DNA of 64,000 bases from Candidatus Poribacteria bacterium (GTDB lineage: Bacteria; Poribacteria; WGA-4E; WGA-3G), in NCBI GenBank assembly GCA_965232115.1, contig OZ246958.1, positions 4,098,841 through 4,162,840 of the forward strand, given 5' to 3'. Shown here one piece after another: positions 1 to 64,000 of the stretch (positions are counted from its first letter, which is position 1; the number at the start of each line of letters is the position of its first letter). Position numbers and translations under genes: made by a program. Under the pieces are notes generated by a model. It was not told the DNA's origin. It was given only the letters and a program-made list of their open reading frames with translations, and made no database searches.

Positions 1-323
1 TCTGGCATATCGCACCCGTACCACCGAAAACAATCGATCATCCATGTCCATTCCCTGATGAACTCGTCCGACGCTTGGTTTTACTCTATTCTGAAGAAGG
101 TGATGAGATACTCGATCCATTTCTGGGAAGCGGACAAACCGCTCGGGGAGCCTTGAGGTTCAAACGCAAATGTGTCGGGTACGAGATAGAATCCAAGTAT
201 ATTGAACTAACGTGTCAACGGCTGTATGAAGAACCGCGACGGAAATATCACTTGCTACCGAAGTTTGAAAAACAGGCAGTAGAACCCGAAAATCAACTGA
301 TGATGTTTGAATCTCAAACATAA
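1..323 (+). CDS. DNA methyltransferase (N4-C/N6-A, beta class), C-terminal part; the 5' end lies outside the window
   Basis: Reading the frame from nt 3 gives ...HPCPFPDELVRRLVLLYSEEGDEILDPFLGSGQTA... This is the PF01555-type P-x-F-P-x-x-L region plus motif I (DPFxGSGTT-like) close to the C-terminus. The ORF runs off the window start. Confidence 0.75.
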   Translation, partial: WHIAPVPPKTIDHPCPFPDELVRRLVLLYSEEGDEILDPFLGSGQTARGALRFKRKCVGYEIESKYIELTCQRLYEEPRRKYHLLPKFEKQAVEPENQLMMFESQT

Positions 324-334
324 AGGACAGAATA

Positions 335-1000
335 GTGGCGCAAGAGAGACAAACGTTTTTATTTCGAGAGACGGAAACAGACGGAGAAATGACGGACTTC
401 AACAGTGAAAGGAACTGCTTTAAGCACTTGAAGGAAAATCTGAGTAGCGAAGCAAAAACAGAATATGAGACGGGTATCAAACATCTTGTTGAAAGATATA
501 ACACGGCAATCTATGAAAATAGGTTTACAGTCGGTGGGGTCGTTGAGGTTTTTACTTTGGCACTAATGCGCTCTACTGGGATAGAAATTGAAGGTTGCGG
601 ATCAGAGGCACAAGGCGGGGATTTGATGCTTCCCAGTGGACAGATGTTTTCTCTCAAAAGTTCTTTTACAAGAAGCGGGAGCGTTATTCTCGTCAACACG
701 AGAGGGGACAGTGGAACAGATTGGGAAATCGCTACACTGTTCATTTTATCCAATGTGGGGATTGTCTATGGGGACCCAGCGATGGCACAAGCAGACGATC
801 TTAATCGGGTTGCAGATAATTTACAAATAAAACGTCCGGCTCTTAACCGCTTTGCGCAAGACCCATCGAATCTTATACCAATGGAAATTCCTTTGAAACC
901 CCCAACGGAAATGGCAGATGCCAGTATGAAAGCCAGCGATGCCGTTGCCCGACAACTCATGAACGAACTTAACATGCATACACTACGAGATCAGATATAA
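335..1000 (+). CDS. hypothetical protein, candidate type II restriction endonuclease partnered with the upstream methyltransferase
   Basis: 221-aa ORF with a GTG start 12 nt after the MTase stop, preceded by AAGGA. Same strand and tight spacing as in a typical M-R gene pair. No family motif recognised by eye. Confidence 0.4.
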   Translation: MAQERQTFLFRETETDGEMTDFNSERNCFKHLKENLSSEAKTEYETGIKHLVERYNTAIYENRFTVGGVVEVFTLALMRSTGIEIEGCGSEAQGGDLMLPSGQMFSLKSSFTRSGSVILVNTRGDSGTDWEIATLFILSNVGIVYGDPAMAQADDLNRVADNLQIKRPALNRFAQDPSNLIPMEIPLKPPTEMADASMKASDAVARQLMNELNMHTLRDQI

Positions 1001-1208
1001 AATCTATGGAAAATTCCGCAACTCCTGATTCAAGCAATTAGTGATTTTACTTTTCATCCGTATCTTCTTCCAATTCTCTATCTTCCCACCCCCAATCTCA
1101 CGAATCTCGGTTCTGACAGAAACCGATGGCTGACAGTTGACTTCTAATTTCGATACCCTTCAGAACAATTAACGATTCTCAATATTTTGCAACGACGTGA
1201 ATGAAATT

Positions 1209-2012
1209 TTAGCCAACCCGCCCAATGTATAAAATATGCGCAGCCATGTCCACTATGGCGGGCTCCGTCGCTGTTTCCAAGACTAACTCGACCCAACGTT
1301 CCCACTTTGTTGGATCTTCCGCCACCCTGTTGGTGGCTTCGGGTAACCCCGTTGAAAGTCCCTCACAGCCGACCATTTCCAGTGTCGTCAATCCACACGA
1401 TTCAGCGAGTTGTTGAAGTTCAGAAGCCCGAAAAAAATGCCACAGCGTATCGCCAACAATATTATTTCCTTTTCCTTCCCGTATTAACTCCCAGTACCGG
1501 GGCGTTATCAGTTCCTCACTGACTCGACTGAGAACCGTCCGCAACATTGCGAGGTATCCCACAACGGCGATGCAGACAATCCCACCAGATTTAGCGACCC
1601 GAACCAATTCAGAAGTTGCTTGGGTTCGCTCGGTTTCATCACTGATATATGTTAACGGACCTCCGAGACATAGCACCGCGTCAAAGTCATTCGTGTTAAA
1701 ACGTGAAAGGTCGCGTATATCTCCAACGACCGACGCAACCAATCGGTTTGAAACGGATTCCGGTTCCGACTTGATTTTTTTCACAGCAAAAGCCGTGTAT
1801 GTTGGGTCAATATCCAAAAGCACAACATCGTAACCTACCCGACCAAGTTCGAGCGCGTAACGCCCTGGTCCGCCACCTGCATCTAAAACCTTACCTGTTT
1901 CAGGAAGGTATTTCCGAAGGTAATGCATCGTGACCAAAAATTCCAGTGAGTTGTAAGCATCTTTCACAAGTCGATTCCATTCGCCAGTTTCGATTTCATT
2001 TTCTTTTTGCAT
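1209..2012 (-). CDS. class I SAM-dependent methyltransferase
   Basis: Motif I VLDAGGGPGRY followed by an acidic loop (LLDID). 267 aa. Confidence 0.8.
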   Translation of the reverse strand: MQKENEIETGEWNRLVKDAYNSLEFLVTMHYLRKYLPETGKVLDAGGGPGRYALELGRVGYDVVLLDIDPTYTAFAVKKIKSEPESVSNRLVASVVGDIRDLSRFNTNDFDAVLCLGGPLTYISDETERTQATSELVRVAKSGGIVCIAVVGYLAMLRTVLSRVSEELITPRYWELIREGKGNNIVGDTLWHFFRASELQQLAESCGLTTLEMVGCEGLSTGLPEATNRVAEDPTKWERWVELVLETATEPAIVDMAAHILYIGRVG

Positions 2013-2063
2013 GACGGCTATATCCCACCATAATTGCGTGCGTTGTCCAAAAACGACTATCTA

Positions 2064-2435
2064 TTACAAGTCACCCTCAAAAACAACATTATATCCATTA
2101 GGGGACCTCACTACAATTGTACAGACATCACCAAAATCGTAGGTGTACCTTTTTAGACCTTGCACTACCTCAAGATTTTTCTCACCACAAATATCTAAAA
2201 CTTCTTGGACACTGCTTACGGCAATCTGCCAAGTAAAGTGTTGAGATACGACTTCAACGTTGACATCGCTTTTGCGACCAAGCCCAAACTCAATATCATC
2301 CCCATACTGTATTGCCTTGAAGTCTTCATCATCGTAAGAGAGTTCAAATCCCAACGATAGATAAAATGCTACTTCAGCATCCAAGTCTTTTACTTTCAAA
2401 ATTGGCATCAGCATCGTGTAAAGTTTGCTTCTCAT
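2064..2435 (-). CDS. VOC/glyoxalase-bleomycin-resistance-family small protein
   Basis: 123 aa with a beta-alpha-beta-beta-beta-like pattern. The assignment is weak and rests on size and composition only. Confidence 0.35.
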   Translation of the reverse strand: MRSKLYTMLMPILKVKDLDAEVAFYLSLGFELSYDDEDFKAIQYGDDIEFGLGRKSDVNVEVVSQHFTWQIAVSSVQEVLDICGEKNLEVVQGLKRYTYDFGDVCTIVVRSPNGYNVVFEGDL

Positions 2436-2485
2436 ATATTACCTCCGTTCGTGTTTCTATATCTTTAAGACAGAAACCCAACGAA

Positions 2486-2836
2486 TCAACTTGCATTATA
2501 TATGGCGCGCGTTGGGGGAAAATGGTTGCATAATTTTGCAGAAAAAGAAAGGATTGTGGGAAGAGAGAAAAAGCTGACGCAAACAACATTGAAACATGCC
2601 ACCGGACCCGTCCCACATCCGAGTTCGAGCACTTGGACATCCGGTTTGAGATCTAAACGTGGTAAGGTTTGGATTAAAAAGGATTTGGAGGAGAATTCAC
2701 TGAAGTCGTTAGGGTTCCCATAGAGTTCTCCCCTTGACATGAGTCCTTTTGCCTTCAACTCGGCATAATCCGCCAGGTGTTCGTGGTAAAAGTATTTCTG
2801 TTTCATGATTTTCGATTGTTCGGAATTGGGTTGCAT
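2486..2836 (-). pseudogene. truncated SAM-methyltransferase fragment (N-terminal ~80 aa, then degenerate sequence)
   Basis: The ORF has a methyltransferase motif I (VLELGCGTGPV), but the downstream sequence is non-protein-like and stops early. No continuation of the MTase fold in any frame. Confidence 0.4.
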
Positions 2837-2942
2837 AGGTTCAAACGTATAATGTTAGAAGTTCAGAGAGTTTGGTTATTGTCCTTACATCAAGTCCGAA
2901 TTCCGTTAATTGTCATTTTAGATTCCACAGTCTAATGTTCAA

Positions 2943-3806
2943 TCACCGCTTGAGTGTGTTGACAATTTCTTCGTTGCCCTCACGCAATGCCATGTCGAGA
3001 GGCATCTCTCCTCCATAGGGTTGAAACACAACTCTCTTGAATTCACGTAGGGGCCAGACCAGTGATGTGACCTCATCTGTCCATTCGGTGAACTGTTTGG
3101 GACGACACATTCGACTGACTGTTTTCAGCGATGGGTCGGCACCGTGGTCCAACAATAGCCGAACCATCCGCAGATTGCCCAACCGGGCGGCGAAATGTAG
3201 CGGTGTTTCCTTACCGTATTCAACGAAATGCTCGTTATCCATGATGGGTTCTTCATCAAGTCCGCTCAGTGCCTGTGCATTGACATCCGCGCCTGATTTA
3301 ATCAGGATATAGGCTTGTGCAAGATGCGTATCGTCATCGTGCCGGGATTGCACATGGAGTACGGTTTCGCCGTTGTAGGGCCATGCGAAATTCGGATCCA
3401 ATCCGTTTTCCACCATGAGTAGAAAGGAATCGAAGTTGGTGACACCAACACCGTGAAACCCAAGATAGGAGGGTTGATTGACCTCGGTTCCCTGACTGAT
3501 GAGATACCGGTTAATCTCGTAATCGGGGCTTGGCCAATGCGTGCCAAGGTCACTGTTGTTTACATCGGCACCTGCCTCTATAAGTGCCTTGACTTTATCG
3601 AGATCTTTGATCTTAATGCTTGCAGTAAAGAGCGGTGATGTTCGATTCACTTTTACGTTTACGAGTTCCGGTGCTTCAGCAAGCATTTGTCGAACTGTCT
3701 CTGCATCTGCTGTTTCAAATTCTGCACGCCAGCGTTCAATGTATTTTGGGTTCATTTCATCTCCGTGTGATGATAGACCTATTTGATCTGTTAGCATTTT
3801 TATCAA
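2943..3806 (-). CDS. ankyrin-repeat protein
   Basis: Canonical ANK repeat TPLHFAARLGNLRMVRLLLDHGADP plus several more degenerate copies (GADVN...). Confidence 0.8.
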   Translation of the reverse strand: MIKMLTDQIGLSSHGDEMNPKYIERWRAEFETADAETVRQMLAEAPELVNVKVNRTSPLFTASIKIKDLDKVKALIEAGADVNNSDLGTHWPSPDYEINRYLISQGTEVNQPSYLGFHGVGVTNFDSFLLMVENGLDPNFAWPYNGETVLHVQSRHDDDTHLAQAYILIKSGADVNAQALSGLDEEPIMDNEHFVEYGKETPLHFAARLGNLRMVRLLLDHGADPSLKTVSRMCRPKQFTEWTDEVTSLVWPLREFKRVVFQPYGGEMPLDMALREGNEEIVNTLKR

Positions 3807-3897
3807 TCACCCGCAATCACCTTCCAAGTAGTTTAACACATACGTGGAGAAATTCATCAGAAATTCGTTTATTGAGCGGTTAGACACCATTTTTAAC

Positions 3898-3926
3898 TTG
3901 ACATCAGTTAATAAAAATAGTATAAT
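3898..3926 (+). promoter_or_regulatory. consensus sigma70-type promoter (TTGACA-17nt-TATAAT) firing into a non-coding island
   Basis: TTGACA at 3898-3903, a 17-nt spacer, TATAAT at 3921-3926. There is no credible ORF for ~950 nt downstream. Confidence 0.5.
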
Positions 3927-4176
3927 ATATCATAAGACTTTCCAAAGAGGGAAATATTGTATCAATCTACAAAACGCCGGCACGAAAACCGACACAACAT
4001 TTTCAGCGGACTACACAAGTTCCTTACCAACCGCTAACGGTTTCCAATGGTTTCCAACAGCCACAAAAAAATGTTACACTTTTCGCCAAATTATTTTTTT
4101 TACAACAGAAAATCGGGAACGAAACATCAACGAACCCTTATGGCCACTATGTTCCCTAACGTTACACACTATACGC

Positions 4177-4202
4177 AAAATGTTACACCAGTGTAACATT
4201 TT
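4177..4202. promoter_or_regulatory. perfect 12-bp inverted repeat (AAAATGTTACAC-CA-GTGTAACATTTT), operator-like; extra GTTACAC half-sites at ~4073 and ~4162
   Basis: Read directly: the left arm at 4177-4188 is the reverse complement of the right arm at 4191-4202. The same GTTACAC core recurs twice within 120 nt upstream. Confidence 0.5.
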
Positions 4203-4480
4203 TAAGGGAAATTACTCAAAAATATATCGTTAAGTTAATACTATATTCACGTCTGTTTTCACACAGATGCACACCACTTTCATAGTAACCCCCAAAAATC
4301 CTTAAAAGGAGAAACCCGCCTAAACCCACGCCACCATTGGCGTTACAAAGGTAATTCCGAGAGATGAAAAATTCAGATTCATAGTAACAGTAAAAAAACG
4401 ACCCTTTCATAGACACCCGACAAACCCACGTCACACCTGACTTTATGAGGGTTTTAAAGGCACAATTTTCAAAACGTTAC

Positions 4481-4516
4481 TATGAATACTATGAATACTA
4501 TGAAAACTATGAATCC
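4481..4516. repeat. 4 tandem copies of a 9-nt unit TATGAAWMC
   Basis: tatgaatac tatgaatac tatgaaaac tatgaatcc. The related motif CATAGTAAC / GTTACTATG also occurs at ~4281, ~4381 and ~4476. Confidence 0.7.
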
Positions 4517-4751
4517 CGACACCGTTGATTCGCTGAATGTCCAATTAATTCTAAGGTTTACCATAAATGCCTCTATTATAGTAGATTCCAAAAATAAGTT
4601 TACACTACAAGCGAAAACCCGCCCCTGCTGGCGAGGTTTCCTAACCTCGCCACTGTAAAGTTAATTATGAGTTCCACTATAAGACGCGCAGAATGGTTCC
4701 AATCTATTAAGGAGTGGATCTTACAGAGGATAGAGCGTGCTTCAGGTTAGA

Positions 4752-4811
4752 ATTCGTACGTCGCGCCGAAAGGGATTGTCTATTCGTACGTCGCGCCGAA
4801 AGGGATTGTCT
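4752..4811. repeat. perfect 30-nt tandem duplication (ATTCGTACGTCGCGCCGAAAGGGATTGTCT x2)
   Basis: Two identical adjacent 30-mers at 4752-4781 and 4782-4811. No spacer lies between them, so this is not CRISPR-like. Confidence 0.9.
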
Positions 4812-4863
4812 AAAGGAAAAAGATAGTAAAGAGGCAAGTTAGGAGCTCCGCTATGAGGAAGGT

Positions 4864-5619
4864 TTAGCGAGTTTTGAGGAGTTTCTTGGCTGCCTTAGAC
4901 CAGTGTTGCTTAATCTCTTCAGGCACCCGAAGGCGTTCACCGGTATGGGGCAGGACACGTCCATAGCCGATGTCCAGCATAGGTCGGTGGGTGCCGGTCT
5001 TATTCGGCATGCCGACATGCCACAATCGCATATCACGAAGGATGAGAGAACCTATAGGCATAACCGCTTGTAGCGCGGGTAAGTGCTTACTCCGTTCACC
5101 GAGATACCGAACATCCTCAGGTGGAGAATCCATAATCAGATGCGAGCCGGGCCAGATTTTTGTAGCACCATTCTCCTCTAAGAAATCAACTAACGGAATA
5201 TCAACATAAATACCCGTAACCGGTAGCACACACGGCAATTCAGGAAACAGGTGATTGCCGTCACGATGCGGTGCTTTTTCCACTTGCTTGCCATCTACAT
5301 CCGGCGGTATATTATGAATTCCGCAACGGAATAGTGCGATCTTCTTGCCCATCGCAGCTTCAATCACTTGAAGCGAGAACGGATTGGTGATAAATTGGTG
5401 ATGGAGAAACGGCATCTGGACGACATGCCGCGCTTTCCGTGCCTTTCCCTGTCGAACAATCTCGAAATAGGCGGTCTGTGCCACCTTGACCAGATCAAGT
5501 GACACGGCGTTCTCAAGGATAACAGCACCGACCTCTCGGAGTAACCGAACCGCCAAATCGAGATTCGCAGCACACATTTTTCCGTCTGCTTGCTCTTCAT
5601 CCGTCAGCTGAATCCGCAT
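4864..5619 (-). CDS. phytanoyl-CoA dioxygenase (PhyH) family Fe(II)/2OG oxygenase
   Basis: HRDGNH...H metal-binding pattern and length typical of the PhyH family. Confidence 0.7.
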   Translation of the reverse strand: MRIQLTDEEQADGKMCAANLDLAVRLLREVGAVILENAVSLDLVKVAQTAYFEIVRQGKARKARHVVQMPFLHHQFITNPFSLQVIEAAMGKKIALFRCGIHNIPPDVDGKQVEKAPHRDGNHLFPELPCVLPVTGIYVDIPLVDFLEENGATKIWPGSHLIMDSPPEDVRYLGERSKHLPALQAVMPIGSLILRDMRLWHVGMPNKTGTHRPMLDIGYGRVLPHTGERLRVPEEIKQHWSKAAKKLLKTR

Positions 5620-5675
5620 TGTCTGGCTCCTACAAGAATAGTGATAGACCGCGAAAGGTATTGTATCAAGATGCG

Positions 5676-6443
5676 CTACGCCAACTTACCGCGTAGCAGT
5701 GGGTTGTCTTTCATCACTTCGCCATCGCGATTCCGCGTCCCCGATTGCATGTAATGAAGGACCATCGCTCGGCGGTCTCGGGATGAGCGGTTCGGATCCG
5801 TCTGGTGGAGTGTCATGCAGTGATGCACCATCCCACATCCAGCTTTAACTGGCACGGGTATAGCACGATTCACATCAGCATTCACCTCCAACAACGCTGG
5901 CAACTTACCTTTCTCTGACTGCGCGCGTCCGTGTGCCGCTAATCCTTCCAAGTAACTGCCGGGGATAACGTTCATACAACCGTTCTCTTCGTCGGCATCG
6001 TCGAGTGCTATCCAGATGCTCACAAGATTCGGCGGGTCGCATTGCCAATACGCATTGTCCTGATGCCAATAGACTTCACCCCCGTGATAGGCGGGTTTGT
6101 AGAGAGCCTGATCGTGGAATAACTGGATATCGGGACCGATCAAACTCTCGGCGATGTCTAACAACGGTTCGTGGTAGAGCAGTTTCCGATATTCCTCATC
6201 CAAACGCCACATCTCCATGATCTGTAACATTTCTTCGTCACGATCAGCGTCTTCATCGCTTTCCGAGTCCCCAACGACTGCGAGGTTGCGCAACCCCTCA
6301 CCAATCGTGCCGCGCCTCTGCGCAAAGAGTGCGTCGTAATGTTCACGTAGCACGGCAAGGTGTTTGTCATCAATGAGTCGTTTTTCTATGTTGAGATAGC
6401 CTACCTGTCTGAATTGTTCGACCTCTTGTGGTGTAAGTTTCAT
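5676..6443 (-). CDS. phytanoyl-CoA dioxygenase (PhyH) family protein
   Basis: WHQDNAYW motif (HxD facial-triad region), 255 aa. Confidence 0.75.
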   Translation of the reverse strand: MKLTPQEVEQFRQVGYLNIEKRLIDDKHLAVLREHYDALFAQRRGTIGEGLRNLAVVGDSESDEDADRDEEMLQIMEMWRLDEEYRKLLYHEPLLDIAESLIGPDIQLFHDQALYKPAYHGGEVYWHQDNAYWQCDPPNLVSIWIALDDADEENGCMNVIPGSYLEGLAAHGRAQSEKGKLPALLEVNADVNRAIPVPVKAGCGMVHHCMTLHQTDPNRSSRDRRAMVLHYMQSGTRNRDGEVMKDNPLLRGKLA

Positions 6444-6467
6444 AACATGGCTCCTTAAAAGTTTATT

Positions 6468-8804
6468 TCAATCCACATCAGATTCTCCAAGAATCTTCTG
6501 ATAGGTCTGCGATGCTACGTTGTATGCCTCGCGGGCGGCATCGCGTTCCTCCTCTCGAATACGGTCAACCTTTGCGTTCCAGCAAACCTCCACGGCCTCC
6601 AAACACCATTGCGCACTCCTTCGGCTCGCTCGGATCGGTTTGCCATCTACAATGACAAAAACCGGATTCGTATGAGACGACGGGAAGATGCGTAGTGCAA
6701 CCCAGCTCGACCTGTCAATGGATGCCTCAAATTGAACGGGAACGACTTCACCATTAGCCATGACTTCTTGCGTCTCAACCGATTGACCGTTGACGATGAG
6801 TTCAACAGGCACCTTCTGGCTTTCCGCAATGCGAGCGCGTTCCACGTCCCAATAGGGTTGCTGTTCCAACGGACGATTCTTTATCTCAAGATTCGGTGTC
6901 TCGTTAAGGCGTGCAGCAATACGTGCAGTGACAGTTACCGTGCCGGGCTCTTCCAAATCCAACTGGCTAATCTCTCCGGTTGGCGATTTTTCTCCCACGG
7001 GTACACCGCCAACAGTGAAGTCCAACAGATGACTTTTGCCATCCCCGACGTAGGAGCGACCATCCTTCAATCCGTCTACCCATGCATCGAAATTAAGAGG
7101 ACCGGGGGGCATTTTTACATAGATACGACCCAACCCAACGCGTTCACCGTAAATGCAAGGAAAATCCGTCTCGCCGCTGATTCTCGTGCGGAAACCACAA
7201 TTGAGAGTGTGATACCAGATACTCAGTTCCCAAATAGCCGGTGTGTCTACCGTAGAGATGAAATCGACAGCATCATGAACGACATCCACAATGTATTCGT
7301 TCGCACCGATACCATCAAAAGGCGGCATGTTGTAATTAGGGAGTTCATCTCCATCCACTTTTAAGCCCCAACCACTGTGACTGAAGCCTGTCACCGCGCC
7401 CTGTTCCTTTGCCCACTGGAGGACAGGCAGATCCCAACTCGGCCACTCCTCTATGCGTTCAACACCGTTGTAGTCGTCCTCAGTGAGTCGGAGTATGGAG
7501 AGATGTCCGGCGTGCGAGGACGGGAATCCTGAAACCTCCACATCGTAGCGCATTACATAGTCGTCGGTCGAGAGTTCGTGAACCTTGCCATCAAAAAACT
7601 GCTTTTGGTAATACCAGCACGGTCCCCAAGAGAGTACACACCCTACATTAAGGTCTTCACCGAGAATATGGCGCATCATGTCCTCAGGCGTAACCCCCTC
7701 CGTCGGACTTTCATAGTGTGAACACCCAGCGGCGTGTACGTGATGGTCGCCGGAACGCCAACCCTCTGCTGCGATATGGATCCATCTTTCCAGATGAAAG
7801 GTTTCTTGATGCGTCTCGGCATTCGGAACGGTAATGGTTTGGGTCTTTATCTTATATTCGGGTCCGCGTGTGTATTCAACGGTATAGTTACCGGGTGGTA
7901 GGAGAACAGATTCACCACTGTGCCGATAAATTTGATTGTGAAAGAAGAAATCGGGTGCAAGTCTGCGTCCACGTGACGGATACACCCGATTTAATGCGTC
8001 GCGAATGATAAAACCCGCTGTTGTTGGTTTCCCGTCGAAGTCCAACACTTCCAAGGTTACAGCCACCGCTGTTACACAGTCGAATAGGATAGGTACTTCG
8101 CTTCGGAAGCCGATGTCCTGTGTCCCCTGACCAACGTTGAAACTAAGGGTCGCTTCTCGCTTTCCCGCATCGCGACTGTAGAGTTGAACGATACGATACT
8201 CCAGTTCTAATCCCGAAAGACTCGCTTTCAAAGGTGGATTGGTATAGACTTCAATATCCAAAAAACGATGTGGAATATCGCTTTTCGGCACGGTTGTCTC
8301 CGGATCAGGACTGCCGGTAGAACGTTTATAAAGGGGTGCGGCATTCGCGCTTTCTGCGGCTAAAGGTGCCGTCACGCCAGCCTCGTTGTGAACTTTCACC
8401 AAAAAAGTCCGCCACCCCTGCTGCATCAGCTCCTTATTTACCGGACCTTCCTTAACCTTCACACGGCTCTCAGGATTGATGTTGACACCGACCAGACAAT
8501 ATAGGTCAAGCACCTTCTGAATGTCAGCAATTGCTTGTTGGTGATCCTCGGAGACCAAGGCTTCCTCGATTGCTGAGAGGTCGCCTTCAGATAGGGGTGA
8601 ACCGAGATAATCGAGTGCTTCAATGAGCCGTTGGGTTGCTGACACGAGCGGTTGAAATTCTACTTCACGGACGAGGTCCAGTTCAGCAGTGAACCCGACT
8701 GAAGTGAAAGTGATGAGCAATAGGCAGCCGATACATAGCAAATGAAAATGTCTGTTGGATCCTTTTCTAAGCGGAGTGTTATATCGATTTGTCATTCGTT
8801 GCAT
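6468..8804 (-). CDS. large secreted protein with a PHP/CehA-McbA-like metallohydrolase domain
   Basis: N-terminal hydrophobic signal/anchor (LLCIGCLLLITFTSVGF). Internal GDHHVHAAGCSHYESP matches the PHP-domain H-x-H metal motif. 778 aa. Confidence 0.45.
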   Translation of the reverse strand: MQRMTNRYNTPLRKGSNRHFHLLCIGCLLLITFTSVGFTAELDLVREVEFQPLVSATQRLIEALDYLGSPLSEGDLSAIEEALVSEDHQQAIADIQKVLDLYCLVGVNINPESRVKVKEGPVNKELMQQGWRTFLVKVHNEAGVTAPLAAESANAAPLYKRSTGSPDPETTVPKSDIPHRFLDIEVYTNPPLKASLSGLELEYRIVQLYSRDAGKREATLSFNVGQGTQDIGFRSEVPILFDCVTAVAVTLEVLDFDGKPTTAGFIIRDALNRVYPSRGRRLAPDFFFHNQIYRHSGESVLLPPGNYTVEYTRGPEYKIKTQTITVPNAETHQETFHLERWIHIAAEGWRSGDHHVHAAGCSHYESPTEGVTPEDMMRHILGEDLNVGCVLSWGPCWYYQKQFFDGKVHELSTDDYVMRYDVEVSGFPSSHAGHLSILRLTEDDYNGVERIEEWPSWDLPVLQWAKEQGAVTGFSHSGWGLKVDGDELPNYNMPPFDGIGANEYIVDVVHDAVDFISTVDTPAIWELSIWYHTLNCGFRTRISGETDFPCIYGERVGLGRIYVKMPPGPLNFDAWVDGLKDGRSYVGDGKSHLLDFTVGGVPVGEKSPTGEISQLDLEEPGTVTVTARIAARLNETPNLEIKNRPLEQQPYWDVERARIAESQKVPVELIVNGQSVETQEVMANGEVVPVQFEASIDRSSWVALRIFPSSHTNPVFVIVDGKPIRASRRSAQWCLEAVEVCWNAKVDRIREEERDAAREAYNVASQTYQKILGESDVD

Positions 8805-8907
8805 AGTGTGTTCCTCCTAATCGCTGATTGGTTTCTATTACGAATGCCGTAGTCTACCATAATGTGCGGTAGATGTCAAGTTCACAGTTGTAGGACGTTT
8901 CCATACA

Positions 8908-9624
8908 TCATGTCACGTGATAATCCACACCATACTGCACCAAGCCCAATCGCCGTGCTACACCTTGAGAAGCGACATTGTTCCACGAAGTGCTGTAGAG
9001 AGGAATACGGTTTAAGGCACGAACAGCCAAAGCCCACGCTGCGACAACCGACGTTGCATGCCCACGCCGCCGATACCCAGCCAGCGTATCAACGCCTACT
9101 TCATGGGCGCGTGCTGAGGCACGGACACTTCGGCAAATTGACACTACCTGCGAATCCTCTATGATTGCTAAACACGGGTGCGGACTATTTAATTCCGGCC
9201 TTATGTCGGCGAAATCTCCCTTTAGAAGTCTGGCATCTTCACTTGATAATAAGTGGATAACATTTGTCGGTGGGGCAATGTGTTCAGGAAAGCGATAGGC
9301 GGGCCCAACCCAGACCCGTTCAATCGGTGCGTGACTTTGAAGGATATCCTCGAATTGCCTACGGTTCTTTGGAATCTGCTGGGGATTCATGGGCAGCGGT
9401 TCAGCAGCGGCAACTTCTTTGAGTTGTGTAACTATGTGGTCGGGAAGATTGTGCCGGAACTTACATATTGAACCTTCGTTGGTGTATCCAAAGAAGAAAC
9501 GAGGTGCTGGTTCTGCAGCACCGGTAGGTTCGTTGATATGTTGAAGACACCCATTCTCGTCCTGCGTGAATAGCACTTCAACTTGCATCTTCATGAGTTC
9601 AATATCGGTTTGATGAATACTCAT
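8908..9624 (-). CDS. GNAT-family N-acetyltransferase with an N-terminal extra domain
   Basis: C-terminal AGYRRRGHATSVVAAWALAV resembles the GNAT motif A (R/QxxGxG/A) region. The start overlaps the rsgA stop (ATGA). Confidence 0.45.
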   Translation of the reverse strand: MSIHQTDIELMKMQVEVLFTQDENGCLQHINEPTGAAEPAPRFFFGYTNEGSICKFRHNLPDHIVTQLKEVAAAEPLPMNPQQIPKNRRQFEDILQSHAPIERVWVGPAYRFPEHIAPPTNVIHLLSSEDARLLKGDFADIRPELNSPHPCLAIIEDSQVVSICRSVRASARAHEVGVDTLAGYRRRGHATSVVAAWALAVRALNRIPLYSTSWNNVASQGVARRLGLVQYGVDYHVT

Positions 9625-10859
9625 CTCTTATACTCTTGAAATTCACAGTAACTCTGATACCGAAACTCTGAGATGTCCCCTGTTTTCAGGGCAGCCTGCA
9701 CCGCACAACCTTCCTCATGAACATGCGTACAGGCACCTTTGACGCAACGTTCTCGGAGTGAATTTATTTCTGGGAAATAGCGGTCCATTAAACGAGATTC
9801 GATGTCCCAAAAGTGCAACTCGCGAAGCCCCGGTGTATCGGCGATAAAACCGCCGAAATCCAAATTGTAAAGTTGGGTTGAAACGGTCGTGTGTCTTCCG
9901 CCTCGTCTCGGGTTCACCGCGTTCGTCTTCAATTTCAAACCGGGTTGAATAGCATTCAAAAGCGAAGATTTCCCGACCCCCGATAATCCAGTGAGTGCCG
10001 AAATCTTTCCTTTCATCCACGCTTTCAAATCCTCTATTCCCTCGCCAGTCGTTGCGCTTGTAAGGATTGTTCGATACCCGATTCTCTCGTAGACTGCGGT
10101 TATCGAATCCACTTCCGCTCGGTCTTTAAGCATATCAATTTTATTGAAACAGATAAGTGGCTCAATCCCCGACGCTTCGGCAATAACGAGGAATTTGTCC
10201 AGCATTCGCTGCCAGATTGGAGGCTCTTTTACAGAAGAAACAATAACCAGTCCATCGAGATTTGGAATGCGAATAACCCCTTTAGATTGTGTTCCTTTGC
10301 GTTTATATTCGCTTTTGCGCCGCATGACGGCTGCAATCGTACCATGGGTTTCATCAATCACCTGAATTTTGACGCGGTCCCCAACATAAACCTGTTGATT
10401 TGTGCTAAATGCATCCCGTTTTCCGCGCAGCGAACATTGATATTGATCTGTATCGCACTGCACAATGTAAACACCGTTGCTTGCTCGCGTCACAATACCT
10501 TCGGGAAGTCCAACCAACTTTTCATTATCGAAGAGGTAACCCGTCCGTTTGAGAAGCTCTTCGTCCGGTATAATGCGTGCGCCTTTGATCGCGCTGAGAC
10601 GCCTGACCCGATCTTTGACAAGCATCTTCTCTGATTTGAGCAGCAAAGCAACAACGACGGGTTTATCCGTGTCGTTGTCGAGTGCATTCTCAGCATCCCG
10701 AATCGCTGGGTTCATACCAATATAAACCCGGCGATAGGTAACACACTCCCGCCAATCAAAAGCCGCGTAATCGCCCGCGATAATCTTTTGTGCTTCACTT
10801 AAAGTTGTGCCTGCGTAAACGGACATTGCCATAGGTTGCAGTTCCCTCAATAAAGGCAT
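9621..10859 (-). CDS. rsgA: ribosome small-subunit-dependent GTPase A (RsgA/YjeQ); the annotated start may be too far upstream
   Basis: OB-fold, then a circularly permuted GTPase (G4 NKIDM, G1 GLSGVGKSSLLNA, G3 DTPG), then a C-terminal Zn-finger C..C.H..C. An internal Met at ~10625 would give the usual ~330-aa length. Confidence 0.85.
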   Translation of the reverse strand: MPLLRELQPMAMSVYAGTTLSEAQKIIAGDYAAFDWRECVTYRRVYIGMNPAIRDAENALDNDTDKPVVVALLLKSEKMLVKDRVRRLSAIKGARIIPDEELLKRTGYLFDNEKLVGLPEGIVTRASNGVYIVQCDTDQYQCSLRGKRDAFSTNQQVYVGDRVKIQVIDETHGTIAAVMRRKSEYKRKGTQSKGVIRIPNLDGLVIVSSVKEPPIWQRMLDKFLVIAEASGIEPLICFNKIDMLKDRAEVDSITAVYERIGYRTILTSATTGEGIEDLKAWMKGKISALTGLSGVGKSSLLNAIQPGLKLKTNAVNPRRGGRHTTVSTQLYNLDFGGFIADTPGLRELHFWDIESRLMDRYFPEINSLRERCVKGACTHVHEEGCAVQAALKTGDISEFRYQSYCEFQEYKR

Positions 10860-11057
10860 TAAGATATGATAAAACGTGATAATCCTTCACCTACATACAA
10901 TTTTGGATGCACTTTAGGAGGCCTCATGTGAACAATCCAAAGTTCTTTTTTCTTGACGTGTTTCACGAAATTGGTTATTCTCTTACTAAATGAGCAATTG
11001 ATCGAATGCGGTAGAAGGATCCATCGAATCATTTTATTCAGGATAAGGAGAATATCC

Positions 11058-12137
11058 ATGAAAACGTATCGTGCCGCTGTTATTGGTTGTAGCCGGATGG
11101 GGGCATTTATTGATAACGAAGTCCCCGATTACGAAGCGATTAAGTTGCCGTATTCCCACGCTGCAGGCTTTTTTGCCGAAGAACGAACCGACCTTGTCAC
11201 ATGTGCCGATCTGCGCCCCGAAGTCATGGAACATTTCGGAAACCGATACAATGTCCCAAAAGCGAATCAATACACCGATTATCGTGAGATGCTGGAAAAA
11301 GAACAACCCGATATCGTCAGCGTTGCCACACAACCGGAGCATCGCGCAGAAATCGTTATCTATGCAGCAGAACACGGTGTAAAAGCCATTTATGCAGAAA
11401 AGGCGATGGCGGCTTCTATGGACGAGGCAGCAGCAATGGTGTCTGCGGTAGAACAAAACAATGTCGCCTTTAACCTCGGTACAAATCGCCGGTGGCATAC
11501 AGGCTTTGACAAGATGAAAGAGATTATTGACAGTGGCGAAATTGGTAAACTACGCACCTTGATTATCTATTCAAACGCTACACTTTTCAACTCAGCCAGC
11601 CATCACTTTGACTTAATTTTACGTTTGAATAGCGACGCGCCTGCAAGTTGGATCACAGGCTATCTGCCACAAGGCGATTCGGTTTTTGATGGGAATGAGC
11701 TGCGAGCCGATCCGTCCGGTGGCGGAACAATCCAGTTTGAAAATGGTGTGACGGCACACGCACTACTAACGCCACGGGGTAGTGAATGGGAAGCGATTTG
11801 TGATAGAGGAACGGTTACCTGCTGGAACAACGGTTGGCAGTGGCATCTCCGCAAACAACAAGATGTACCCGGGTGGCGGAACTGTCAGGTTCCCGAAACT
11901 TTTCCTGAATTTGAACGGACCAGTAGCACAGCAAATTTGATTAAAGACCTCGTTCACGCATTAGATACTGGGGAACCGCCCCGAGGCGGTGTTCGGTGCG
12001 CGTATGCCAGCACTGAACTGATTTTTGGTATCATTGAATCACATCTACACAACGGCGCACGTATTGAACTCCCGTTGAAAGACTCAAAAGTCCGTTTACA
12101 AAGAAATCCAACTGCCAGACAACCACGGGTTGAGTAA
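11058..12137 (+). CDS. Gfo/Idh/MocA-family NAD(P)-dependent oxidoreductase
   Basis: MKTYRAAVIGCSRMGAF Rossmann start with a GGAG RBS. EKP-like region ...YAEKAMA. 360 aa. Confidence 0.75.
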   Translation: MKTYRAAVIGCSRMGAFIDNEVPDYEAIKLPYSHAAGFFAEERTDLVTCADLRPEVMEHFGNRYNVPKANQYTDYREMLEKEQPDIVSVATQPEHRAEIVIYAAEHGVKAIYAEKAMAASMDEAAAMVSAVEQNNVAFNLGTNRRWHTGFDKMKEIIDSGEIGKLRTLIIYSNATLFNSASHHFDLILRLNSDAPASWITGYLPQGDSVFDGNELRADPSGGGTIQFENGVTAHALLTPRGSEWEAICDRGTVTCWNNGWQWHLRKQQDVPGWRNCQVPETFPEFERTSSTANLIKDLVHALDTGEPPRGGVRCAYASTELIFGIIESHLHNGARIELPLKDSKVRLQRNPTARQPRVE

Positions 12138-12148
12138 CCATTTTGGCA

Positions 12149-13105
12149 TCAATCAAGACTTTCAAGGGATGCATGCCGAATGCTATCTAACTCTTCCGCA
12201 CTGAAAACGCCTGCGCGGTAGAGGTTCTGATACTCTTCGGAGACGCTCTGCCCGAATATCATCAGGTCGTCTGTGTTGATCGTCACTGGCACGCCGTTAT
12301 CAAATAAAATGCGAATGGGGTGTGAGGCGAGATCTGACACGCCATCTAACATCACGTTGCTCGTTGGACAGACATTTAACTGAATCTGATTCTGCGAAAG
12401 CCACCGCATCACTTCAATCGATTCAGCGGCAGCAATACCGTGTTGGACCTCGTCTAAGTCGAGGACTTCGACGGTTCGTCGTACCTCTTCCGCATCCCCA
12501 AACTCACCGACGTGTGCTTTCAGTTTCATTCCGGCAGCACGTGCCTTGGTATATAAAGACTGGACGGCTTCAGGCGTACATGCTTCTTCATAACTATACA
12601 GATCAATGGATCGAAACAACCCCAATTCGACGGCTTCATGCGCCAATGCCATCAATTTTGGATCATCAGCGTGTGTCCGAGGAAAACCGAGTTCCGGACG
12701 TAGATCAACTTGTATCCGATATTGCTCAACCAATGCTTCAAGAAAGGGCCGCACCCCAACTAACTCATCGGGATAGTATTCAGCCAACCGAATGTCAAAA
12801 CTCATCTCAAGCACAACAACGCCATCCTGTATTGCGTCCTTTATCCCTGACGATGCGACAAACTTAAAACTTTTGGGAGTTATTATGTGATCGCTTAAAA
12901 CTGCGTTTACGTATGCCATCATCCCCTCCAGTCCTTTCATCTTAGAAGGGGGACGTTCTAAGGAATACCCTAACCAATGTTCCAGATTTTCTAATCGTGT
13001 ACTTAAAAAAGCGTGAGAGTGAAGGTCAGTTTTAGGGGCTGCCTTTATAGCGGTCAAGTTATCTGTAGAGAGTGCTTCAATGAAATTCATAAAGATAATA
13101 TCCAA
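12149..13105 (-). CDS. adenosine/AMP-deaminase-family metallo-hydrolase
   Basis: HSH near the N-terminus, then HVGE, HG and TINTDD motifs, in the order seen in adenosine deaminase. Confidence 0.7.
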   Translation of the reverse strand: MDIIFMNFIEALSTDNLTAIKAAPKTDLHSHAFLSTRLENLEHWLGYSLERPPSKMKGLEGMMAYVNAVLSDHIITPKSFKFVASSGIKDAIQDGVVVLEMSFDIRLAEYYPDELVGVRPFLEALVEQYRIQVDLRPELGFPRTHADDPKLMALAHEAVELGLFRSIDLYSYEEACTPEAVQSLYTKARAAGMKLKAHVGEFGDAEEVRRTVEVLDLDEVQHGIAAAESIEVMRWLSQNQIQLNVCPTSNVMLDGVSDLASHPIRILFDNGVPVTINTDDLMIFGQSVSEEYQNLYRAGVFSAEELDSIRHASLESLD

Positions 13106-13146
13106 TTAACACAAGTTCGGTTGGTTGAGATATATCCTCTTCAATT

Positions 13147-13620
13147 TTATTCAACCATTTTTTTCATGTGGAAATGCGTTGGAGTTTCACCGACAATTGT
13201 AAATCCAAGTCTCTGGTAGAAGGCGGTACCACGGGTGTTGACTTTTAGCACCTGAAGTACTACAGGTTTCTGACGAAGACTGGCATCGTCAAGAATACGT
13301 GCCATACACGTAGAACCGATACCTCTTCCTTGGTATTCAGGCAGAATATAGAGTTGATTGACCTTGAGTGTATCGCGAGTAGGAGATGTCGCCAAGAAAC
13401 CGACATCAGTCCCACAAAACTGGATAATGCGATAATCTTGTGCAGCAAACCGTCTATCGTGTAGTTCCCGTTGATACCTATCATCCCAACCCCAGACCTG
13501 TTCCACATATTCTCGAAATGCCGCCTTCTTTACGGTAAAAATGAATTCACTGTCGCCCATATATGCTTTGCGAATCCTCAACGCCTCCACAATCGTATCT
13601 TCCTTTCTAAGTGGCATGTG
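13147..13620 (-). CDS. GNAT-family N-acetyltransferase
   Basis: QGRGIGSTCMARILD (motif A). The start at MPLRKED overlaps the stop of the upstream MTase by 4 nt. Confidence 0.7.
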   Translation of the reverse strand, partial: HMPLRKEDTIVEALRIRKAYMGDSEFIFTVKKAAFREYVEQVWGWDDRYQRELHDRRFAAQDYRIIQFCGTDVGFLATSPTRDTLKVNQLYILPEYQGRGIGSTCMARILDDASLRQKPVVLQVLKVNTRGTAFYQRLGFTIVGETPTHFHMKKMVE

Positions 13621-13622
13621 TC

Positions 13623-14417
13623 CTACATCTCTTTCTTCGCGACAACCGCAAAACTCACGTTGTAAGCCATTTGATGCGCCCAACTCCCCGGTGTCGCTTC
13701 AATGTCTGGTTGGGTCCAAGGACGTTCCTCAACATGCTCAATCCGAAATCCGTTCTCCAAGAGTCCGTTGAATATATCACTCAGATAGTGCCGGAAATCG
13801 AATGCCCCGTCTGAATACCTATAAACCCGTTCAGAATACGGCTCCGTGACACGATAGTACTCACCATCCCATTCCAAGGAATGATTGGCAGGGTTGCCAA
13901 AATCTACGCGATACCAACCCCCTGGACGGATGATTCTTGATACGCCTGTATAGATTTCATGAACCGACGGCACCCAACTCATAGAAGGTCCCTGATAGAC
14001 GAAATCAAACGATGCGTCCTCAATTGCAGACAGGTCCCGCATGTTGAGGCGAAGCGTTTTTACCGGATAGCCGTAATGCTTTGCAGCGGTTACATCTCCG
14101 TCAAGCTGCCCTTGTGTAAAATCAATCACAGTCACATTGGCATCAAGCAGCCCAAAGACTGCCGACTGCTGCCCGCCCCCTGCCGCAAGACACAACACGT
14201 CTTTGTCAGCAACATCTTTGAGTAGAGATGCCGGGTAGATTTGGTAGAGTTCATAAGAAATCGGGTCAAGCTGCCCCTCAGCATACTTTAGAATATCATC
14301 TCTATTCAGGTCGAGCCAAGGTACAGTAAAGCCGCCTTTTTTTAGGACTTCGGCTTCCCAACGCGCTCGGTTTGCAATTGTAATTTCGTCATTCATACCA
14401 TCACACTCTCTATCCAC
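13623..14417 (-). CDS. class I SAM-dependent methyltransferase
   Basis: VLCLAAGGGQQS motif I. 264 aa. Confidence 0.7.
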   Translation of the reverse strand: MDRECDGMNDEITIANRARWEAEVLKKGGFTVPWLDLNRDDILKYAEGQLDPISYELYQIYPASLLKDVADKDVLCLAAGGGQQSAVFGLLDANVTVIDFTQGQLDGDVTAAKHYGYPVKTLRLNMRDLSAIEDASFDFVYQGPSMSWVPSVHEIYTGVSRIIRPGGWYRVDFGNPANHSLEWDGEYYRVTEPYSERVYRYSDGAFDFRHYLSDIFNGLLENGFRIEHVEERPWTQPDIEATPGSWAHQMAYNVSFAVVAKKEM

Positions 14418-15559
14418 GCCTCATCAATTTCGAGACCGAAACCGGGGGCATCTGATGGCGCGACGTAGCCGTCTTTGATGACTGAAGTGCCGGGCAATTT
14501 AACCATCTCTTCGAGAGGAACACCGGGCGGAGAGACACCTTCAGAACGTTCACCCCATGTAATCGCAGGCATCGCAAATGCGAGATGCTGACCGTAAGGA
14601 TAATTCATTCCGGCGTGTGTAATCACAGAGATACCGTTTGCCTCCGCAATATGGCAAATTTTAGCTGCAGCAGTAATCCCACCACACCACAAAACATCGG
14701 GTTGAAAGATGTCAACGAGTCGTCTCCCTGCTGCTGCCGCAAAAACGGTTGGTAGATACCAGTGTTCTCCCGTCGCGAGCGTCTGCCACGGAAGTCGTTG
14801 ACGGACTGTTTCATAACCGACAAAATCATCAGGTGGAATGTAATCCTCCATCCACTTCAGACCGTAAGGCTTCAGAGTCTCACAGACGCGCACGGTATGT
14901 TCCAAATCAAACCCTGTCCAAGAATCCAACATTAAATCAACCTTATCGCCAATTGCTTCCCGTGTGGTTGCGACCAATTCTTCGAGTTTCCGCAAGCCTT
15001 CTAATCCGTGTATCGGCCCCCACGGTGTGAAGAGTTTTGTCGCTTTGAAGCCGAGCTCCATATACCATTCCTGATCGAAACCGGAGGCGTAGCAGAAAAT
15101 CTTTTCCTTTTGGGGGCCGCCGAGCAGCTCATAAACCGGTCTCTTTAGGATTTTGCCTTTGAGGTCCCAGAGGGCACAATCAACAGCACTGATGGCGTAA
15201 CTCGTCAAGCCGGTGGCACCGAAGGCAGCGCAAGATCGCACCATCAAGTCCCACAATTTTTCAGTCGCCATGCAATTTTCACCAACGAGCCGCGGAGCAA
15301 AGTGATCGTTAATGATTCGGGTTACAGGACCGCCATAAAGCGAGAGACCGAAACCCCACGTGCCGTCTTCTGCTGTTACAATGCAGGCAGGTCGGCTCCA
15401 TCCCGAACCGGAGACATGTTCGCCTCTTCTGTCGGCTGCGGCATAACGGGTTACCGGACGATTCATTGGAAATTGTCTGGCGCGACTCGGTGTGCGCGGC
15501 GTTGTTGTCGGTTTTGGGTTCAGTTCAATTTCTACGGCGCGAATTTCTTTAATGTTCAT
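14393..15559 (-). CDS. enolase-superfamily enzyme (mandelate racemase/muconate-lactonizing/acid-sugar dehydratase type)
   Basis: Capping domain plus TIM-barrel with KxK..D..E..D..H-like spacing (VDLMLDSW..., EDYIPPDD). 388 aa. Confidence 0.65.
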   Translation of the reverse strand: MNIKEIRAVEIELNPKPTTTPRTPSRARQFPMNRPVTRYAAADRRGEHVSGSGWSRPACIVTAEDGTWGFGLSLYGGPVTRIINDHFAPRLVGENCMATEKLWDLMVRSCAAFGATGLTSYAISAVDCALWDLKGKILKRPVYELLGGPQKEKIFCYASGFDQEWYMELGFKATKLFTPWGPIHGLEGLRKLEELVATTREAIGDKVDLMLDSWTGFDLEHTVRVCETLKPYGLKWMEDYIPPDDFVGYETVRQRLPWQTLATGEHWYLPTVFAAAAGRRLVDIFQPDVLWCGGITAAAKICHIAEANGISVITHAGMNYPYGQHLAFAMPAITWGERSEGVSPPGVPLEEMVKLPGTSVIKDGYVAPSDAPGFGLEIDEAWIESVMV

Positions 15560-15782
15560 AGAATCTCCTTGCTACATGGACAGGATTATAAACTTAGCAA
15601 TTCTGTTACATATATGGCAACTTAGGACTTAAGGGGACGATTCTGAAATATCCAAGTTTAATATACAACATCATCGGAGAAATCGCAACGGAGAAATTTG
15701 CGATCAGGAAATTTTACGTGCCTCAAGATCCACAAATAGATTGAAGCGGTCAGGCCTATAGTGTTTAGGCGAATCAGGTAAA

Positions 15783-16667
15783 TTAGGATCGATCTACCGA
15801 GTTCTTTACCCATTGGTAGGTGCGCCCAATTTGAAAGACGAGCAGTCCAAACTCAATCTTCTCTGTAATCGCAGGGTCGTCTGTCTGATAGTACTTCAGA
15901 ACCACATCAATAACCTTTTTGGCAACAATGCCATCAGGCGGTAAATCTGAGTACATCTCTATAGCGAACTCAGATAGATCTATCGCTGGATCGTGCAGCA
16001 AGGCATCAGCCCAATCAATAATGGCGGGGTGTTCAAGATTTTCCTGTACAAAAAACAGATGGTTTATTTGGAGATCTGTGTGAACGACAGTCCATCTCTG
16101 GTTTAGATGCTCTTGTAGGTTTTCCAGCTTTTCACGCCATCGGCTTGTATAGATTTCCGTGATATTTTCTGCAATAAACGCGAGTTTTTGCCGTGTGTCC
16201 CGAATTGCCACTGCGAAAGGATCGGTAGCATGTGGGATGTGGTCTAAAACCGCATCTGGAAATTTGTGATTGTGTAGAAAGGTGAGAGCGGTACCGAGAG
16301 ATTTGCCAAAGGATTCTAATTCTCTGGTGGTAAATGTCTCAAGTGCTTTTATGGGTAGTGAAGAACCGTTGATTCTTGAAAACATCGCATAGAATCCCTC
16401 GTCGTGTCCTATGATCGGTTTAGCGACAGTGAAAGGCATCAATAATGTATGCAGGTACTCTGTGAGTTCAACTTCCTTTAGAAGCCTGGCTCGGTAGGCA
16501 TTGCGCGCAATCTTGAGGATAGCATCGTCGCGGTAGTAGAAGGTAAAACTATCACCACCACGGTGGCGGTTGGATATAGGTTTTAGATATTCAACAGATA
16601 TGTCTGGAGCGAACCTTTTAAGAAAATCGCACACATTGTCTGCTGTGATCTTAGTTGTTTGATTCAT
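15783..16667 (-). CDS. phosphotransferase-family protein (APH/choline-kinase-like)
   Basis: VVHTDLQINHLFF...IDWADA matches the catalytic HxDxxxxN ... DW motif pair of aminoglycoside/small-molecule kinases. Confidence 0.7.
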   Translation of the reverse strand: MNQTTKITADNVCDFLKRFAPDISVEYLKPISNRHRGGDSFTFYYRDDAILKIARNAYRARLLKEVELTEYLHTLLMPFTVAKPIIGHDEGFYAMFSRINGSSLPIKALETFTTRELESFGKSLGTALTFLHNHKFPDAVLDHIPHATDPFAVAIRDTRQKLAFIAENITEIYTSRWREKLENLQEHLNQRWTVVHTDLQINHLFFVQENLEHPAIIDWADALLHDPAIDLSEFAIEMYSDLPPDGIVAKKVIDVVLKYYQTDDPAITEKIEFGLLVFQIGRTYQWVKNSVDRS

Positions 16668-16680
16668 CTGTTATAGGCAT

Positions 16681-17574
16681 TCATCGGTTTTCAAGCTCGC
16701 GATAGGCTTTCAGCAATGCCTCTTGAACGTTTAGAAACTCAAGATAGCCGGGCGGTAACGGATATTTTGCAACGTCAAAAGGTTTAAGTGGATTGTCAAT
16801 TTTCTGTCTGACAAAGGTATAGAGTGCTTTCTGTTCGTCTGTTGCTTCAGTTGTCTGTTCAAACGGAATGCCACAATCATTCCGCCATAGGTGAGGCTCA
16901 ACCACATCAACCATCTTCTGAATCGGTGAAACTCGCTTCCGAAATCTCAAGTTGAGGAATTTAGCCAACCTCTCAGCCTGACTGTATGGATTACGCACAA
17001 TATCTTCATAACCCAGAAAGAGCTGGTGTGGTGCATCTTCTGTGTGCTGCAGGATTTGCGTCATCATACACTGCCAACGGAGCAAGTTCATCGCAACAAA
17101 AGAGATACGGACCTTCACATTAGATGGCATAATGAACTTTTGCCATGAGACTGCTGTGTCAAGTGGATTGCGAACTGTGATTATATAAATCGGATTGCCC
17201 CATATCTGTTTCCAAAACGGCAAAAAATGACTGAGCGCGGGATCTTTCCAGAACCAAGGATCTCCGTTGTGCATTTCAGCCATCAGTTCAGTGGCTTTCC
17301 TCCTATACACAGGGTCAGCAGCTCTTTCCTTCATTCGGTGTTGGAAATCAGGATCCCACCACGTCGCTCCCGTATCAAAATCCCCTAACTCGGCGAGTAA
17401 ATCCCACAACGGTTCGTATTCCCAATACCCTCTGGGAGCGTGCATATCGGCACTATGCAACTTTTCGGGAGGTCCCGCATACGCCCCCCATCTGTGCAGC
17501 ATCTCAGCAACAACAGATGTTCCACTGCGCTCTGCTCCCAGCACGATAATAGGGTAGGTTTCAGAATTGACCAT
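16681..17574 (-). CDS. sulfotransferase-family protein
   Basis: The N-terminal PAPS 5'-PSB-loop-like stretch IIVLGAERSGTSVVAEML is typical of bacterial sulfotransferases. Confidence 0.6.
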   Translation of the reverse strand: MVNSETYPIIVLGAERSGTSVVAEMLHRWGAYAGPPEKLHSADMHAPRGYWEYEPLWDLLAELGDFDTGATWWDPDFQHRMKERAADPVYRRKATELMAEMHNGDPWFWKDPALSHFLPFWKQIWGNPIYIITVRNPLDTAVSWQKFIMPSNVKVRISFVAMNLLRWQCMMTQILQHTEDAPHQLFLGYEDIVRNPYSQAERLAKFLNLRFRKRVSPIQKMVDVVEPHLWRNDCGIPFEQTTEATDEQKALYTFVRQKIDNPLKPFDVAKYPLPPGYLEFLNVQEALLKAYRELENR

Positions 17575-17792
17575 TCAAATGCCCAATACTCTTAGCCGAT
17601 GATACCTCATCCCAGCATGGCTTAAGAATTTTTCTTGTGCAAAACCTTTATTTCCTGTATCATAAAGGCTTATGAAGATGTGTTTTATTTTTTCAGATTC
17701 TGCTTGTTAAAGTATAGCATCCTTCGCCATTTTTCTGTAGTAAAATCGCCTCCTATTGATCTCGCAAATCATCCTTGATTGAGGAGAATAAC

Positions 17793-19322
17793 GTGAATTC
17801 AGATACCGTTCGGACGCTTAACACCGGCTCAGAACTGTTTGTAGACGATGCTCTGATTGCTTCCAAACGCGGCGTAAAACGCACGCTGCACCCATGCGTA
17901 AAGCACGATGTCTCCGTCCTTAAACCTGATCCTGAAAACCCGTGGGAGCATGGAGGACCCGACCAGTCAAGACGCGTCCACCTCTACGGCACCACGCTGT
18001 ACGATGCTGCGTATGGAAAATATCGCATGTGGTACATGTGTCGTATGGGACCGCACTGGCGGTTTGAAGCGAACGAGATTCCCGGACTTTATGTTCCGCG
18101 TCCTGACCGTAATCCGTCAACATACAGAGGACAAACACACGACGCTTATGGACGGAAGTTTGTCGAAAATGACCGCGGTGATCTCACGTGCTATGCTGAG
18201 AGTGACGACGGATTGACATGGACGAAACCGAACCTCAGACTCTTTGAATTCAATGGAAACCCAAACAATAATATCGTGTGGGACCTCCACGGGGCGTGCG
18301 TCTTCCATGATGACGATGAATCAGACCCGCAGAGACGGTATAAGATGATCGGCTTTTGCAGACGGTACCGCAACGTCTTCCTGCTCACGTCCCCGAACGG
18401 TATCCGATGGGACGACTCAGACTATTTGGAACCCGTTGCAGATCGGGATAATGAAGGGGCGTTCAATGTTATTTGGGATAAAAAAACAGAGATGTTCCGA
18501 GCTTATGCGCTAATCCGCGGAGATGACAAAGATGCCCGACGCATGATCGCATATACCGAAAGTCCGCGCTTAGAGGGACCGTGGAAACCGCTTGTGCCGA
18601 TGTTTGGTGCTACTGATGCGGACGACGAAATTGGCGTGCAGCGATACGACGCGGATCGTGCCGAAATCCACAATATGTCAGGTTTTCTTTATCATAACAT
18701 TTACATCGGTCTCGCTGGGGTGTTGTATGTGACAGGACCGGGTGCAGCGGAGCATGAAATTCCTGTTGACGGACCGATTGACGCGCAACTCGTTTGTAGC
18801 CGAGACGGATTTAACTGGGATTACACTGATTCGGACCGGACTCCACTTATTCCACGCGGTGAGCGCGGCACATTTGATTGCGGTATGATTATGGGAACGG
18901 CTATTGAACCAATCATCACCGACGATGAAATTCACTGGTATTATACAGGCACAGTCCACACGCACGGTGCCCAGATGAAGGACAGACATAAGGAAATCGG
19001 GCTTGCGAAGTGGCGGTTAGACGGCTTTGTCTCGCTTGACGCTGATGCGGAGGGTGGTATTGTTGAAACCGTGCCGTTGCAGATTCCGAACGGAGGGCTT
19101 GAGATTAATGCCGATGCGAGTGGTGGTCAGGTTAATGTTGAAGTGCTGACAGCCGATGGAAAGGTTCAACCCGGATTTTTGGTTGATGATTGTGTACCGT
19201 TGACAGCGGATAATGTCCGGCATACAGTGCAATGGAAATCGGCTACATTAGCAGATGCAGAACAACCGCTACGACTCCGTTTTGTGCTGAATCGGGCGAA
19301 ACTTTATGCGTTTCGCATTTAG
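17793..19322 (+). CDS. hypothetical protein, beta-propeller glycoside-hydrolase-like (GH43/32/130-type fold suggested)
   Basis: Repeated D-G-x-x-W blade signatures (DDGLTWTKP, SPNGIRWD, RDGFNWD, EGPWKP). GTG start with a GAGGAG RBS. Confidence 0.35.
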   Translation: MNSDTVRTLNTGSELFVDDALIASKRGVKRTLHPCVKHDVSVLKPDPENPWEHGGPDQSRRVHLYGTTLYDAAYGKYRMWYMCRMGPHWRFEANEIPGLYVPRPDRNPSTYRGQTHDAYGRKFVENDRGDLTCYAESDDGLTWTKPNLRLFEFNGNPNNNIVWDLHGACVFHDDDESDPQRRYKMIGFCRRYRNVFLLTSPNGIRWDDSDYLEPVADRDNEGAFNVIWDKKTEMFRAYALIRGDDKDARRMIAYTESPRLEGPWKPLVPMFGATDADDEIGVQRYDADRAEIHNMSGFLYHNIYIGLAGVLYVTGPGAAEHEIPVDGPIDAQLVCSRDGFNWDYTDSDRTPLIPRGERGTFDCGMIMGTAIEPIITDDEIHWYYTGTVHTHGAQMKDRHKEIGLAKWRLDGFVSLDADAEGGIVETVPLQIPNGGLEINADASGGQVNVEVLTADGKVQPGFLVDDCVPLTADNVRHTVQWKSATLADAEQPLRLRFVLNRAKLYAFRI

Positions 19323-19821
19323 TAATCACCCTACCGATTTAAATCCTTCCACCAAAAAGGTGCCTCGTGAAAGTGATGAAGAGAACCATCAACATGACCT
19401 CTGAGGTGTGTAGTGGTGAGGATCCGGCGGGTCCCGTCTGCGGAGACACATTATTGATGCCCAAATTTATATTTGTAGGTTCTCATGGTATATCAAGTCT
19501 CAAGTCTTTAACCCCTGTCAAGTGGGTAGGCAGACACATTGCCTTGCAGCAATGCTTGACATGTCTGCCAACTTGATATAAGAATTATACCACAATTTAG
19601 GTTAATTTGTCAACTCTATTTTCAACAACGTTTCATGCCGTCTTACATCCCCAAGCTGAAGCATGGGGCTTTAGACGGGGAAGTGGTAAAACCGACGGAA
19701 AGTTGCCTCATTTTCATTTTTAGTTATAAGTCATTCTACTTTTCTTGAAAAAAATGTGAATTTTTCAGAAAACTGAGGGTTGAATGCTGTTATAGAATTC
19801 TATCAGGAATTCCAAAAAACT

Positions 19822-19851
19822 TTGACATTCAAGGACAAAATGTGCTATAAT
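19822..19851 (+). promoter_or_regulatory. consensus sigma70-type promoter (TTGACA-18nt-TATAAT)
   Basis: TTGACA at 19822-19827 and TATAAT at 19846-19851. It lies ~300 nt upstream of the gene at 20153. Confidence 0.5.
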
Positions 19852-20152
19852 ACTTAACATACATAAATTTCAAAACAGGATTATCAAATGTTTTATCTGC
19901 CGCTTACCACGTTGATACATAAAAACCGCCTTTGCACATCGGTTGGTATTGGTGCTGTGCTGTGCGCTATTTCTATGTACCAGACAGGGGTGGGCTCATG
20001 AGTAGCAGATAAAAGGCTTTTGAAGTTACACAATACAACGCCCATCACTGAACATCATAAAATGGAGATTTCGGTGAGGGTGTTTCTTTTTTAAGACGAC
20101 AACCGAAGGCATTACGTTTGTAAGGAAGAAAAATGCTAAAAGAGGAGGAAAA

Positions 20153-22306
20153 ATGCGTTCCAGAATAGCTTTATTGGTATTGGTAGTGGTTGCAGCAATA
20201 AATTTAAACGTCAGAGCCAGCAAAGAAATTAGACCCTTGCTAACACAAGAAACAATCGAAATTGACGGACATCTCAATGAAGAGGCTTGGACAGAGGCAC
20301 AAGTTATCGACGACTTTACGCAACAATCACCCGATGAAGGGCAACCCATTAGCGAACGCACTGAGGTGCGGATGTTGTACGACACAGAGAAACTTTATAT
20401 CGGATTTGAATGCTACGACTCCGAACCCGAAAAAGTCGTTGCCAACGAGATGCGGCGCGACGGGCAGCTTTGGCAAAATGATAACGTTTACGTGATGCTC
20501 GATACCTACGGTGACAAACGACAGTGCTTTTTCTTTCGGATGAATGCCCTTGGTGCGATGTCAGACACCGCAGTCACGGATGGTGGGGAGAACCTTAACG
20601 GGAGCTGGGATTGTATCTGGGAAGCGGGCGGACAGCGACACGATAAAGGATGGACGGTCGAAATCGCGATTCCCTTTAACCAGCTGCGGTTCAAAAAGAG
20701 CGACTCGATGGTATGGGGCGTGAATTTTGGACGGAACATCGCGCGAAAGAACGAAACATCGCAATGGATACAAGTGCCTCGCAGCGAGAGTTGGCCCGGC
20801 ACCTATCACCCTACCTATCAAGGCAAAGTGATTGGACTCCAAGGCATCACATCGCCATCCTATTTTGATGTCAAACCGTACCTCCTCGGCGGGTTGGCGA
20901 GGAATCTCGACGATACAATTTGGAAGCGGACAACCGAAGGCGACCTCGGGCTTGATATGAAATACGGAATAACGTCAAACCTGACACTGGACTGGACTGT
21001 AAACACCGATTTCGCGCAGGTAGAGGCAGACCAGGAAGAGGTCAACCTCACACGATTCGATCTCTTTTTCCCCGAACGCCGCGAATTTTTTCTTGAGGGC
21101 AGCGGACTGTTCGCCTTCGGTGCAGGTATCGGAGATTTCGGTCCACCCCCGTTGTCGGTTTTTTACAGCCGTCGGATCGGTATCGAAAACGAACAACAGG
21201 TTCGACTCCTTGGTGGCGGTAAACTCACAGGGAAAGTCGGACCCTACAGTATCGGTGCGCTCAATATGACGACCGATGCTACATCGGACGTACCGTTGAC
21301 GAATTTCTCTGTGCTAAGAATGCAGCGCGATATACTCAGCGATTCAAGTATGGGTTTCATTCTCACTAACCGACAAAGTGACGTTACCGGCAACTACCAT
21401 CGCAACGGTGGGGTAGATTTATTTTTTCGACCACACGATCAGTGGCGGATGCGCGCAATGACCGTCGGCAGTTGGTCTCCAGAGCCCGACGAAAGCGATT
21501 TCGCATGGTATCTCTCAAATGATTGGCGCAACGACCAATTCCGCATTAACGCCTCTTATCTCGACATCGGTCCTGAATTTACAAGCAAAATGGGATTCGT
21601 AAATCGGACAGACATCCGCTCGTTGATGTTGAATACCAGTTACGAACGCCAAATCAGACAGTACAGCATACGAGACGTTGGCGCGCTCTTCTCTGGCAGC
21701 TATCTGTTGGACCACGATAACAGTCTCATCGGTTGGGACCTATCCACCGGTGGGAGTATGCTCTGGGACTCTGATGACGGATTCAATCTTGATTTCAAAC
21801 GGGTCTTTGATCGTGTTGACGAACCTTTCACAATCAGTGATGTTGAGATTCCGGCTGGCGATTACGAGATGAACGAGGTCTCGCTCACTGTTTTCACCCA
21901 GACCAGCCGTCCGTTTAGCGTATTCGGTGGAATAGACTTTGGGGATTACTTTAACGGCAACCGTGTCGGTTTCGACATAGATAGCCAGTGGCGGATGACC
22001 TATCAACTGGCGATCGAAACGCGATACCAGCGCAATTGGATTAAATTGCCTGAAAGCGAACGCTTTACAACAAACGTCATTGGTACCCGCATTAGTTACG
22101 CGTTGAACACCCGTTTCTTTACCAAACTGTACGCACAGTGGAATGACGATGCCCAACGTGCAAGCGCGAACTTCTTGATTAATTACATCTATCGTCCGGG
22201 TAGCGATTTCTATCTCGTGTACGATCAGGCATGGAACACATCGGAAGGTCTCAACGGACACGAATGGACGGTTTTGAGTAAGTTTACCTATCTATTCAGT
22301 CTGTAG
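20153..22306 (+). CDS. secreted DUF5916/CBM9-like domain protein
   Basis: Signal peptide (LLVLVVVAAINLNVRA). N-terminal IEIDGHLNEEAW..IDDF resembles the CBM9-like head of DUF5916 proteins. 717 aa. Confidence 0.45.
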   Translation: MRSRIALLVLVVVAAINLNVRASKEIRPLLTQETIEIDGHLNEEAWTEAQVIDDFTQQSPDEGQPISERTEVRMLYDTEKLYIGFECYDSEPEKVVANEMRRDGQLWQNDNVYVMLDTYGDKRQCFFFRMNALGAMSDTAVTDGGENLNGSWDCIWEAGGQRHDKGWTVEIAIPFNQLRFKKSDSMVWGVNFGRNIARKNETSQWIQVPRSESWPGTYHPTYQGKVIGLQGITSPSYFDVKPYLLGGLARNLDDTIWKRTTEGDLGLDMKYGITSNLTLDWTVNTDFAQVEADQEEVNLTRFDLFFPERREFFLEGSGLFAFGAGIGDFGPPPLSVFYSRRIGIENEQQVRLLGGGKLTGKVGPYSIGALNMTTDATSDVPLTNFSVLRMQRDILSDSSMGFILTNRQSDVTGNYHRNGGVDLFFRPHDQWRMRAMTVGSWSPEPDESDFAWYLSNDWRNDQFRINASYLDIGPEFTSKMGFVNRTDIRSLMLNTSYERQIRQYSIRDVGALFSGSYLLDHDNSLIGWDLSTGGSMLWDSDDGFNLDFKRVFDRVDEPFTISDVEIPAGDYEMNEVSLTVFTQTSRPFSVFGGIDFGDYFNGNRVGFDIDSQWRMTYQLAIETRYQRNWIKLPESERFTTNVIGTRISYALNTRFFTKLYAQWNDDAQRASANFLINYIYRPGSDFYLVYDQAWNTSEGLNGHEWTVLSKFTYLFSL

Positions 22307-22350
22307 GATTTGTAGGTGTGATAGTTACATTGTAGCAGACTTTGTTTATC

Positions 22351-22379
22351 TTGATATTTCCTGTTTAGACTGCTATAAT
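22351..22379 (+). promoter_or_regulatory. sigma70-like promoter (TTGATA-17nt-TATAAT)
   Basis: Read directly. It lies ~60 nt upstream of the 22439 start. Confidence 0.45.
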
Positions 22380-22438
22380 TGTGAGTGCCAATACGACAAT
22401 CAACATCAAAAATCAACACTAAAATAGGAGGGAAAGAA

Positions 22439-22852
22439 ATGAGACACACCACACAAATTGAACTCGAAAATCTATATGACTTGGTAGCCGTAAAGTTAGG
22501 CGTTATGAAACCGGAAGACGTGCGGCGGCTTACCGTCCCAGATGCCCTCGTTGATACCGGTGCGACGGGGCTTTGCTTACCGACTTCTCTCATTGAACAA
22601 CTCGGTCTCACGCCTATTGAAATGACGCGAGCTCGTGCAGCTACCGGCATTGTTGAGCGCATCCTCTATTCAGAAGTTCAATTTACGATTCTGGGACGCA
22701 CAAGGTCAATACAAGTTACCGATCTGCCTGAGGGGTCCCCTGTTCTCGTTGGACACATGGTATTGGAACATCTCGATCTCTGTCTTGATATAAAAGAGGG
22801 ACTTATCTATAATCCCGCACACGATGGCGAATGGATTATAGAAATTCTCTAA
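22439..22852 (+). CDS. retropepsin-like (clan AA) aspartic protease
   Basis: Catalytic VDTGATGL motif, ~137 aa, GGAGGG RBS. Confidence 0.65.
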   Translation: MRHTTQIELENLYDLVAVKLGVMKPEDVRRLTVPDALVDTGATGLCLPTSLIEQLGLTPIEMTRARAATGIVERILYSEVQFTILGRTRSIQVTDLPEGSPVLVGHMVLEHLDLCLDIKEGLIYNPAHDGEWIIEIL

Positions 22853-22860
22853 CAACTGAT

Positions 22861-23457
22861 ATGGAAATTTCAAATATGACACAACCAGATAATTTTGCAG
22901 AACATAATATTCACTTGGAAACGGAGCGTCTGATACTGCGACCCTTTAAGGAAGCCGATTTTGACATTGCGGTACCTTTTTACAACGAACCTGAGTTTCT
23001 GGAAGCAATGGAGGGAGAGCCACCCGACGAACCTATAACAAAGGAATACCTCAAAAGTGCGGGCAAATACATGAGGAAAGATGGATTTCTGTTTGCGATC
23101 ATAGAAAAGACGAGCGGCAGAACGATTGGCGAGGTGTGTTTACAGTGGATGAACTTGGAACGAGCGAAAATTGAGGGTGAAAAAGTGATGCGGTCACCCA
23201 TCGGAATCTGGGATAAGACATTGTGGGGTAAAGGCTATGGAAAAGAGGTTATCCGGTGCTTGATGGCGCACGCTTTTGAAAAATTAGGGATTGATCGTTT
23301 CTGTCCAGTAGATGTCAACGTTGACAACCCCCGCTCAAAAAGGTTGTGGGAGTCGCTTGGATTCACGGTTGTACGAGAAGTGGACGATGGAAAGACGTTG
23401 GACTTTGAAATTACACGCGCAGCATACGAAAAATCAACTCAAGGGACACTTGAATAG
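22861..23457 (+). CDS. GNAT-family N-acetyltransferase (RimL/RimJ-like)
   Basis: LETERLILRPFKEADFD start typical of the RimL family. The start codon is uncertain; Met codons are at 22831, 22861 and 22876. Confidence 0.65.
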   Translation: MEISNMTQPDNFAEHNIHLETERLILRPFKEADFDIAVPFYNEPEFLEAMEGEPPDEPITKEYLKSAGKYMRKDGFLFAIIEKTSGRTIGEVCLQWMNLERAKIEGEKVMRSPIGIWDKTLWGKGYGKEVIRCLMAHAFEKLGIDRFCPVDVNVDNPRSKRLWESLGFTVVREVDDGKTLDFEITRAAYEKSTQGTLE

Positions 23458-23484
23458 CGTCCGCAATCAAAGGAACAACCTTAT

Positions 23485-24837
23485 ATGTTCAGTAGACAAC
23501 TCGCCGAGCGTGCAGCGACAAACAATCCGATTCGTGTGGGTATCATTGGTGCCGGGAAATTCGGTGCGGGGTTGGTCGCGCAGCTTTCACAAATGGAAGG
23601 TATCGTAGCGAGCGCGATTGCCGACATCAATCTGGCACACGCCACAAACGCTTATGTTGCCAGCAATGTCCCAGTTGACGCAATCTCACGCGTTCAGGAT
23701 ACGAACACCTTGAACGACACCATCCGCAGTTGGAAACGAGCAATTACTGTAGATGGAATGCATATTATCCAATCGGATCTCATCGATGTGGTTGTCGAAG
23801 CAACCGGTATCCCGGAAGTCGGGGCAGAAATGGCTTACCACACCCTGATGCACAAAAAGCATCTCGTGATGGTTAACGTCGAGACAGATGTTACCGTCGG
23901 TTCGTTCCTGAGACGCTTGGCGGATAATGCTGGTGTTGTCTATACCCTCGTTGACGGTGACCAGCCCGGTGTGACGATGAACATCGTTGAGTGGGCAAAA
24001 ACGCTTGGTTTCGAGATTGTCGCTGCGGGGCGAGGCACAGTCTTTTATGATGACGACCGCGCTGGAATACCCGATACCGTTCCGCAACGGTTCGGGTTTA
24101 GTGAAGAACTCATTGAACGGCGCACGATTAACTTCAAGATGTTCAACTCGTTCCGAGATGGTTCAAAGGCGCAGATTGAGATGACCTCGTTGGCGAACAT
24201 GGCTGGACTCCCACCCGATATTCGCGGGATGCACGAACCTTCAGTGAACATTTCCGACATCGCCCAAGTCTTCAGCACAAAAGAAGCAGGCGGCATTTTG
24301 AGCCGCCACGGTGTCGTCGAACTCGCAAACAGCATCGCAACCGATGGCAAGACGATGTTAGACGATCCACTTCGGATGGGCGTGTTCGTTGTGATTCGGA
24401 CGGATCACCCGTTTACACAAGAAGACCTCGCCAGTTACAACCTACATCCGGGTGGCGACGGTCAGAACTACCTTCTCTATCGTCCGTACCACCTTGTAGC
24501 CGTTGAAGCTCCAATTTCGATTGCGAAAGCTGCGCTTTACGGACAACCAACGGGGACACCGTTGCCGACACCGGTCGCCGATGTCATAACGGTTGCCAAA
24601 CGCAACCTGAAAGTCGGAGAGGTGCTTGATGGCAGCGGTGGGTATACCGTTAACGGTCTGATTGAGAAGGCAGAAATTGCGCGTGCTGAGAATCTACTTC
24701 CCCTCGGTCTGGCTTATGATGTCAAACTCAAACGCGATATCTCCCAAGGGGAAGCGATCTCTTACGATATGATAGAACTCAACGAGGATTCCTTCGTTCT
24801 CAAACTGCGTCGTCTCCAAGACGCGACCGTCTGGTAA
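23485..24837 (+). CDS. NAD(P)-binding oxidoreductase with a C-terminal SAF domain (COG4091-like 'predicted homoserine dehydrogenase')
   Basis: N-terminal IRVGIIGAGKFG Rossmann motif. Length and C-terminal beta-rich region are consistent with SAF-domain proteins. Confidence 0.5.
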   Translation: MFSRQLAERAATNNPIRVGIIGAGKFGAGLVAQLSQMEGIVASAIADINLAHATNAYVASNVPVDAISRVQDTNTLNDTIRSWKRAITVDGMHIIQSDLIDVVVEATGIPEVGAEMAYHTLMHKKHLVMVNVETDVTVGSFLRRLADNAGVVYTLVDGDQPGVTMNIVEWAKTLGFEIVAAGRGTVFYDDDRAGIPDTVPQRFGFSEELIERRTINFKMFNSFRDGSKAQIEMTSLANMAGLPPDIRGMHEPSVNISDIAQVFSTKEAGGILSRHGVVELANSIATDGKTMLDDPLRMGVFVVIRTDHPFTQEDLASYNLHPGGDGQNYLLYRPYHLVAVEAPISIAKAALYGQPTGTPLPTPVADVITVAKRNLKVGEVLDGSGGYTVNGLIEKAEIARAENLLPLGLAYDVKLKRDISQGEAISYDMIELNEDSFVLKLRRLQDATVW

Positions 24838-24862
24838 CCTTTCCGTGCTGGCTCTTCGTCAA

Positions 24863-25879
24863 CTATTCCCAGGGATGCAGCACGACCTTACCGCACTCTC
24901 CGGTGGCTTGGAGTTCCCATGCCTGTTGCACGTCACGCATCGGGAAGGTGTGTGTGATAAAGGTGTCTATCTGATCGGATACAGACTGAATGACCTGCAT
25001 TAATTTGGGATAATCCCCAAGGTTGTAGTGCCAATTCCCGCGGAGGACAATCCCCTTCCGAATCATATCCCGACTCGCACCGAGCGGAAACTCTCCACCT
25101 TCACCGACGAATGTAACCTGTCCCTTCCTGCGTGCTGCATCGACCATTAACCGATGCGCGGCGGATGCACCTGAGCAATCCACAGCTTTGTCAACACCGA
25201 CCCCATCTGTGAAGTCGAGAATTTGTTCAAGGACATCCGAATCCGTTGGGTTGAACACCGCCTCTGCGCCTAACTTCTTGGCGAGTTCTGCCCGATAGGG
25301 ATGGCTTTCCACGCCGATGACACGCGCCCCGCGATAGTGTGCGTTGATAATACCGCCTAACCCAACCGGACCTAAGCCGGTAACCATGACGGTATCCAAG
25401 GCGTTGACCTGCATCTGTTCCATTGCCCCAAATGTCGGCCCGAGTCCACAACACGCCATTCCTGCGTGTTCATAACTCACACTGTCTGGGATTGGAGACA
25501 GCAATTCGTCCATTTTGTGGAGATATTGCGCGTAAGTTGCCGAAGCTGCTTCTGTACCGAGGGTTTCGCTGACGCGACGCGGACTCTGGCAGTGGATATG
25601 TTCCCCGACAACACACAGCGAACACTTACCGCAACCGCTCTGAGGTTGCACGACAACGCGGTCTCCGACTTTGACACGACCGGGTTGTGCGACTTCAACG
25701 ACTTCACCCGCGGCTTCGTGTCCAAAGTGTTCGCCAGTACCTCCGCCTATAAATCCTTTATACTCCGTACACATCGGAACGGCATGAATCTTGACAACGA
25801 CAACATCCCCAGCTGCCCGAGGATCCGGCTTCTCAACGACACCGCCTTTACCTTCACCAAACATTGCTGCGACCTGCAT
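24863..25879 (-). CDS. zinc-dependent alcohol dehydrogenase (MDR family)
   Basis: GHEAAGEVVEV catalytic-zinc motif, Cys-rich structural-zinc loop (CGKCSLC), GLGPVGLG cofactor motif. Confidence 0.8.
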   Translation of the reverse strand: MQVAAMFGEGKGGVVEKPDPRAAGDVVVVKIHAVPMCTEYKGFIGGGTGEHFGHEAAGEVVEVAQPGRVKVGDRVVVQPQSGCGKCSLCVVGEHIHCQSPRRVSETLGTEAASATYAQYLHKMDELLSPIPDSVSYEHAGMACCGLGPTFGAMEQMQVNALDTVMVTGLGPVGLGGIINAHYRGARVIGVESHPYRAELAKKLGAEAVFNPTDSDVLEQILDFTDGVGVDKAVDCSGASAAHRLMVDAARRKGQVTFVGEGGEFPLGASRDMIRKGIVLRGNWHYNLGDYPKLMQVIQSVSDQIDTFITHTFPMRDVQQAWELQATGECGKVVLHPWE

Positions 25880-26061
25880 AAAAACTCTAACAACCCAGGC
25901 TTCCCGCATCCCCAAAAGACCGATGGGGTTCTTACCACGGAAAGAAAAGGTGCCTCCTGATAAAAATATTTAGTGGAAATAGAATAACATAGTGGCTATG
26001 ATCAATCAAGCCTAATTTTAGATTCGGGTTCCCCTTACGCGGCGCGAAATAAGATTCAATG

Positions 26062-26814
26062 TTATTGCCGCCTTAAAAGGTTAGCTAAAGGTCTATACTC
26101 ACTATCCTGAGATAACTCCACAGGAACGACGTTTCCGTTACGTTTGAAGAACTTGTATGCCTTTCCAGTAGGTGCAGAGGTGAGAACACGATACTGCTCA
26201 CCGACGATTTCAATCGCGGCGTTGTTATCACAAGCGATTCCGATGCCCCCGCGTTTTGCGATCATCTCGGAAAAAGAAGTCTCACGCCCTTCAAAATGAT
26301 AATGTGGACAGTATATTGCATTAATGAACCCGAGTCCTCTGACGCGGATATAGTCCCACTTCGGATTACTCGAGAAAGAGCGAGAATCGCTATGTCCGTA
26401 TTTAAACCAGCAGATCGCACCAGCACTGAGACCCGATAGCACAGTCCCGCGGGATGCAGCTTCTGTCAACACGGCATCTAATCCCAATCGCCGCCACAGT
26501 TTCATCATCCGATAGGTATTCCCGCCACCAACATAGACGAGGTCTGAGTCCAATACCAATGCGGACATCTCCTCAAACCCTGGCGGATTTTGAGTGAGTG
26601 TGAGAATGCGCGTTTGACATCCAAAATGTCCACCGTAATACGCTTCAAAGGTGTCAATGTATCCAGGGGCATCGCTACTGGCAGTTGGTATAAAAAGTGC
26701 CTTGGGCTGTGTTTTACCTGTTAATTCAATGATACGCTTGTCAATCGCAGCGGTTTCTTGTGCACTGATTTCTCCGCCACCGACTGCGACGATCTTAGGA
26801 ACTGTTTTCATCAA
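26062..26814 (-). CDS. peptidase S51-family protein (dipeptidase E/cyanophycinase-like)
   Basis: YVGGGNT and LSGLSAGA (nucleophile Ser) motifs. Confidence 0.65.
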   Translation of the reverse strand: MMKTVPKIVAVGGGEISAQETAAIDKRIIELTGKTQPKALFIPTASSDAPGYIDTFEAYYGGHFGCQTRILTLTQNPPGFEEMSALVLDSDLVYVGGGNTYRMMKLWRRLGLDAVLTEAASRGTVLSGLSAGAICWFKYGHSDSRSFSSNPKWDYIRVRGLGFINAIYCPHYHFEGRETSFSEMIAKRGGIGIACDNNAAIEIVGEQYRVLTSAPTGKAYKFFKRNGNVVPVELSQDSEYRPLANLLRRQ

Positions 26815-26985
26815 TCGTCTCCTAAACCTTCTTATCCTTTTATTTCGAGAATAAGAATAATAATAGCAGATTCAACAAACATTGTCAAAAAACCTTCGGA
26901 AATTTAACTGCAATTTCATCAACAACTGTGTTAAAATAAAAGCAGAGAAGCATAAACAGTATCCGCAACTTCTTGAGGGGGAAAA

Positions 26986-27741
26986 ATGACATCCGAAAAG
27001 AGAGGCTTAACACCTACGCAAAAAGCGTTCTATCAGGAAAACGGGTATCTCGTCCTTGAAAGCGTCTTCTCAGCGGAAGAATGTCAAAGTTTTGTAGCGC
27101 ACATGGAAGACCTTCACACAGGGCATAAACATCTCGAAGGATTCTTTCAACAGGATAAATATGGGGCTCGTACCTTTAATCAGCATCTATATGACCAACG
27201 TGTATTGGACTTGCTGATCAATTCGCGCTTACACAAGCCACTCACAGACTGCTTTGGCGGGGAACCAGAAGGCATCCAGACGATGCACTTTTACGAAGGT
27301 TCAGAGCATCCATTCCATCAAGACCAATACTATCTGCCCGACTGCATGTCTGCGTGGATCGCGATGGTCAGTGTTGATGAGAATAACGGTCCCCTCATCG
27401 TACAACCGGGTTCACATAAAGGTCAATTAGTTACGAAAAAGGACGTGCCGATGACCTTTCTACCGGGAGAAACCTACGAGCAACAACAGCACAATCGCTA
27501 TTTTCCAGCAGTCAAACAAGTTTTTGAAGAAAATGGCGTGGATGCGGTTCAAGTTATGGTGAACGCTGGAGATGTGATTCTCTTTGACGGCAAATTAATC
27601 CACGGCGGTGCAGAAATTCTGCAGCCCGGTACCCGTAGACATGCGTTAGCGTGCCATTATATCCCTTACGCCTCCGAAAACTGGGAACGCGATTGGCCGC
27701 GATTCTCATTTGATGGAAGTCAGCGAATTCATTATGAATAA
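26986..27741 (+). CDS. phytanoyl-CoA dioxygenase (PhyH) family protein
   Basis: HQDQYYL motif, with a downstream His (IHGG). Confidence 0.7.
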   Translation: MTSEKRGLTPTQKAFYQENGYLVLESVFSAEECQSFVAHMEDLHTGHKHLEGFFQQDKYGARTFNQHLYDQRVLDLLINSRLHKPLTDCFGGEPEGIQTMHFYEGSEHPFHQDQYYLPDCMSAWIAMVSVDENNGPLIVQPGSHKGQLVTKKDVPMTFLPGETYEQQQHNRYFPAVKQVFEENGVDAVQVMVNAGDVILFDGKLIHGGAEILQPGTRRHALACHYIPYASENWERDWPRFSFDGSQRIHYE

Positions 27742-27855
27742 AATGAGCGTAGCAACTCGTAAAAAAAGCATTGAAAATTGACATATCACAACTTGTATGT
27801 TATTCTTAATGACTAACCCCTTAGCAATTTGATAACCCTTTTAGGAGGTGGAACC

Positions 27856-28527
27856 ATGCAGCAAAAAGTCGTGTCTGCTCCAACACCCTTCTATCCCTCT
27901 TCAGATGGTAAACCTATGGCAGAAACTGATTGGCATCGTAAACTACTTATGGACCTCCTTCAAATGATTGAACATCACTTTCGGGAACATGATGATGTTT
28001 ATGTTTCTGGAGATCTGTTAATCTATTACGAAATGGGCGATGCAACGAAATCGGTTGCCCCCGATGTTTTTGTCGTTCGGGGAGTCGCGAAAAAGCAGCG
28101 TGGCACCTATCTGACCTGGGAGGAATCTCACACACCCGATTTTGTGATAGAACTTGCAAGTCCGAGCACAGTTCAGCATGATCTAACCCGGAAGAAAGAT
28201 TTATATGAGTCTGTTCTGAAAGTGCAGGAATATTACATCTATGACCCACGCCATCAAATACGGCCACATTTCATAGGTTTTCATTTGGTTGATGGCGCGT
28301 ATGAGGAAATGGCATTTGTGAATGAACGTCTTCCGTCATCGGTGTTGAACTTAGAACTCGGTGAGCGCGATGGGATGTTGGGCTTGTATGATCCTGAGAT
28401 AGAGCAGTGGTTGGAACCTCCCCAAGAACGTGCTGAACAGGAAGCCCTTGCTCGTGAACACGCTGAGGCTGAACTGGCAAAGGCTTTGGCAACGCTTGAA
28501 CGCCTCCAGGCTGAAGATAGAAACTGA
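27856..28527 (+). CDS. Uma2-family (DUF820) restriction-endonuclease-fold protein with a coiled-coil tail
   Basis: PD-(D/E)xK-like core: D(V/I)F...E..(S/T).. pattern (PDVFVV, FVIELASPST). AGGAGG RBS. E/A/R-rich C-terminal tail. Confidence 0.65.
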   Translation: MQQKVVSAPTPFYPSSDGKPMAETDWHRKLLMDLLQMIEHHFREHDDVYVSGDLLIYYEMGDATKSVAPDVFVVRGVAKKQRGTYLTWEESHTPDFVIELASPSTVQHDLTRKKDLYESVLKVQEYYIYDPRHQIRPHFIGFHLVDGAYEEMAFVNERLPSSVLNLELGERDGMLGLYDPEIEQWLEPPQERAEQEALAREHAEAELAKALATLERLQAEDRN

Positions 28528-28550
28528 CCTCTCACATAGGAGAAAATACA

Positions 28551-31175
28551 GTGCGATACCAATTGACTTTTTGGATCTGTTTAACCATCATCATCGGTTA
28601 TTGCTTTCCAGCAGCTGCACAAGAAGCGGCACAATCCGCAAAGCCTGCGACGCAGGCAGCACCCACAGAAAAGAAAAAAGAGTTTGAAGATTTTGCCAAA
28701 GTGATTGCGGACAGTAAAAACTACGACGGCTTTTTCAAACTATACCAGAAAAAAGAAAAACTCTACTGCGAAATTCAGCCATCACAATTAGAGCAGCCTT
28801 TTCTATGCATGATTAGCCTTTCGCGCGGCTTAGGAAGAGGATTCCTTATCTCAGGAATGATAATGGACGATTGGCTCCTCGTCTGGCGACGCGTCGGCGA
28901 CAACGTGCATCTCGTGCGAAAAAATGTACGCTACCGTGCTGAGAAGGGGACACCGACTGCCCAAGCGGTTGACTACAGTTACAGCGATTCCATCTTATTT
29001 TCTCTTAAGATTGAAAGTATCCATCCACAACGAAAGAGTCTGTTAGTGGACATTTCTCCGGTCTTTATATCTGATCTGCTACCTCTGGCGCGCAGTATTG
29101 CCTCCGACGCACGCTTCGACAAAACGCGTAGCACTTGGGGAACAGTCAAGGCATTTCCAAAGAACGTAGAGTTGAGGGTCGAAGCGGTCTACACATCGCA
29201 AAGCTATATAGAAACTGTCCCTGACAGTCGTGGCATCCAGTTGACGCTACACTATAGCCTCGCTGCACTCCCATCGAACAGCTATCAGCCGCGATTGGCT
29301 GATGACAGACTCGGACACTTCATGACGACGATCAAAGATTATTCCGCTCGCGTCAGCGAAGAACCGTTTGCGCGGTACGTCCAACGGTGGCATTTGGAGA
29401 AAGCGGATAAAGATGCGAAACTCTCGCCGCCGATGGATCCGATCATCTTCTACATTGAGAAAACAGTGCCACATCGCTTCCGTCCTTATATCCGGCAGGG
29501 CATTTTGGAATGGAACAAGGCGTTTGAAAAAATTGGATTCGCCGACGCGATTGAAGCACGGATTCAGCAAGATTACGAAGACTGGGACCCCGAAGACGCG
29601 CGGTATAACACAATCCGCTGGGTGGTTGATGCAGGGTTCGCCATTGGTCCGTCCCGCGTGAACCCTTTGACAGGGCAAATACTGGATGCCGATATCCTTA
29701 TCAGTGACGTCTTCATCAGGGGGTGGCAGCGACAATATACGACCTTCTTTGATGAGTTGGAGCATGAGCGCGATCATCCGATGGATCCCGCTTCACGCTA
29801 TCGGTGCCAGATGGCATCAGGATTAGCACATCAGGTGGGACTCATGACGAGCGTTTTGCAAGCGCGAGACCTGATCGATGAGGGGGGTGAACTCCCAGAA
29901 GAGTTTATTGGGCAAGCTCTCAAAACGTTGACGATGCACGAAGTGGGACATACACTCGGATTGCGTCACAACTTTAAAGCGAGTACGATATTTTCTCTTG
30001 ACGACATAAATAAAAAAGAGGGTGAAGCACTTATCGGCTCCGTTATGGAGTACGACGCTGTGAATATCGCGCCTGAAGGCGAGAAACAGGGACATTACTA
30101 CACACCAACAATTGGGCCTTGGGACCATTGGGTGGTCGAGTATGCATATAAACCCATTAGTGCAAGCAAACCGGAAGGCGAATTAGAAGAATTGGGCAAA
30201 ATCGCTTCCCGTTCTGCGATGCCAGAACTCACGTATGCTACGGATGAAGATGCGTCTTGGTATCGCTACCGAGATCTTGATCCATTAGTCAATCGAGGGG
30301 ACCTCGGTGCCGACCCGCTTGAGTTTGCGAAACGGCGGCGAGAGATTGTCGTCGAACTCTGGGATAAGATCGCAGATAAGGTCACAAAAGAGGGAAAAGG
30401 CTATCAACGCGTCAGACAGGCATTTGGAAGGTTGCTTTATGAACACGGCTATACCATGTACCTCGCAAGCCGTTATATCGGTGGACAGTATCACCACCGC
30501 GATCACCGCGGCGATGAAAACGGACGTTTACCGTTCGTGCCGGTCCCCGCAGCGAAACAACGCGAAGCACTCGAATTCCTCAAAGAACACGCCCTCTCAG
30601 ATAGTACTTTCGATTTCCCACCGGATCTGTTGAACAGCCTGGCAATCACCCGTTGGAGCGACTGGGGAGCCGCCAGTTGGAATTCCACACGTTTCGATTA
30701 TCCCGTCCATGATGTCATTTTGACGAATCAAACCCGTATCTTGGAACGGTTGCTCTATCCGAATGTCCTTGCGCGCGTTCAGGACACAGAACTCAAGTTC
30801 CCGAAAGGTGAAGATGCGTTCACACTCCCAGAACTCTTTTCTGGCATTACAGATGCGGTTTGGGTGGACCTTGAACGGAATCTCGGAGAAATGCAGTGGT
30901 CGAATACAGAGGCGTTTATCTCCAGTTTCCGGCGCGGTTTGCAACGTGAACACCTCAAGCAACTCATCAAACTGGTGTTGGATGCCGACAGCGGGACACC
31001 TGAGGATGCGAGATCGCTTGCACGCCTTCATCTTGAGCAAATCAATACTCGGATACAACAGGTGCTTCAAAATGCACAAGGAAGACTTGACGATTATAGC
31101 GTGGCGCACCTTGAAGAGTCACAAGTTCGAGTTACGAAGGCGTTGGATGCCAACTTCCAAGTCGAGGAACGCTAA
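28551..31175 (+). CDS. secreted zinc metalloprotease, DUF4953/DUF5117-like (HEXXH), paralog 1
   Basis: Signal peptide. LTMHEVGHTLGLRHNF zincin motif. 874 aa. ~85% identical to the next gene. Confidence 0.7.
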   Translation: MRYQLTFWICLTIIIGYCFPAAAQEAAQSAKPATQAAPTEKKKEFEDFAKVIADSKNYDGFFKLYQKKEKLYCEIQPSQLEQPFLCMISLSRGLGRGFLISGMIMDDWLLVWRRVGDNVHLVRKNVRYRAEKGTPTAQAVDYSYSDSILFSLKIESIHPQRKSLLVDISPVFISDLLPLARSIASDARFDKTRSTWGTVKAFPKNVELRVEAVYTSQSYIETVPDSRGIQLTLHYSLAALPSNSYQPRLADDRLGHFMTTIKDYSARVSEEPFARYVQRWHLEKADKDAKLSPPMDPIIFYIEKTVPHRFRPYIRQGILEWNKAFEKIGFADAIEARIQQDYEDWDPEDARYNTIRWVVDAGFAIGPSRVNPLTGQILDADILISDVFIRGWQRQYTTFFDELEHERDHPMDPASRYRCQMASGLAHQVGLMTSVLQARDLIDEGGELPEEFIGQALKTLTMHEVGHTLGLRHNFKASTIFSLDDINKKEGEALIGSVMEYDAVNIAPEGEKQGHYYTPTIGPWDHWVVEYAYKPISASKPEGELEELGKIASRSAMPELTYATDEDASWYRYRDLDPLVNRGDLGADPLEFAKRRREIVVELWDKIADKVTKEGKGYQRVRQAFGRLLYEHGYTMYLASRYIGGQYHHRDHRGDENGRLPFVPVPAAKQREALEFLKEHALSDSTFDFPPDLLNSLAITRWSDWGAASWNSTRFDYPVHDVILTNQTRILERLLYPNVLARVQDTELKFPKGEDAFTLPELFSGITDAVWVDLERNLGEMQWSNTEAFISSFRRGLQREHLKQLIKLVLDADSGTPEDARSLARLHLEQINTRIQQVLQNAQGRLDDYSVAHLEESQVRVTKALDANFQVEER

Positions 31176-31224
31176 AGGATCCTATATTTCCGATTAGGAT
31201 TTTTATAAAGTCCATATATCTACT

Positions 31225-31244
31225 GGCGGGGTTGAAACCCCGCC
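31225..31244 (+). terminator. GC-rich hairpin (GGCGGGGTTGAAACCCCGCC) between the two metalloprotease paralogs
   Basis: Perfect 7-9 bp stem read directly. The trailing sequence is not U-rich, so it is either a weak terminator or a REP-like element. A similar hairpin is at 4630-4651. Confidence 0.4.
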
Positions 31245-31293
31245 AATCTTCTGATGTATAACCAAGTGTATCGTTCACTAAGGAGAAGAAACG

Positions 31294-33882
31294 ATGCGGC
31301 ATCTATTGACATTTTGGATCTGTCTCATCACAATAAGCGGTTACTGTATTTCAGTATCTGCACAAGAAACAACAGAAAAAAAACAAGAGTTTACAGATTT
31401 CGCAAAAGTGATTGAAGATAGTAAAAACTACGACGGCTTCTTCAAACTATACCAGAAAAAAGAAAAACTCTATTGTGAAATCCAACCCTCACAATTGGAT
31501 CAGCCTTTTCTATGCATGACCAGTCTTGCACGCGGCTTAGCGAGAGGACGGCTTATCTCAGGAATAATAATGGATGAATGGTTGCTCGTTTGGCGGCGCG
31601 TTGGCGATAACGTGCATCTCGTGCGAAAAAATGTGCGATACCGTGCTGAAAAGGGAACACCGACTGCCCAAGCAGTTGACTACAGTTACAGCGACTCTGT
31701 ATTATTTTCTCTTAAGATTGAAAGTGTACATCCACAACGAAAGAGTCTATTGGTCGATATTTCTCCGGTTTTTATGTCCGATTTGCCGCCACTGGCACGT
31801 CGTATTGCCGCTGATGCCCGCTTTGATAAAACACGCAGCACTTGGGGAACAATCAAGGTGTTTCCAAAGAACGTCGAATTGAGAGTCAAAGCGGTCTATA
31901 CATCGCAAAGTTACATAGAAACCGTCCCCGACAGTCGTGGCATCCAGTTGACGGTGCATTACAGCCTCGCTGCACTTCCATCCAACAACTATCAACCCCG
32001 ACCGGCTGACGACAGGCTTGGACACTTCATGACAACGATCAAAGACTATTCGGCTCAAGTTAGCGAGGAACCCTTCGCTCGTTACGTCAATCGCTGGCAT
32101 CTGGAGAAAGCCGACAAGGATGCAAAACTTTCACCCCCAAAAGATCCGATCATCTTCTACATTGAAAAAACCGTACCGCACCGCTTCCGTCCTTACATCC
32201 GGCAGGGGATCCTCGAATGGAACAAGGCGTTTGAAAAGGCGGGTTTTGTCGATGCGATTGAAGCACGCATTCAGCAGGACTATGAGGACTGGGACCCCGA
32301 AGACGCACGGTATAACACGATCCGTTGGGTGGTTGACGCAGGATTCGCCACCGGTCCCTCTCGCGTGAATCCACTGACAGGACAGATACTGGATGCCGAC
32401 ATCCTTATTACCGATGGTTTCATCAGGTCTTGGCGGCGAGAATATACAACGTTCTTTGATGAGTTAGCGCATGAGCGTGATCATCCGATGGACCCATCTT
32501 CACAATTTCAGTGTCAGATGGGATCTGGGTTGGTGCATCAGATGGGGTTCATGGCAAGTGTCTTGGATGCGCGGGATCTGACTGGCGAAGGCGGTGAACT
32601 CCCAGAAGAGTTTCTCGGAGAGGCACTCAAAGCACTGACGATGCATGAAGTGGGACATACATTGGGATTGCGCCATAACTTTAAAGCGAGTACAATTTTC
32701 TCTCTCGACGACTTGAACAAAAAGAATGGAGAAGCCATCCTCGGTTCTGTCATGGAATACGATGCTGTGAACATCGCACCCGAAGGTGAAAAACAAGGGC
32801 ATTACTATACGCCGACAATCGGCCCCTGGGACTACTGGGTGATTGAATATGCCTATAAACCCACTAATGCGAGCAAGCCAGAAGATGAATTAGAGGCGTT
32901 GCGCAAAATCGCTACCCGTGCGCCAACGCCGGAACTGACGTATGCTACAGATAGCGATGCTTATGGGTATCAACATCGAGATATTGACCCATTGGTCAAC
33001 CGCTGGGACCTCGGCGACGATCCACTTGAATTTGCCAAACAACGTCGTGAGATTGTTGTTGGACTCTGGGATAAGATTGCAAACAAAGTTACAAAAGAAG
33101 GCGAAGGCTATCAACGAACCAGGCGGGCTTTCCGTACACTCATTGTTGAACACGGTTATACCATGTACCTCGCAAGTCGTTACATCGGTGGGCAGTACCA
33201 CCACCGCGATCATCGCGGCGATGAAAATGGACGGTTGCCCTTCGTGCCGGTCCCCGCAGCGAAACAACGCGAAGCACTCGAATTCCTCAAAGAACACGCC
33301 CTCTCGGACAAAGCCTTCAATTTCCCGCCGGACTTGCTTAACAGTCTGGCAATCACCCGTTGGAGCGATTGGGGAGCCGCCAGTTGGGATTCTACCCGTT
33401 TCGATTACCCGGTACATGAGATCATTCTGCGCTATCAAAATCGCATTCTGGAACGCTTGCTCTACCCGAACGTTCTCGCACGGATTCAAGACACAGAGTT
33501 AAAGTTCCCTAAAGGTGCGGATGCGTTCACACTCCCTGAACTTTTTTCAGGCATTACGGATGCGGTCTGGACAGAATTGGATCGGAATATAGGAGAAAAG
33601 CAGTGGTCGAATACGGACGCGTTCATCTCCAGTTTCCGGCGCGGTTTACAACGCGAACATCTCAAGCGGCTTATCAAACTGGTATTAGATGCCGACAGTG
33701 GCACGCCTGAGGACGCAAGATCCCTCGCACGTCGCCATCTCGGGCAAATTAACACTCGCATACAGCGCGTGCTCCAAACCGCGCAAGGCAGACTTAACGA
33801 TTATAGCTTGGCACACCTCCAAGAGTCTCAAGTCCGAATTGCGAAGGCGTTAGATGCCAACTTCCAAGTCGAGGAACGCTAA
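31294..33882 (+). CDS. secreted zinc metalloprotease, DUF4953/DUF5117-like (HEXXH), paralog 2
   Basis: AAGGAG RBS, signal peptide, LTMHEVGHTLGLRHNF. 862 aa. Confidence 0.7.
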   Translation: MRHLLTFWICLITISGYCISVSAQETTEKKQEFTDFAKVIEDSKNYDGFFKLYQKKEKLYCEIQPSQLDQPFLCMTSLARGLARGRLISGIIMDEWLLVWRRVGDNVHLVRKNVRYRAEKGTPTAQAVDYSYSDSVLFSLKIESVHPQRKSLLVDISPVFMSDLPPLARRIAADARFDKTRSTWGTIKVFPKNVELRVKAVYTSQSYIETVPDSRGIQLTVHYSLAALPSNNYQPRPADDRLGHFMTTIKDYSAQVSEEPFARYVNRWHLEKADKDAKLSPPKDPIIFYIEKTVPHRFRPYIRQGILEWNKAFEKAGFVDAIEARIQQDYEDWDPEDARYNTIRWVVDAGFATGPSRVNPLTGQILDADILITDGFIRSWRREYTTFFDELAHERDHPMDPSSQFQCQMGSGLVHQMGFMASVLDARDLTGEGGELPEEFLGEALKALTMHEVGHTLGLRHNFKASTIFSLDDLNKKNGEAILGSVMEYDAVNIAPEGEKQGHYYTPTIGPWDYWVIEYAYKPTNASKPEDELEALRKIATRAPTPELTYATDSDAYGYQHRDIDPLVNRWDLGDDPLEFAKQRREIVVGLWDKIANKVTKEGEGYQRTRRAFRTLIVEHGYTMYLASRYIGGQYHHRDHRGDENGRLPFVPVPAAKQREALEFLKEHALSDKAFNFPPDLLNSLAITRWSDWGAASWDSTRFDYPVHEIILRYQNRILERLLYPNVLARIQDTELKFPKGADAFTLPELFSGITDAVWTELDRNIGEKQWSNTDAFISSFRRGLQREHLKRLIKLVLDADSGTPEDARSLARRHLGQINTRIQRVLQTAQGRLNDYSLAHLQESQVRIAKALDANFQVEER

Positions 33883-33904
33883 AGGTGAGCAATAGGAGTG
33901 ATAC

Positions 33905-34831
33905 ATGGAAATACGCCAATATACATCCGATCTGCAAACATTGGTGACACAATTTTACAACCACATAACCTCCAACATTCCGCATTGCTATCCAGTAACG
34001 GAAGAAGAATTCGCTATCGCGATAAGCCGAGTAACTACCGATAAAGCCGATTTAAAGGGGGATGGACTCGATTCCGAAACCGCCTTTGTAGCAATAGTCA
34101 ACGGTGTTATCCAAGCGTTTATCCACGTCGGTATTAGTCCAGCTCGGGAACATAGGAAAGAAAACTTAGGTGTTATTCGGTTCTTGGGTTATGAACGCGG
34201 GGCGCGAGCGGTTGGACAAGCCGTACTTGAAAAGGCAGAAGACTATCTGAAAGCGTTCAACGTTTCCCAAATTTCCGCTTTCCCACAAGATTGTCGTTAT
34301 CGTTTCTATCACTTTGAACACGCCTACCTGTCAGACACACTTGACCAAGTTCAAGGGCTCCTTGGATTCAACGGATACCGTCGTTCTGAAGGTGAGGTCT
34401 TTTTGGATTGGGAAGACTATTCCGTTACGCCCGTCCCTTCGAGTCTACCGGTAACGCTTTCTATCGAGTGGAAGGAGGGGCGTGGACGGTATCCGAATTG
34501 TACTGTGCTTGCCCACCAAGATAGTGAACAAGTTGGAATCTGTGAGTCTATTTGTGGCGGTGAGTTTTCAAGCCATCCGGATGCCCAAGATTGGTTTCAT
34601 ACGGTTTGGCTCGGTGTTGAAGACGATTTTCAAGGGCAAGGTTTGGGACGTTATCTGCTTCAATACGCGCTGCAAGAGATGAAGAAGATTGGATACCGGC
34701 ATGCAGCGATTAGTACTGCCTGGGATAACCATCGCGCATTTCTCTTTTACAGCAACTGCGGTTATCGGACTGTGGATTGGACGTATGAGTTCATGAAAAA
34801 CCTCTCGGAAACGCCGACACACAAGTGGTAG
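33905..34831 (+). CDS. two-domain GNAT-family acetyltransferase
   Basis: The C-terminal half has FQGQGLGRYLLQYAL (motif A). The N-terminal half is a degenerate acyl-CoA N-acyltransferase-like repeat. Confidence 0.6.
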   Translation: MEIRQYTSDLQTLVTQFYNHITSNIPHCYPVTEEEFAIAISRVTTDKADLKGDGLDSETAFVAIVNGVIQAFIHVGISPAREHRKENLGVIRFLGYERGARAVGQAVLEKAEDYLKAFNVSQISAFPQDCRYRFYHFEHAYLSDTLDQVQGLLGFNGYRRSEGEVFLDWEDYSVTPVPSSLPVTLSIEWKEGRGRYPNCTVLAHQDSEQVGICESICGGEFSSHPDAQDWFHTVWLGVEDDFQGQGLGRYLLQYALQEMKKIGYRHAAISTAWDNHRAFLFYSNCGYRTVDWTYEFMKNLSETPTHKW

Positions 34832-34835
34832 TCTA

Positions 34836-35519
34836 TCAGTACGATTTTACTCGCAGCATCTCATTCCCTGTTTTTTGGAAGTGATACGGGACGCGCGCAA
34901 CCGAGCACGTAATCCCATCTTTTTCAAGTTCGTGGATAACGGGTGATAAGAAAGGGGAAGGGTTGCTGTTGACATCAACAATGGGGAAAATTCTCACCTC
35001 GGTTCCGATACGAAGTAGTTCTCGCACGGCATCAAGATGAAACGTCAGATCTCTGTTTGCGGAGTAGAAAAAGAGGAAATGTGCGGAGAGTACGAGGTCG
35101 AAATGGCGATCAGGAAAGGGTAAATTCGGGAGTGATGCGTTGATATAGCGTTCCTGTTGCTTGCCTCTCTCAAAATCTCGGCAGAACTCATCCATTGCCT
35201 GCATCCTGACCTCTGACAACTCATTAACAGACGAGAATCTTGTCCAGACGAATTTATCCTGATTCCGGCGGGCTTGGGCGATGACATCCTCTTGGGTTTC
35301 CTGAATGCGTTGGCGCAATTCCGCCTCTGAATACCGGTAGATTGGGTCTATGGAGATTATCGGCGTGCGACGTTGGTACATCCGAAAATTGAACGACGCG
35401 GGACCATCACCTACGCCTACGATGTCCCGCGTCAAGTCTTCTTCAGAGAGGTTAAACATATCAAGATATTCGTCGAACGACCTACCCCACGGCACGATGT
35501 CTTTGTAATGGAAATCCAT
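34836..35519 (-). CDS. class I SAM-dependent methyltransferase
   Basis: VGVGDGPASF motif I, with an acidic post-I residue. Confidence 0.55.
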   Translation of the reverse strand: MDFHYKDIVPWGRSFDEYLDMFNLSEEDLTRDIVGVGDGPASFNFRMYQRRTPIISIDPIYRYSEAELRQRIQETQEDVIAQARRNQDKFVWTRFSSVNELSEVRMQAMDEFCRDFERGKQQERYINASLPNLPFPDRHFDLVLSAHFLFFYSANRDLTFHLDAVRELLRIGTEVRIFPIVDVNSNPSPFLSPVIHELEKDGITCSVARVPYHFQKTGNEMLRVKSY

Positions 35520-35608
35520 CCGGTGTCCTTAGAATTGTGTTGTTATCCGGAAAAAATTAACGTATAATGTTTATCAAAATAGCGAACGTTGTGGAGGACT
35601 TTTTTAAA

Positions 35609-35833
35609 ATGCGTAGAATTGAAGAGATAACCGCATCATTACCGGCGCTGACAACCGCTGAGTTACATCATATTGAGCGGGTTATTCGTGATTTATATCG
35701 GGTGCGCCACGAGCCTGTCATCTACGATGATGACTACGGCATCTGGACAGAATACGATCAGGTATCAACGGCATCAGCAGTTTTTGAACTCTTTGATAAA
35801 ATAGAAAAACAAGAGGACAATACGAATGCCTAA
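35609..35833 (+). CDS. putative antitoxin of the MazF-like toxin (non-canonical, acidic C-terminus)
   Basis: 75-aa ORF with a GGAGGA RBS. Overlaps the toxin start by 8 nt (ATGCCTAA). Very acidic C-terminus (YDDDYGIWTEYDQ...EKQEDNTNA). Confidence 0.5.
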   Translation: MRRIEEITASLPALTTAELHHIERVIRDLYRVRHEPVIYDDDYGIWTEYDQVSTASAVFELFDKIEKQEDNTNA

Positions 35834-36143
35834 GCGCGGTGAAATCTGGTTAGCCGACCTTGGCGTGGCGGCAAAGACACGCCCTGTTCTGGTACTCAGC
35901 GTCCCTTTTTCAGATTCTGATTACGCGCTAATTACTGTCGTACCGCACACGACAAGTTCAAGAAGGTCCAATTTTGAAGTAAACCTTTCTGTGGCTGCTT
36001 TAAGACCCGGTGCTTTCAATGTTCAAGGACTGATGGCTGTCCCACCCGCCAAGTTCATTCGCAAACTCGGAGCATTACGGTCTGCGCAAATGGAACAGGT
36101 CGCGGCTAGAGTAAAAAAGTGGCTCGGATTTTCATCCAATTAA
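35826..36143 (+). CDS. PemK/MazF-family type II toxin (endoribonuclease)
   Basis: Hallmark N-terminus PKRGEIWLADLG...KTRPVLVLS. 105 aa. Confidence 0.8.
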   Translation: MPKRGEIWLADLGVAAKTRPVLVLSVPFSDSDYALITVVPHTTSSRRSNFEVNLSVAALRPGAFNVQGLMAVPPAKFIRKLGALRSAQMEQVAARVKKWLGFSSN

Positions 36144-37183
36144 CCAGCAGCCCCGATCTCAACTTCCTGCAAAACTGCTGCTGCCCGTTGTGCCAACTCA
36201 GTTGTAGTATCTCGCTTGAGAGCCCGATTTAAGTGTAAGATGGCGCGTTCATCTCCATCTCTTGCGAGTTCCAAAGCCTCCTCAAATCCTTTGTTTCCGT
36301 AACTGAAATCCCTTGCGATAACCGTCAAGTCAAGATCCTTCCAATAATACTGCAGTTCATCAGATTTCCAATTCTCATAGACATGTTCCCACGTAAGGGA
36401 GTTGAAAATATTCAGGTGCGGTTCAAGCATGTGCTCAGCGATCGGGTCATCGACAGCCTGATAGCGGTTGTCGAGCGACACGCGAAGTCGATCTTCAGTC
36501 AAATTCGGCAGTGCCTTATGGATCGTCAAAGCTGGGAAGATGAGCGTATCGCCAACTTCATAGTTCGTGGAGTGCCATTCACCCGACAATTCGTCCTCAT
36601 TAACGCAGAGACTGCCAGCACCGAGCGAAAAGTGGTGTTCCATGACCTTGTTGATCTTATGTGATCCGGGTAGGACTGCTAAGCCACCTAACTCAATCGG
36701 ACAATCTCCGACGGGTGCCCAACAGGTATAGGTCTGGAAATTGCCTTGGAAGTGGACGAAATCTTGATGGATCGGGGTTGTATGTGCCGTGTACTTCGGG
36801 AACCAGAGGCGCGCAATCTTTTGCGGATGCGGTAGCACCTCTCTACCGACAATCTTTTCCACCATATCGACGACTTCGTGCCAGTGACCGGAACGGTGGA
36901 ACGCTTCTAATTTATAGACTTCATGGTACACGTCTGTATATTCGGGATCGCCTTCGGTACATTGGGTCGAAATATCAGCGATGCCGTCCATCGGGTCGGT
37001 CCCCGCGACGAGCCAACCGCCCTTCTGCATTGTCGTTAGCATCTCTCGCCGTAACGCCCAGAGTTTGTCGGGATCTTGTAGGCACTTGAAGAAGAGATAC
37101 CCTTCTTCTGAGATCCGGTGCCGCAACTCTTCTGGATCGTTCATCGCATCGTTGGATATGCGAAGTTCTTTTATTTTTTCCAT
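36140..37183 (-). CDS. phytanoyl-CoA dioxygenase (PhyH) family protein
   Basis: PIHQDFVHF motif. The stop overlaps the toxin gene end on the opposite strand. Confidence 0.7.
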   Translation of the reverse strand: MEKIKELRISNDAMNDPEELRHRISEEGYLFFKCLQDPDKLWALRREMLTTMQKGGWLVAGTDPMDGIADISTQCTEGDPEYTDVYHEVYKLEAFHRSGHWHEVVDMVEKIVGREVLPHPQKIARLWFPKYTAHTTPIHQDFVHFQGNFQTYTCWAPVGDCPIELGGLAVLPGSHKINKVMEHHFSLGAGSLCVNEDELSGEWHSTNYEVGDTLIFPALTIHKALPNLTEDRLRVSLDNRYQAVDDPIAEHMLEPHLNIFNSLTWEHVYENWKSDELQYYWKDLDLTVIARDFSYGNKGFEEALELARDGDERAILHLNRALKRDTTTELAQRAAAVLQEVEIGAAG

Positions 37184-37295
37184 CTGAATTTCTCCTCGCA
37201 TCTATTCGTGTCGGTCTCCGTAGATGGGGTACTTCTCTTTTTTCCGTATTCATAGTATAACACATACAAAACGAAAGATTCAATTTTTTTCTTTC

Positions 37296-38129
37296 CTACC
37301 GGTTCTTGCGATTTTTCGCAAGCCAATCAACAGCAAAGTCCACAATAGCACGTTGTGGCATGAGTTGGCAGTTTGCGATGCCGACCTTGCCACGCCGAAC
37401 TACTTTGCCCGCGTCAGAACGCAAAAAATCTTCACCGAGGCGATGGAAATCTGAATCGTCTACATCAATATCTTCAAAGGTAGTCCAGGTTCTTGAACCC
37501 TCTTGCGAGATCGGGGCACCCTCCTGCACAACGCGCTTGGTTGGAAAGTCCGCTCGGTATTCTGCAAGATGTATAGAGGTATTGCTCGAATGCCCGACAC
37601 CGAGAAGCAGGACAGAACCCTCCAAATCGTAGATTCTGGCAAGCGGTGAATTCTCGCCCATGCCAAACGCCAAGGAGTGGTTGCTTATGATGTAAGATGC
37701 TTGGGGCCCACTTGCGCAAAAGGAGCTCTGCGGATGCACACTGCGAAGAACGTTCTTTTGTTTTCGGAAGGTTTCGGCGATTTTGCCCATTGAACGGGTC
37801 GGAGTCAAATCGGGATCATAGGCAGGCATCGTCTCACGTATGATTTGCCACCACGATTCAGGGACAGGTGGGTTTTCCCATTGACTTGGATCGCTGAGGT
37901 CGGTCGAGTGGGCCGGCATTATAAGTGTACCCGTTTCACCTAAAACCTTCTGAAGGGCGAGGATAACAGCGACAGCACCGCCGCAGACCCACCCCAACGC
38001 ACTCAAGGAGGAATGGACTAATAAGACCGTGCCCTTTTCGACACCGAGTGCTTTAAAATCCGTCTGAAGCAACTCAACTGTAGCGAGTGTTTTTGTCTTG
38101 TCAACAATCTGACCTTCGGGCATTATCAA
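37296..38129 (-). CDS. aminoglycoside N(3)-acetyltransferase (AAC(3)/YokD family)
   Basis: Characteristic AAC(3) blocks: LLVHSSLSALGWVCGG, GTLIMPAHS, SVLLLGVGHSSNTSIHLAEYRA. Confidence 0.8.
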   Translation of the reverse strand: MIMPEGQIVDKTKTLATVELLQTDFKALGVEKGTVLLVHSSLSALGWVCGGAVAVILALQKVLGETGTLIMPAHSTDLSDPSQWENPPVPESWWQIIRETMPAYDPDLTPTRSMGKIAETFRKQKNVLRSVHPQSSFCASGPQASYIISNHSLAFGMGENSPLARIYDLEGSVLLLGVGHSSNTSIHLAEYRADFPTKRVVQEGAPISQEGSRTWTTFEDIDVDDSDFHRLGEDFLRSDAGKVVRRGKVGIANCQLMPQRAIVDFAVDWLAKNRKNR

Positions 38130-38149
38130 TCACCTCAATCTTGGACGTT

Positions 38150-38971
38150 CTACTTGGTCCCTATTGCAAGGATATGCGCACTCATGCCGAGTATCGAAGG
38201 CTCTGCTTCGACTTTGCGAATCAAATTTAAAACGACAGAACGCAGGTCTGGGTCTGTCCAATAATTTTGAAACGATTCAAAAAGCCACGCTGGTCCTTCA
38301 ACAGCAAGCGTCGCTTGATGTTGAAAACCGGCTGCAACCACTTCAGAATTGAGTGCTTCGGGACGGTGAAGATACGCATCCGTGAAGTACTTAAGGTCCT
38401 CGGTCAGGTTCTGATGGTAACCCGTTTCAAGGTCGTTTTGAACAATGTCCACGTGAATAGGATTCCTGAATCGACCCTCAAAAAAACTGTCGAGCATGGA
38501 CGCAAAGCGTGAGATACCGGCAGCAATCATAACCCCACCCTCTTGCAATACGCGGTATGCCTCGCTGAGTACGAGCAACCGCTCGTTCTTATCAATGAGG
38601 TGATAAAGCGGTCCCAATAATAGCACAGCATCCGCAGACATAGACGAAAAACGCAGTGCCCGCGCGTCGCCAAGCGATATGCTCGCAATTGGATGTTCGG
38701 ATTGTTGATTTGATGCTGCTTTCGCCTGCTCAATGTGTGTATCCACAGGATCTACGAGGTGGACCTCGTAGCCCTCCTTTGCTAACCAACAGGCATAGGG
38801 TCCCGAACCCCCTCCGATGTCCAGGATCACTGCCGGTGGTGCGGGTAGATAGCGTGTGATAATCTCTTGGGTGCGTACGAACTCCAGTTGCCCTTTGACA
38901 CTGGTTGTAAGTCTGTTTGCCTCTTGTGTCTGTCTATAAAACGAAAGAATCTTATCTGAAAGTTGATACAA
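38150..38971 (-). CDS. class I SAM-dependent methyltransferase
   Basis: VILDIGGGSGPYACWLA motif I, followed by VHLVDPV. Confidence 0.75.
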   Translation of the reverse strand: MYQLSDKILSFYRQTQEANRLTTSVKGQLEFVRTQEIITRYLPAPPAVILDIGGGSGPYACWLAKEGYEVHLVDPVDTHIEQAKAASNQQSEHPIASISLGDARALRFSSMSADAVLLLGPLYHLIDKNERLLVLSEAYRVLQEGGVMIAAGISRFASMLDSFFEGRFRNPIHVDIVQNDLETGYHQNLTEDLKYFTDAYLHRPEALNSEVVAAGFQHQATLAVEGPAWLFESFQNYWTDPDLRSVVLNLIRKVEAEPSILGMSAHILAIGTK

Positions 38972-38994
38972 TTTTTATTCCTTAGTGAAATTAA

Positions 38995-39756
38995 TTACTG
39001 GGTCCGTTTCACCCATGCCCACGTTGTCGCCAACTTATCACCTGGCTCAACAGAAAGTGGCTCAAGGTCAAGATCATTGGTAACATCAATATAATTTGGC
39101 TTTCCAAATCCACCCTTGCCATCATTTCCGTTTTTGGTATTATCGTTAGCATCACCCGCATCGAAAGTATAGTGCGCGTTTAGACCCTTTTCATCACCGT
39201 TGAGGACTTTCATCATAAATTCATTAATCTCTTCTTCGGTGCGAGCAACTTCCCAGATACGGATTTCATCAATGGCACCTGTACAGAACCAATTTTGACT
39301 ATCACCGACCCCGATATACAGGGAAGCATCGGTTGCCGCTAATTCCTTTGCTCCAAAAGCTGCGGCCCCCTTCTCTTCGCCATCAATATATGTCCGCATC
39401 TCCTTACCATCCCAGACACCCGCGACATGTTGCCATTCGTTCGGCTTCAATCCAGGGACATCAAGGATTTTTGTGCCGGGCCAAAGGACAAATCGTAATC
39501 CCGTCCCGTTTTGGACAATCTCTGGAAAAATGTAATCCCTTTGACCGCCCCAGTCCTTTGCAAGACACTCACCGACCGGTTTACTCATGTTCATCCACGC
39601 CTCTATCGTTATCGCGGTTTTGGGATTTAAACTGTCGCTGTTTGGCACTTCGATAGCTGTTGCCCCATCTAATTCCAGTGCCAGATTCTGTGCCCAAAGC
39701 GTACCAATAGGCATTATCAAACTCATAATGCAAGTTATAAGAAACAGAACTTTCAT
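38995..39756 (-). CDS. secreted LamG/concanavalin-A-like lectin-domain protein
   Basis: Signal peptide. LALELDGATAIEVPNSDSLNP...ITIEAWMN and ASLYIGVG blocks typical of Laminin_G_3 domains. Confidence 0.6.
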   Translation of the reverse strand: MKVLFLITCIMSLIMPIGTLWAQNLALELDGATAIEVPNSDSLNPKTAITIEAWMNMSKPVGECLAKDWGGQRDYIFPEIVQNGTGLRFVLWPGTKILDVPGLKPNEWQHVAGVWDGKEMRTYIDGEEKGAAAFGAKELAATDASLYIGVGDSQNWFCTGAIDEIRIWEVARTEEEINEFMMKVLNGDEKGLNAHYTFDAGDANDNTKNGNDGKGGFGKPNYIDVTNDLDLEPLSVEPGDKLATTWAWVKRTQ

Positions 39757-39795
39757 GGTCTTCCTCCTGAGTTGTCGATTTCGATTAGCAATCGT

Positions 39796-40554
39796 TCATT
39801 TTGATTCTGGGTTCGGCTTGCGACCTCCGAAGATAGCATGCCCAGCCTTCATCCAGAAAACATCAACATCAACAAATCCGGCTTCATCAAGCCATTTAAG
39901 TTGATCAAACAAAGATGACGGTTTATCAATCGAATCTGGGTCGGGTTCGGGTTGTGCATAATGGTTCCAACCCAATTCACGAAACTGTTCATATCCTCTC
40001 AAATCACCATCCAAATCCAGTGAACGTTGACGCACGGCTTCGTTCCAAGCCTTCGCTGCAAGCCTTTGTCCAAAAGGATCCATCGGCTCAGTCAGATCAG
40101 CGATAATGAAACTGCCACCCGGCATCAGGAGCGATGCCATATCTTTGAACAGTGTTTGTTTCTCAACAGCATCTAAGTGATGGATCGCCAGAGAAGATAC
40201 AATAGCATGGACGGGGACAGGCAATTCGCGCCAATCGCTTGCAGCTAAATCGAAGAGGTGTGTCTTAAAACGCTCTCCATAAGCAGCAAGTGCCTTTTCG
40301 GCGTGAGCAAGCATTGTCGGAGAACCGTCTAAACCGTAGACGTGGCATTCAGGAAACCTATCCAACAGTGCCCGCGTAAGGAGTCCAGCACCGCAACAGA
40401 GATCGAGAATATAAGTGGGTTTCGATGGAGATGGAATCACTTCACAAATGCAATCAATTTGGATCTCTCGGTCAGGGACGAAGTATTTGCCGTAGTCAAT
40501 GAAATCTTGGGAATTTTCCTCTGCCCATTGCGGTTTAGTAATAGAATCTTGCAT
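39796..40554 (-). CDS. class I SAM-dependent methyltransferase
   Basis: ILDLCCGAGLLTRALL motif I, with a downstream GLDGSPTM. The start is set at the internal Met (MQDSI) to avoid upstream junk. Confidence 0.7.
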   Translation of the reverse strand: MQDSITKPQWAEENSQDFIDYGKYFVPDREIQIDCICEVIPSPSKPTYILDLCCGAGLLTRALLDRFPECHVYGLDGSPTMLAHAEKALAAYGERFKTHLFDLAASDWRELPVPVHAIVSSLAIHHLDAVEKQTLFKDMASLLMPGGSFIIADLTEPMDPFGQRLAAKAWNEAVRQRSLDLDGDLRGYEQFRELGWNHYAQPEPDPDSIDKPSSLFDQLKWLDEAGFVDVDVFWMKAGHAIFGGRKPNPESK

Positions 40555-40582
40555 AACATATATCTCTGGGTAACGTTTAAAA

Positions 40583-41479
40583 CTATGATGCCAAGTCGTC
40601 AAGCATTTGGCGAATTTTCTGTTCACCACTATCAATAAATAACGGAGCCAATGGACCTCTACCGTGCAGGGTTTGGAGTAGCGTGTCAATTTGTATCATA
40701 CGTTGTTGCGGTGTGCGACACTTGCGCCATTTTTTTACGAACTCACGAGCGGGTTGTGGATTCCCAGTCCGTAGGGACCGAACACTTTTGCGCCACTCCT
40801 GCCACCTGAAGGCATGTTCACAATTCGGACATTCGAGTTTTTCATCCTTCTTTTTTAGACTCTTTCGGTAAGCCCGCCATCGCCGTTTGTAGCCGCAGAC
40901 GGTACATTCAATATTACCGTGCTGATGGAGGGCGACGCTTTGACATTTGGGACATTGCAACTCAGGATCGGATCGCCAATTTCTGGAGGTTCGCTCCACT
41001 GGCGGTGGATCCGGTCTACGGACGAGCTCAAGACAGTGAGGACAGGGTAAGAGGACACGGGTTCTCACCGACTGCTTATAGGCTTCCTGGGACCATGTTT
41101 TACCACAGGTGCATCGCAACACAACTTCTTTCTGTAGAACGGCGCGACAATCAAAACATCGCGGGGTGTCTCGGAGGGCTTGACGGCAGTCGCGCCAGAG
41201 GAGTCGTCCGGTGCAGTGGGGGCAGTGAAACCAGTGTTCGTGAGTTCCGCCTTCGCCTTTACTAAAGAGCGGGTCAATCCGGCGCGTGATCTTCGTTCTG
41301 CATTTTGGACATGGCACACGTCCCTCGCGATAAACATCGGCGACTGTGGCGATGTCTGCACAGCGAGCGTAGAGTTCCCAACCGACATCGTGTAAAAGTG
41401 TATCTTCATAGATGCCGAGTCGAGCATATCGGTAAAGTTGACGGATTTTGATGGGTTTGACCCGCGGTGCCCAGTCCAT
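40583..41479 (-). CDS. cysteine-rich multi-zinc-ribbon protein (8 CxxC pairs), basic, hypothetical
   Basis: CPKC, CPHC, CFDC, CTCG, CPHC, CPKC, CTVC and CPNC, spaced as ~4 Zn-ribbons. Lys/Arg-rich. 298 aa. Confidence 0.55.
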   Translation of the reverse strand: MDWAPRVKPIKIRQLYRYARLGIYEDTLLHDVGWELYARCADIATVADVYREGRVPCPKCRTKITRRIDPLFSKGEGGTHEHWFHCPHCTGRLLWRDCRQALRDTPRCFDCRAVLQKEVVLRCTCGKTWSQEAYKQSVRTRVLLPCPHCLELVRRPDPPPVERTSRNWRSDPELQCPKCQSVALHQHGNIECTVCGYKRRWRAYRKSLKKKDEKLECPNCEHAFRWQEWRKSVRSLRTGNPQPAREFVKKWRKCRTPQQRMIQIDTLLQTLHGRGPLAPLFIDSGEQKIRQMLDDLAS

Positions 41480-41500
41480 AGTAGGTATTTTCTCTACAAG

Positions 41501-42520
41501 TCAGGCAGAAATTTGAACGACCTTTCCTGTTTCAACGCTACGGCTAATCGCCTCCAAAACACGCATGTTCTGACAGGCATCCTCAAGACTGGCGTGTGGT
41601 TGCGTGCCTTCTTGCAACGACTTTGCCCAATGTTGCATCTCTTCGAGATAGCCGGGTCTGCCAATACCGTGGTATGCGGTGTTGAGATCCCACGCTTCAG
41701 TCGGTGTATCAGCGTAACCGCCCCCCTCACCGAGCCATGTCGGCATACGATAACGACGCAATTGGCGCGTCTCCAACACCTGAATTGCTTGATTACCAGT
41801 GCCTTTGATGAAAACCATCGCTTCTAAAACGGGCCCAGTGCCGAGGGTCATCGTCCCGATGCCGCCGTTCTCGTAGCGGAGGTTCACAGATAACGACACA
41901 GTGCTGGATGCTGTATCAACCGTCCCCGTCGCATAAACTTCACTGACTTGTCCCATAAAGAAACGCATACAATCGGTCGGATGGATTACTTGATCAAGCA
42001 TGAAGGGCCACGCAAACGGGGACCCCGCCTCCTGAAGCCGCGGACCTGGGGCGAGATAGCGTGTATGATACTGGCATGCCGCACCGAACGCTTCTTCGTC
42101 CATCAGCTGCTTGGCAATCTGGTGTGCGGGTGCATGCCGCCACATTGTGCCTACCATGCCTGTCTTACCGGTTTCATTTGACGCATCAACAAGCATTTTC
42201 GCGCCTTCAGCAGTAGTCGCAGGAGGCTTCTCAGTGTAGATGTGATACCCGCGGCGGAGACAAGCAATACCGATGTCTCGATGGAGTTTATCCTCGGGTC
42301 TACCGACAACAGCGACTGCGTAGAGATCCTCATTTGCAAACATCTCGTTGTAATCCGTATAATGACGGAGTGCCCCGAACTTTCGGGCATTGGATTCTGC
42401 TTTTTCTTTAACGAGGTCACAGGTAGCGACGAATTCAAACGCCGGCACCATCGGTATACACTGCTGCAATTGCGAAGACATGCCACCACAACCGATAAAA
42501 GCAATTCGGATTTTATCCAT
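41501..42520 (-). CDS. Gfo/Idh/MocA-family oxidoreductase
   Basis: MDKIRIAFIGCGGMS Rossmann start and an EKP-like TEKPPATT motif. Confidence 0.75.
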   Translation of the reverse strand: MDKIRIAFIGCGGMSSQLQQCIPMVPAFEFVATCDLVKEKAESNARKFGALRHYTDYNEMFANEDLYAVAVVGRPEDKLHRDIGIACLRRGYHIYTEKPPATTAEGAKMLVDASNETGKTGMVGTMWRHAPAHQIAKQLMDEEAFGAACQYHTRYLAPGPRLQEAGSPFAWPFMLDQVIHPTDCMRFFMGQVSEVYATGTVDTASSTVSLSVNLRYENGGIGTMTLGTGPVLEAMVFIKGTGNQAIQVLETRQLRRYRMPTWLGEGGGYADTPTEAWDLNTAYHGIGRPGYLEEMQHWAKSLQEGTQPHASLEDACQNMRVLEAISRSVETGKVVQISA

Positions 42521-42833
42521 AATGTATATATTCTCCAATTCTTTCGTAGGAGTGAGCCCCAGCTCGCGACCTCCCACTGTATCCTATTCAAAAAGTTGGG
42601 CAACTCGACAAGAAAACCCCGGCACAACATCCTCACCGGACCGGTAAGCGTGTCGGTATCCGTAAACACTTTAATATCTGTTTTAGAACGATATACTGTT
42701 ACTGTTTTCATGACAGATTCAACAACCCATACCATTTGGGTGCCGGCATCCAGATAGGCTTGGACCTTTTCGGTGACGCGCCATTGAACATCTGTTGGCG
42801 AGACGACTTCGGCTTTTCGATCCTCCTTACAAA

Positions 42834-43553
42834 CTATGCTATGCCTAATAGGTCTGCCAACTCGTTAAAATCATTGGCAACCAAGTCAGATGGATGCGCA
42901 GTCACTTCCTGAACCCTACCGGGTCCATATTCCAATGGACGCGGCACGAGTGCCGTTTGAAAACCGACGGCTTGGGAGGCACGGAGATCACCAGGATGTG
43001 CGGCGACCATCATGACTTCATTCGGAGATAAGCCAAGTAGGGCAGCAGCGGTCTCGTAAACTTCGGGGTCTGGTTTATAATGCCCCGTTAATTCGGCAGA
43101 AAGGATACAGTCCCACGGAAGTTCCCCAAATTTTGCCATATTCGTTAGCAGTGCGACGTTGCCGTTAGAGAGTGTAGCAACAACATATCGCCTGCGTAAC
43201 CGCGTTAAGCCACTGACAGCATCGGGCCACGGCTTGAGCCGATGCCAGACCCGATTCAGATGGTCTGTATCGGCTTCAGTCAAGCCAGTAATATTAAACT
43301 CATCAAGAAGATCATCCAAAATCAACCGATGCAGTGCGTCAATGTTCTGCCACGGTAATTCACCCTGTCGCACCTTATTCATTGCGGGTCCGTATCCGGC
43401 ACGCCATTTCAGAGCAAATTGTGCCCAATCAATATCAATACCGTGGGTCTCTCCAAATTTTTCACCCTCAGCGACAATTGAACCATACCAGTCTACAACT
43501 GTGCCGAAGACATCGAAAGTAAGTGCCTTGACTTCAGAGGGAGTGCTTTGCAT
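42834..43553 (-). CDS. HAD-superfamily hydrolase (haloacid dehalogenase type II-like)
   Basis: N-terminal LTFDVFGTVVDW (DxxGT-like motif I) and C-terminal HAD motifs. 239 aa. Confidence 0.65.
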   Translation of the reverse strand: MQSTPSEVKALTFDVFGTVVDWYGSIVAEGEKFGETHGIDIDWAQFALKWRAGYGPAMNKVRQGELPWQNIDALHRLILDDLLDEFNITGLTEADTDHLNRVWHRLKPWPDAVSGLTRLRRRYVVATLSNGNVALLTNMAKFGELPWDCILSAELTGHYKPDPEVYETAAALLGLSPNEVMMVAAHPGDLRASQAVGFQTALVPRPLEYGPGRVQEVTAHPSDLVANDFNELADLLGIA

Positions 43554-43740
43554 TGTGTTATGTCCCTATGCGTGATCTGAAGGTTTGAAAACAAAGTGGC
43601 TGGTTCTCCTGTTTAATCCATCTCACATCATACACCAATTTATCCCAATTGTCCACTGAATTGTTTTATAAAAAAGCACTCTGGCGTGAGATTGGACGCC
43701 AGAGTGGAAAAAAGGTTATATATTTCAAGCCTAAAGATTA

Positions 43741-44334
43741 TCAGTCATAGGCTGCCCGATAAGGTGCCAAAAACTTTTGAAGCTGCCGAATCGCAGCATT
43801 TTTGCGGGAGGCAACGGTGCCAATCGGACATTGGACGATCTCAGCAACTTCTTGATAAGATAATCCTTGAAGTTCTGTTAGCCGAAACACGACTTGGTGT
43901 TCTTTCGACAGTTTATTGATTGCAGTCTGAATCGCCTCATAAGTCTCTTTGGCAATGAGCAGTGCCTCTGGTGAACAGTGTGTGTCTGCGGTAGCAACAA
44001 CGATTGGGTGAAAGTTTTCATCATCATCTCCATAGTGTACATCCAATGATTCTATTTGAGGTTTCCTTTTCTCTTTTGCCAACTGCTTCAAACAGAGGTT
44101 TTTGGCAATGTGATAAAGGAAGGTTCTGAATTTTGCGATTGGGCGGTACGTTGGTACGCAGCGCCATAACCGTAGAAACGTCTCTTGACAAAGATCTTCC
44201 GCAAGCGGCCGGTTCTTAACGAACCGATAGATAAAGTTTAAAGTGTTTGCGTAATGACGTTCGGTTAGAATTCGGAATGCGTCTCTGTTTCCGTCTTTCA
44301 CAGAGAGCATCAACTGCTCATCAGTCTGTAACAT
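43741..44334 (-). CDS. ECF-subfamily RNA polymerase sigma-70 factor
   Basis: Region 2 (LCQETFLRLWR) and region 4 (LSYQEVAEI...GTVASR). ~197 aa from the internal Met. Confidence 0.8.
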   Translation of the reverse strand: MLQTDEQLMLSVKDGNRDAFRILTERHYANTLNFIYRFVKNRPLAEDLCQETFLRLWRCVPTYRPIAKFRTFLYHIAKNLCLKQLAKEKRKPQIESLDVHYGDDDENFHPIVVATADTHCSPEALLIAKETYEAIQTAINKLSKEHQVVFRLTELQGLSYQEVAEIVQCPIGTVASRKNAAIRQLQKFLAPYRAAYD

Positions 44335-44642
44335 GCTTGTCTCCTCAAAGAGGAGCGTATCAAGCGAAGGCGCGCAACCCTCCCTTCCTTCCATAGTGGA
44401 GGATGCCTGCTTGTTCACTCCTCGGTCTGTGCCTTCTCCATAATCGAGTCTTAATCCAACAACGGAACGCACTGGCAGTGTTAAATGCCCGCGCTTTCAA
44501 GGAGGTGCGGTCTCCTAAATTACAATCTCGCACTTTTCCTCCGGTCCCGCTACTCCATACACTCTTTCCAATTCTCCAATCGTGAGGCATTGCCTCTGCT
44601 AAACATAAAACGTATTGACGCATTTTGTAACCTCTCCTTTTT

Positions 44643-44685
44643 CGGTTAAATCATCAGATAGGGACGGTATTTAACCGCCTTTTTT
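44643..44685 (+). terminator. intrinsic-terminator-like hairpin (CGGTTAAAT-17nt-ATTTAACCG) followed by TTTTTT on the plus strand
   Basis: Perfect 9-bp stem read directly, and a 6-T run at 44680-44685. No annotated plus-strand gene lies upstream. Confidence 0.4.
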
Positions 44686-44804
44686 ATTTCACCATAAAAA
44701 ACTATTAAGAGTTTAATCCATAGATTCGGAAAAAATTCATTTAAAATTAAAAAAAATACTTAGACCGCTGCTGCCACGTTCGGAGATATGTGTAGAGATA
44801 TTCC

Positions 44805-45911
44805 TTACACCCGAATTGGATGAAACGGTTCCAGTGACAATGAAGGTTTCCCAGTCGTGAGGAGTTCCGCTATAACCTGCCCAGTAATGGGTGCGAGAAG
44901 AATCCCGTTTTTGAAATGTCCGGATGCCAAGACGACGTTGTCGTATCCGGGTAGATAGCCGAGAAGGGGCCCTTTTCTGGCGTACGGACGCAAGCCTGCC
45001 CACGTTTGGACAAAGGTAGCCTGTGCCAACTGAGGTGCAATAGCGACCGCTGCATCAATCATCTGTTTAGTGCCCTCAACCGTTGTGCTTTTGTCATAGC
45101 CGACGAATTCGACTGTTGCACCGAGCAGGACCTTGCCGTCTGCTCTCGGAACGATGTAGATGCCGAGTCCATCAATTGTCCGCTCGAAAAGCGGTGGCAT
45201 CGCTTTAATGAGGACTATTTGTCCCTTCGCGGGTCCAATCTGCATTGGAACACCAAGGTCCGCAGTAAGTTCACCTGCCCAACATCCGTTAGCAATCACA
45301 AATGTGTCAGCGTATAAGGTTTCACCGTTCACAACAACCCCAACAACACGGTTACTTTCTCGGACAAAGCCGGTGACAGGATTTCCCAATTGGAATTTTG
45401 CCCCAAATTTCGCTGCACCCTTTGCGAGTGCGGCCACCATCTTCGGGTTGCGTACCTGTGCATCTTCGGGAAACAGCACCCCACCGACAATTGATCGTGA
45501 AAGTGCTGGCTCTAATTCCCACGCTTGCTCGGATGTCAAGACTTCGGTTGAAAAACCGTTTTTTACACGGCGGTCCGCGAGACCGATGAGTCCTGCTGCT
45601 TCAGTTGGATTGAAGAATACTGAGAGCGTTCCAGCCCGAATGAATTCAATATCTATCTGCGTCTCTGCGCGGAGTTCTTCCGCTAACGCCGGGTAGAGGG
45701 CAAGACTGGCGCGACAGAGTTCTGGATATGGCTCATGTGTTGAGGCGTGTGAGGTGAGAATCCCTGCACCTGCCCATGAGGCTTCTGTGCCGACAGCAGC
45801 AGCTTTGTCAATGAGAAGCGGTTGGATATCTCGTTTAGCGAGGTTGTAAGCGATAGCACACCCGATAATACCCCCGCCGATAACGATGACATCCGCATGA
45901 TTTCGACTCAA
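44805..45911 (-). CDS. FAD-dependent oxidoreductase, glycine-oxidase (ThiO)/DAO family
   Basis: VIVIGGGIIGCAIAY dinucleotide-binding motif. 368 aa. Confidence 0.65.
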   Translation of the reverse strand: MSRNHADVIVIGGGIIGCAIAYNLAKRDIQPLLIDKAAAVGTEASWAGAGILTSHASTHEPYPELCRASLALYPALAEELRAETQIDIEFIRAGTLSVFFNPTEAAGLIGLADRRVKNGFSTEVLTSEQAWELEPALSRSIVGGVLFPEDAQVRNPKMVAALAKGAAKFGAKFQLGNPVTGFVRESNRVVGVVVNGETLYADTFVIANGCWAGELTADLGVPMQIGPAKGQIVLIKAMPPLFERTIDGLGIYIVPRADGKVLLGATVEFVGYDKSTTVEGTKQMIDAAVAIAPQLAQATFVQTWAGLRPYARKGPLLGYLPGYDNVVLASGHFKNGILLAPITGQVIAELLTTGKPSLSLEPFHPIRV

Positions 45912-46306
45912 GTTAGTCCTCCGATTTGGGGAAGTGTTGTATTCGGAAAGAAACTCGCAAAGACGACAATAATTAATAGTTTAACACATTATGTGCCCGT
46001 TTTCAATTGGACTTGGCTTCAGTTTTTGGACGATATATGTTTCCTTTTAAGGAAAACGCCTTCGTAAAATACTAACAACCAAAAACTAATAACCAAAAAC
46101 CACTCAACTGTTTATACATATTTTCGGATGCACTTTTCTGAGACACAGAGAACCTCGAAAAAACAGCGTTATGAGATAGACTTTAGATTATGGTTTGAAA
46201 TTTCAACGAATTTCGTGTATAATTATCATAGACAGACCAAAGTGAACTATCTCAAATTCGGTGATGGGAAAAATAAAAAGGCACGCCTAATGTGAAAGGT
46301 TTTTAA

Positions 46307-46594
46307 ATGATCCTTGGAAAAGTTACAGGGACAGTCGTCGCGACGCAGAAAGATGAAAAATTGATTGGCAGTAAGTTGATGGTTGTCCAAGACGTAGATT
46401 TAAATGGCGAAGTCGACCGAAAATATACGGTCGCTGTGGATGCGGTCGGTGCGGGTATTGGTGAGATTGTGCTTGTTGCAACGGGTAGCTCAGCACGGCA
46501 GACCGATGTGACCAGCAACAAACCGGTTGATGCCGTCATCATGGCAATTGTTGATACCATAGAAGTTTGCGGAAAAGTGCGGTATCACAAGTAG
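46307..46594 (+). CDS. EutN/CcmL/PduN-family bacterial-microcompartment vertex protein homolog
   Basis: MILGKVTGTVVATQKDEKLIGSKLMVV...VAVDAVGAGIGEIVLVATGSSAR matches the EutN/CcmL pentamer family. 95 aa. Confidence 0.65.
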   Translation: MILGKVTGTVVATQKDEKLIGSKLMVVQDVDLNGEVDRKYTVAVDAVGAGIGEIVLVATGSSARQTDVTSNKPVDAVIMAIVDTIEVCGKVRYHK

Positions 46595-46597
46595 TAA

Positions 46598-47197
46598 ATG
46601 GAACGAGAGATGGAACGGGAACGTATCCGCGCCGAAACCCTCCAACGTCGCGATGGACTCGCGCAAGAAGTCCGATCGGTACTTAGCCGAAGGATCATCA
46701 ACTTCCTTGTCAGTTGGATACAGAACGAAGATTTCGATACTGTAATGCTCTATCTGAGCATGAAAAGTGAAGTGGAAACGTTCAGTTTGTTGGATATCTT
46801 GCTTCACCAAGAGAAGATAGTCTGTGCACCTGTAGTAGATACACATCAGTTAGAACTCACGCCTCGCCAGATTCGGGACCCCAAAACAGAACTCGTTCAG
46901 CACCGTTACGGTCTGTTAGAACCGAATGCGGCCTGCCCAATTTTCCCAGTCTCGCAGCTGCAGCTCATCATTGTCCCCGGTATCGCTTTCGATGCTAACG
47001 GCTATCGCCTCGGATACGGTAAGGGTTTCTATGACAGGTTCCTCGCGAAGTGTCCAGACGCTGTTAGAGTAGGATTGGCGTATCAGGTGCAGATTGTCGA
47101 AGATACATGCCCGCAAACGTGGGACCTCCCCGTACACTACATTTTCACAGAGAAGGGTATAATAGCTGTCAGCGATCAGCCATCAGCAGTCAGTTAA
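46598..47197 (+). CDS. 5-formyltetrahydrofolate cyclo-ligase
   Basis: C-terminal PGIAFDANGYRLGYGKGFYDRFL is the 5-FCL family signature. Confidence 0.75.
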   Translation: MEREMERERIRAETLQRRDGLAQEVRSVLSRRIINFLVSWIQNEDFDTVMLYLSMKSEVETFSLLDILLHQEKIVCAPVVDTHQLELTPRQIRDPKTELVQHRYGLLEPNAACPIFPVSQLQLIIVPGIAFDANGYRLGYGKGFYDRFLAKCPDAVRVGLAYQVQIVEDTCPQTWDLPVHYIFTEKGIIAVSDQPSAVS

Positions 47198-47371
47198 GAG
47201 GTTTCCACGTAACAATTCACCATATTTTTCGGCTTTATGATAACTATTTATGGTAGATTTTAGAATTAATTGGACGCTCTGCCCCGGCGAGGTTCGGAAA
47301 CCTTGAAGAAATCCGCAGAAATACCCTATCAAAGACACCAAGCAAAAACCCTACCGAGAAGGAGAGGATGT

Positions 47372-47788
47372 TTATTTATTTCCAGGATCCACCATAGCAT
47401 CAACAAAGGGTCTGAGTTTCTCTATAGTCTTCGGTCCGACACCTTTGACATTTTGGAGGGCATCCACACTGGTGAAATCACCGTGCTGTGTGCGATGGTC
47501 AATAATTCTTTCCGCCAGCCGCTCACCGATGTTAGGAAGGGTTTGGAGTTCTTCCGTAGAGGCAGTATTGATATTGAGAAGCACGGGTTTGTTCGATATA
47601 GCAGATTTTGTTGTGCGATCTTGCGGGTGTTCCGTGTTCGGCACAGCAATTAGATCCGGTTCTCCGAGAAATATGGCTGGTGCGAACCGCCGCACTCCCC
47701 AAAAGCCAGTTCCAGCCAAAATCAGTATCACGAGTAAAGTCACCGCTTTCCAATAATGGCGTTCAAGAGCATCTTCCACGCTATTCAT
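47372..47788 (-). CDS. comEA: ComEA-family helix-hairpin-helix DNA-binding protein
   Basis: TM anchor, then INTASTEELQTLPNIGERLAERII...VKGVGPKTIEKL (tandem HhH). Confidence 0.75.
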   Translation of the reverse strand: MNSVEDALERHYWKAVTLLVILILAGTGFWGVRRFAPAIFLGEPDLIAVPNTEHPQDRTTKSAISNKPVLLNINTASTEELQTLPNIGERLAERIIDHRTQHGDFTSVDALQNVKGVGPKTIEKLRPFVDAMVDPGNK

Positions 47789-49463
47789 CTCCGCTTTCCT
47801 CAAGAAGAAGTATCTGATTCGCAGCGACACCGCTGATTAACTGTTCGACCCCGTTTTGCCAACGGACTATAATACTGTCTACGTGTTCATAATCACCTAT
47901 TCCGAAATGAAGCGTGAGATCCCGTTGTGAGAGATAACCATCTCCACTCTGCACCTCACGTACCTGTGTAAGTTCGCCGGTCGTTACCTTAACGCGGGTG
48001 CCAATTGCATCCGTAGAACCGTTCGTTGCGATTAAGCGAATTTGTAGATAGTTTTTTCGGTTGCCACCGTCGTTACGGAGCAGTCGAGGGGGCGCGTTGG
48101 AATTTGTTACAACAATATCAATATCGCCATCTAAATCGTAGTCTGCAAAAGTAGCCCCACGGCTTACGTCTTCCAACTTCATACCAGCACCGAGGGCTTC
48201 AGAGGATTCAGTAAAAGTACCGTCCCAGTTATTTTTGAAAAAGAGATTGCGCTGCCCGTAGGTGCCTTCCTGTCCGAGTTCAGCGAGATTCTCGTGCAGA
48301 TGCCCGTTAGCGACGAAAAGGTCTTGATATCCATCGTTATCATAATCAATGAAGGCGGTTGCCCAACCGAGGTACGGGTAGGTAATCTGTGCCGTTTTTG
48401 TGGTGGTAGTTGCGTCTGTGAAAAAACCGTCTGCATCGTTACGATAGAGGGTATTCGTCTGGTCAGCATAATTGGTGACAGTGAGATCAAACCATCCATC
48501 GTTATTCCAATCGCCAAATGCGGTTCCCATACCGTTTTCAGGGACACCGTCTTCGCTGAGTGCAACGCCAACCATGAAACCGACTTCCTCAAAAGTGCCA
48601 TCACCGTTATTGCGGTAGAAAAGATTCTCTGTAGAATCATTCGCGACGTAGATATCAAGTGCCCCGTCGTTATCGTAGTCGCCCCAGACAACGCCTAACC
48701 CCTTGCCAGTCGTATTGTAAATTCCGGCAGATTTGGTAACGTCAGTAAACGTGCCATCACCATTATTGCGATAAAGCGTATCGGATTGGGCGGGGAAGTT
48801 ATCGGGTTCACAATAGGCGCGGATCCCCTTTTCTTTCAGTCCACACCATGGATTCTCAGCGATATCAAAAACGATATAGTTAACGACGTAGAGATCAAGG
48901 TCGCCATCACGGTCATAATCAGCGAACGCACAACTGGTACTCCAACGCGGCTCGGTCACGCCTGCGGTTTCGGCGACATCCGTGAACGTGCCGTCCCCGT
49001 TGTTGCGATAGAGCCGATTCGTGCCGTAGTTCGTGACATAAAGATCCAGGTGACCGTCGTTATTGTAGTCGCCGACAGCACATCCGTGTCCGTAGCCGGT
49101 ATCTCCGACTCCGGCTATTTTGGTAACATCCGTAAAGGCACCATCGCCGTTATTGCGATAGAGCCGATTGGTCGGGATTTCTTCAGAGACATATCCAGGG
49201 AGCGGTGCACCATCAACGAAATACAAATCGGCATCACCATCAGCATCGTAATCAAAAAAAGCCGCACCCGAACCGAGTGTCTCCATAAAATATTTCCGTC
49301 CACTCCGTCCGTCTGTGTGCTTCCAGTGGATACCCGCCTCCTGTGTTACATCAACAAACTGAATACCTGTGTTCGATGCTGCAGGTGAAGTTGCATCACT
49401 TGGTGCAAAAATCGCTATGAGGACAAGTAGACAGATATTTATACCTTTATTTCGTCTTTTCAT
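47781..49463 (-). CDS. secreted FG-GAP/VCBS-repeat protein (CRTAC1/ASPIC-UnbV-like)
   Basis: Signal peptide. At least 6 repeats of the YRNNGDGTFTDVT and DYDNDG type. Confidence 0.75.
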   Translation of the reverse strand: MKRRNKGINICLLVLIAIFAPSDATSPAASNTGIQFVDVTQEAGIHWKHTDGRSGRKYFMETLGSGAAFFDYDADGDADLYFVDGAPLPGYVSEEIPTNRLYRNNGDGAFTDVTKIAGVGDTGYGHGCAVGDYNNDGHLDLYVTNYGTNRLYRNNGDGTFTDVAETAGVTEPRWSTSCAFADYDRDGDLDLYVVNYIVFDIAENPWCGLKEKGIRAYCEPDNFPAQSDTLYRNNGDGTFTDVTKSAGIYNTTGKGLGVVWGDYDNDGALDIYVANDSTENLFYRNNGDGTFEEVGFMVGVALSEDGVPENGMGTAFGDWNNDGWFDLTVTNYADQTNTLYRNDADGFFTDATTTTKTAQITYPYLGWATAFIDYDNDGYQDLFVANGHLHENLAELGQEGTYGQRNLFFKNNWDGTFTESSEALGAGMKLEDVSRGATFADYDLDGDIDIVVTNSNAPPRLLRNDGGNRKNYLQIRLIATNGSTDAIGTRVKVTTGELTQVREVQSGDGYLSQRDLTLHFGIGDYEHVDSIIVRWQNGVEQLISGVAANQILLLEESGDE

Positions 49464-50754
49464 CTGCCTCCTTCATCTTTGTCAATGTCTGTCGAAAGGC
49501 CTTGTTTTCAGGATCCATTTCGATTGCGGTCTGAATTGCTTTTAGGGCATTTTCACGCTTGCCTGCTTGAAAATAAGCCAAAGCGAGTGTTTGCATATAC
49601 TGCGGTGATTGTGTGAGGTGAAACGCTTTTTCAGCGTGTGCGATAGCATCCTGCAACTCGACCCTTTGTAAAATGTAAAGGCGCGCTAAGGCGTTTAGTG
49701 CGTAATGTGCGTTGGCATCCAGTTCTAAGGCTACCTGAAACGCCGAGATTGCTTTGTCAATTTTCCCATATTTCGCATAAACAAGCCCAAGTTGATACTG
49801 TTTTAGGGGGTTGTTCGGTTCAATGAGAATGGCGCGTTCGCGGTCCTCAATCTCCTCCGCGATTGCATTGAGCCGACGGTAGATTTCCATTGCCCGCTTT
49901 CCCTCTTCAGGTCGTTTGAGTCGAAAGAGTGCTTGAGCAAGGTTATAGTATGCTCCTACGTGATCGCTCTGCTGCGTGATAACCTGCTGGTACTCCATAG
50001 CGGCACGTTGGAATTGACGCTTTTTCGTGAGAACCAAGCCGAGGCAATACCGTGCGGCAGTAAACCGGGGATCGTGTCGGACAGCCTTTTCTAAAAGCGG
50101 GAGTGCCTTATCCAATTCCCCCTGTTTTTGATAGATAGCACCCAAGTTCCCATTCGCCATGGAAAGGTTGGGGTCTTGTGCTAAGGCAGCTTTGTAATAG
50201 CGGATTGCTTGTACCTCCTGTTTGACGGCTTCATAACAAGAGGCGAGATTGCTCATCGCGGCGGTGTGGTTGGGGGAATGCTTAAGGCTTTCCTGATAGG
50301 CTTCAATCGCCTCTTTATATCGATCCGCCTGCTGATAGGCAGAGGCGATACCCAACCATACTTGCAATGATTCGGGGTGCTTTTGAATAAGGTCTTGATA
50401 AACCCGGATAGCGTCATCAAAGCGTTCGGTTCTCGCGTAGAGCAAGGCGAGATTGGACTTAGCCTGAACCAGATCGGGGGCTCTATGCAGCGCACGTGTA
50501 AGTGCCTTCTCAGATGCGGGAAAATCACCGAGTTGGAGGTAAACTGTGCCTAAAGCGGCGTGTGCTTTGGCAAAGTCTGGGTTTAAATCAACAGCGCGGT
50601 GAAGATATTGGAGGGCCTGTGGATATTCGCCTTGCCGTACGGCTTGCATACCGCGGGCGTAGAGATTTTCTGGGGTTTGCGCGACAGCATCACACACAGC
50701 ACCCACTATAACGATTAGAAGACAGGCGACGAACGATATACCCTTTGGCAACAT
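49447..50754 (-). CDS. secreted tetratricopeptide-repeat protein
   Basis: Signal peptide, then ~10 TPR units (A..Y..LG..Y...G....A...Y..AL). Confidence 0.75.
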   Translation of the reverse strand: MLPKGISFVACLLIVIVGAVCDAVAQTPENLYARGMQAVRQGEYPQALQYLHRAVDLNPDFAKAHAALGTVYLQLGDFPASEKALTRALHRAPDLVQAKSNLALLYARTERFDDAIRVYQDLIQKHPESLQVWLGIASAYQQADRYKEAIEAYQESLKHSPNHTAAMSNLASCYEAVKQEVQAIRYYKAALAQDPNLSMANGNLGAIYQKQGELDKALPLLEKAVRHDPRFTAARYCLGLVLTKKRQFQRAAMEYQQVITQQSDHVGAYYNLAQALFRLKRPEEGKRAMEIYRRLNAIAEEIEDRERAILIEPNNPLKQYQLGLVYAKYGKIDKAISAFQVALELDANAHYALNALARLYILQRVELQDAIAHAEKAFHLTQSPQYMQTLALAYFQAGKRENALKAIQTAIEMDPENKAFRQTLTKMKEADEKTK

Positions 50755-50896
50755 AGATGTTATCCTCCGCTGCCAATTTTAGCCTGAAACAGCACATCGC
50801 GTCAAGGGTTTATTGGAGTTAGGTTTGGGTATCTCGTTTTGAGTTTCTGTTGATTCTATGGGATAAGTCCGAACCAGTAAATTTTCCAATAACAAC

Positions 50897-51484
50897 TTAA
50901 TCAAAATACTCGTCTTCTTCAAACGCTGTCCACGATTTAAACACCGGAAATGGACGCGGAAAATCGTCGTTGCTAATATTCAACTTGAATCTCATCTTCT
51001 CACTATCAAAAAGATCACGAATCGAAATGGAAATGCCAGAAGTTTCAATGCAGTTGTCGCACTGTGTTGGGAGTATCTGCTCTGAACGAGGGGTCTGAAA
51101 ATAAATTCTGTATTCCGAACCCGCCTTTTCAATGCGATAATTCTCGGCTGAAATTTCCCACTCATTTAGGGCAGTTTGACCTTCGGCATATTGTGCCCAA
51201 AGTTCAACACCATCAAAGAAATCAATGATGACCCCCTTTCTCTTATTCGCGTCTTTAGAGGGATCAAATTGCCGAAATGAACGACCTTTCAGTTCCGCTT
51301 TTATCTCTTGTTCCTGTGCACTATCCACTGGTTGCAATGGATTCAGGCAAGAAAAAAAGATTGAGTATGTGAAGATAAGAATGAGAGGCACAAGATATAG
51401 TTTTCCGTTTGTTGTATTTGCTTTAAGGGCAATGCGTTGGGTGAAAAAGCTGAGCTTTCGCATGTCTATTTTCTCCTGTTCCAT
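50897..51484 (-). CDS. hypothetical exported/membrane-anchored protein
   Basis: N-terminal hydrophobic segment (LYLVPLILIFTYSIFFSC). No recognisable family. Confidence 0.35.
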   Translation of the reverse strand: MEQEKIDMRKLSFFTQRIALKANTTNGKLYLVPLILIFTYSIFFSCLNPLQPVDSAQEQEIKAELKGRSFRQFDPSKDANKRKGVIIDFFDGVELWAQYAEGQTALNEWEISAENYRIEKAGSEYRIYFQTPRSEQILPTQCDNCIETSGISISIRDLFDSEKMRFKLNISNDDFPRPFPVFKSWTAFEEDEYFD

Positions 51485-51627
51485 TTTTTATTGACTAATT
51501 GTAGCGTTAAAGGAGCGAAATTTTCAAAAGAAAGAGGATAGTACGCGTTAGTCCAATGTGATTATGCTTGATCTATAACACCTCCTCTGGTAAAATAGGC
51601 AGATATTTCACGATTGGAGAAGATGTT

Positions 51628-52656
51628 ATGCAGGAAATTGTGGTAAATTCAGCGAGGTTACGGGATTTCGCTCGAGTGCTTTGTGAAAAGGCAGGGCTCC
51701 GTTCGGAAGATGCAGCAACAATTGCGAGACATCAGGTGCTCACCGACTTACGCGGTGTCCATTCACACGGGACACGTGCCTTGCCGGGCTACCTCAATCT
51801 CGTCCTTGATGGCAAGATGAAGGCAAAACCCGAACTTCGCATCGCAACGGATGGACCGAGTTTTGCTGTCGTTGATGGCGATAACGGGATCGGACATCTT
51901 GCAAGCACGTTGGCAATGGAAACAGCAATAGAGAAAGCCGAGACAACCGGTATCGCGGCAGCAGGTGTTCGCAACGCTGGACATTTCGGGGCAGCGGCGT
52001 GCTATTCGATCATGGCGGCATCAAAACAGATGATCGGATTTTCGACAACGAACACTGGCGGCGCCTCTATTGTAGCACCGGGTGGCGCGGAGGCGGTAGT
52101 CGCAAACAACGCCATGAGTTACGCCTTGCCTGTTGGTGATGGACATCCCATTGTACTGGATATGGCATGTGGCGTTTCTGCTTGGGGGAAGATCGGCACA
52201 CTCCGAATGTATGGCAAACCGATTCCTGAAGGATGGCTTATAGATGAGACAGGTCAACCGACGAGCGATCCAGATAAGGGACGCTTTCTCGCACCCGCAG
52301 CGGGACCTCGTGGTTACGGATTAGCACTCATCATGGGCATCCTCGCGGGTCCCCTATGCGGTGGCTTGATGGCGTGTAACAAATCCGGCGATCCATCTGA
52401 GCACTTCTTTTTCGCGCTGAATGTTGCGAGTTTCACGGATTACGCAGGATATGCCGAGGAAATCCAGCGCGGTATCGGTAAGATTCACACTTCAAAAACG
52501 GCAGAAGGCGTGGCGCAAGCCTATCTTCCCGGCGAAATCGAGTGGAATAACTACGATAACTATCTTGAGAACGGCATTCCGATCCATGTAGACCATTTAC
52601 GTGGTCTCGCGGACCTCGCGGAGAAGTTAGATGTCTCAATCTGTTGGGAATGGTAA
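51628..52656 (+). CDS. Ldh_2-family (malate/L-lactate/sulfolactate dehydrogenase type 2) oxidoreductase
   Basis: RHQVLTDLRGVHSHGTRALPGY and AAAGVRNAGHFGAAA blocks typical of Ldh_2. GGAG RBS. Confidence 0.7.
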   Translation: MQEIVVNSARLRDFARVLCEKAGLRSEDAATIARHQVLTDLRGVHSHGTRALPGYLNLVLDGKMKAKPELRIATDGPSFAVVDGDNGIGHLASTLAMETAIEKAETTGIAAAGVRNAGHFGAAACYSIMAASKQMIGFSTTNTGGASIVAPGGAEAVVANNAMSYALPVGDGHPIVLDMACGVSAWGKIGTLRMYGKPIPEGWLIDETGQPTSDPDKGRFLAPAAGPRGYGLALIMGILAGPLCGGLMACNKSGDPSEHFFFALNVASFTDYAGYAEEIQRGIGKIHTSKTAEGVAQAYLPGEIEWNNYDNYLENGIPIHVDHLRGLADLAEKLDVSICWEW

Positions 52657-52720
52657 GAAATTCAGAACAACACGTCAATGCTTCAATCCGCAATCAAACC
52701 TAAAGAGAGGAGGCAATAAT

Positions 52721-54217
52721 ATGGCAGAAACCAAAGAAACTGTAGATGGTGGCACGCTTCCCGATTGGGAGGTTGACGATTTACCTGCCCCACCGCCGTA
52801 TCAGTTTGGAAAAGCGTTTCGGAATATCTTAGGTCCCGGCATCATCGCGTTAGGCGGTTCAATTGGAAGTGGTGAGTGGCTGCTGGGGCCTGCGATTACC
52901 GCACAATACGGGGGTAGGTTGCTCTGGATTGCGACAATCGCCATCTTGCTTCAGGTTATCCTGAACACAGAGGCAATTCGCTATACACTTTACACCGGCG
53001 AACCGATGATGAGCGGTTATATGCGATGTAAACCCGGCGCGCCTTTTTGGATGACTTTCTACTCAGGTATCAACTTTTTCGGGATTTGGCCCGGCTGGGC
53101 AATGACGGCTGCGACGGCATTGGCTGCCGCATGGCTCGGCTATATGCCACAAGACGCAGATGGCGGGACGGTGCGTGTATTCGCATATCTCATCTTTTTC
53201 AGCTGTTTAGGGATTGTGCTGTTTGGAGGGAAGATTTACAACTCGCTTGAGAAAGTACAACTCTTTATGGTCATTTGGATCATCAGTTACCTTGTCGTCA
53301 TAGACCTGTTTATGGTGTCGCCGAAAGTTTGGTGGGGCGTTATTAAAGGGTTCTTTAGTTTCGGAGCACTGCCGACTGCAGGAGAAGACGGACAGGTCAA
53401 TTGGCTGTTGGTCGGTGCGTTTGCGGCGTATGCAGGCAGTGGTGGCTTAGGCAACGTTGGCATTACCCATTACGTCCGCGATAAAGGGTGGGGAATGAGC
53501 AGCCTTGTCGGTGCGATTCCCTCCATGATTGGTGGCCAGCACGTAACCCTCTCACACTGGGGCAAAGTGTTTCGTATTACACCCGAAAACCTACAGAAGT
53601 TCAAAGAATGGTGGAAATATGTCAAGTTTGAACAGTATTATATTTGGATGATCGGGTGTTTCGTCGGTATCGCGTTGCCCGCAATGTTGACCTTGCAGTA
53701 CGTGCCTCAGGGACAGGAGATGGAACAGTGGTCGGCAGCGGCAATGCAAGCGGAGGGACTTGAGGAAAAAGGCGGCAGAATTATGTGGTATCTCACACTG
53801 CTTTGCGGCTTCTGGGTGCTGTTTTCGACACAACTCGGTGGTGTAGATGGCGTGCCGCGCGGTTTTACGGATATTATTTGGACCGGTGTAAGACGGGCAA
53901 GAAACTTGGGTGAAAATAGCGCGAAATGGATTTATTATCCAATTCTGGCGGTTTATATTGTCTGGGGCATCATTGCAATGTATCTCGCCAAACCGTTCTT
54001 TATGATCCTCGTATCGGCAACGATTGGTGGGTATCTCCTTGTATTTTCGGCATTACATACGCTTTACGTGAACCGAAAATTCTTACCGCCAGAGATCCAG
54101 GCACCGTTGTGGAAACAGATTGGATTGGTGTTGTGCGCTGGTTACTATTCGATTTTCGGAACTATCACCGTCTATCAAAAAGTGCTTGTGCCTTATGTAT
54201 TTCCGATTTTTGGGTAA
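52721..54217 (+). CDS. polytopic membrane transporter, Nramp/APC-superfamily-like
   Basis: 10-12 predicted TM helices. The N-terminal GPGIIALGGSIGSGEWLLGPAITAQYGGRLLW pattern resembles the Nramp first repeat only distantly. Confidence 0.4.
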   Translation: MAETKETVDGGTLPDWEVDDLPAPPPYQFGKAFRNILGPGIIALGGSIGSGEWLLGPAITAQYGGRLLWIATIAILLQVILNTEAIRYTLYTGEPMMSGYMRCKPGAPFWMTFYSGINFFGIWPGWAMTAATALAAAWLGYMPQDADGGTVRVFAYLIFFSCLGIVLFGGKIYNSLEKVQLFMVIWIISYLVVIDLFMVSPKVWWGVIKGFFSFGALPTAGEDGQVNWLLVGAFAAYAGSGGLGNVGITHYVRDKGWGMSSLVGAIPSMIGGQHVTLSHWGKVFRITPENLQKFKEWWKYVKFEQYYIWMIGCFVGIALPAMLTLQYVPQGQEMEQWSAAAMQAEGLEEKGGRIMWYLTLLCGFWVLFSTQLGGVDGVPRGFTDIIWTGVRRARNLGENSAKWIYYPILAVYIVWGIIAMYLAKPFFMILVSATIGGYLLVFSALHTLYVNRKFLPPEIQAPLWKQIGLVLCAGYYSIFGTITVYQKVLVPYVFPIFG

Positions 54218-54350
54218 GCTGCCTCATTAAGTAGGGCTATGCCTGGATCAAAACTTGCTTTGACTTTGTATCCAAGATAGGATATACTATAGATATAGGC
54301 AATGACTTCTGGCTATGCCCTTTCAAATATTCGCAAACAGGGGGAACCCA

Positions 54351-54731
54351 ATGCAAGCAAATGAACAGATCCTCCAAAAACTGGAGGATATAGAGAAGCA
54401 TTTTACAAATCTTGAGTCCGATGTAAAAGCACTTGATGCTGCACAGAAGGCACGTGACGACCTCCAGAAAGTCCAGAACGACGCACAAGAACAGCGATTG
54501 AACCGGATCGAGTCTGAACTGAAGGAGACTCGAACGGAAATGATTGAGCTCCGAAAAGAGGGGACCGACCTGCGTGTGAGTCAGACGAGAGTTGAAGCAA
54601 AACTTGATGGGCTTATTGATCATATAAAGGAACAAAAAATTGACAAAAGTGAAAACTGGAAAATAACCGGAATCGTCGCTTCTATTCTCATCGGTGTGGC
54701 AGCCTTCTTGAAATCTTTCTTTTTCGGATAA
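54351..54731 (+). CDS. coiled-coil protein with a C-terminal TM anchor, hypothetical
   Basis: Heptad-rich Q/E/K/L sequence, then ITGIVASILIGVAAFL. AGGGGGA RBS. Confidence 0.45.
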   Translation: MQANEQILQKLEDIEKHFTNLESDVKALDAAQKARDDLQKVQNDAQEQRLNRIESELKETRTEMIELRKEGTDLRVSQTRVEAKLDGLIDHIKEQKIDKSENWKITGIVASILIGVAAFLKSFFFG

Positions 54732-54783
54732 GCTGCCTCTCCCCCCGGCGATAGCATATCTTGCAAGATTGAACTGCTACATT

Positions 54784-56316
54784 TCACATCCTTTGGTACT
54801 CTCCAATAATTACCTCTACAAGGCTCTCTATTGAAGCTTCCTTTGCAATCACGTTAACCTGCACGCCATATTTCACTGCCGTCTTTTGCGTTGTGGGACC
54901 AATCACGGCGACCTTGACATCAGCGAGTAATACTTCAGGAGCATGTGTCGGGAACATCTCCAAGAAGTTTGTAACCGTTGAGGAACTGGTGAACGTGACG
55001 AAATTAATTCTGCCGCTCAAGAGGTCGGCTTCAATTTCATCTCGCCTATTATCGCCATCGCTTGCTACTTTGACGGTATCGTAGAGAGGTACATCATCGA
55101 CGCGTGCCCCTTTCTCACGCAAACCGTTGGGTAGGTCGGCAGTGGCAATTTTCGCGCGCGGGAGGAGGATCTTCTTCTCGTTGACATCTGTCATTTCAGC
55201 AGCGATAGCACTTCCATGGGAGTGCGATGGAACAAAATCGGGATGAATGCCGATGTGGTTAAGAGCATTTACTGTTTTTGGTCCAACGGCACAGATTTTG
55301 TTTGTGCTGAATGCGCGAGCATCCTTCCCATTTTCGCGTAAGCGTTCATAGAAGATTTCCACGGCGTTAACACTTGTAAAGATAATCCAATCGTATCCTT
55401 TCGGAGAAGGTATGTCCTCGTTCTCAATAGGTTGAATCTCTATGGTAGGGAATTGGATAACTTCGGCACCGTTTGCCTCCAAAAGTTCAGCGAACCCGCT
55501 CGCTTGGGCTCGGGCACGTGTAACAAGTATTCGTTTTCCGAAAAGTGGTTTGGTGTCAAACCATCGGAGTTGTTCACGGAGCCGGTTCACTTCACCGACG
55601 ACGATAACTGCCGGACTTTCCAGTTGGGCTGCTTCAACCTTTTGAACAATATCATCCAAGGTGCCTTGGACGACCTGCTGTTGTGGTGTGGTCCCCACAC
55701 GGACCAAACTCACAGGGGTTTGCGGGTCTCTGCCGTGTGTTATAAGCCGTTCAGCAATCTGATGCAGATGCGCAACACCCATGTAAACGACGAGCGTATC
55801 TACCGCTGTGGCAAGGTCCTCCCAATTGATGTTTGAATCCGGACGTAATGCGGCGGAATGCCCTGTAACAAACGCTACTGACGAAGCGTAGTCGCGATGT
55901 GTGACCGGAATACCCGCATAAGCAGATGCGGCAATCGCAGAAGTGATACCCGGAACCACCTCAAACGGAACACCCGCCTCGGTGAGAGCGACTGCCTCTT
56001 CGCCACCCCTTCCGAAGATATAAGGGTCTCCGCCTTTGAGACGCACGACCACTTTACCGGCTTTCGCATGTTCAACAAGCATCTGATTGAGTTCAGTTTG
56101 GCGCGTCGCTCGGATTCTTGGGTCGGGTGCTCGGATTTTCTCGGTGTGCGCCGGGCAGTGTTCCAAGAGGGCATCGTTCAGCAATAAATCATAGATGACA
56201 ACATCTGCGCGTTGGAGACACTCTACACCTTTGAGTGTGATAAGTTTTTGATCGCCTGGACCCGCACCTACAATATAAACAATGCCGGTATCCGATTTAT
56301 CTGAAGATGCGTTCAT
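54784..56316 (-). CDS. cobA-hemD: bifunctional uroporphyrinogen-III C-methyltransferase / uroporphyrinogen-III synthase (CobA-HemD fusion)
   Basis: N-terminal SUMT signature VYIVGAGPGDQKLITLKGVECLQRADVVIYD. The C-terminal ~250 aa are HemD-like. Confidence 0.8.
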   Translation of the reverse strand: MNASSDKSDTGIVYIVGAGPGDQKLITLKGVECLQRADVVIYDLLLNDALLEHCPAHTEKIRAPDPRIRATRQTELNQMLVEHAKAGKVVVRLKGGDPYIFGRGGEEAVALTEAGVPFEVVPGITSAIAASAYAGIPVTHRDYASSVAFVTGHSAALRPDSNINWEDLATAVDTLVVYMGVAHLHQIAERLITHGRDPQTPVSLVRVGTTPQQQVVQGTLDDIVQKVEAAQLESPAVIVVGEVNRLREQLRWFDTKPLFGKRILVTRARAQASGFAELLEANGAEVIQFPTIEIQPIENEDIPSPKGYDWIIFTSVNAVEIFYERLRENGKDARAFSTNKICAVGPKTVNALNHIGIHPDFVPSHSHGSAIAAEMTDVNEKKILLPRAKIATADLPNGLREKGARVDDVPLYDTVKVASDGDNRRDEIEADLLSGRINFVTFTSSSTVTNFLEMFPTHAPEVLLADVKVAVIGPTTQKTAVKYGVQVNVIAKEASIESLVEVIIGEYQRM

Positions 56317-56327
56317 CAGGAGTTCCC

Positions 56328-57242
56328 CTATAACCTCAACAGTTCAGTTGCACCACTACTTTGAAGTTTTTCGGCTACGATTTCGCCCAAGTGTTTTGCT
56401 GCATCAGGTATCCCGGTGGCAGTCTCTACAATACGATGGATTCCCTCCGGGTGACACACAGTGGCAATAAGCGAAAGTTCACCATCAACATGCCAAGCAT
56501 GTGCACCGACAGGGATTTGGCATCCACCGCCGAGGCTTTCCAATACAGCCCTTTCAGCAGTAGCCTCAGCAACCGTCTGCGAATCGTTAAGAGGCGAGAG
56601 CAATGCTTTGATAGCACTATCACCTTCTCGTGCTTCAATCGCAAGGGCACCCTGTCCGACAGCGGGGACCATCCGTTCTATATCAAAATATTGCGTGATA
56701 ATTTCGGGGTCAAGGAGGCGTTTGATACCGGCTGCAGCGAGTATAATGCCGTCAAGGTCAGTTTCACGAAGCTTGCGTAACCGCGTATCGACGTTCCCTC
56801 GGACATCAACGACCCGCAGATTTGGACGCATACCCAGAAGTTGCGCCTTCCGACGTGGACTTGTAGTGCCGATCTTTGCACCACCGAGCAAATCTTCCAA
56901 GGGGAACCCCGTGGCAGTGATAAGCACATCTCGGGGATCCTCTCGCTCTGGAATAGCTGCGATGCAGAGACCTTGTGGCAACTCTGTCGGAAGATCCTTC
57001 AAACTATGGACTGCGATGTCAATGTCCCGCGTCAAGAGCGCGTCTTCTATCTCCTTGGTAAATACCCCTTTACCGAGCCCAAGGAGTGAACCCTCTGGAT
57101 TGGTGTCCCCAGTGGTTTTGATGACCTCTATATGGACCTCAAGATTCGGAAAATGGGTTTCCAATTGATTTCTAACAAATTGTGCTTGCCAGCGCGCGAG
57201 TTGACTACCACGTGTGCCGATTGTAAGCGAGTTCTGCATCAA
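56328..57242 (-). CDS. hemC: hydroxymethylbilane synthase (porphobilinogen deaminase)
   Basis: IGTRGSQLARWQA and the dipyrromethane-cofactor region GGGCQIPVGA. Confidence 0.9.
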   Translation of the reverse strand: MMQNSLTIGTRGSQLARWQAQFVRNQLETHFPNLEVHIEVIKTTGDTNPEGSLLGLGKGVFTKEIEDALLTRDIDIAVHSLKDLPTELPQGLCIAAIPEREDPRDVLITATGFPLEDLLGGAKIGTTSPRRKAQLLGMRPNLRVVDVRGNVDTRLRKLRETDLDGIILAAAGIKRLLDPEIITQYFDIERMVPAVGQGALAIEAREGDSAIKALLSPLNDSQTVAEATAERAVLESLGGGCQIPVGAHAWHVDGELSLIATVCHPEGIHRIVETATGIPDAAKHLGEIVAEKLQSSGATELLRL

Positions 57243-57291
57243 AGTTCCTTGTGACTTAAAGGAGTGTGTAATGACCGAGGTATAGATTTAC

Positions 57292-58593
57292 CTACAACTC
57301 CGAATTATCATCGTTAACATCCAGTTCAAACAGTTCTTGCAAGGCTTGGACATATTGGGCATGGTCGGCATCACCATCGTTGACAGCACATCGGAGATTT
57401 TGCATGGGATGATGGAGCAGTTTTTTAACGATCGCCTGCGTCATAGAGGTGATAGCAGCCTCCTGCTGATCGGAGAGTGTTGTTTTGTAGAAGCACGCTT
57501 GCAATTCGCTATCAGCGATCTGCCGAAACTGCTGATGGATTGCCTTAATTGTAGGATTAACCTGAAAGACTTGTAATTGGTTGTAGAACCCTTTGGCTTC
57601 TTCAGTGACGATCCGTTCTGCCTGGACGGCTTCTTGCTGTCTGTCTTGGAGGTTGGAGGCAACAACAGCTTCAAGGTCATCAATATTATAGAGAAAAGCG
57701 TGGTCAATCTTACTCACATCTGGATCAATATCGCGCGGAACTGCGATGTCAATGAGAAACATATACCGATGCTTACGTTTTCGCATGAGGTCGGCGAGGG
57801 GTTTCCGCTTGATAAGGTACTCAGGGGCATTGGTAGAACTAATAACAATGTCGGCATCAATAAGGAAACCGAGGTCGCTCTCATAAGCAAGAGGTGTCCC
57901 GTTAAACTTCTCGGCGACTTTGACGGCGCGCGTATAAGTGCGGTTTGCAACGATGACCTTGGAAACACCATTCGCAACAAGATGCTTCGCAGTCAGTTCA
58001 CTCATCTCACCGGCACCGAGAATCGCGACAGTTTTGCCTTCAAGCGTATTAAAAATTTTCTTGGCGAGTTCAACAGCGGCGTAACTAATAGAGACAGCAC
58101 CCGTAGTGATTGCTGTCTCGGAACGGACGCGTTTACCAACACTAAAGGCTTTGGTGAAAAGCCGATTGAGGATAGAGCCTACAGCACCCGATGAACGCGA
58201 AAGGTCGTAAGCGGTTTTGATTTGCCCCAATATTTGGGACTCACCGACGACCATAGAATCAAGGCTCGATGTCACTCTGAAGAGATGCTGGATCGTCCCA
58301 AGGTTATGGCGGAGATAGCACCATTTCTTAAGCGATTCGACGCGCATCTGATGGAATTGGGCAAGAAACTCAAGGAGCATTTTGGCGGCTGCATCAGCAT
58401 TTCGAATTGCATGCGCAACCGCATAAAGTTCCACCCGGTTACAGGTAGAGAGAATCACTGCCTCTTGAACCTGATCAGATTCGCACAAGCGTTGGAGGGA
58501 TTCAATAAGTTGTTCTTCGGAAAACGCCAACTTCTCCCTAAACTCAATGGGAGCAACATGATGGCTGGTTCCGACGGAGACAAGCTGGTTCAT
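57292..58593 (-). CDS. hemA: glutamyl-tRNA reductase
   Basis: ILSTCNRVELY catalytic-Cys motif, GESQILGQIK, NADPH domain ILGAGEMSE. Confidence 0.9.
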   Translation of the reverse strand: MNQLVSVGTSHHVAPIEFREKLAFSEEQLIESLQRLCESDQVQEAVILSTCNRVELYAVAHAIRNADAAAKMLLEFLAQFHQMRVESLKKWCYLRHNLGTIQHLFRVTSSLDSMVVGESQILGQIKTAYDLSRSSGAVGSILNRLFTKAFSVGKRVRSETAITTGAVSISYAAVELAKKIFNTLEGKTVAILGAGEMSELTAKHLVANGVSKVIVANRTYTRAVKVAEKFNGTPLAYESDLGFLIDADIVISSTNAPEYLIKRKPLADLMRKRKHRYMFLIDIAVPRDIDPDVSKIDHAFLYNIDDLEAVVASNLQDRQQEAVQAERIVTEEAKGFYNQLQVFQVNPTIKAIHQQFRQIADSELQACFYKTTLSDQQEAAITSMTQAIVKKLLHHPMQNLRCAVNDGDADHAQYVQALQELFELDVNDDNSEL

Positions 58594-58706
58594 TTTTTTT
58601 CAAGAAAAGTTAAACAAGGTGAACACGCGTACATTTGGTAAATTATATCACATATTAGGGGTCGTGTCAAATTTAGAATTCAGTCTATCCACACACCTGC
58701 TTTACA

Positions 58707-59549
58707 TTACCGGTACGTATGCATGCTGTCTAAAAAGAGGTCTACACCAACATAGGTACAGAGAACAGCAACAAACCCGAGGATTGCGGCGTAGGCGGCT
58801 CTGCGTCCGTGCCATCCCCAAAATTGGCGGATACCGATTTGCGCCACATAGATAAGCCACGTCACCAGTGTAGAGATTACCTTCGCATCAATCCATCTCC
58901 ACGGCACATCTCGGATATATTGCGTCCAGAGACTTCCAACAATAACTCCCATTGTGAGCAGAATTACGCCGAGAATCGTGCAGCGATATCCAAGTTCATC
59001 GGAAATACCGAGAGAGGGTAGAAGGTTGTCAAGAAGAGCATCCGCTTTTCTACGAATTTTCCGCTCTGCTATCAGATACATCAACCCAAATCCAAAAGCA
59101 GCAATGAATGCGGCGTAGGCAAGAAAAATAAGTGAGGTATGCGCCAAAAGCCAGTAGTTTTGCAAGGGTTCGGGGAGGGCAGCGGCGTGCGTTGCGAAAC
59201 TATATGAAATGAGTATCGCAATAAAAGCAACCGGCATGACGAAGCTGCCGAGTGTGCGGAGCTGCGTTAAACGCACAATGAGTAGATAAATCAGCGTGAT
59301 CGCCCATGCGAAAAAAGCAATGGAGTCTGTCCAGTGTGTCATCGGAAAATGCCCCTGCAATAGCCACCAAAGTGCGATAAAAACAGTCAAAAAGGCGAAA
59401 CCGATGATGGTACACCAAAAAGCAATTCGTTCGATAGTTGGGCGAATTACGGAGGCTTCAGTCCGATTGCCGATAGCCAGCGAAAGGGTGTGAAAAATGC
59501 TTGCTGCTAAGTATATTAAAAGGGTGACGAGAAACAGAAAATTTATCAT
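58707..59549 (-). CDS. cytochrome c assembly protein-family (CcsA/HemX-like) membrane protein
   Basis: 8 TM helices. Trp-rich segment (WTQYIRDVPWRWIDAKV). Sits immediately upstream of hemA, like B. subtilis hemX. Confidence 0.55.
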   Translation of the reverse strand: MINFLFLVTLLIYLAASIFHTLSLAIGNRTEASVIRPTIERIAFWCTIIGFAFLTVFIALWWLLQGHFPMTHWTDSIAFFAWAITLIYLLIVRLTQLRTLGSFVMPVAFIAILISYSFATHAAALPEPLQNYWLLAHTSLIFLAYAAFIAAFGFGLMYLIAERKIRRKADALLDNLLPSLGISDELGYRCTILGVILLTMGVIVGSLWTQYIRDVPWRWIDAKVISTLVTWLIYVAQIGIRQFWGWHGRRAAYAAILGFVAVLCTYVGVDLFLDSMHTYR

Positions 59550-59612
59550 ATTCCCTGCTTTTTGAGACCATAAGGGCAGACAGCGTGTAGATATAACTGT
59601 CCTGCTGATGTG

Positions 59613-60476
59613 TTATTCGTTTTCATTTTCAGAGTTGGCGAGTTGTGCTTGGAGACGTTTTAACTCGGCTTCTATTGCCTGTCGTCGCTCTGATTCTTCT
59701 CTGGCGAGTCTTTCAGCTGCGAGGCGGCGTTCGGATTCGCTTACTGCGCGTTCTTCTGCTGCGAGGCGGCGTTCGGATTCGCTTACTGCGCGTTCTTCTG
59801 CTGCGAGGCGTAGGTAATGTTCTTCAACAGAAGTTGTAATGGGGGTGCCATCGGGGAGATAGGGGCGTAACAACCTGACATGCGTATGCAGTTGATCCTC
59901 CCATCGGAAATAGAGGTTTAGTGCTTGACTAAATAGCCCGCCTTGTACGTCTGGGACGATTTCAAGGATATCCCCCGATGGGCTTCGCCGCCACCCTCGA
60001 AACTCTGGGGGTTTCTTCATTTCAGGTTGATGGATGTAGTACTCTTGCGCCCCCATATCGTCGAGATAGACTTCAAATTTTCCATGCCGATCCCGATAGG
60101 CTGTTGAATCGGAAAGAAATTCAAAAATAGCTGTAGGGACGGCACCTTCTGACCATGTATAAAAACTCCGCCGCTGTGGATACTTCTCGACACCAAAAAC
60201 AACAAAAACATCCGGAGCAACGAATTTTCTGATGTCGCCTTCACGGTAGTAGATAAAACTGTCAACACCGACATAAATGTGTGGATGGGTTTGAAAGTAT
60301 CGCGAGATCTGGTCAGAAAAAACACGAATTTGTTCAGCGTGGTATCCGGTTGCGGACATAGGCTCGTCGTCCTCATAAGGGTAGCCTTCTATAAAAACGG
60401 TCGGTTTTCCGCTCGCTTTTGGAAAGACCGGCATATACTTTCTTTGCTTGAATTCAAAATCGTTTCGCGTATTCAT
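59613..60476 (-). CDS. Uma2-family (DUF820) endonuclease-fold protein with a repeat-containing coiled-coil tail
   Basis: Core (APDVFVVFGV, FEFLSDSTAY) is homologous to 27856-28527. The C-terminus has 14-aa repeats (AAEERAVSESERRL). Confidence 0.65.
   Translation of the reverse strand: MNTRNDFEFKQRKYMPVFPKASGKPTVFIEGYPYEDDEPMSATGYHAEQIRVFSDQISRYFQTHPHIYVGVDSFIYYREGDIRKFVAPDVFVVFGVEKYPQRRSFYTWSEGAVPTAIFEFLSDSTAYRDRHGKFEVYLDDMGAQEYYIHQPEMKKPPEFRGWRRSPSGDILEIVPDVQGGLFSQALNLYFRWEDQLHTHVRLLRPYLPDGTPITTSVEEHYLRLAAEERAVSESERRLAAEERAVSESERRLAAERLAREESERRQAIEAELKRLQAQLANSENENE
59719..59810. repeat. perfect 42-bp tandem repeat (2 full copies plus 8 nt) inside the Uma2 gene
   Basis: gcgaggcggcgttcggattcgcttactgcgcgttcttctgct at 59719-59760 is repeated identically at 59761-59802. 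42 is a multiple of 3, so the frame is kept. Confidence 0.9.
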
Positions 60477-60596
60477 GATTTTCTTCCTTTGTGCATCAAG
60501 GCAGGAATGTCTCTTATCCCCGTGAGATCGTTAAAGCAGTTCTCAACCGTTTTGAAAGTCTCGAAAAAGGCGTAACGTTTTTATTCTGATGCAATT

Positions 60597-61772
60597 TTAG
60601 CAACATTGGTGTGCTTTGTCAAGTAGTTTGGAGACAAAGGCATTCGCATGTTCCAGCCTACCATTCCGAACCCAGTTGAAGAAGCATTCAGCAGAACACT
60701 CCGGATTTGTAAGTCCAAGGCAGCATTTTGTAGGAGGGGTTTGTAACCCCAATACTGTATCTTCAACGCTGTCAATGAGCAACTCAAAAAAGTCAGCACG
60801 CTTCTTGGGTGTCGGAAAAGACTTAAGAATTTCAGAGCGGCGTGCACCGAGGAATTCGATAAATGCCCCGTACCCATTGTTTTCAAATTGGTTCGCGAGT
60901 TTCTTACGGAGTTGTTCTGCCTTCTCAGTTCCCGCACTGCTTCTGGCAGCGACGCTAATTATCAGGTTATCATCTGTTACAAGATGGGGTGTGAAATGGG
61001 TCCCGGCACCCGGTTCATCAAGATACTCCCAAATGAATCTGTCTCCATTTTCACACGGCGTGTTCACCGTAGATGTTTCGTCTGCAATAACGAGGAACGC
61101 ATCTTCAAGATAATGCCGATCCACAGTGTCGGGTGCCGGACATAAAACCGAAGCACCAGACTGGCGTAACAGCGAAACACGACGTTCAATCTCCTCCGTT
61201 TTCTGCTTACATAAAACAACACATTTTCGATTTTCTAACAGGAGATAGACCGGATACGGCAGTCCTTGGTTCTTAATCGGTACAGGTTTTTCAGCCTCAT
61301 AACCGAGCGTGTATAACGAATCTGCGTTTAGGAGGGTCTCAAAATATTCACGGATACGGCGGCTGGTTGCGGGACTTTTACCACTCGTTGAGATGCTAAG
61401 CATGAGTTCGCCGTCGGTTACGACCGAGGCAGCGGCGAAGGTGCATTGTGGGATCACGTCAACGACGTTGACTAAACGGATTTTATTTTTATCGTGTGCT
61501 TCCGCGAAAACAGCGGAATTGATATCTGTAAAATCAGTGGCAGCACAGACAAGAAAGTAGCCGTTGGTATCGCCTGGCTTCAACTGCCGCTTGTGCCAAC
61601 GGATTGTGCCGAGATGTGCAAGGAAAGTTAGCAATTCCGTTGCGTCCGGACTGATTACGGTAACGTCACCGCCACTGAGAAGCATAGCGACGACTTTTCG
61701 TTCGGCAACGGTGCCGCCACCGACAACGAGACATTTTCGGTCTTGAAGGTTTATGTATGCTGGATAAAACAT
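60597..61772 (-). CDS. precorrin-2 dehydrogenase/sirohydrochlorin ferrochelatase (SirC/CysG-N-like), internally duplicated
   Basis: N-terminus INLQDRKCLVVGGGTVAERKV (Rossmann GGG). A second, degenerate copy at ~aa 190 (LLLENRKCVVLCKQ...). Cys-rich C-terminal tail. Confidence 0.6.
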   Translation of the reverse strand: MFYPAYINLQDRKCLVVGGGTVAERKVVAMLLSGGDVTVISPDATELLTFLAHLGTIRWHKRQLKPGDTNGYFLVCAATDFTDINSAVFAEAHDKNKIRLVNVVDVIPQCTFAAASVVTDGELMLSISTSGKSPATSRRIREYFETLLNADSLYTLGYEAEKPVPIKNQGLPYPVYLLLENRKCVVLCKQKTEEIERRVSLLRQSGASVLCPAPDTVDRHYLEDAFLVIADETSTVNTPCENGDRFIWEYLDEPGAGTHFTPHLVTDDNLIISVAARSSAGTEKAEQLRKKLANQFENNGYGAFIEFLGARRSEILKSFPTPKKRADFFELLIDSVEDTVLGLQTPPTKCCLGLTNPECSAECFFNWVRNGRLEHANAFVSKLLDKAHQCC

Positions 61773-61857
61773 TTTAATGGTTGTCGGTCATCAGTTTTCA
61801 GTTATCGGTCAAAGAAGGTTCTAATTAACCATGCCCGTCTTAACCGACGACTATTTC

Positions 61858-62838
61858 TTATGACTCTCGTGAGACGACGTAATTTGCGAGTTGTTGTAGC
61901 GCGAGACGGGCGGGTGTCTCAGGAAAGGCTGCTAACGCTGCTTTGGCGCGGTCGGCGTAATCTTGTGCGATTTTCAGGCAGTAGGCTTCGACCCCATACC
62001 GCTGGAACAGAGATTCAACAAAAACAATCGCCTCTGTTTCGTCTGTATTGGGATTCAGGACTTTTTCCAGCATCTGTTTCTCATCATCATTACAAACACT
62101 CCGAGCATAAATGATCGGAAAAGTGAGTTTCCCTTCACGGAGGTCCCCGAACGTGTTTTTTCCCAATTTATCTGGGTTTTCTGCAAAATCAAGCACATCA
62201 TCAACAATTTGGAAGGCGATCCCAATTTGTTGTCCATAGACAGTAAGTGCTTCAATCTGTTTGGAATCGGTTGTGCCGAGATGCGCACCGAGGGTACAAG
62301 AAGCCGTAATCAGTTTACCCGTCTTGAAACTGATAATTTTGAGGTATTCGGTTTCGGAGATGTCGAAATCGCCACTTTTGTATGCGTGTATGACTTCACC
62401 TTCACACATCGCTTGCGTGGTATCAGCGAGGATTGCCATCGCTGGATCATCGGCGCGACGGGAGACGAGCATAGAGAGGACACGAGCGTGTAAGTAGTCT
62501 CCAACGAGGACTGCAACTTTATTACCCCACCTGGCATGTAAGGTTTCGCGCCCGCGGCGGATAGCTGCTTCATCAAGTACATCGTCATGAACAAGCGATG
62601 CGACATGGATGAGTTCAACAACAGCAGCGAGGGTATGTGTATCGCTGCCCTCATATCCACAGACTTTAGCAGAAAGCACAACAAGAATCGGACGGAGACG
62701 CTTACCACCCCCTCCAACGACGTGCTGGACTGCCATGTCAACGAAACTATATTCACTTGCGCTCTCTTCAGTAAGTCTCGTCTCAACAGCAGCGAGGTCG
62801 TCGGCAATCAATTGGACGATTTGATCAAAGTTGGACAT
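61858..62838 (-). CDS. polyprenyl diphosphate synthase (trans-IPPS, hepta/octaprenyl type)
   Basis: First DDxxD LVHDDVLDEA and second DDVLDF aspartate-rich motifs. Confidence 0.85.
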   Translation of the reverse strand: MSNFDQIVQLIADDLAAVETRLTEESASEYSFVDMAVQHVVGGGGKRLRPILVVLSAKVCGYEGSDTHTLAAVVELIHVASLVHDDVLDEAAIRRGRETLHARWGNKVAVLVGDYLHARVLSMLVSRRADDPAMAILADTTQAMCEGEVIHAYKSGDFDISETEYLKIISFKTGKLITASCTLGAHLGTTDSKQIEALTVYGQQIGIAFQIVDDVLDFAENPDKLGKNTFGDLREGKLTFPIIYARSVCNDDEKQMLEKVLNPNTDETEAIVFVESLFQRYGVEAYCLKIAQDYADRAKAALAAFPETPARLALQQLANYVVSRES

Positions 62839-62881
62839 AATATAGGGCAGCCCTTATGGCTGCCCTTCCCCTATTTTCCCC

Positions 62882-64000
62882 TTAGAGATCAGCCAATACT
62901 TGTGTTGCGGCTTGAACGGTTTTGTTGATATCGTCTTCGGAGTGAACCAAAGAGACAAAACCTGCCTCAAACTGAGAGGGTGCGACATAGACACCCCGTT
63001 CTACGAGTCCCCAGAAGTATTGTTGAAAACGATCCGTATCCGCTGTGCGGGCACCATCGGCATCTGTGACGGTTTCCGGCGTGAAGTAAAGCATCAACAT
63101 CGAACCGACACGACTGTGCCATGCGTCAACATTGTGTTCTTCTGTCGCCTCAGCGAGACCGTCTGCGAGCGCAGCAGCACTGTTCTCAAGTTGTTCATAA
63201 ACCCCTGGTTCAGCGAGCTTTTTCAGCGTTGTTATGCCTGCAGTAACGGCTAACGGATTACCCGATAGTGTTCCTGCTTGATAGACATCGCCTTCCGGTG
63301 CAACGCATCGCATGATGTCCCGTTTCCCGCCGTAAGCCCCAACAGGTAAACCGCCCCCAATAATCTTTCCTAAACAGGTCATGTCTGGCGTGACGTTATA
63401 GCGAGATTGTGCGCCGCCATAAGCCACTCGAAACCCTGTGATAACTTCATCAAAAATGAGTACAATGCCGTGCGCCTCCGTAATCTCACGGAGCTCATTG
63501 AGATAACCATCTCTGGGAGGGATGATACCCATATTCCCCATAATCGGTTCCAGAATGAGACATGCGATTTCGTCTGGATTGGCTTCTATAGTTTCTCGGA
63601 CAGCATCGGCGTCGTTAAATGGTACGGTGAGTGTATTGCGTGCGAAATCTTCAGGGACACCACCGCTATCAGAAAGCCCGAAAGTAGCGACCCCTGAACC
63701 TGCTTTTGCCAAGAGATAGTCCACGTGACCGTGATAGCATCCGTCAATTTTAATGATCTTATCGCGCCCGGTATACCCGCGTGCGACGCGAATCGCAGTC
63801 ATTGTGGCTTCAGTGCCAGAGTTGACGAGACGGACCTGCTCGATCGAAGGCACTGCATTAACAATGATTTCGGCGAGTTCCGTCTCCAATGTTGTCGGCG
63901 CACCAAAACTGGTGCCGTTTGCTGCTATCGCACTGATAGCGTCTACAACACTCGGATGGGCGTGTCCCAAAACCAAGGGACCCCAAGAGGCAACATAGTC
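62882..64000 (-). CDS. hemL: glutamate-1-semialdehyde 2,1-aminomutase (N-terminus beyond the window end)
   Basis: [16 protein letters not shown] and later class-III aminotransferase blocks. The PLP-Lys region and ORF continue past 64000. Confidence 0.85.

Follow-up and report, generated by a model that had tools for sequence, protein, structure and literature searches.

What does a heme-precursor gene cluster in a sponge-associated bacterium produce, and which of its parts depart from the usual pattern? We addressed this for 64,000 nt of Candidatus Poribacteria DNA (GCA_965232115.1, OZ246958.1, positions 4,098,841-4,162,840 of the forward strand), hereafter the window, in which the cluster lies at 54784-64000. 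Eight open reading frames, all on the minus strand, run in the order hemL, polyprenyl synthase, sirC-like, Uma2-like, CcsA/HemX-like, hemA, hemC, and cobA-hemD. These identities and their order had been proposed from the sequence alone (the sequence-only reading), and both agree with the ORF positions and with Pfam and NCBIfam domain matches. The cluster itself is a standard heme/siroheme-precursor set; the unusual part is a doubled SirC with four invariant cysteines. At a probability of roughly 0.6, we favor a reading of the region as a conserved tetrapyrrole "trunk" cluster that contains a phylum-wide SirC variant and received a later Uma2-like insertion in a sub-clade.

A conserved tetrapyrrole cluster

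Synteny comparison found the cluster to be colinear in 80/80 loci, which are from Poribacteria except for one entry titled "uncultured bacterium"; 79 distinct loci entered the presence/absence counts given below. The hemL gene, encoding glutamate-1-semialdehyde 2,1-aminomutase (62882 to beyond 64000, minus strand; NF000818, 555 bits), has its 5' end cut off by the window, and its profile match begins at position 64. Since hemB adjoins hemL directly upstream in 75 of 76 relatives, the missing hemB is a window-edge artefact. The sequence-only reading had listed hemB, hemE, hemN, and hemH as absent; profile and ORF searches indeed found none of the four within the 64-kb window, but for hemB the absence carries no meaning beyond that edge.

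Downstream of hemL, a G+C-rich, terminator-like hairpin (62844-62866, minus strand; 9-bp stem with 7 G-C pairs, a pattern match only) precedes the gene for a 326-residue trans-polyprenyl diphosphate synthase (61858-62838, minus strand; PF00348, 248 bits). The best NCBIfam matches of this protein (heptaprenyl, octaprenyl) are all under cut-off. Its gene sits immediately upstream of sirC in 80/80 loci, and likewise in pelagic Poribacteria. On the other side of sirC, the 280-residue CcsA/HemX-like integral membrane protein (58707-59549, minus strand) matches PF01578 at 101 bits and TIGR03144 (ccsB) at 144.8 bits, under the 187.6 cut-off. Its gene lies between sirC and hemA in 78/80 sponge-type loci, whereas pelagic Poribacteria lack it at this position; the latter retain the core pps-sirC-hemA-hemC-cobA/hemD, followed by ccmE-ccmF-ccmH. 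A perfect sigma-70 consensus promoter-like site (58642-58670, minus strand; TTGACA, 17 nt, TATAAT, with TG; 12/12) occupies the ccsA-hemA spacer, as a consensus match only. Next come hemA for glutamyl-tRNA reductase (57292-58593, minus strand; TIGR01035, 449 bits, cut-off 210) and hemC for hydroxymethylbilane synthase (56328-57242, minus strand; TIGR00212, 340 bits, cut-off 164).

The cluster ends with cobA-hemD (54784-56316, minus strand), a single ORF for a 510-residue protein that joins an N-terminal uroporphyrinogen-III C-methyltransferase (SUMT) to a C-terminal uroporphyrinogen-III synthase. TP_methylase (PF00590) matches residues 13-223 at 179 bits, HEM4 (PF02602) matches residues 275-501 at 220 bits, and TIGR01469 reaches 307 bits (cut-off 185). 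The fusion is full length (~500/510 residues aligned) in 65/80 Poribacteria loci, these being the ones whose stretch or contig extends far enough. Fusions of this type are already known; the sequence-only reading had named Desulfovibrio as a source, and PMC3004389, citing Lobo 2009, documents a bifunctional uroporphyrinogen synthase/SUMT in D. vulgaris. Together, the products of the cluster would carry glutamyl-tRNA through uroporphyrinogen III and precorrin-2 to sirohydrochlorin or siroheme.

The long SirC and its cysteine motif

The SirC-like protein (60597-61772, minus strand) is 391 residues long and matches TIGR01470 at 128 bits (cut-off 62). Its layout is Rossmann-dimerisation-degenerate Rossmann-dimerisation-helical domain (R-d-R'-d'-h), followed by a cysteine-containing tail. 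Module 1 (residues 1-150; 61323-61772, minus strand) comprises a canonical NAD-binding Rossmann domain (NAD_binding_7, PF13241, residues 6-113) and a dimerisation domain (PF14824, residues 120-142). In a 71-sequence alignment its invariant positions are GGG18-20, N102, D105, T129, and P134, the last four aligning with N101, D104, S128, and P133 of CysG. Module 2 (residues 171-296; 60885-61262, minus strand) is a degenerate copy that lacks the glycine loop, and its predicted secondary-structure order equals that of module 1 minus one beta-alpha unit. An all-helical domain of the CysG_dimeriser type (residues 300-335; 60768-60875, minus strand) follows, for which the model shows helices at 301-334. 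PF10414 scores 19-22.7 bits on this domain against a cut-off of 23, and PF14824 likewise falls slightly under its Pfam cut-off.

The sequence-only reading had claimed an internal duplication whose second Rossmann copy is degenerate, and two comparisons bear this out. BLASTP of residues 1-163 against 164-391 gave an E value of 1e-6. Alignment by hhalign of profiles built from the 71-sequence alignment (residues 1-150 against 165-300) gave 97.6% probability and an E value of 3e-12 over 121 columns, pairing residues 2-147 with 172-295. Structure modeling, the check suggested at that stage, yielded an AlphaFold2 model with a pLDDT of 86.9 and the secondary-structure order R-d-R'-d'-h. The best Foldseek matches were CysG (1.6e-10), SirC (3dfz; rmsd 2.3 Å over 141 columns), and Met8p. 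Among the matches listed from three sequence searches, every named carrier of the full-length form belongs to Poribacteria; of 1.84 billion representatives, only about six clusters at 50% identity match it in full. Judged by sequence, the long SirC is a phylum-wide variant of Poribacteria in which the Rossmann plus dimerisation module is duplicated in tandem.

The tail carries a CCx7Cx3C motif (C350, C351, C359, and C363) followed by FxN366 (60684-60725, minus strand). All four cysteines are invariant in 71 sequences that are 32-87% identical to the window SirC, and the motif is also kept in members that are 35-54% identical. The sequence-only reading had described a Cys-rich tail ending in QCC; the conserved element is the CCx7Cx3C motif, while the terminal QCC is not conserved among relatives. 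Model confidence is low in the loop that leads into the motif and over its first residues, with 339-347 below 50 and means of 47 for 341-350 and 80 for 351-360. In profile searches it matched no known Fe-S or zinc family. The tail is a putative binding site for a metal or for an Fe-S cluster.

CysG-B offers a point of comparison: it forms a domain-swapped dimer in which the Rossmann fold of chain 1 and the helical domain of chain 2 enclose the cavity, and substrate is bound at only one site per dimer (PMC7018833). Because the CysG active site thus spans Rossmann and helical domains of different chains, we infer that the long SirC may imitate, within one chain, the domain-swapped SirC/CysG dimer while forming a single complete active site. 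The proposal is drawn from domain order and the literature, with fold matches known as summaries. Copy 1 would supply the NAD loop and CysG-like active-site residues; copy 2, devoid of that loop, would act as a pseudo-subunit and is followed by the lone helical domain. What is missing, an NAD loop in copy 2 and a helical domain behind copy 1, corresponds exactly to the would-be second site.

A Uma2-like gene between sirC and the HemX-like gene

The gene that separates sirC from the HemX-like gene (59613-60476, minus strand) encodes a 287-residue Uma2-like PD-(D/E)xK protein with a nuclease-fold core (approximately residues 1-210) and a charged repeat tail. A Uma2/DUF820 gene inside the cluster had been proposed in the sequence-only reading. 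The protein itself has no Pfam or NCBIfam match, but the assignment stands through homology to a true Uma2 paralog in the window (27829-28527; 39% identity, E 4e-24), which matches PF05685 with an E value of 2e-21. PF05685 or the NCBI label "Uma2 family endonuclease" is attached to some proteins of the family, and D89, E119, and K133 are conserved.

The tail contains a tandem repeat. An exact period-42 identity run spans 59716-59810 (2 copies plus 11 bp; TRF score 191), confirming the perfect 42-bp repeat reported earlier; it encodes the 14-residue unit RLAAEERAVSESER twice. Variation in repeat number, for which that same reading had suggested a check, was evident by sequence comparison: orthologs at this site contain 2-5 units of 14 residues and measure 273-315 residues. 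Lengths across the family cluster in 7-residue steps (259, 266, 273, 280, 287, 294, 301, 315), with some falling between steps. The charged C-terminal tail grows and shrinks in 21- and 42-bp units.

The gene is present at this site in 18 of the 79 distinct loci, all with a SirC at least 73.7% identical to that of the window, and in 0/34 deeper-branching loci (SirC below 73% identity). In those 34, most sirC-ccsA gaps measure 11-60 bp and none exceeds 364 bp. This synteny identifies Uma2 as an insertion into an ancestral sirC-ccsA adjacency. A recent interruption was rejected on the grounds of an identical site throughout the sub-clade, a promoter-like site with a conserved leader, and remnants in the closest relatives. 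Remnants comprise the first 57 residues (L001), residues 1-221 (L037), and a tail fused to sirC (L003); L014 is a clean empty site. The near-consensus promoter-like site (60594-60622, minus strand; TTGACA, 17 nt, TAAAAT, with TG; 11/12) overlaps the sirC stop codon, and its sequence is kept in the empty-site L014. The leader, approximately 75 nt (60477-60552, minus strand) upstream of the Uma2-like gene, has a 53-nt core that recurs in 12 loci, two of which (L001 and L028) are one contig, at 0-11 mismatches; it has no Rfam match and no covariation. The leader accompanies the gene in L025, which has two Uma2 copies, one leader match preceding the second copy at another site.

From these comparisons, the Uma2-like gene is an old secondary insertion, decaying in some relatives. 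A gene of a multi-copy family would have entered with its leader between sirC and the HemX-like gene in one sub-clade and would since have been inherited, lost, or eroded. Ortholog distances do not track those of the flanks (Spearman 0.13), so that one insertion event followed by strictly vertical inheritance is not established, and paralogs may have replaced the gene or converted it.

Competing explanations and the fate of precorrin-2

For the two unusual genes, other functions deserve consideration. The second half of SirC could be an independent regulatory or ligand-binding domain in a protein that dimerises like normal SirC, for example with the four cysteines sensing heme, iron, or redox state and tuning HemA or SirC. 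Copy 2 has invariant positions of its own (Y173, P174, R198, E249, T261, P262), which suggest more than a scaffold role; sirC invariably sits just upstream of either hemA or the HemX-like gene; and the next-best structural matches are TrkA-like tandem Rossmann regulators. We nevertheless consider this unlikely, as the complementary losses in the two copies are what a one-site pseudo-dimer predicts and profile searches matched no regulatory domain family. The Uma2-like gene, for its part, might serve a function in the heme cluster and be maintained there by selection instead of being a selfish or neutral passenger, given that its orientation matches that of the cluster in 18/18 loci, its predicted catalytic residues are intact, and full length is kept in 16 species-level genomes. 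Yet it is missing from 61/79 loci, all deep branches included, is eroded in the closest relatives, belongs to a family with paralogs elsewhere (27829-28527 in the window and the second copy of L025), and has an evolutionary rate roughly double that of its neighbors, making selected membership extremely improbable.

Regarding the destination of precorrin-2, this branch of the cluster probably feeds mainly siroheme. A full-text literature search for the late heme steps of Poribacteria returned incidental matches only and no report. That CobA-HemD and SirC channel all uroporphyrinogen III into precorrin-2 and siroheme, with heme made via AhbABCD, is doubtful, even though SUMT and precorrin-2 dehydrogenase genes sit here with early hem genes, a clustering pattern reported for Ahb-using archaea (PMC3004389). 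In D. vulgaris, the bifunctional synthase/SUMT is DVU0734 and the precorrin-2 dehydrogenase gene, DVU1463, lies two locus tags from hemA, DVU1461 (PMC3004389). Also favorable to the Ahb route, the pelagic cluster continues straight into ccmEFH, and the B12 import expression reported from Poribacteria transcriptomes renders a corrinoid destination less favored (PMC8546597). The 64-kb window and the Pfam-annotated flanks of relatives contain no hemE, hemN, hemY, hemH, or chdC; however, late heme genes often lie far from the early ones, so that a lack of them in ~20-60 kb says little, and no ahb gene occurs in the window or the relatives' loci. Fusions of cobA to hemD and sirC-hemA linkage are also found outside the Ahb users, such as in clostridial B12 operons, and AhbC and AhbD are radical-SAM enzymes, whereas Poribacteria are considered to be mostly aerobic heterotrophs. 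A further candidate for the main outlet of precorrin-2 and sirohydrochlorin is anaerobic-type cobamide synthesis, with cobalt insertion by CbiK/CbiX; B12 operons typically contain fusions of the cobA-hemD type. Sirohydrochlorin is indeed the cobalt-insertion substrate of the anaerobic B12 route (PMC7242693), but neither the window nor the relatives' flanks hold cbi or cob genes, and the same transcriptomes point to B12 import, leaving this outlet very unlikely. Siroheme supply from a trunk cluster remains our preferred reading.

Architecture of the long SirC protein

The sirC gene of the cluster (60597–61772, minus strand) encodes a 391-aa protein, termed long SirC, composed of two related modules. 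Module 1 (residues 1–150) has the canonical SirC/CysG-B form, complete with its GGG loop (VVGGGTVA at 16–23), and its NAD-binding Rossmann domain matched PF13241 (96.7 bits) and TIGR01470 (128 bits versus 62.3). Residues N102, D105, and P134, invariant across 71 sequences, are identical to the aligned CysG residues N101, D104, and P133, while S128 of CysG is replaced by the equally invariant T129. Module 2 (residues ~171–296) is a diverged copy of module 1 that lacks the glycine loop and one beta-alpha unit. The internal duplication with a degenerate second Rossmann copy that had been proposed from inspection of the DNA was borne out by BLASTP (E 1e-6) and by hhalign, which matched the two modules at 72% on a shallow alignment and at 97.6% (E 3e-12, 121 columns) on a diverse one. 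Module 2 is followed by a single helical domain (residues 300–335). The Pfam profiles for the dimerization domain (PF14824, 23.0 bits against a cut-off of 25) and the helical domain (PF10414, 19–22.7 against 23) fell just below threshold, and a structural match to 3dfz (2.3 Å over 141 columns) supports a SirC-type fold at the level of the predicted structure. An initial model, built on an alignment restricted to sequences 76–89% identical to the window protein, reached a pLDDT of 43 and was discarded. AlphaFold2 on a more diverse alignment returned a pLDDT of 86.9 and a pTM of 0.84, with secondary-structure elements in the order Rossmann, dimerization, second Rossmann, second dimerization, and helical, and with low confidence in the loop just before the C-terminal Cys motif and at the start of that motif.

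The tail carries the motif CCx7Cx3C. Its cysteines (C350, C351, C359, and C363), plus N366, are invariant in 71 sequences that are 32–87% identical to the window protein, and the cysteines are also kept in members that are 35–54% identical. The Cys-rich tail described earlier is therefore a conserved feature, although the terminal QCC included in that description is not. Membership in a known Fe-S or zinc family was rejected, as a Pfam search of the tail returned no such match even at E values up to 10. Full-length matches to long SirC were confined to ~6 clusters among 1.84 billion representative proteins, with >9000 others matching residues 2–150 only, and every full-length cluster bearing an organism name belonged to Poribacteria. 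Long SirC is a new form, specific to this phylum, of an enzyme already known. Separately, an unrelated 1.5-kb Logan contig encodes a complete SirC-SirC tandem of 455 aa (P0250) in which each copy still has its glycine loop as well as a helical domain; this arrangement could resemble the ancestral state of the poribacterial protein.

The best sequence matches, and the best solved structural matches of the model, are SirC from B. megaterium (3dfz), CysG-B from Salmonella (1pjq), and Met8p from yeast (1kyq), which are precorrin-2 dehydrogenases/class III sirohydrochlorin ferrochelatases. All share an N-terminal NAD-binding Rossmann domain, a dimerization domain of the alpha/beta type, and a helical domain at the C terminus. 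In these relatives, the three domains form a chain of ~200 aa that assembles into a domain-swapped homodimer; the poribacterial chain departs from this plan, being about twice as long, with the Rossmann-dimerization unit present twice, the glycine loop missing from copy 2, one helical domain, and the extra Cys tail. None of the solved structures contains the duplication or the tail.

CysG-B is a domain-swapped dimer whose two cavities are each formed by one chain's Rossmann domain and the partner chain's helical domain; substrate binding was seen at only one site per dimer (PMC7018833). If the two modules of long SirC pair like two subunits, the helical domain after module 2 would face the intact Rossmann domain of module 1. 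The parts that are absent (module 1 has no helical domain after it, and module 2 has no NAD loop) would be exactly those of the second site. Tandem duplication with complementary loss could in this way have converted a domain-swapped homodimer into a single chain with one site. From its domain order and the published account of CysG-B, we infer that long SirC is probably a pseudo-dimer folded from a single chain and has one active site. Such a protein would be a naturally occurring "half-of-sites" version of the SirC/CysG/Met8p family, of use to enzymologists.

Gene cluster and heme route

Pfam and NCBIfam scans of the eight minus-strand ORFs in 54784–64000 recovered the gene identities and order given by the sequence-only reading: hemL (5' end cut by the window, with its profile match running from position 64 onward), a trans-polyprenyl diphosphate synthase gene (pps, 61858–62838), sirC, a 287-aa ORF without a family match (the Uma2-like gene), a HemX/CcsA-like gene, hemA, hemC, and cobA-hemD. 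The last of these had been called a SUMT-HemD fusion, and both domains indeed exceed their thresholds within a single uninterrupted 510-aa ORF. The SUMT domain (residues 13–223, with a GAGPGD motif at 17–22) scored 179 bits with PF00590 (cut-off 27.8), 307 bits with TIGR01469 (versus 185), and 314 bits with NF004790 (versus 198), and the HemD (HEM4) domain (residues 275–501) scored 220 bits with PF02602. Kept in 65 loci, this fusion of SUMT and uroporphyrinogen-III synthase is by its domain content a textbook item of a known kind.

Loci of relatives were collected by scanning one genome per species and placing the window proteins by tblastn. Of 80 loci with a SirC-like gene (60–86% identity to the window protein), 79 are titled Poribacteria and one "uncultured bacterium." Among the 120 matches listed, every named SirC-like homolog that is 75–100% identical to that of the window is likewise from Candidatus Poribacteria. 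By tblastn, the order of 1–7 DUF3108-like genes, hemB, hemL, pps, sirC, the HemX-like gene, hemA, hemC, and cobA-hemD was colinear in every locus. Since hemB lies directly upstream of hemL in 75 of the 76 loci that reach far enough, the earlier statement that hemB is missing reflects only the end of the window, and the gene presumably lies beyond position 64000. Look-ups by exact sequence with the window's SirC, polyprenyl synthase, and Uma2-like proteins matched no record, so genes past that position are placed from relatives alone. Pelagic Poribacteria (Tara Oceans) keep the core of pps, sirC, hemA, hemC, and cobA-hemD without the HemX-like gene, hemB, or hemL, and carry ccmE, ccmF, and ccmH, which serve cytochrome c maturation, directly after cobA-hemD (L083–L085, three pelagic loci, ~15400–18750). 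As a whole, the cluster is conserved, ordinary, and of a known kind.

The HemX/CcsA-like gene encodes a 280-aa membrane protein matching PF01578 (101 bits versus 29.9). We regard it as HemX/CcsA-like rather than a clear CcsB because its score with the CcsB equivalog TIGR03144 (144.8 bits) is below the cut-off of 187.6; by eye, its WWD-like stretch is degenerate (WRWID). Three candidate transcription signals were found as pattern matches only: a TTGACA-17-TATAAT site with an extended -10 TG directly upstream of hemA (58642–58670, minus strand; 12/12 of the sigma-70 consensus), an 11/12 promoter-like site overlapping the sirC stop codon (60594–60622), and a G+C-rich hairpin after hemL. The 12/12 match is unusually perfect for a natural promoter.

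Several features of the surroundings were also recorded. The DUF3108-like paralogs form tandem arrays of 1–7 immediately upstream of hemB (L055–L074 and other loci, ~1–6600), with copy numbers that differ among Poribacteria lineages. IS605 OrfB/TnpB-like genes lie <10 kb from the cluster in two relatives (L001, 19169–20182, minus strand; L002, 2351–3565, plus strand). Between the window's Nramp transporter gene and cobA-hemD, a 138-aa ORF (54315–54731, plus strand) encodes a coiled coil and a C-terminal transmembrane helix, and its family matches are weak and all sub-threshold. Elsewhere in the window are an ankyrin-repeat protein (2943–3806, minus strand), four PhyH-family dioxygenase paralogs (including 4864–6443, minus; 26986–27741, plus; and 36140–37201, minus), and two tandem DUF4953 Met-zincin paralogs (28551–33882, plus strand), a gene content typical of a sponge symbiont.

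The cluster had been said to fit either a siroheme-dependent (Ahb) heme route or a supply of siroheme. Fusions of the cobA-hemD type also occur in organisms without Ahb, and genes for the late heme steps usually lie apart from those for the early steps. No ahbA/B, ahbC, or ahbD was found in the window or in the fetched flanks of relatives, and the rest of the 64-kb window holds no hemE, hemN, hemY, hemH, chdC, or ahb gene. We consider the Ahb route unlikely by several to one, even with three points in its favor. Genes for SUMT and precorrin-2 dehydrogenase are linked to early hem genes in the cluster, a pattern that PMC3004389 describes for Ahb users; ccm genes lie downstream of the cluster in pelagic members; and Poribacteria have been reported to import B12 rather than synthesize it (PMC8546597). 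In full-text and supplement literature searches, no paper describing how Poribacteria complete heme synthesis was found, any matches being incidental.

The Uma2-like gene within the cluster

The 287-aa ORF at 59613–60476 (minus strand) had been assigned to the Uma2 family. On its own, the protein has no Pfam match up to E 10, PF05685 included, but the assignment holds by homology, as the protein is 39% identical (E 4e-24) to a window paralog at 27829–28527. That second gene (plus strand) encodes 232 aa, matches PF05685 at E 2e-21, and ends in a short Glu/Arg/Ala-rich helical tail. Among the 120 homologs listed, 11 have PF05685, and NCBI gives one of them all the name "Uma2 family endonuclease." At least 97% of 120 homologs conserve the PD-(D/E)xK residues (APD89, E119-F-L-S, and K133), which also align in the window paralog. 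The family is multi-copy in Poribacteria genomes, with several homologs falling on shared contigs.

Of 79 distinct loci, 18 carry a Uma2-like gene between sirC and the HemX-like gene; its orientation does not differ among them, and each of these loci has a SirC at least 73.7% identical to that of the window. It is absent from all 34 loci with SirC <73% identical, where the gap is mostly 11–60 bp (maximum 364 bp), and from this site in pelagic lineages. This distribution shows that adjacency of sirC and the HemX-like gene is ancestral and that the Uma2-like gene is a secondary, lineage-specific insertion, as suspected earlier. The event is old rather than recent, with remnants in relatives: one locus retains the first 57 Uma2 codons only (L001) and another residues 1–221 (L037). 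A clean empty site with both flanks is present in L014, and two Uma2-like copies flank sirC in L025. In the close relative L003 (~11100–11240), a deletion has joined the 3' end of sirC in frame to the final codons of the Uma2 tail (...ELKRLQAHVANRENKSE), giving a 401-aa protein (P0005) with a chimeric SirC C-terminus. Compared with the empty L014 site, the insert has a 6-bp CATCAG on either edge; this was considered as a target-site duplication and set aside as too short to serve as evidence. Distances between the Uma2-like genes, roughly double those of the flanks, show no correlation with them; because the flank values span a narrow range, the comparison fits both vertical descent and replacement, and replacement or conversion of the Uma2-like gene by paralogs is possible. 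For a family about whose biology almost nothing is known, the gene provides a dated case of insertion followed by inheritance and decay. The interval separating hemA from the HemX-like gene is another hot spot for insertions, where gaps of 1.5–1.85 kb occur in nine loci (L015, L022, L037, L041, L042, L046, L068, L076, and L082) and where L002 holds a trypsin-like/TPR gene (13102–14571).

The perfect 42-bp tandem repeat noted previously was confirmed in the tail of the ORF, exact over 59716–59810 (two copies plus 11 bases). The tail is built from Glu/Arg-rich units of 7 and 14 aa, and lengths within the family cluster at seven-residue steps, with some other lengths between. Orthologs at the same site contain 2–5 of the 14-aa units, often near-identical within a gene and different between genes, so that repeat-number variation is shown between species. 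The window's perfect pair is one case of ongoing unit duplication or homogenization in a tail that evolves through unit gain and loss. Upstream of the gene, a leader of ~75 nt (60477–60552, minus strand) shows 0–11 mismatches over a 53-nt core across loci, is better conserved than the coding sequence, and accompanies the second Uma2 copy at a different site (L025, 8895–8973). A hairpin over the ribosome-binding site can be drawn. An RNA element was rejected, as the leader matched no Rfam family and yielded no compensatory pairs or covariation; the sole match in the region, SNORA11 (E 0.06, below the gathering score), is located elsewhere. The leader is possibly a promoter or a hairpin masking the ribosome-binding site.

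Comparison with known systems

Uma2/DUF820 (PF05685) proteins, putative PD-(D/E)xK endonucleases, share with the gene described here a homologous core, the conserved Asp/Glu/Lys residues, and multiple copies within genomes. The poribacterial subfamily differs in falling below Pfam detection, in its Glu/Arg-rich tail, composed of 7- and 14-aa units in numbers that change from one ortholog to another, and in its conserved 75-nt leader.

In the hemAXCDBL-type operons of Firmicutes, HemX is a CcsA-family membrane protein encoded beside hemA that regulates glutamyl-tRNA reductase. The Poribacteria cluster is alike in placing a ~280-aa PF01578 protein immediately upstream of hemA, with hemC and hemD next in order. 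It differs in having hemB-hemL upstream, hemD fused to cobA, and pps and sirC inside the cluster, and the pelagic version lacks the HemX-like gene. HemX-type regulation of HemA may apply by analogy, which draws its support from position upstream of hemA only. For Desulfovibrio vulgaris, PMC3004389 describes DVU0734 as a bifunctional uroporphyrinogen synthase/SUMT and places the precorrin-2 dehydrogenase gene DVU1463 two locus tags from hemA (DVU1461). Like that protein and similar bacterial fusions, the poribacterial CobA-HemD joins SUMT and uroporphyrinogen-III synthase in one polypeptide, and in both organisms a precorrin-2 dehydrogenase gene lies near hemA; the poribacterial host, however, is not a sulfate reducer.

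By analogy with other tetrapyrrole enzymes, the four invariant cysteines of long SirC probably bind a metal or Fe-S cluster. Plant SirB and some ferrochelatases carry 2Fe-2S centers, and we know of no described precedent for an Fe-S cluster in a class III (SirC/Met8p-type) chelatase. If the cysteines hold Fe-S or iron, the center would be the first in that class, and siroheme or heme output could be tied to iron or redox state. The most far-reaching reading combines these elements into a new SirC class, a pseudo-dimer precorrin-2 dehydrogenase/chelatase with an Fe-S or iron CCx7Cx3C site acting as the committed entry to siroheme-dependent heme in a largely aerobic phylum. We give this combination a probability of about one in ten; if true, it would account for the fixed linkage of sirC and cobA-hemD with hemA, and with ccmEFH in the pelagic members. 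CbiX-long has a 4Fe-4S center in an MxCxxC motif, as cited in PMC7242693. Long SirC resembles such Fe-S tetrapyrrole chelatases in adding a Cys-rich stretch to the C terminus of an enzyme that belongs to the sirohydrochlorin chelation step; those enzymes are class II with other Cys spacings, whereas long SirC is of the class III type.
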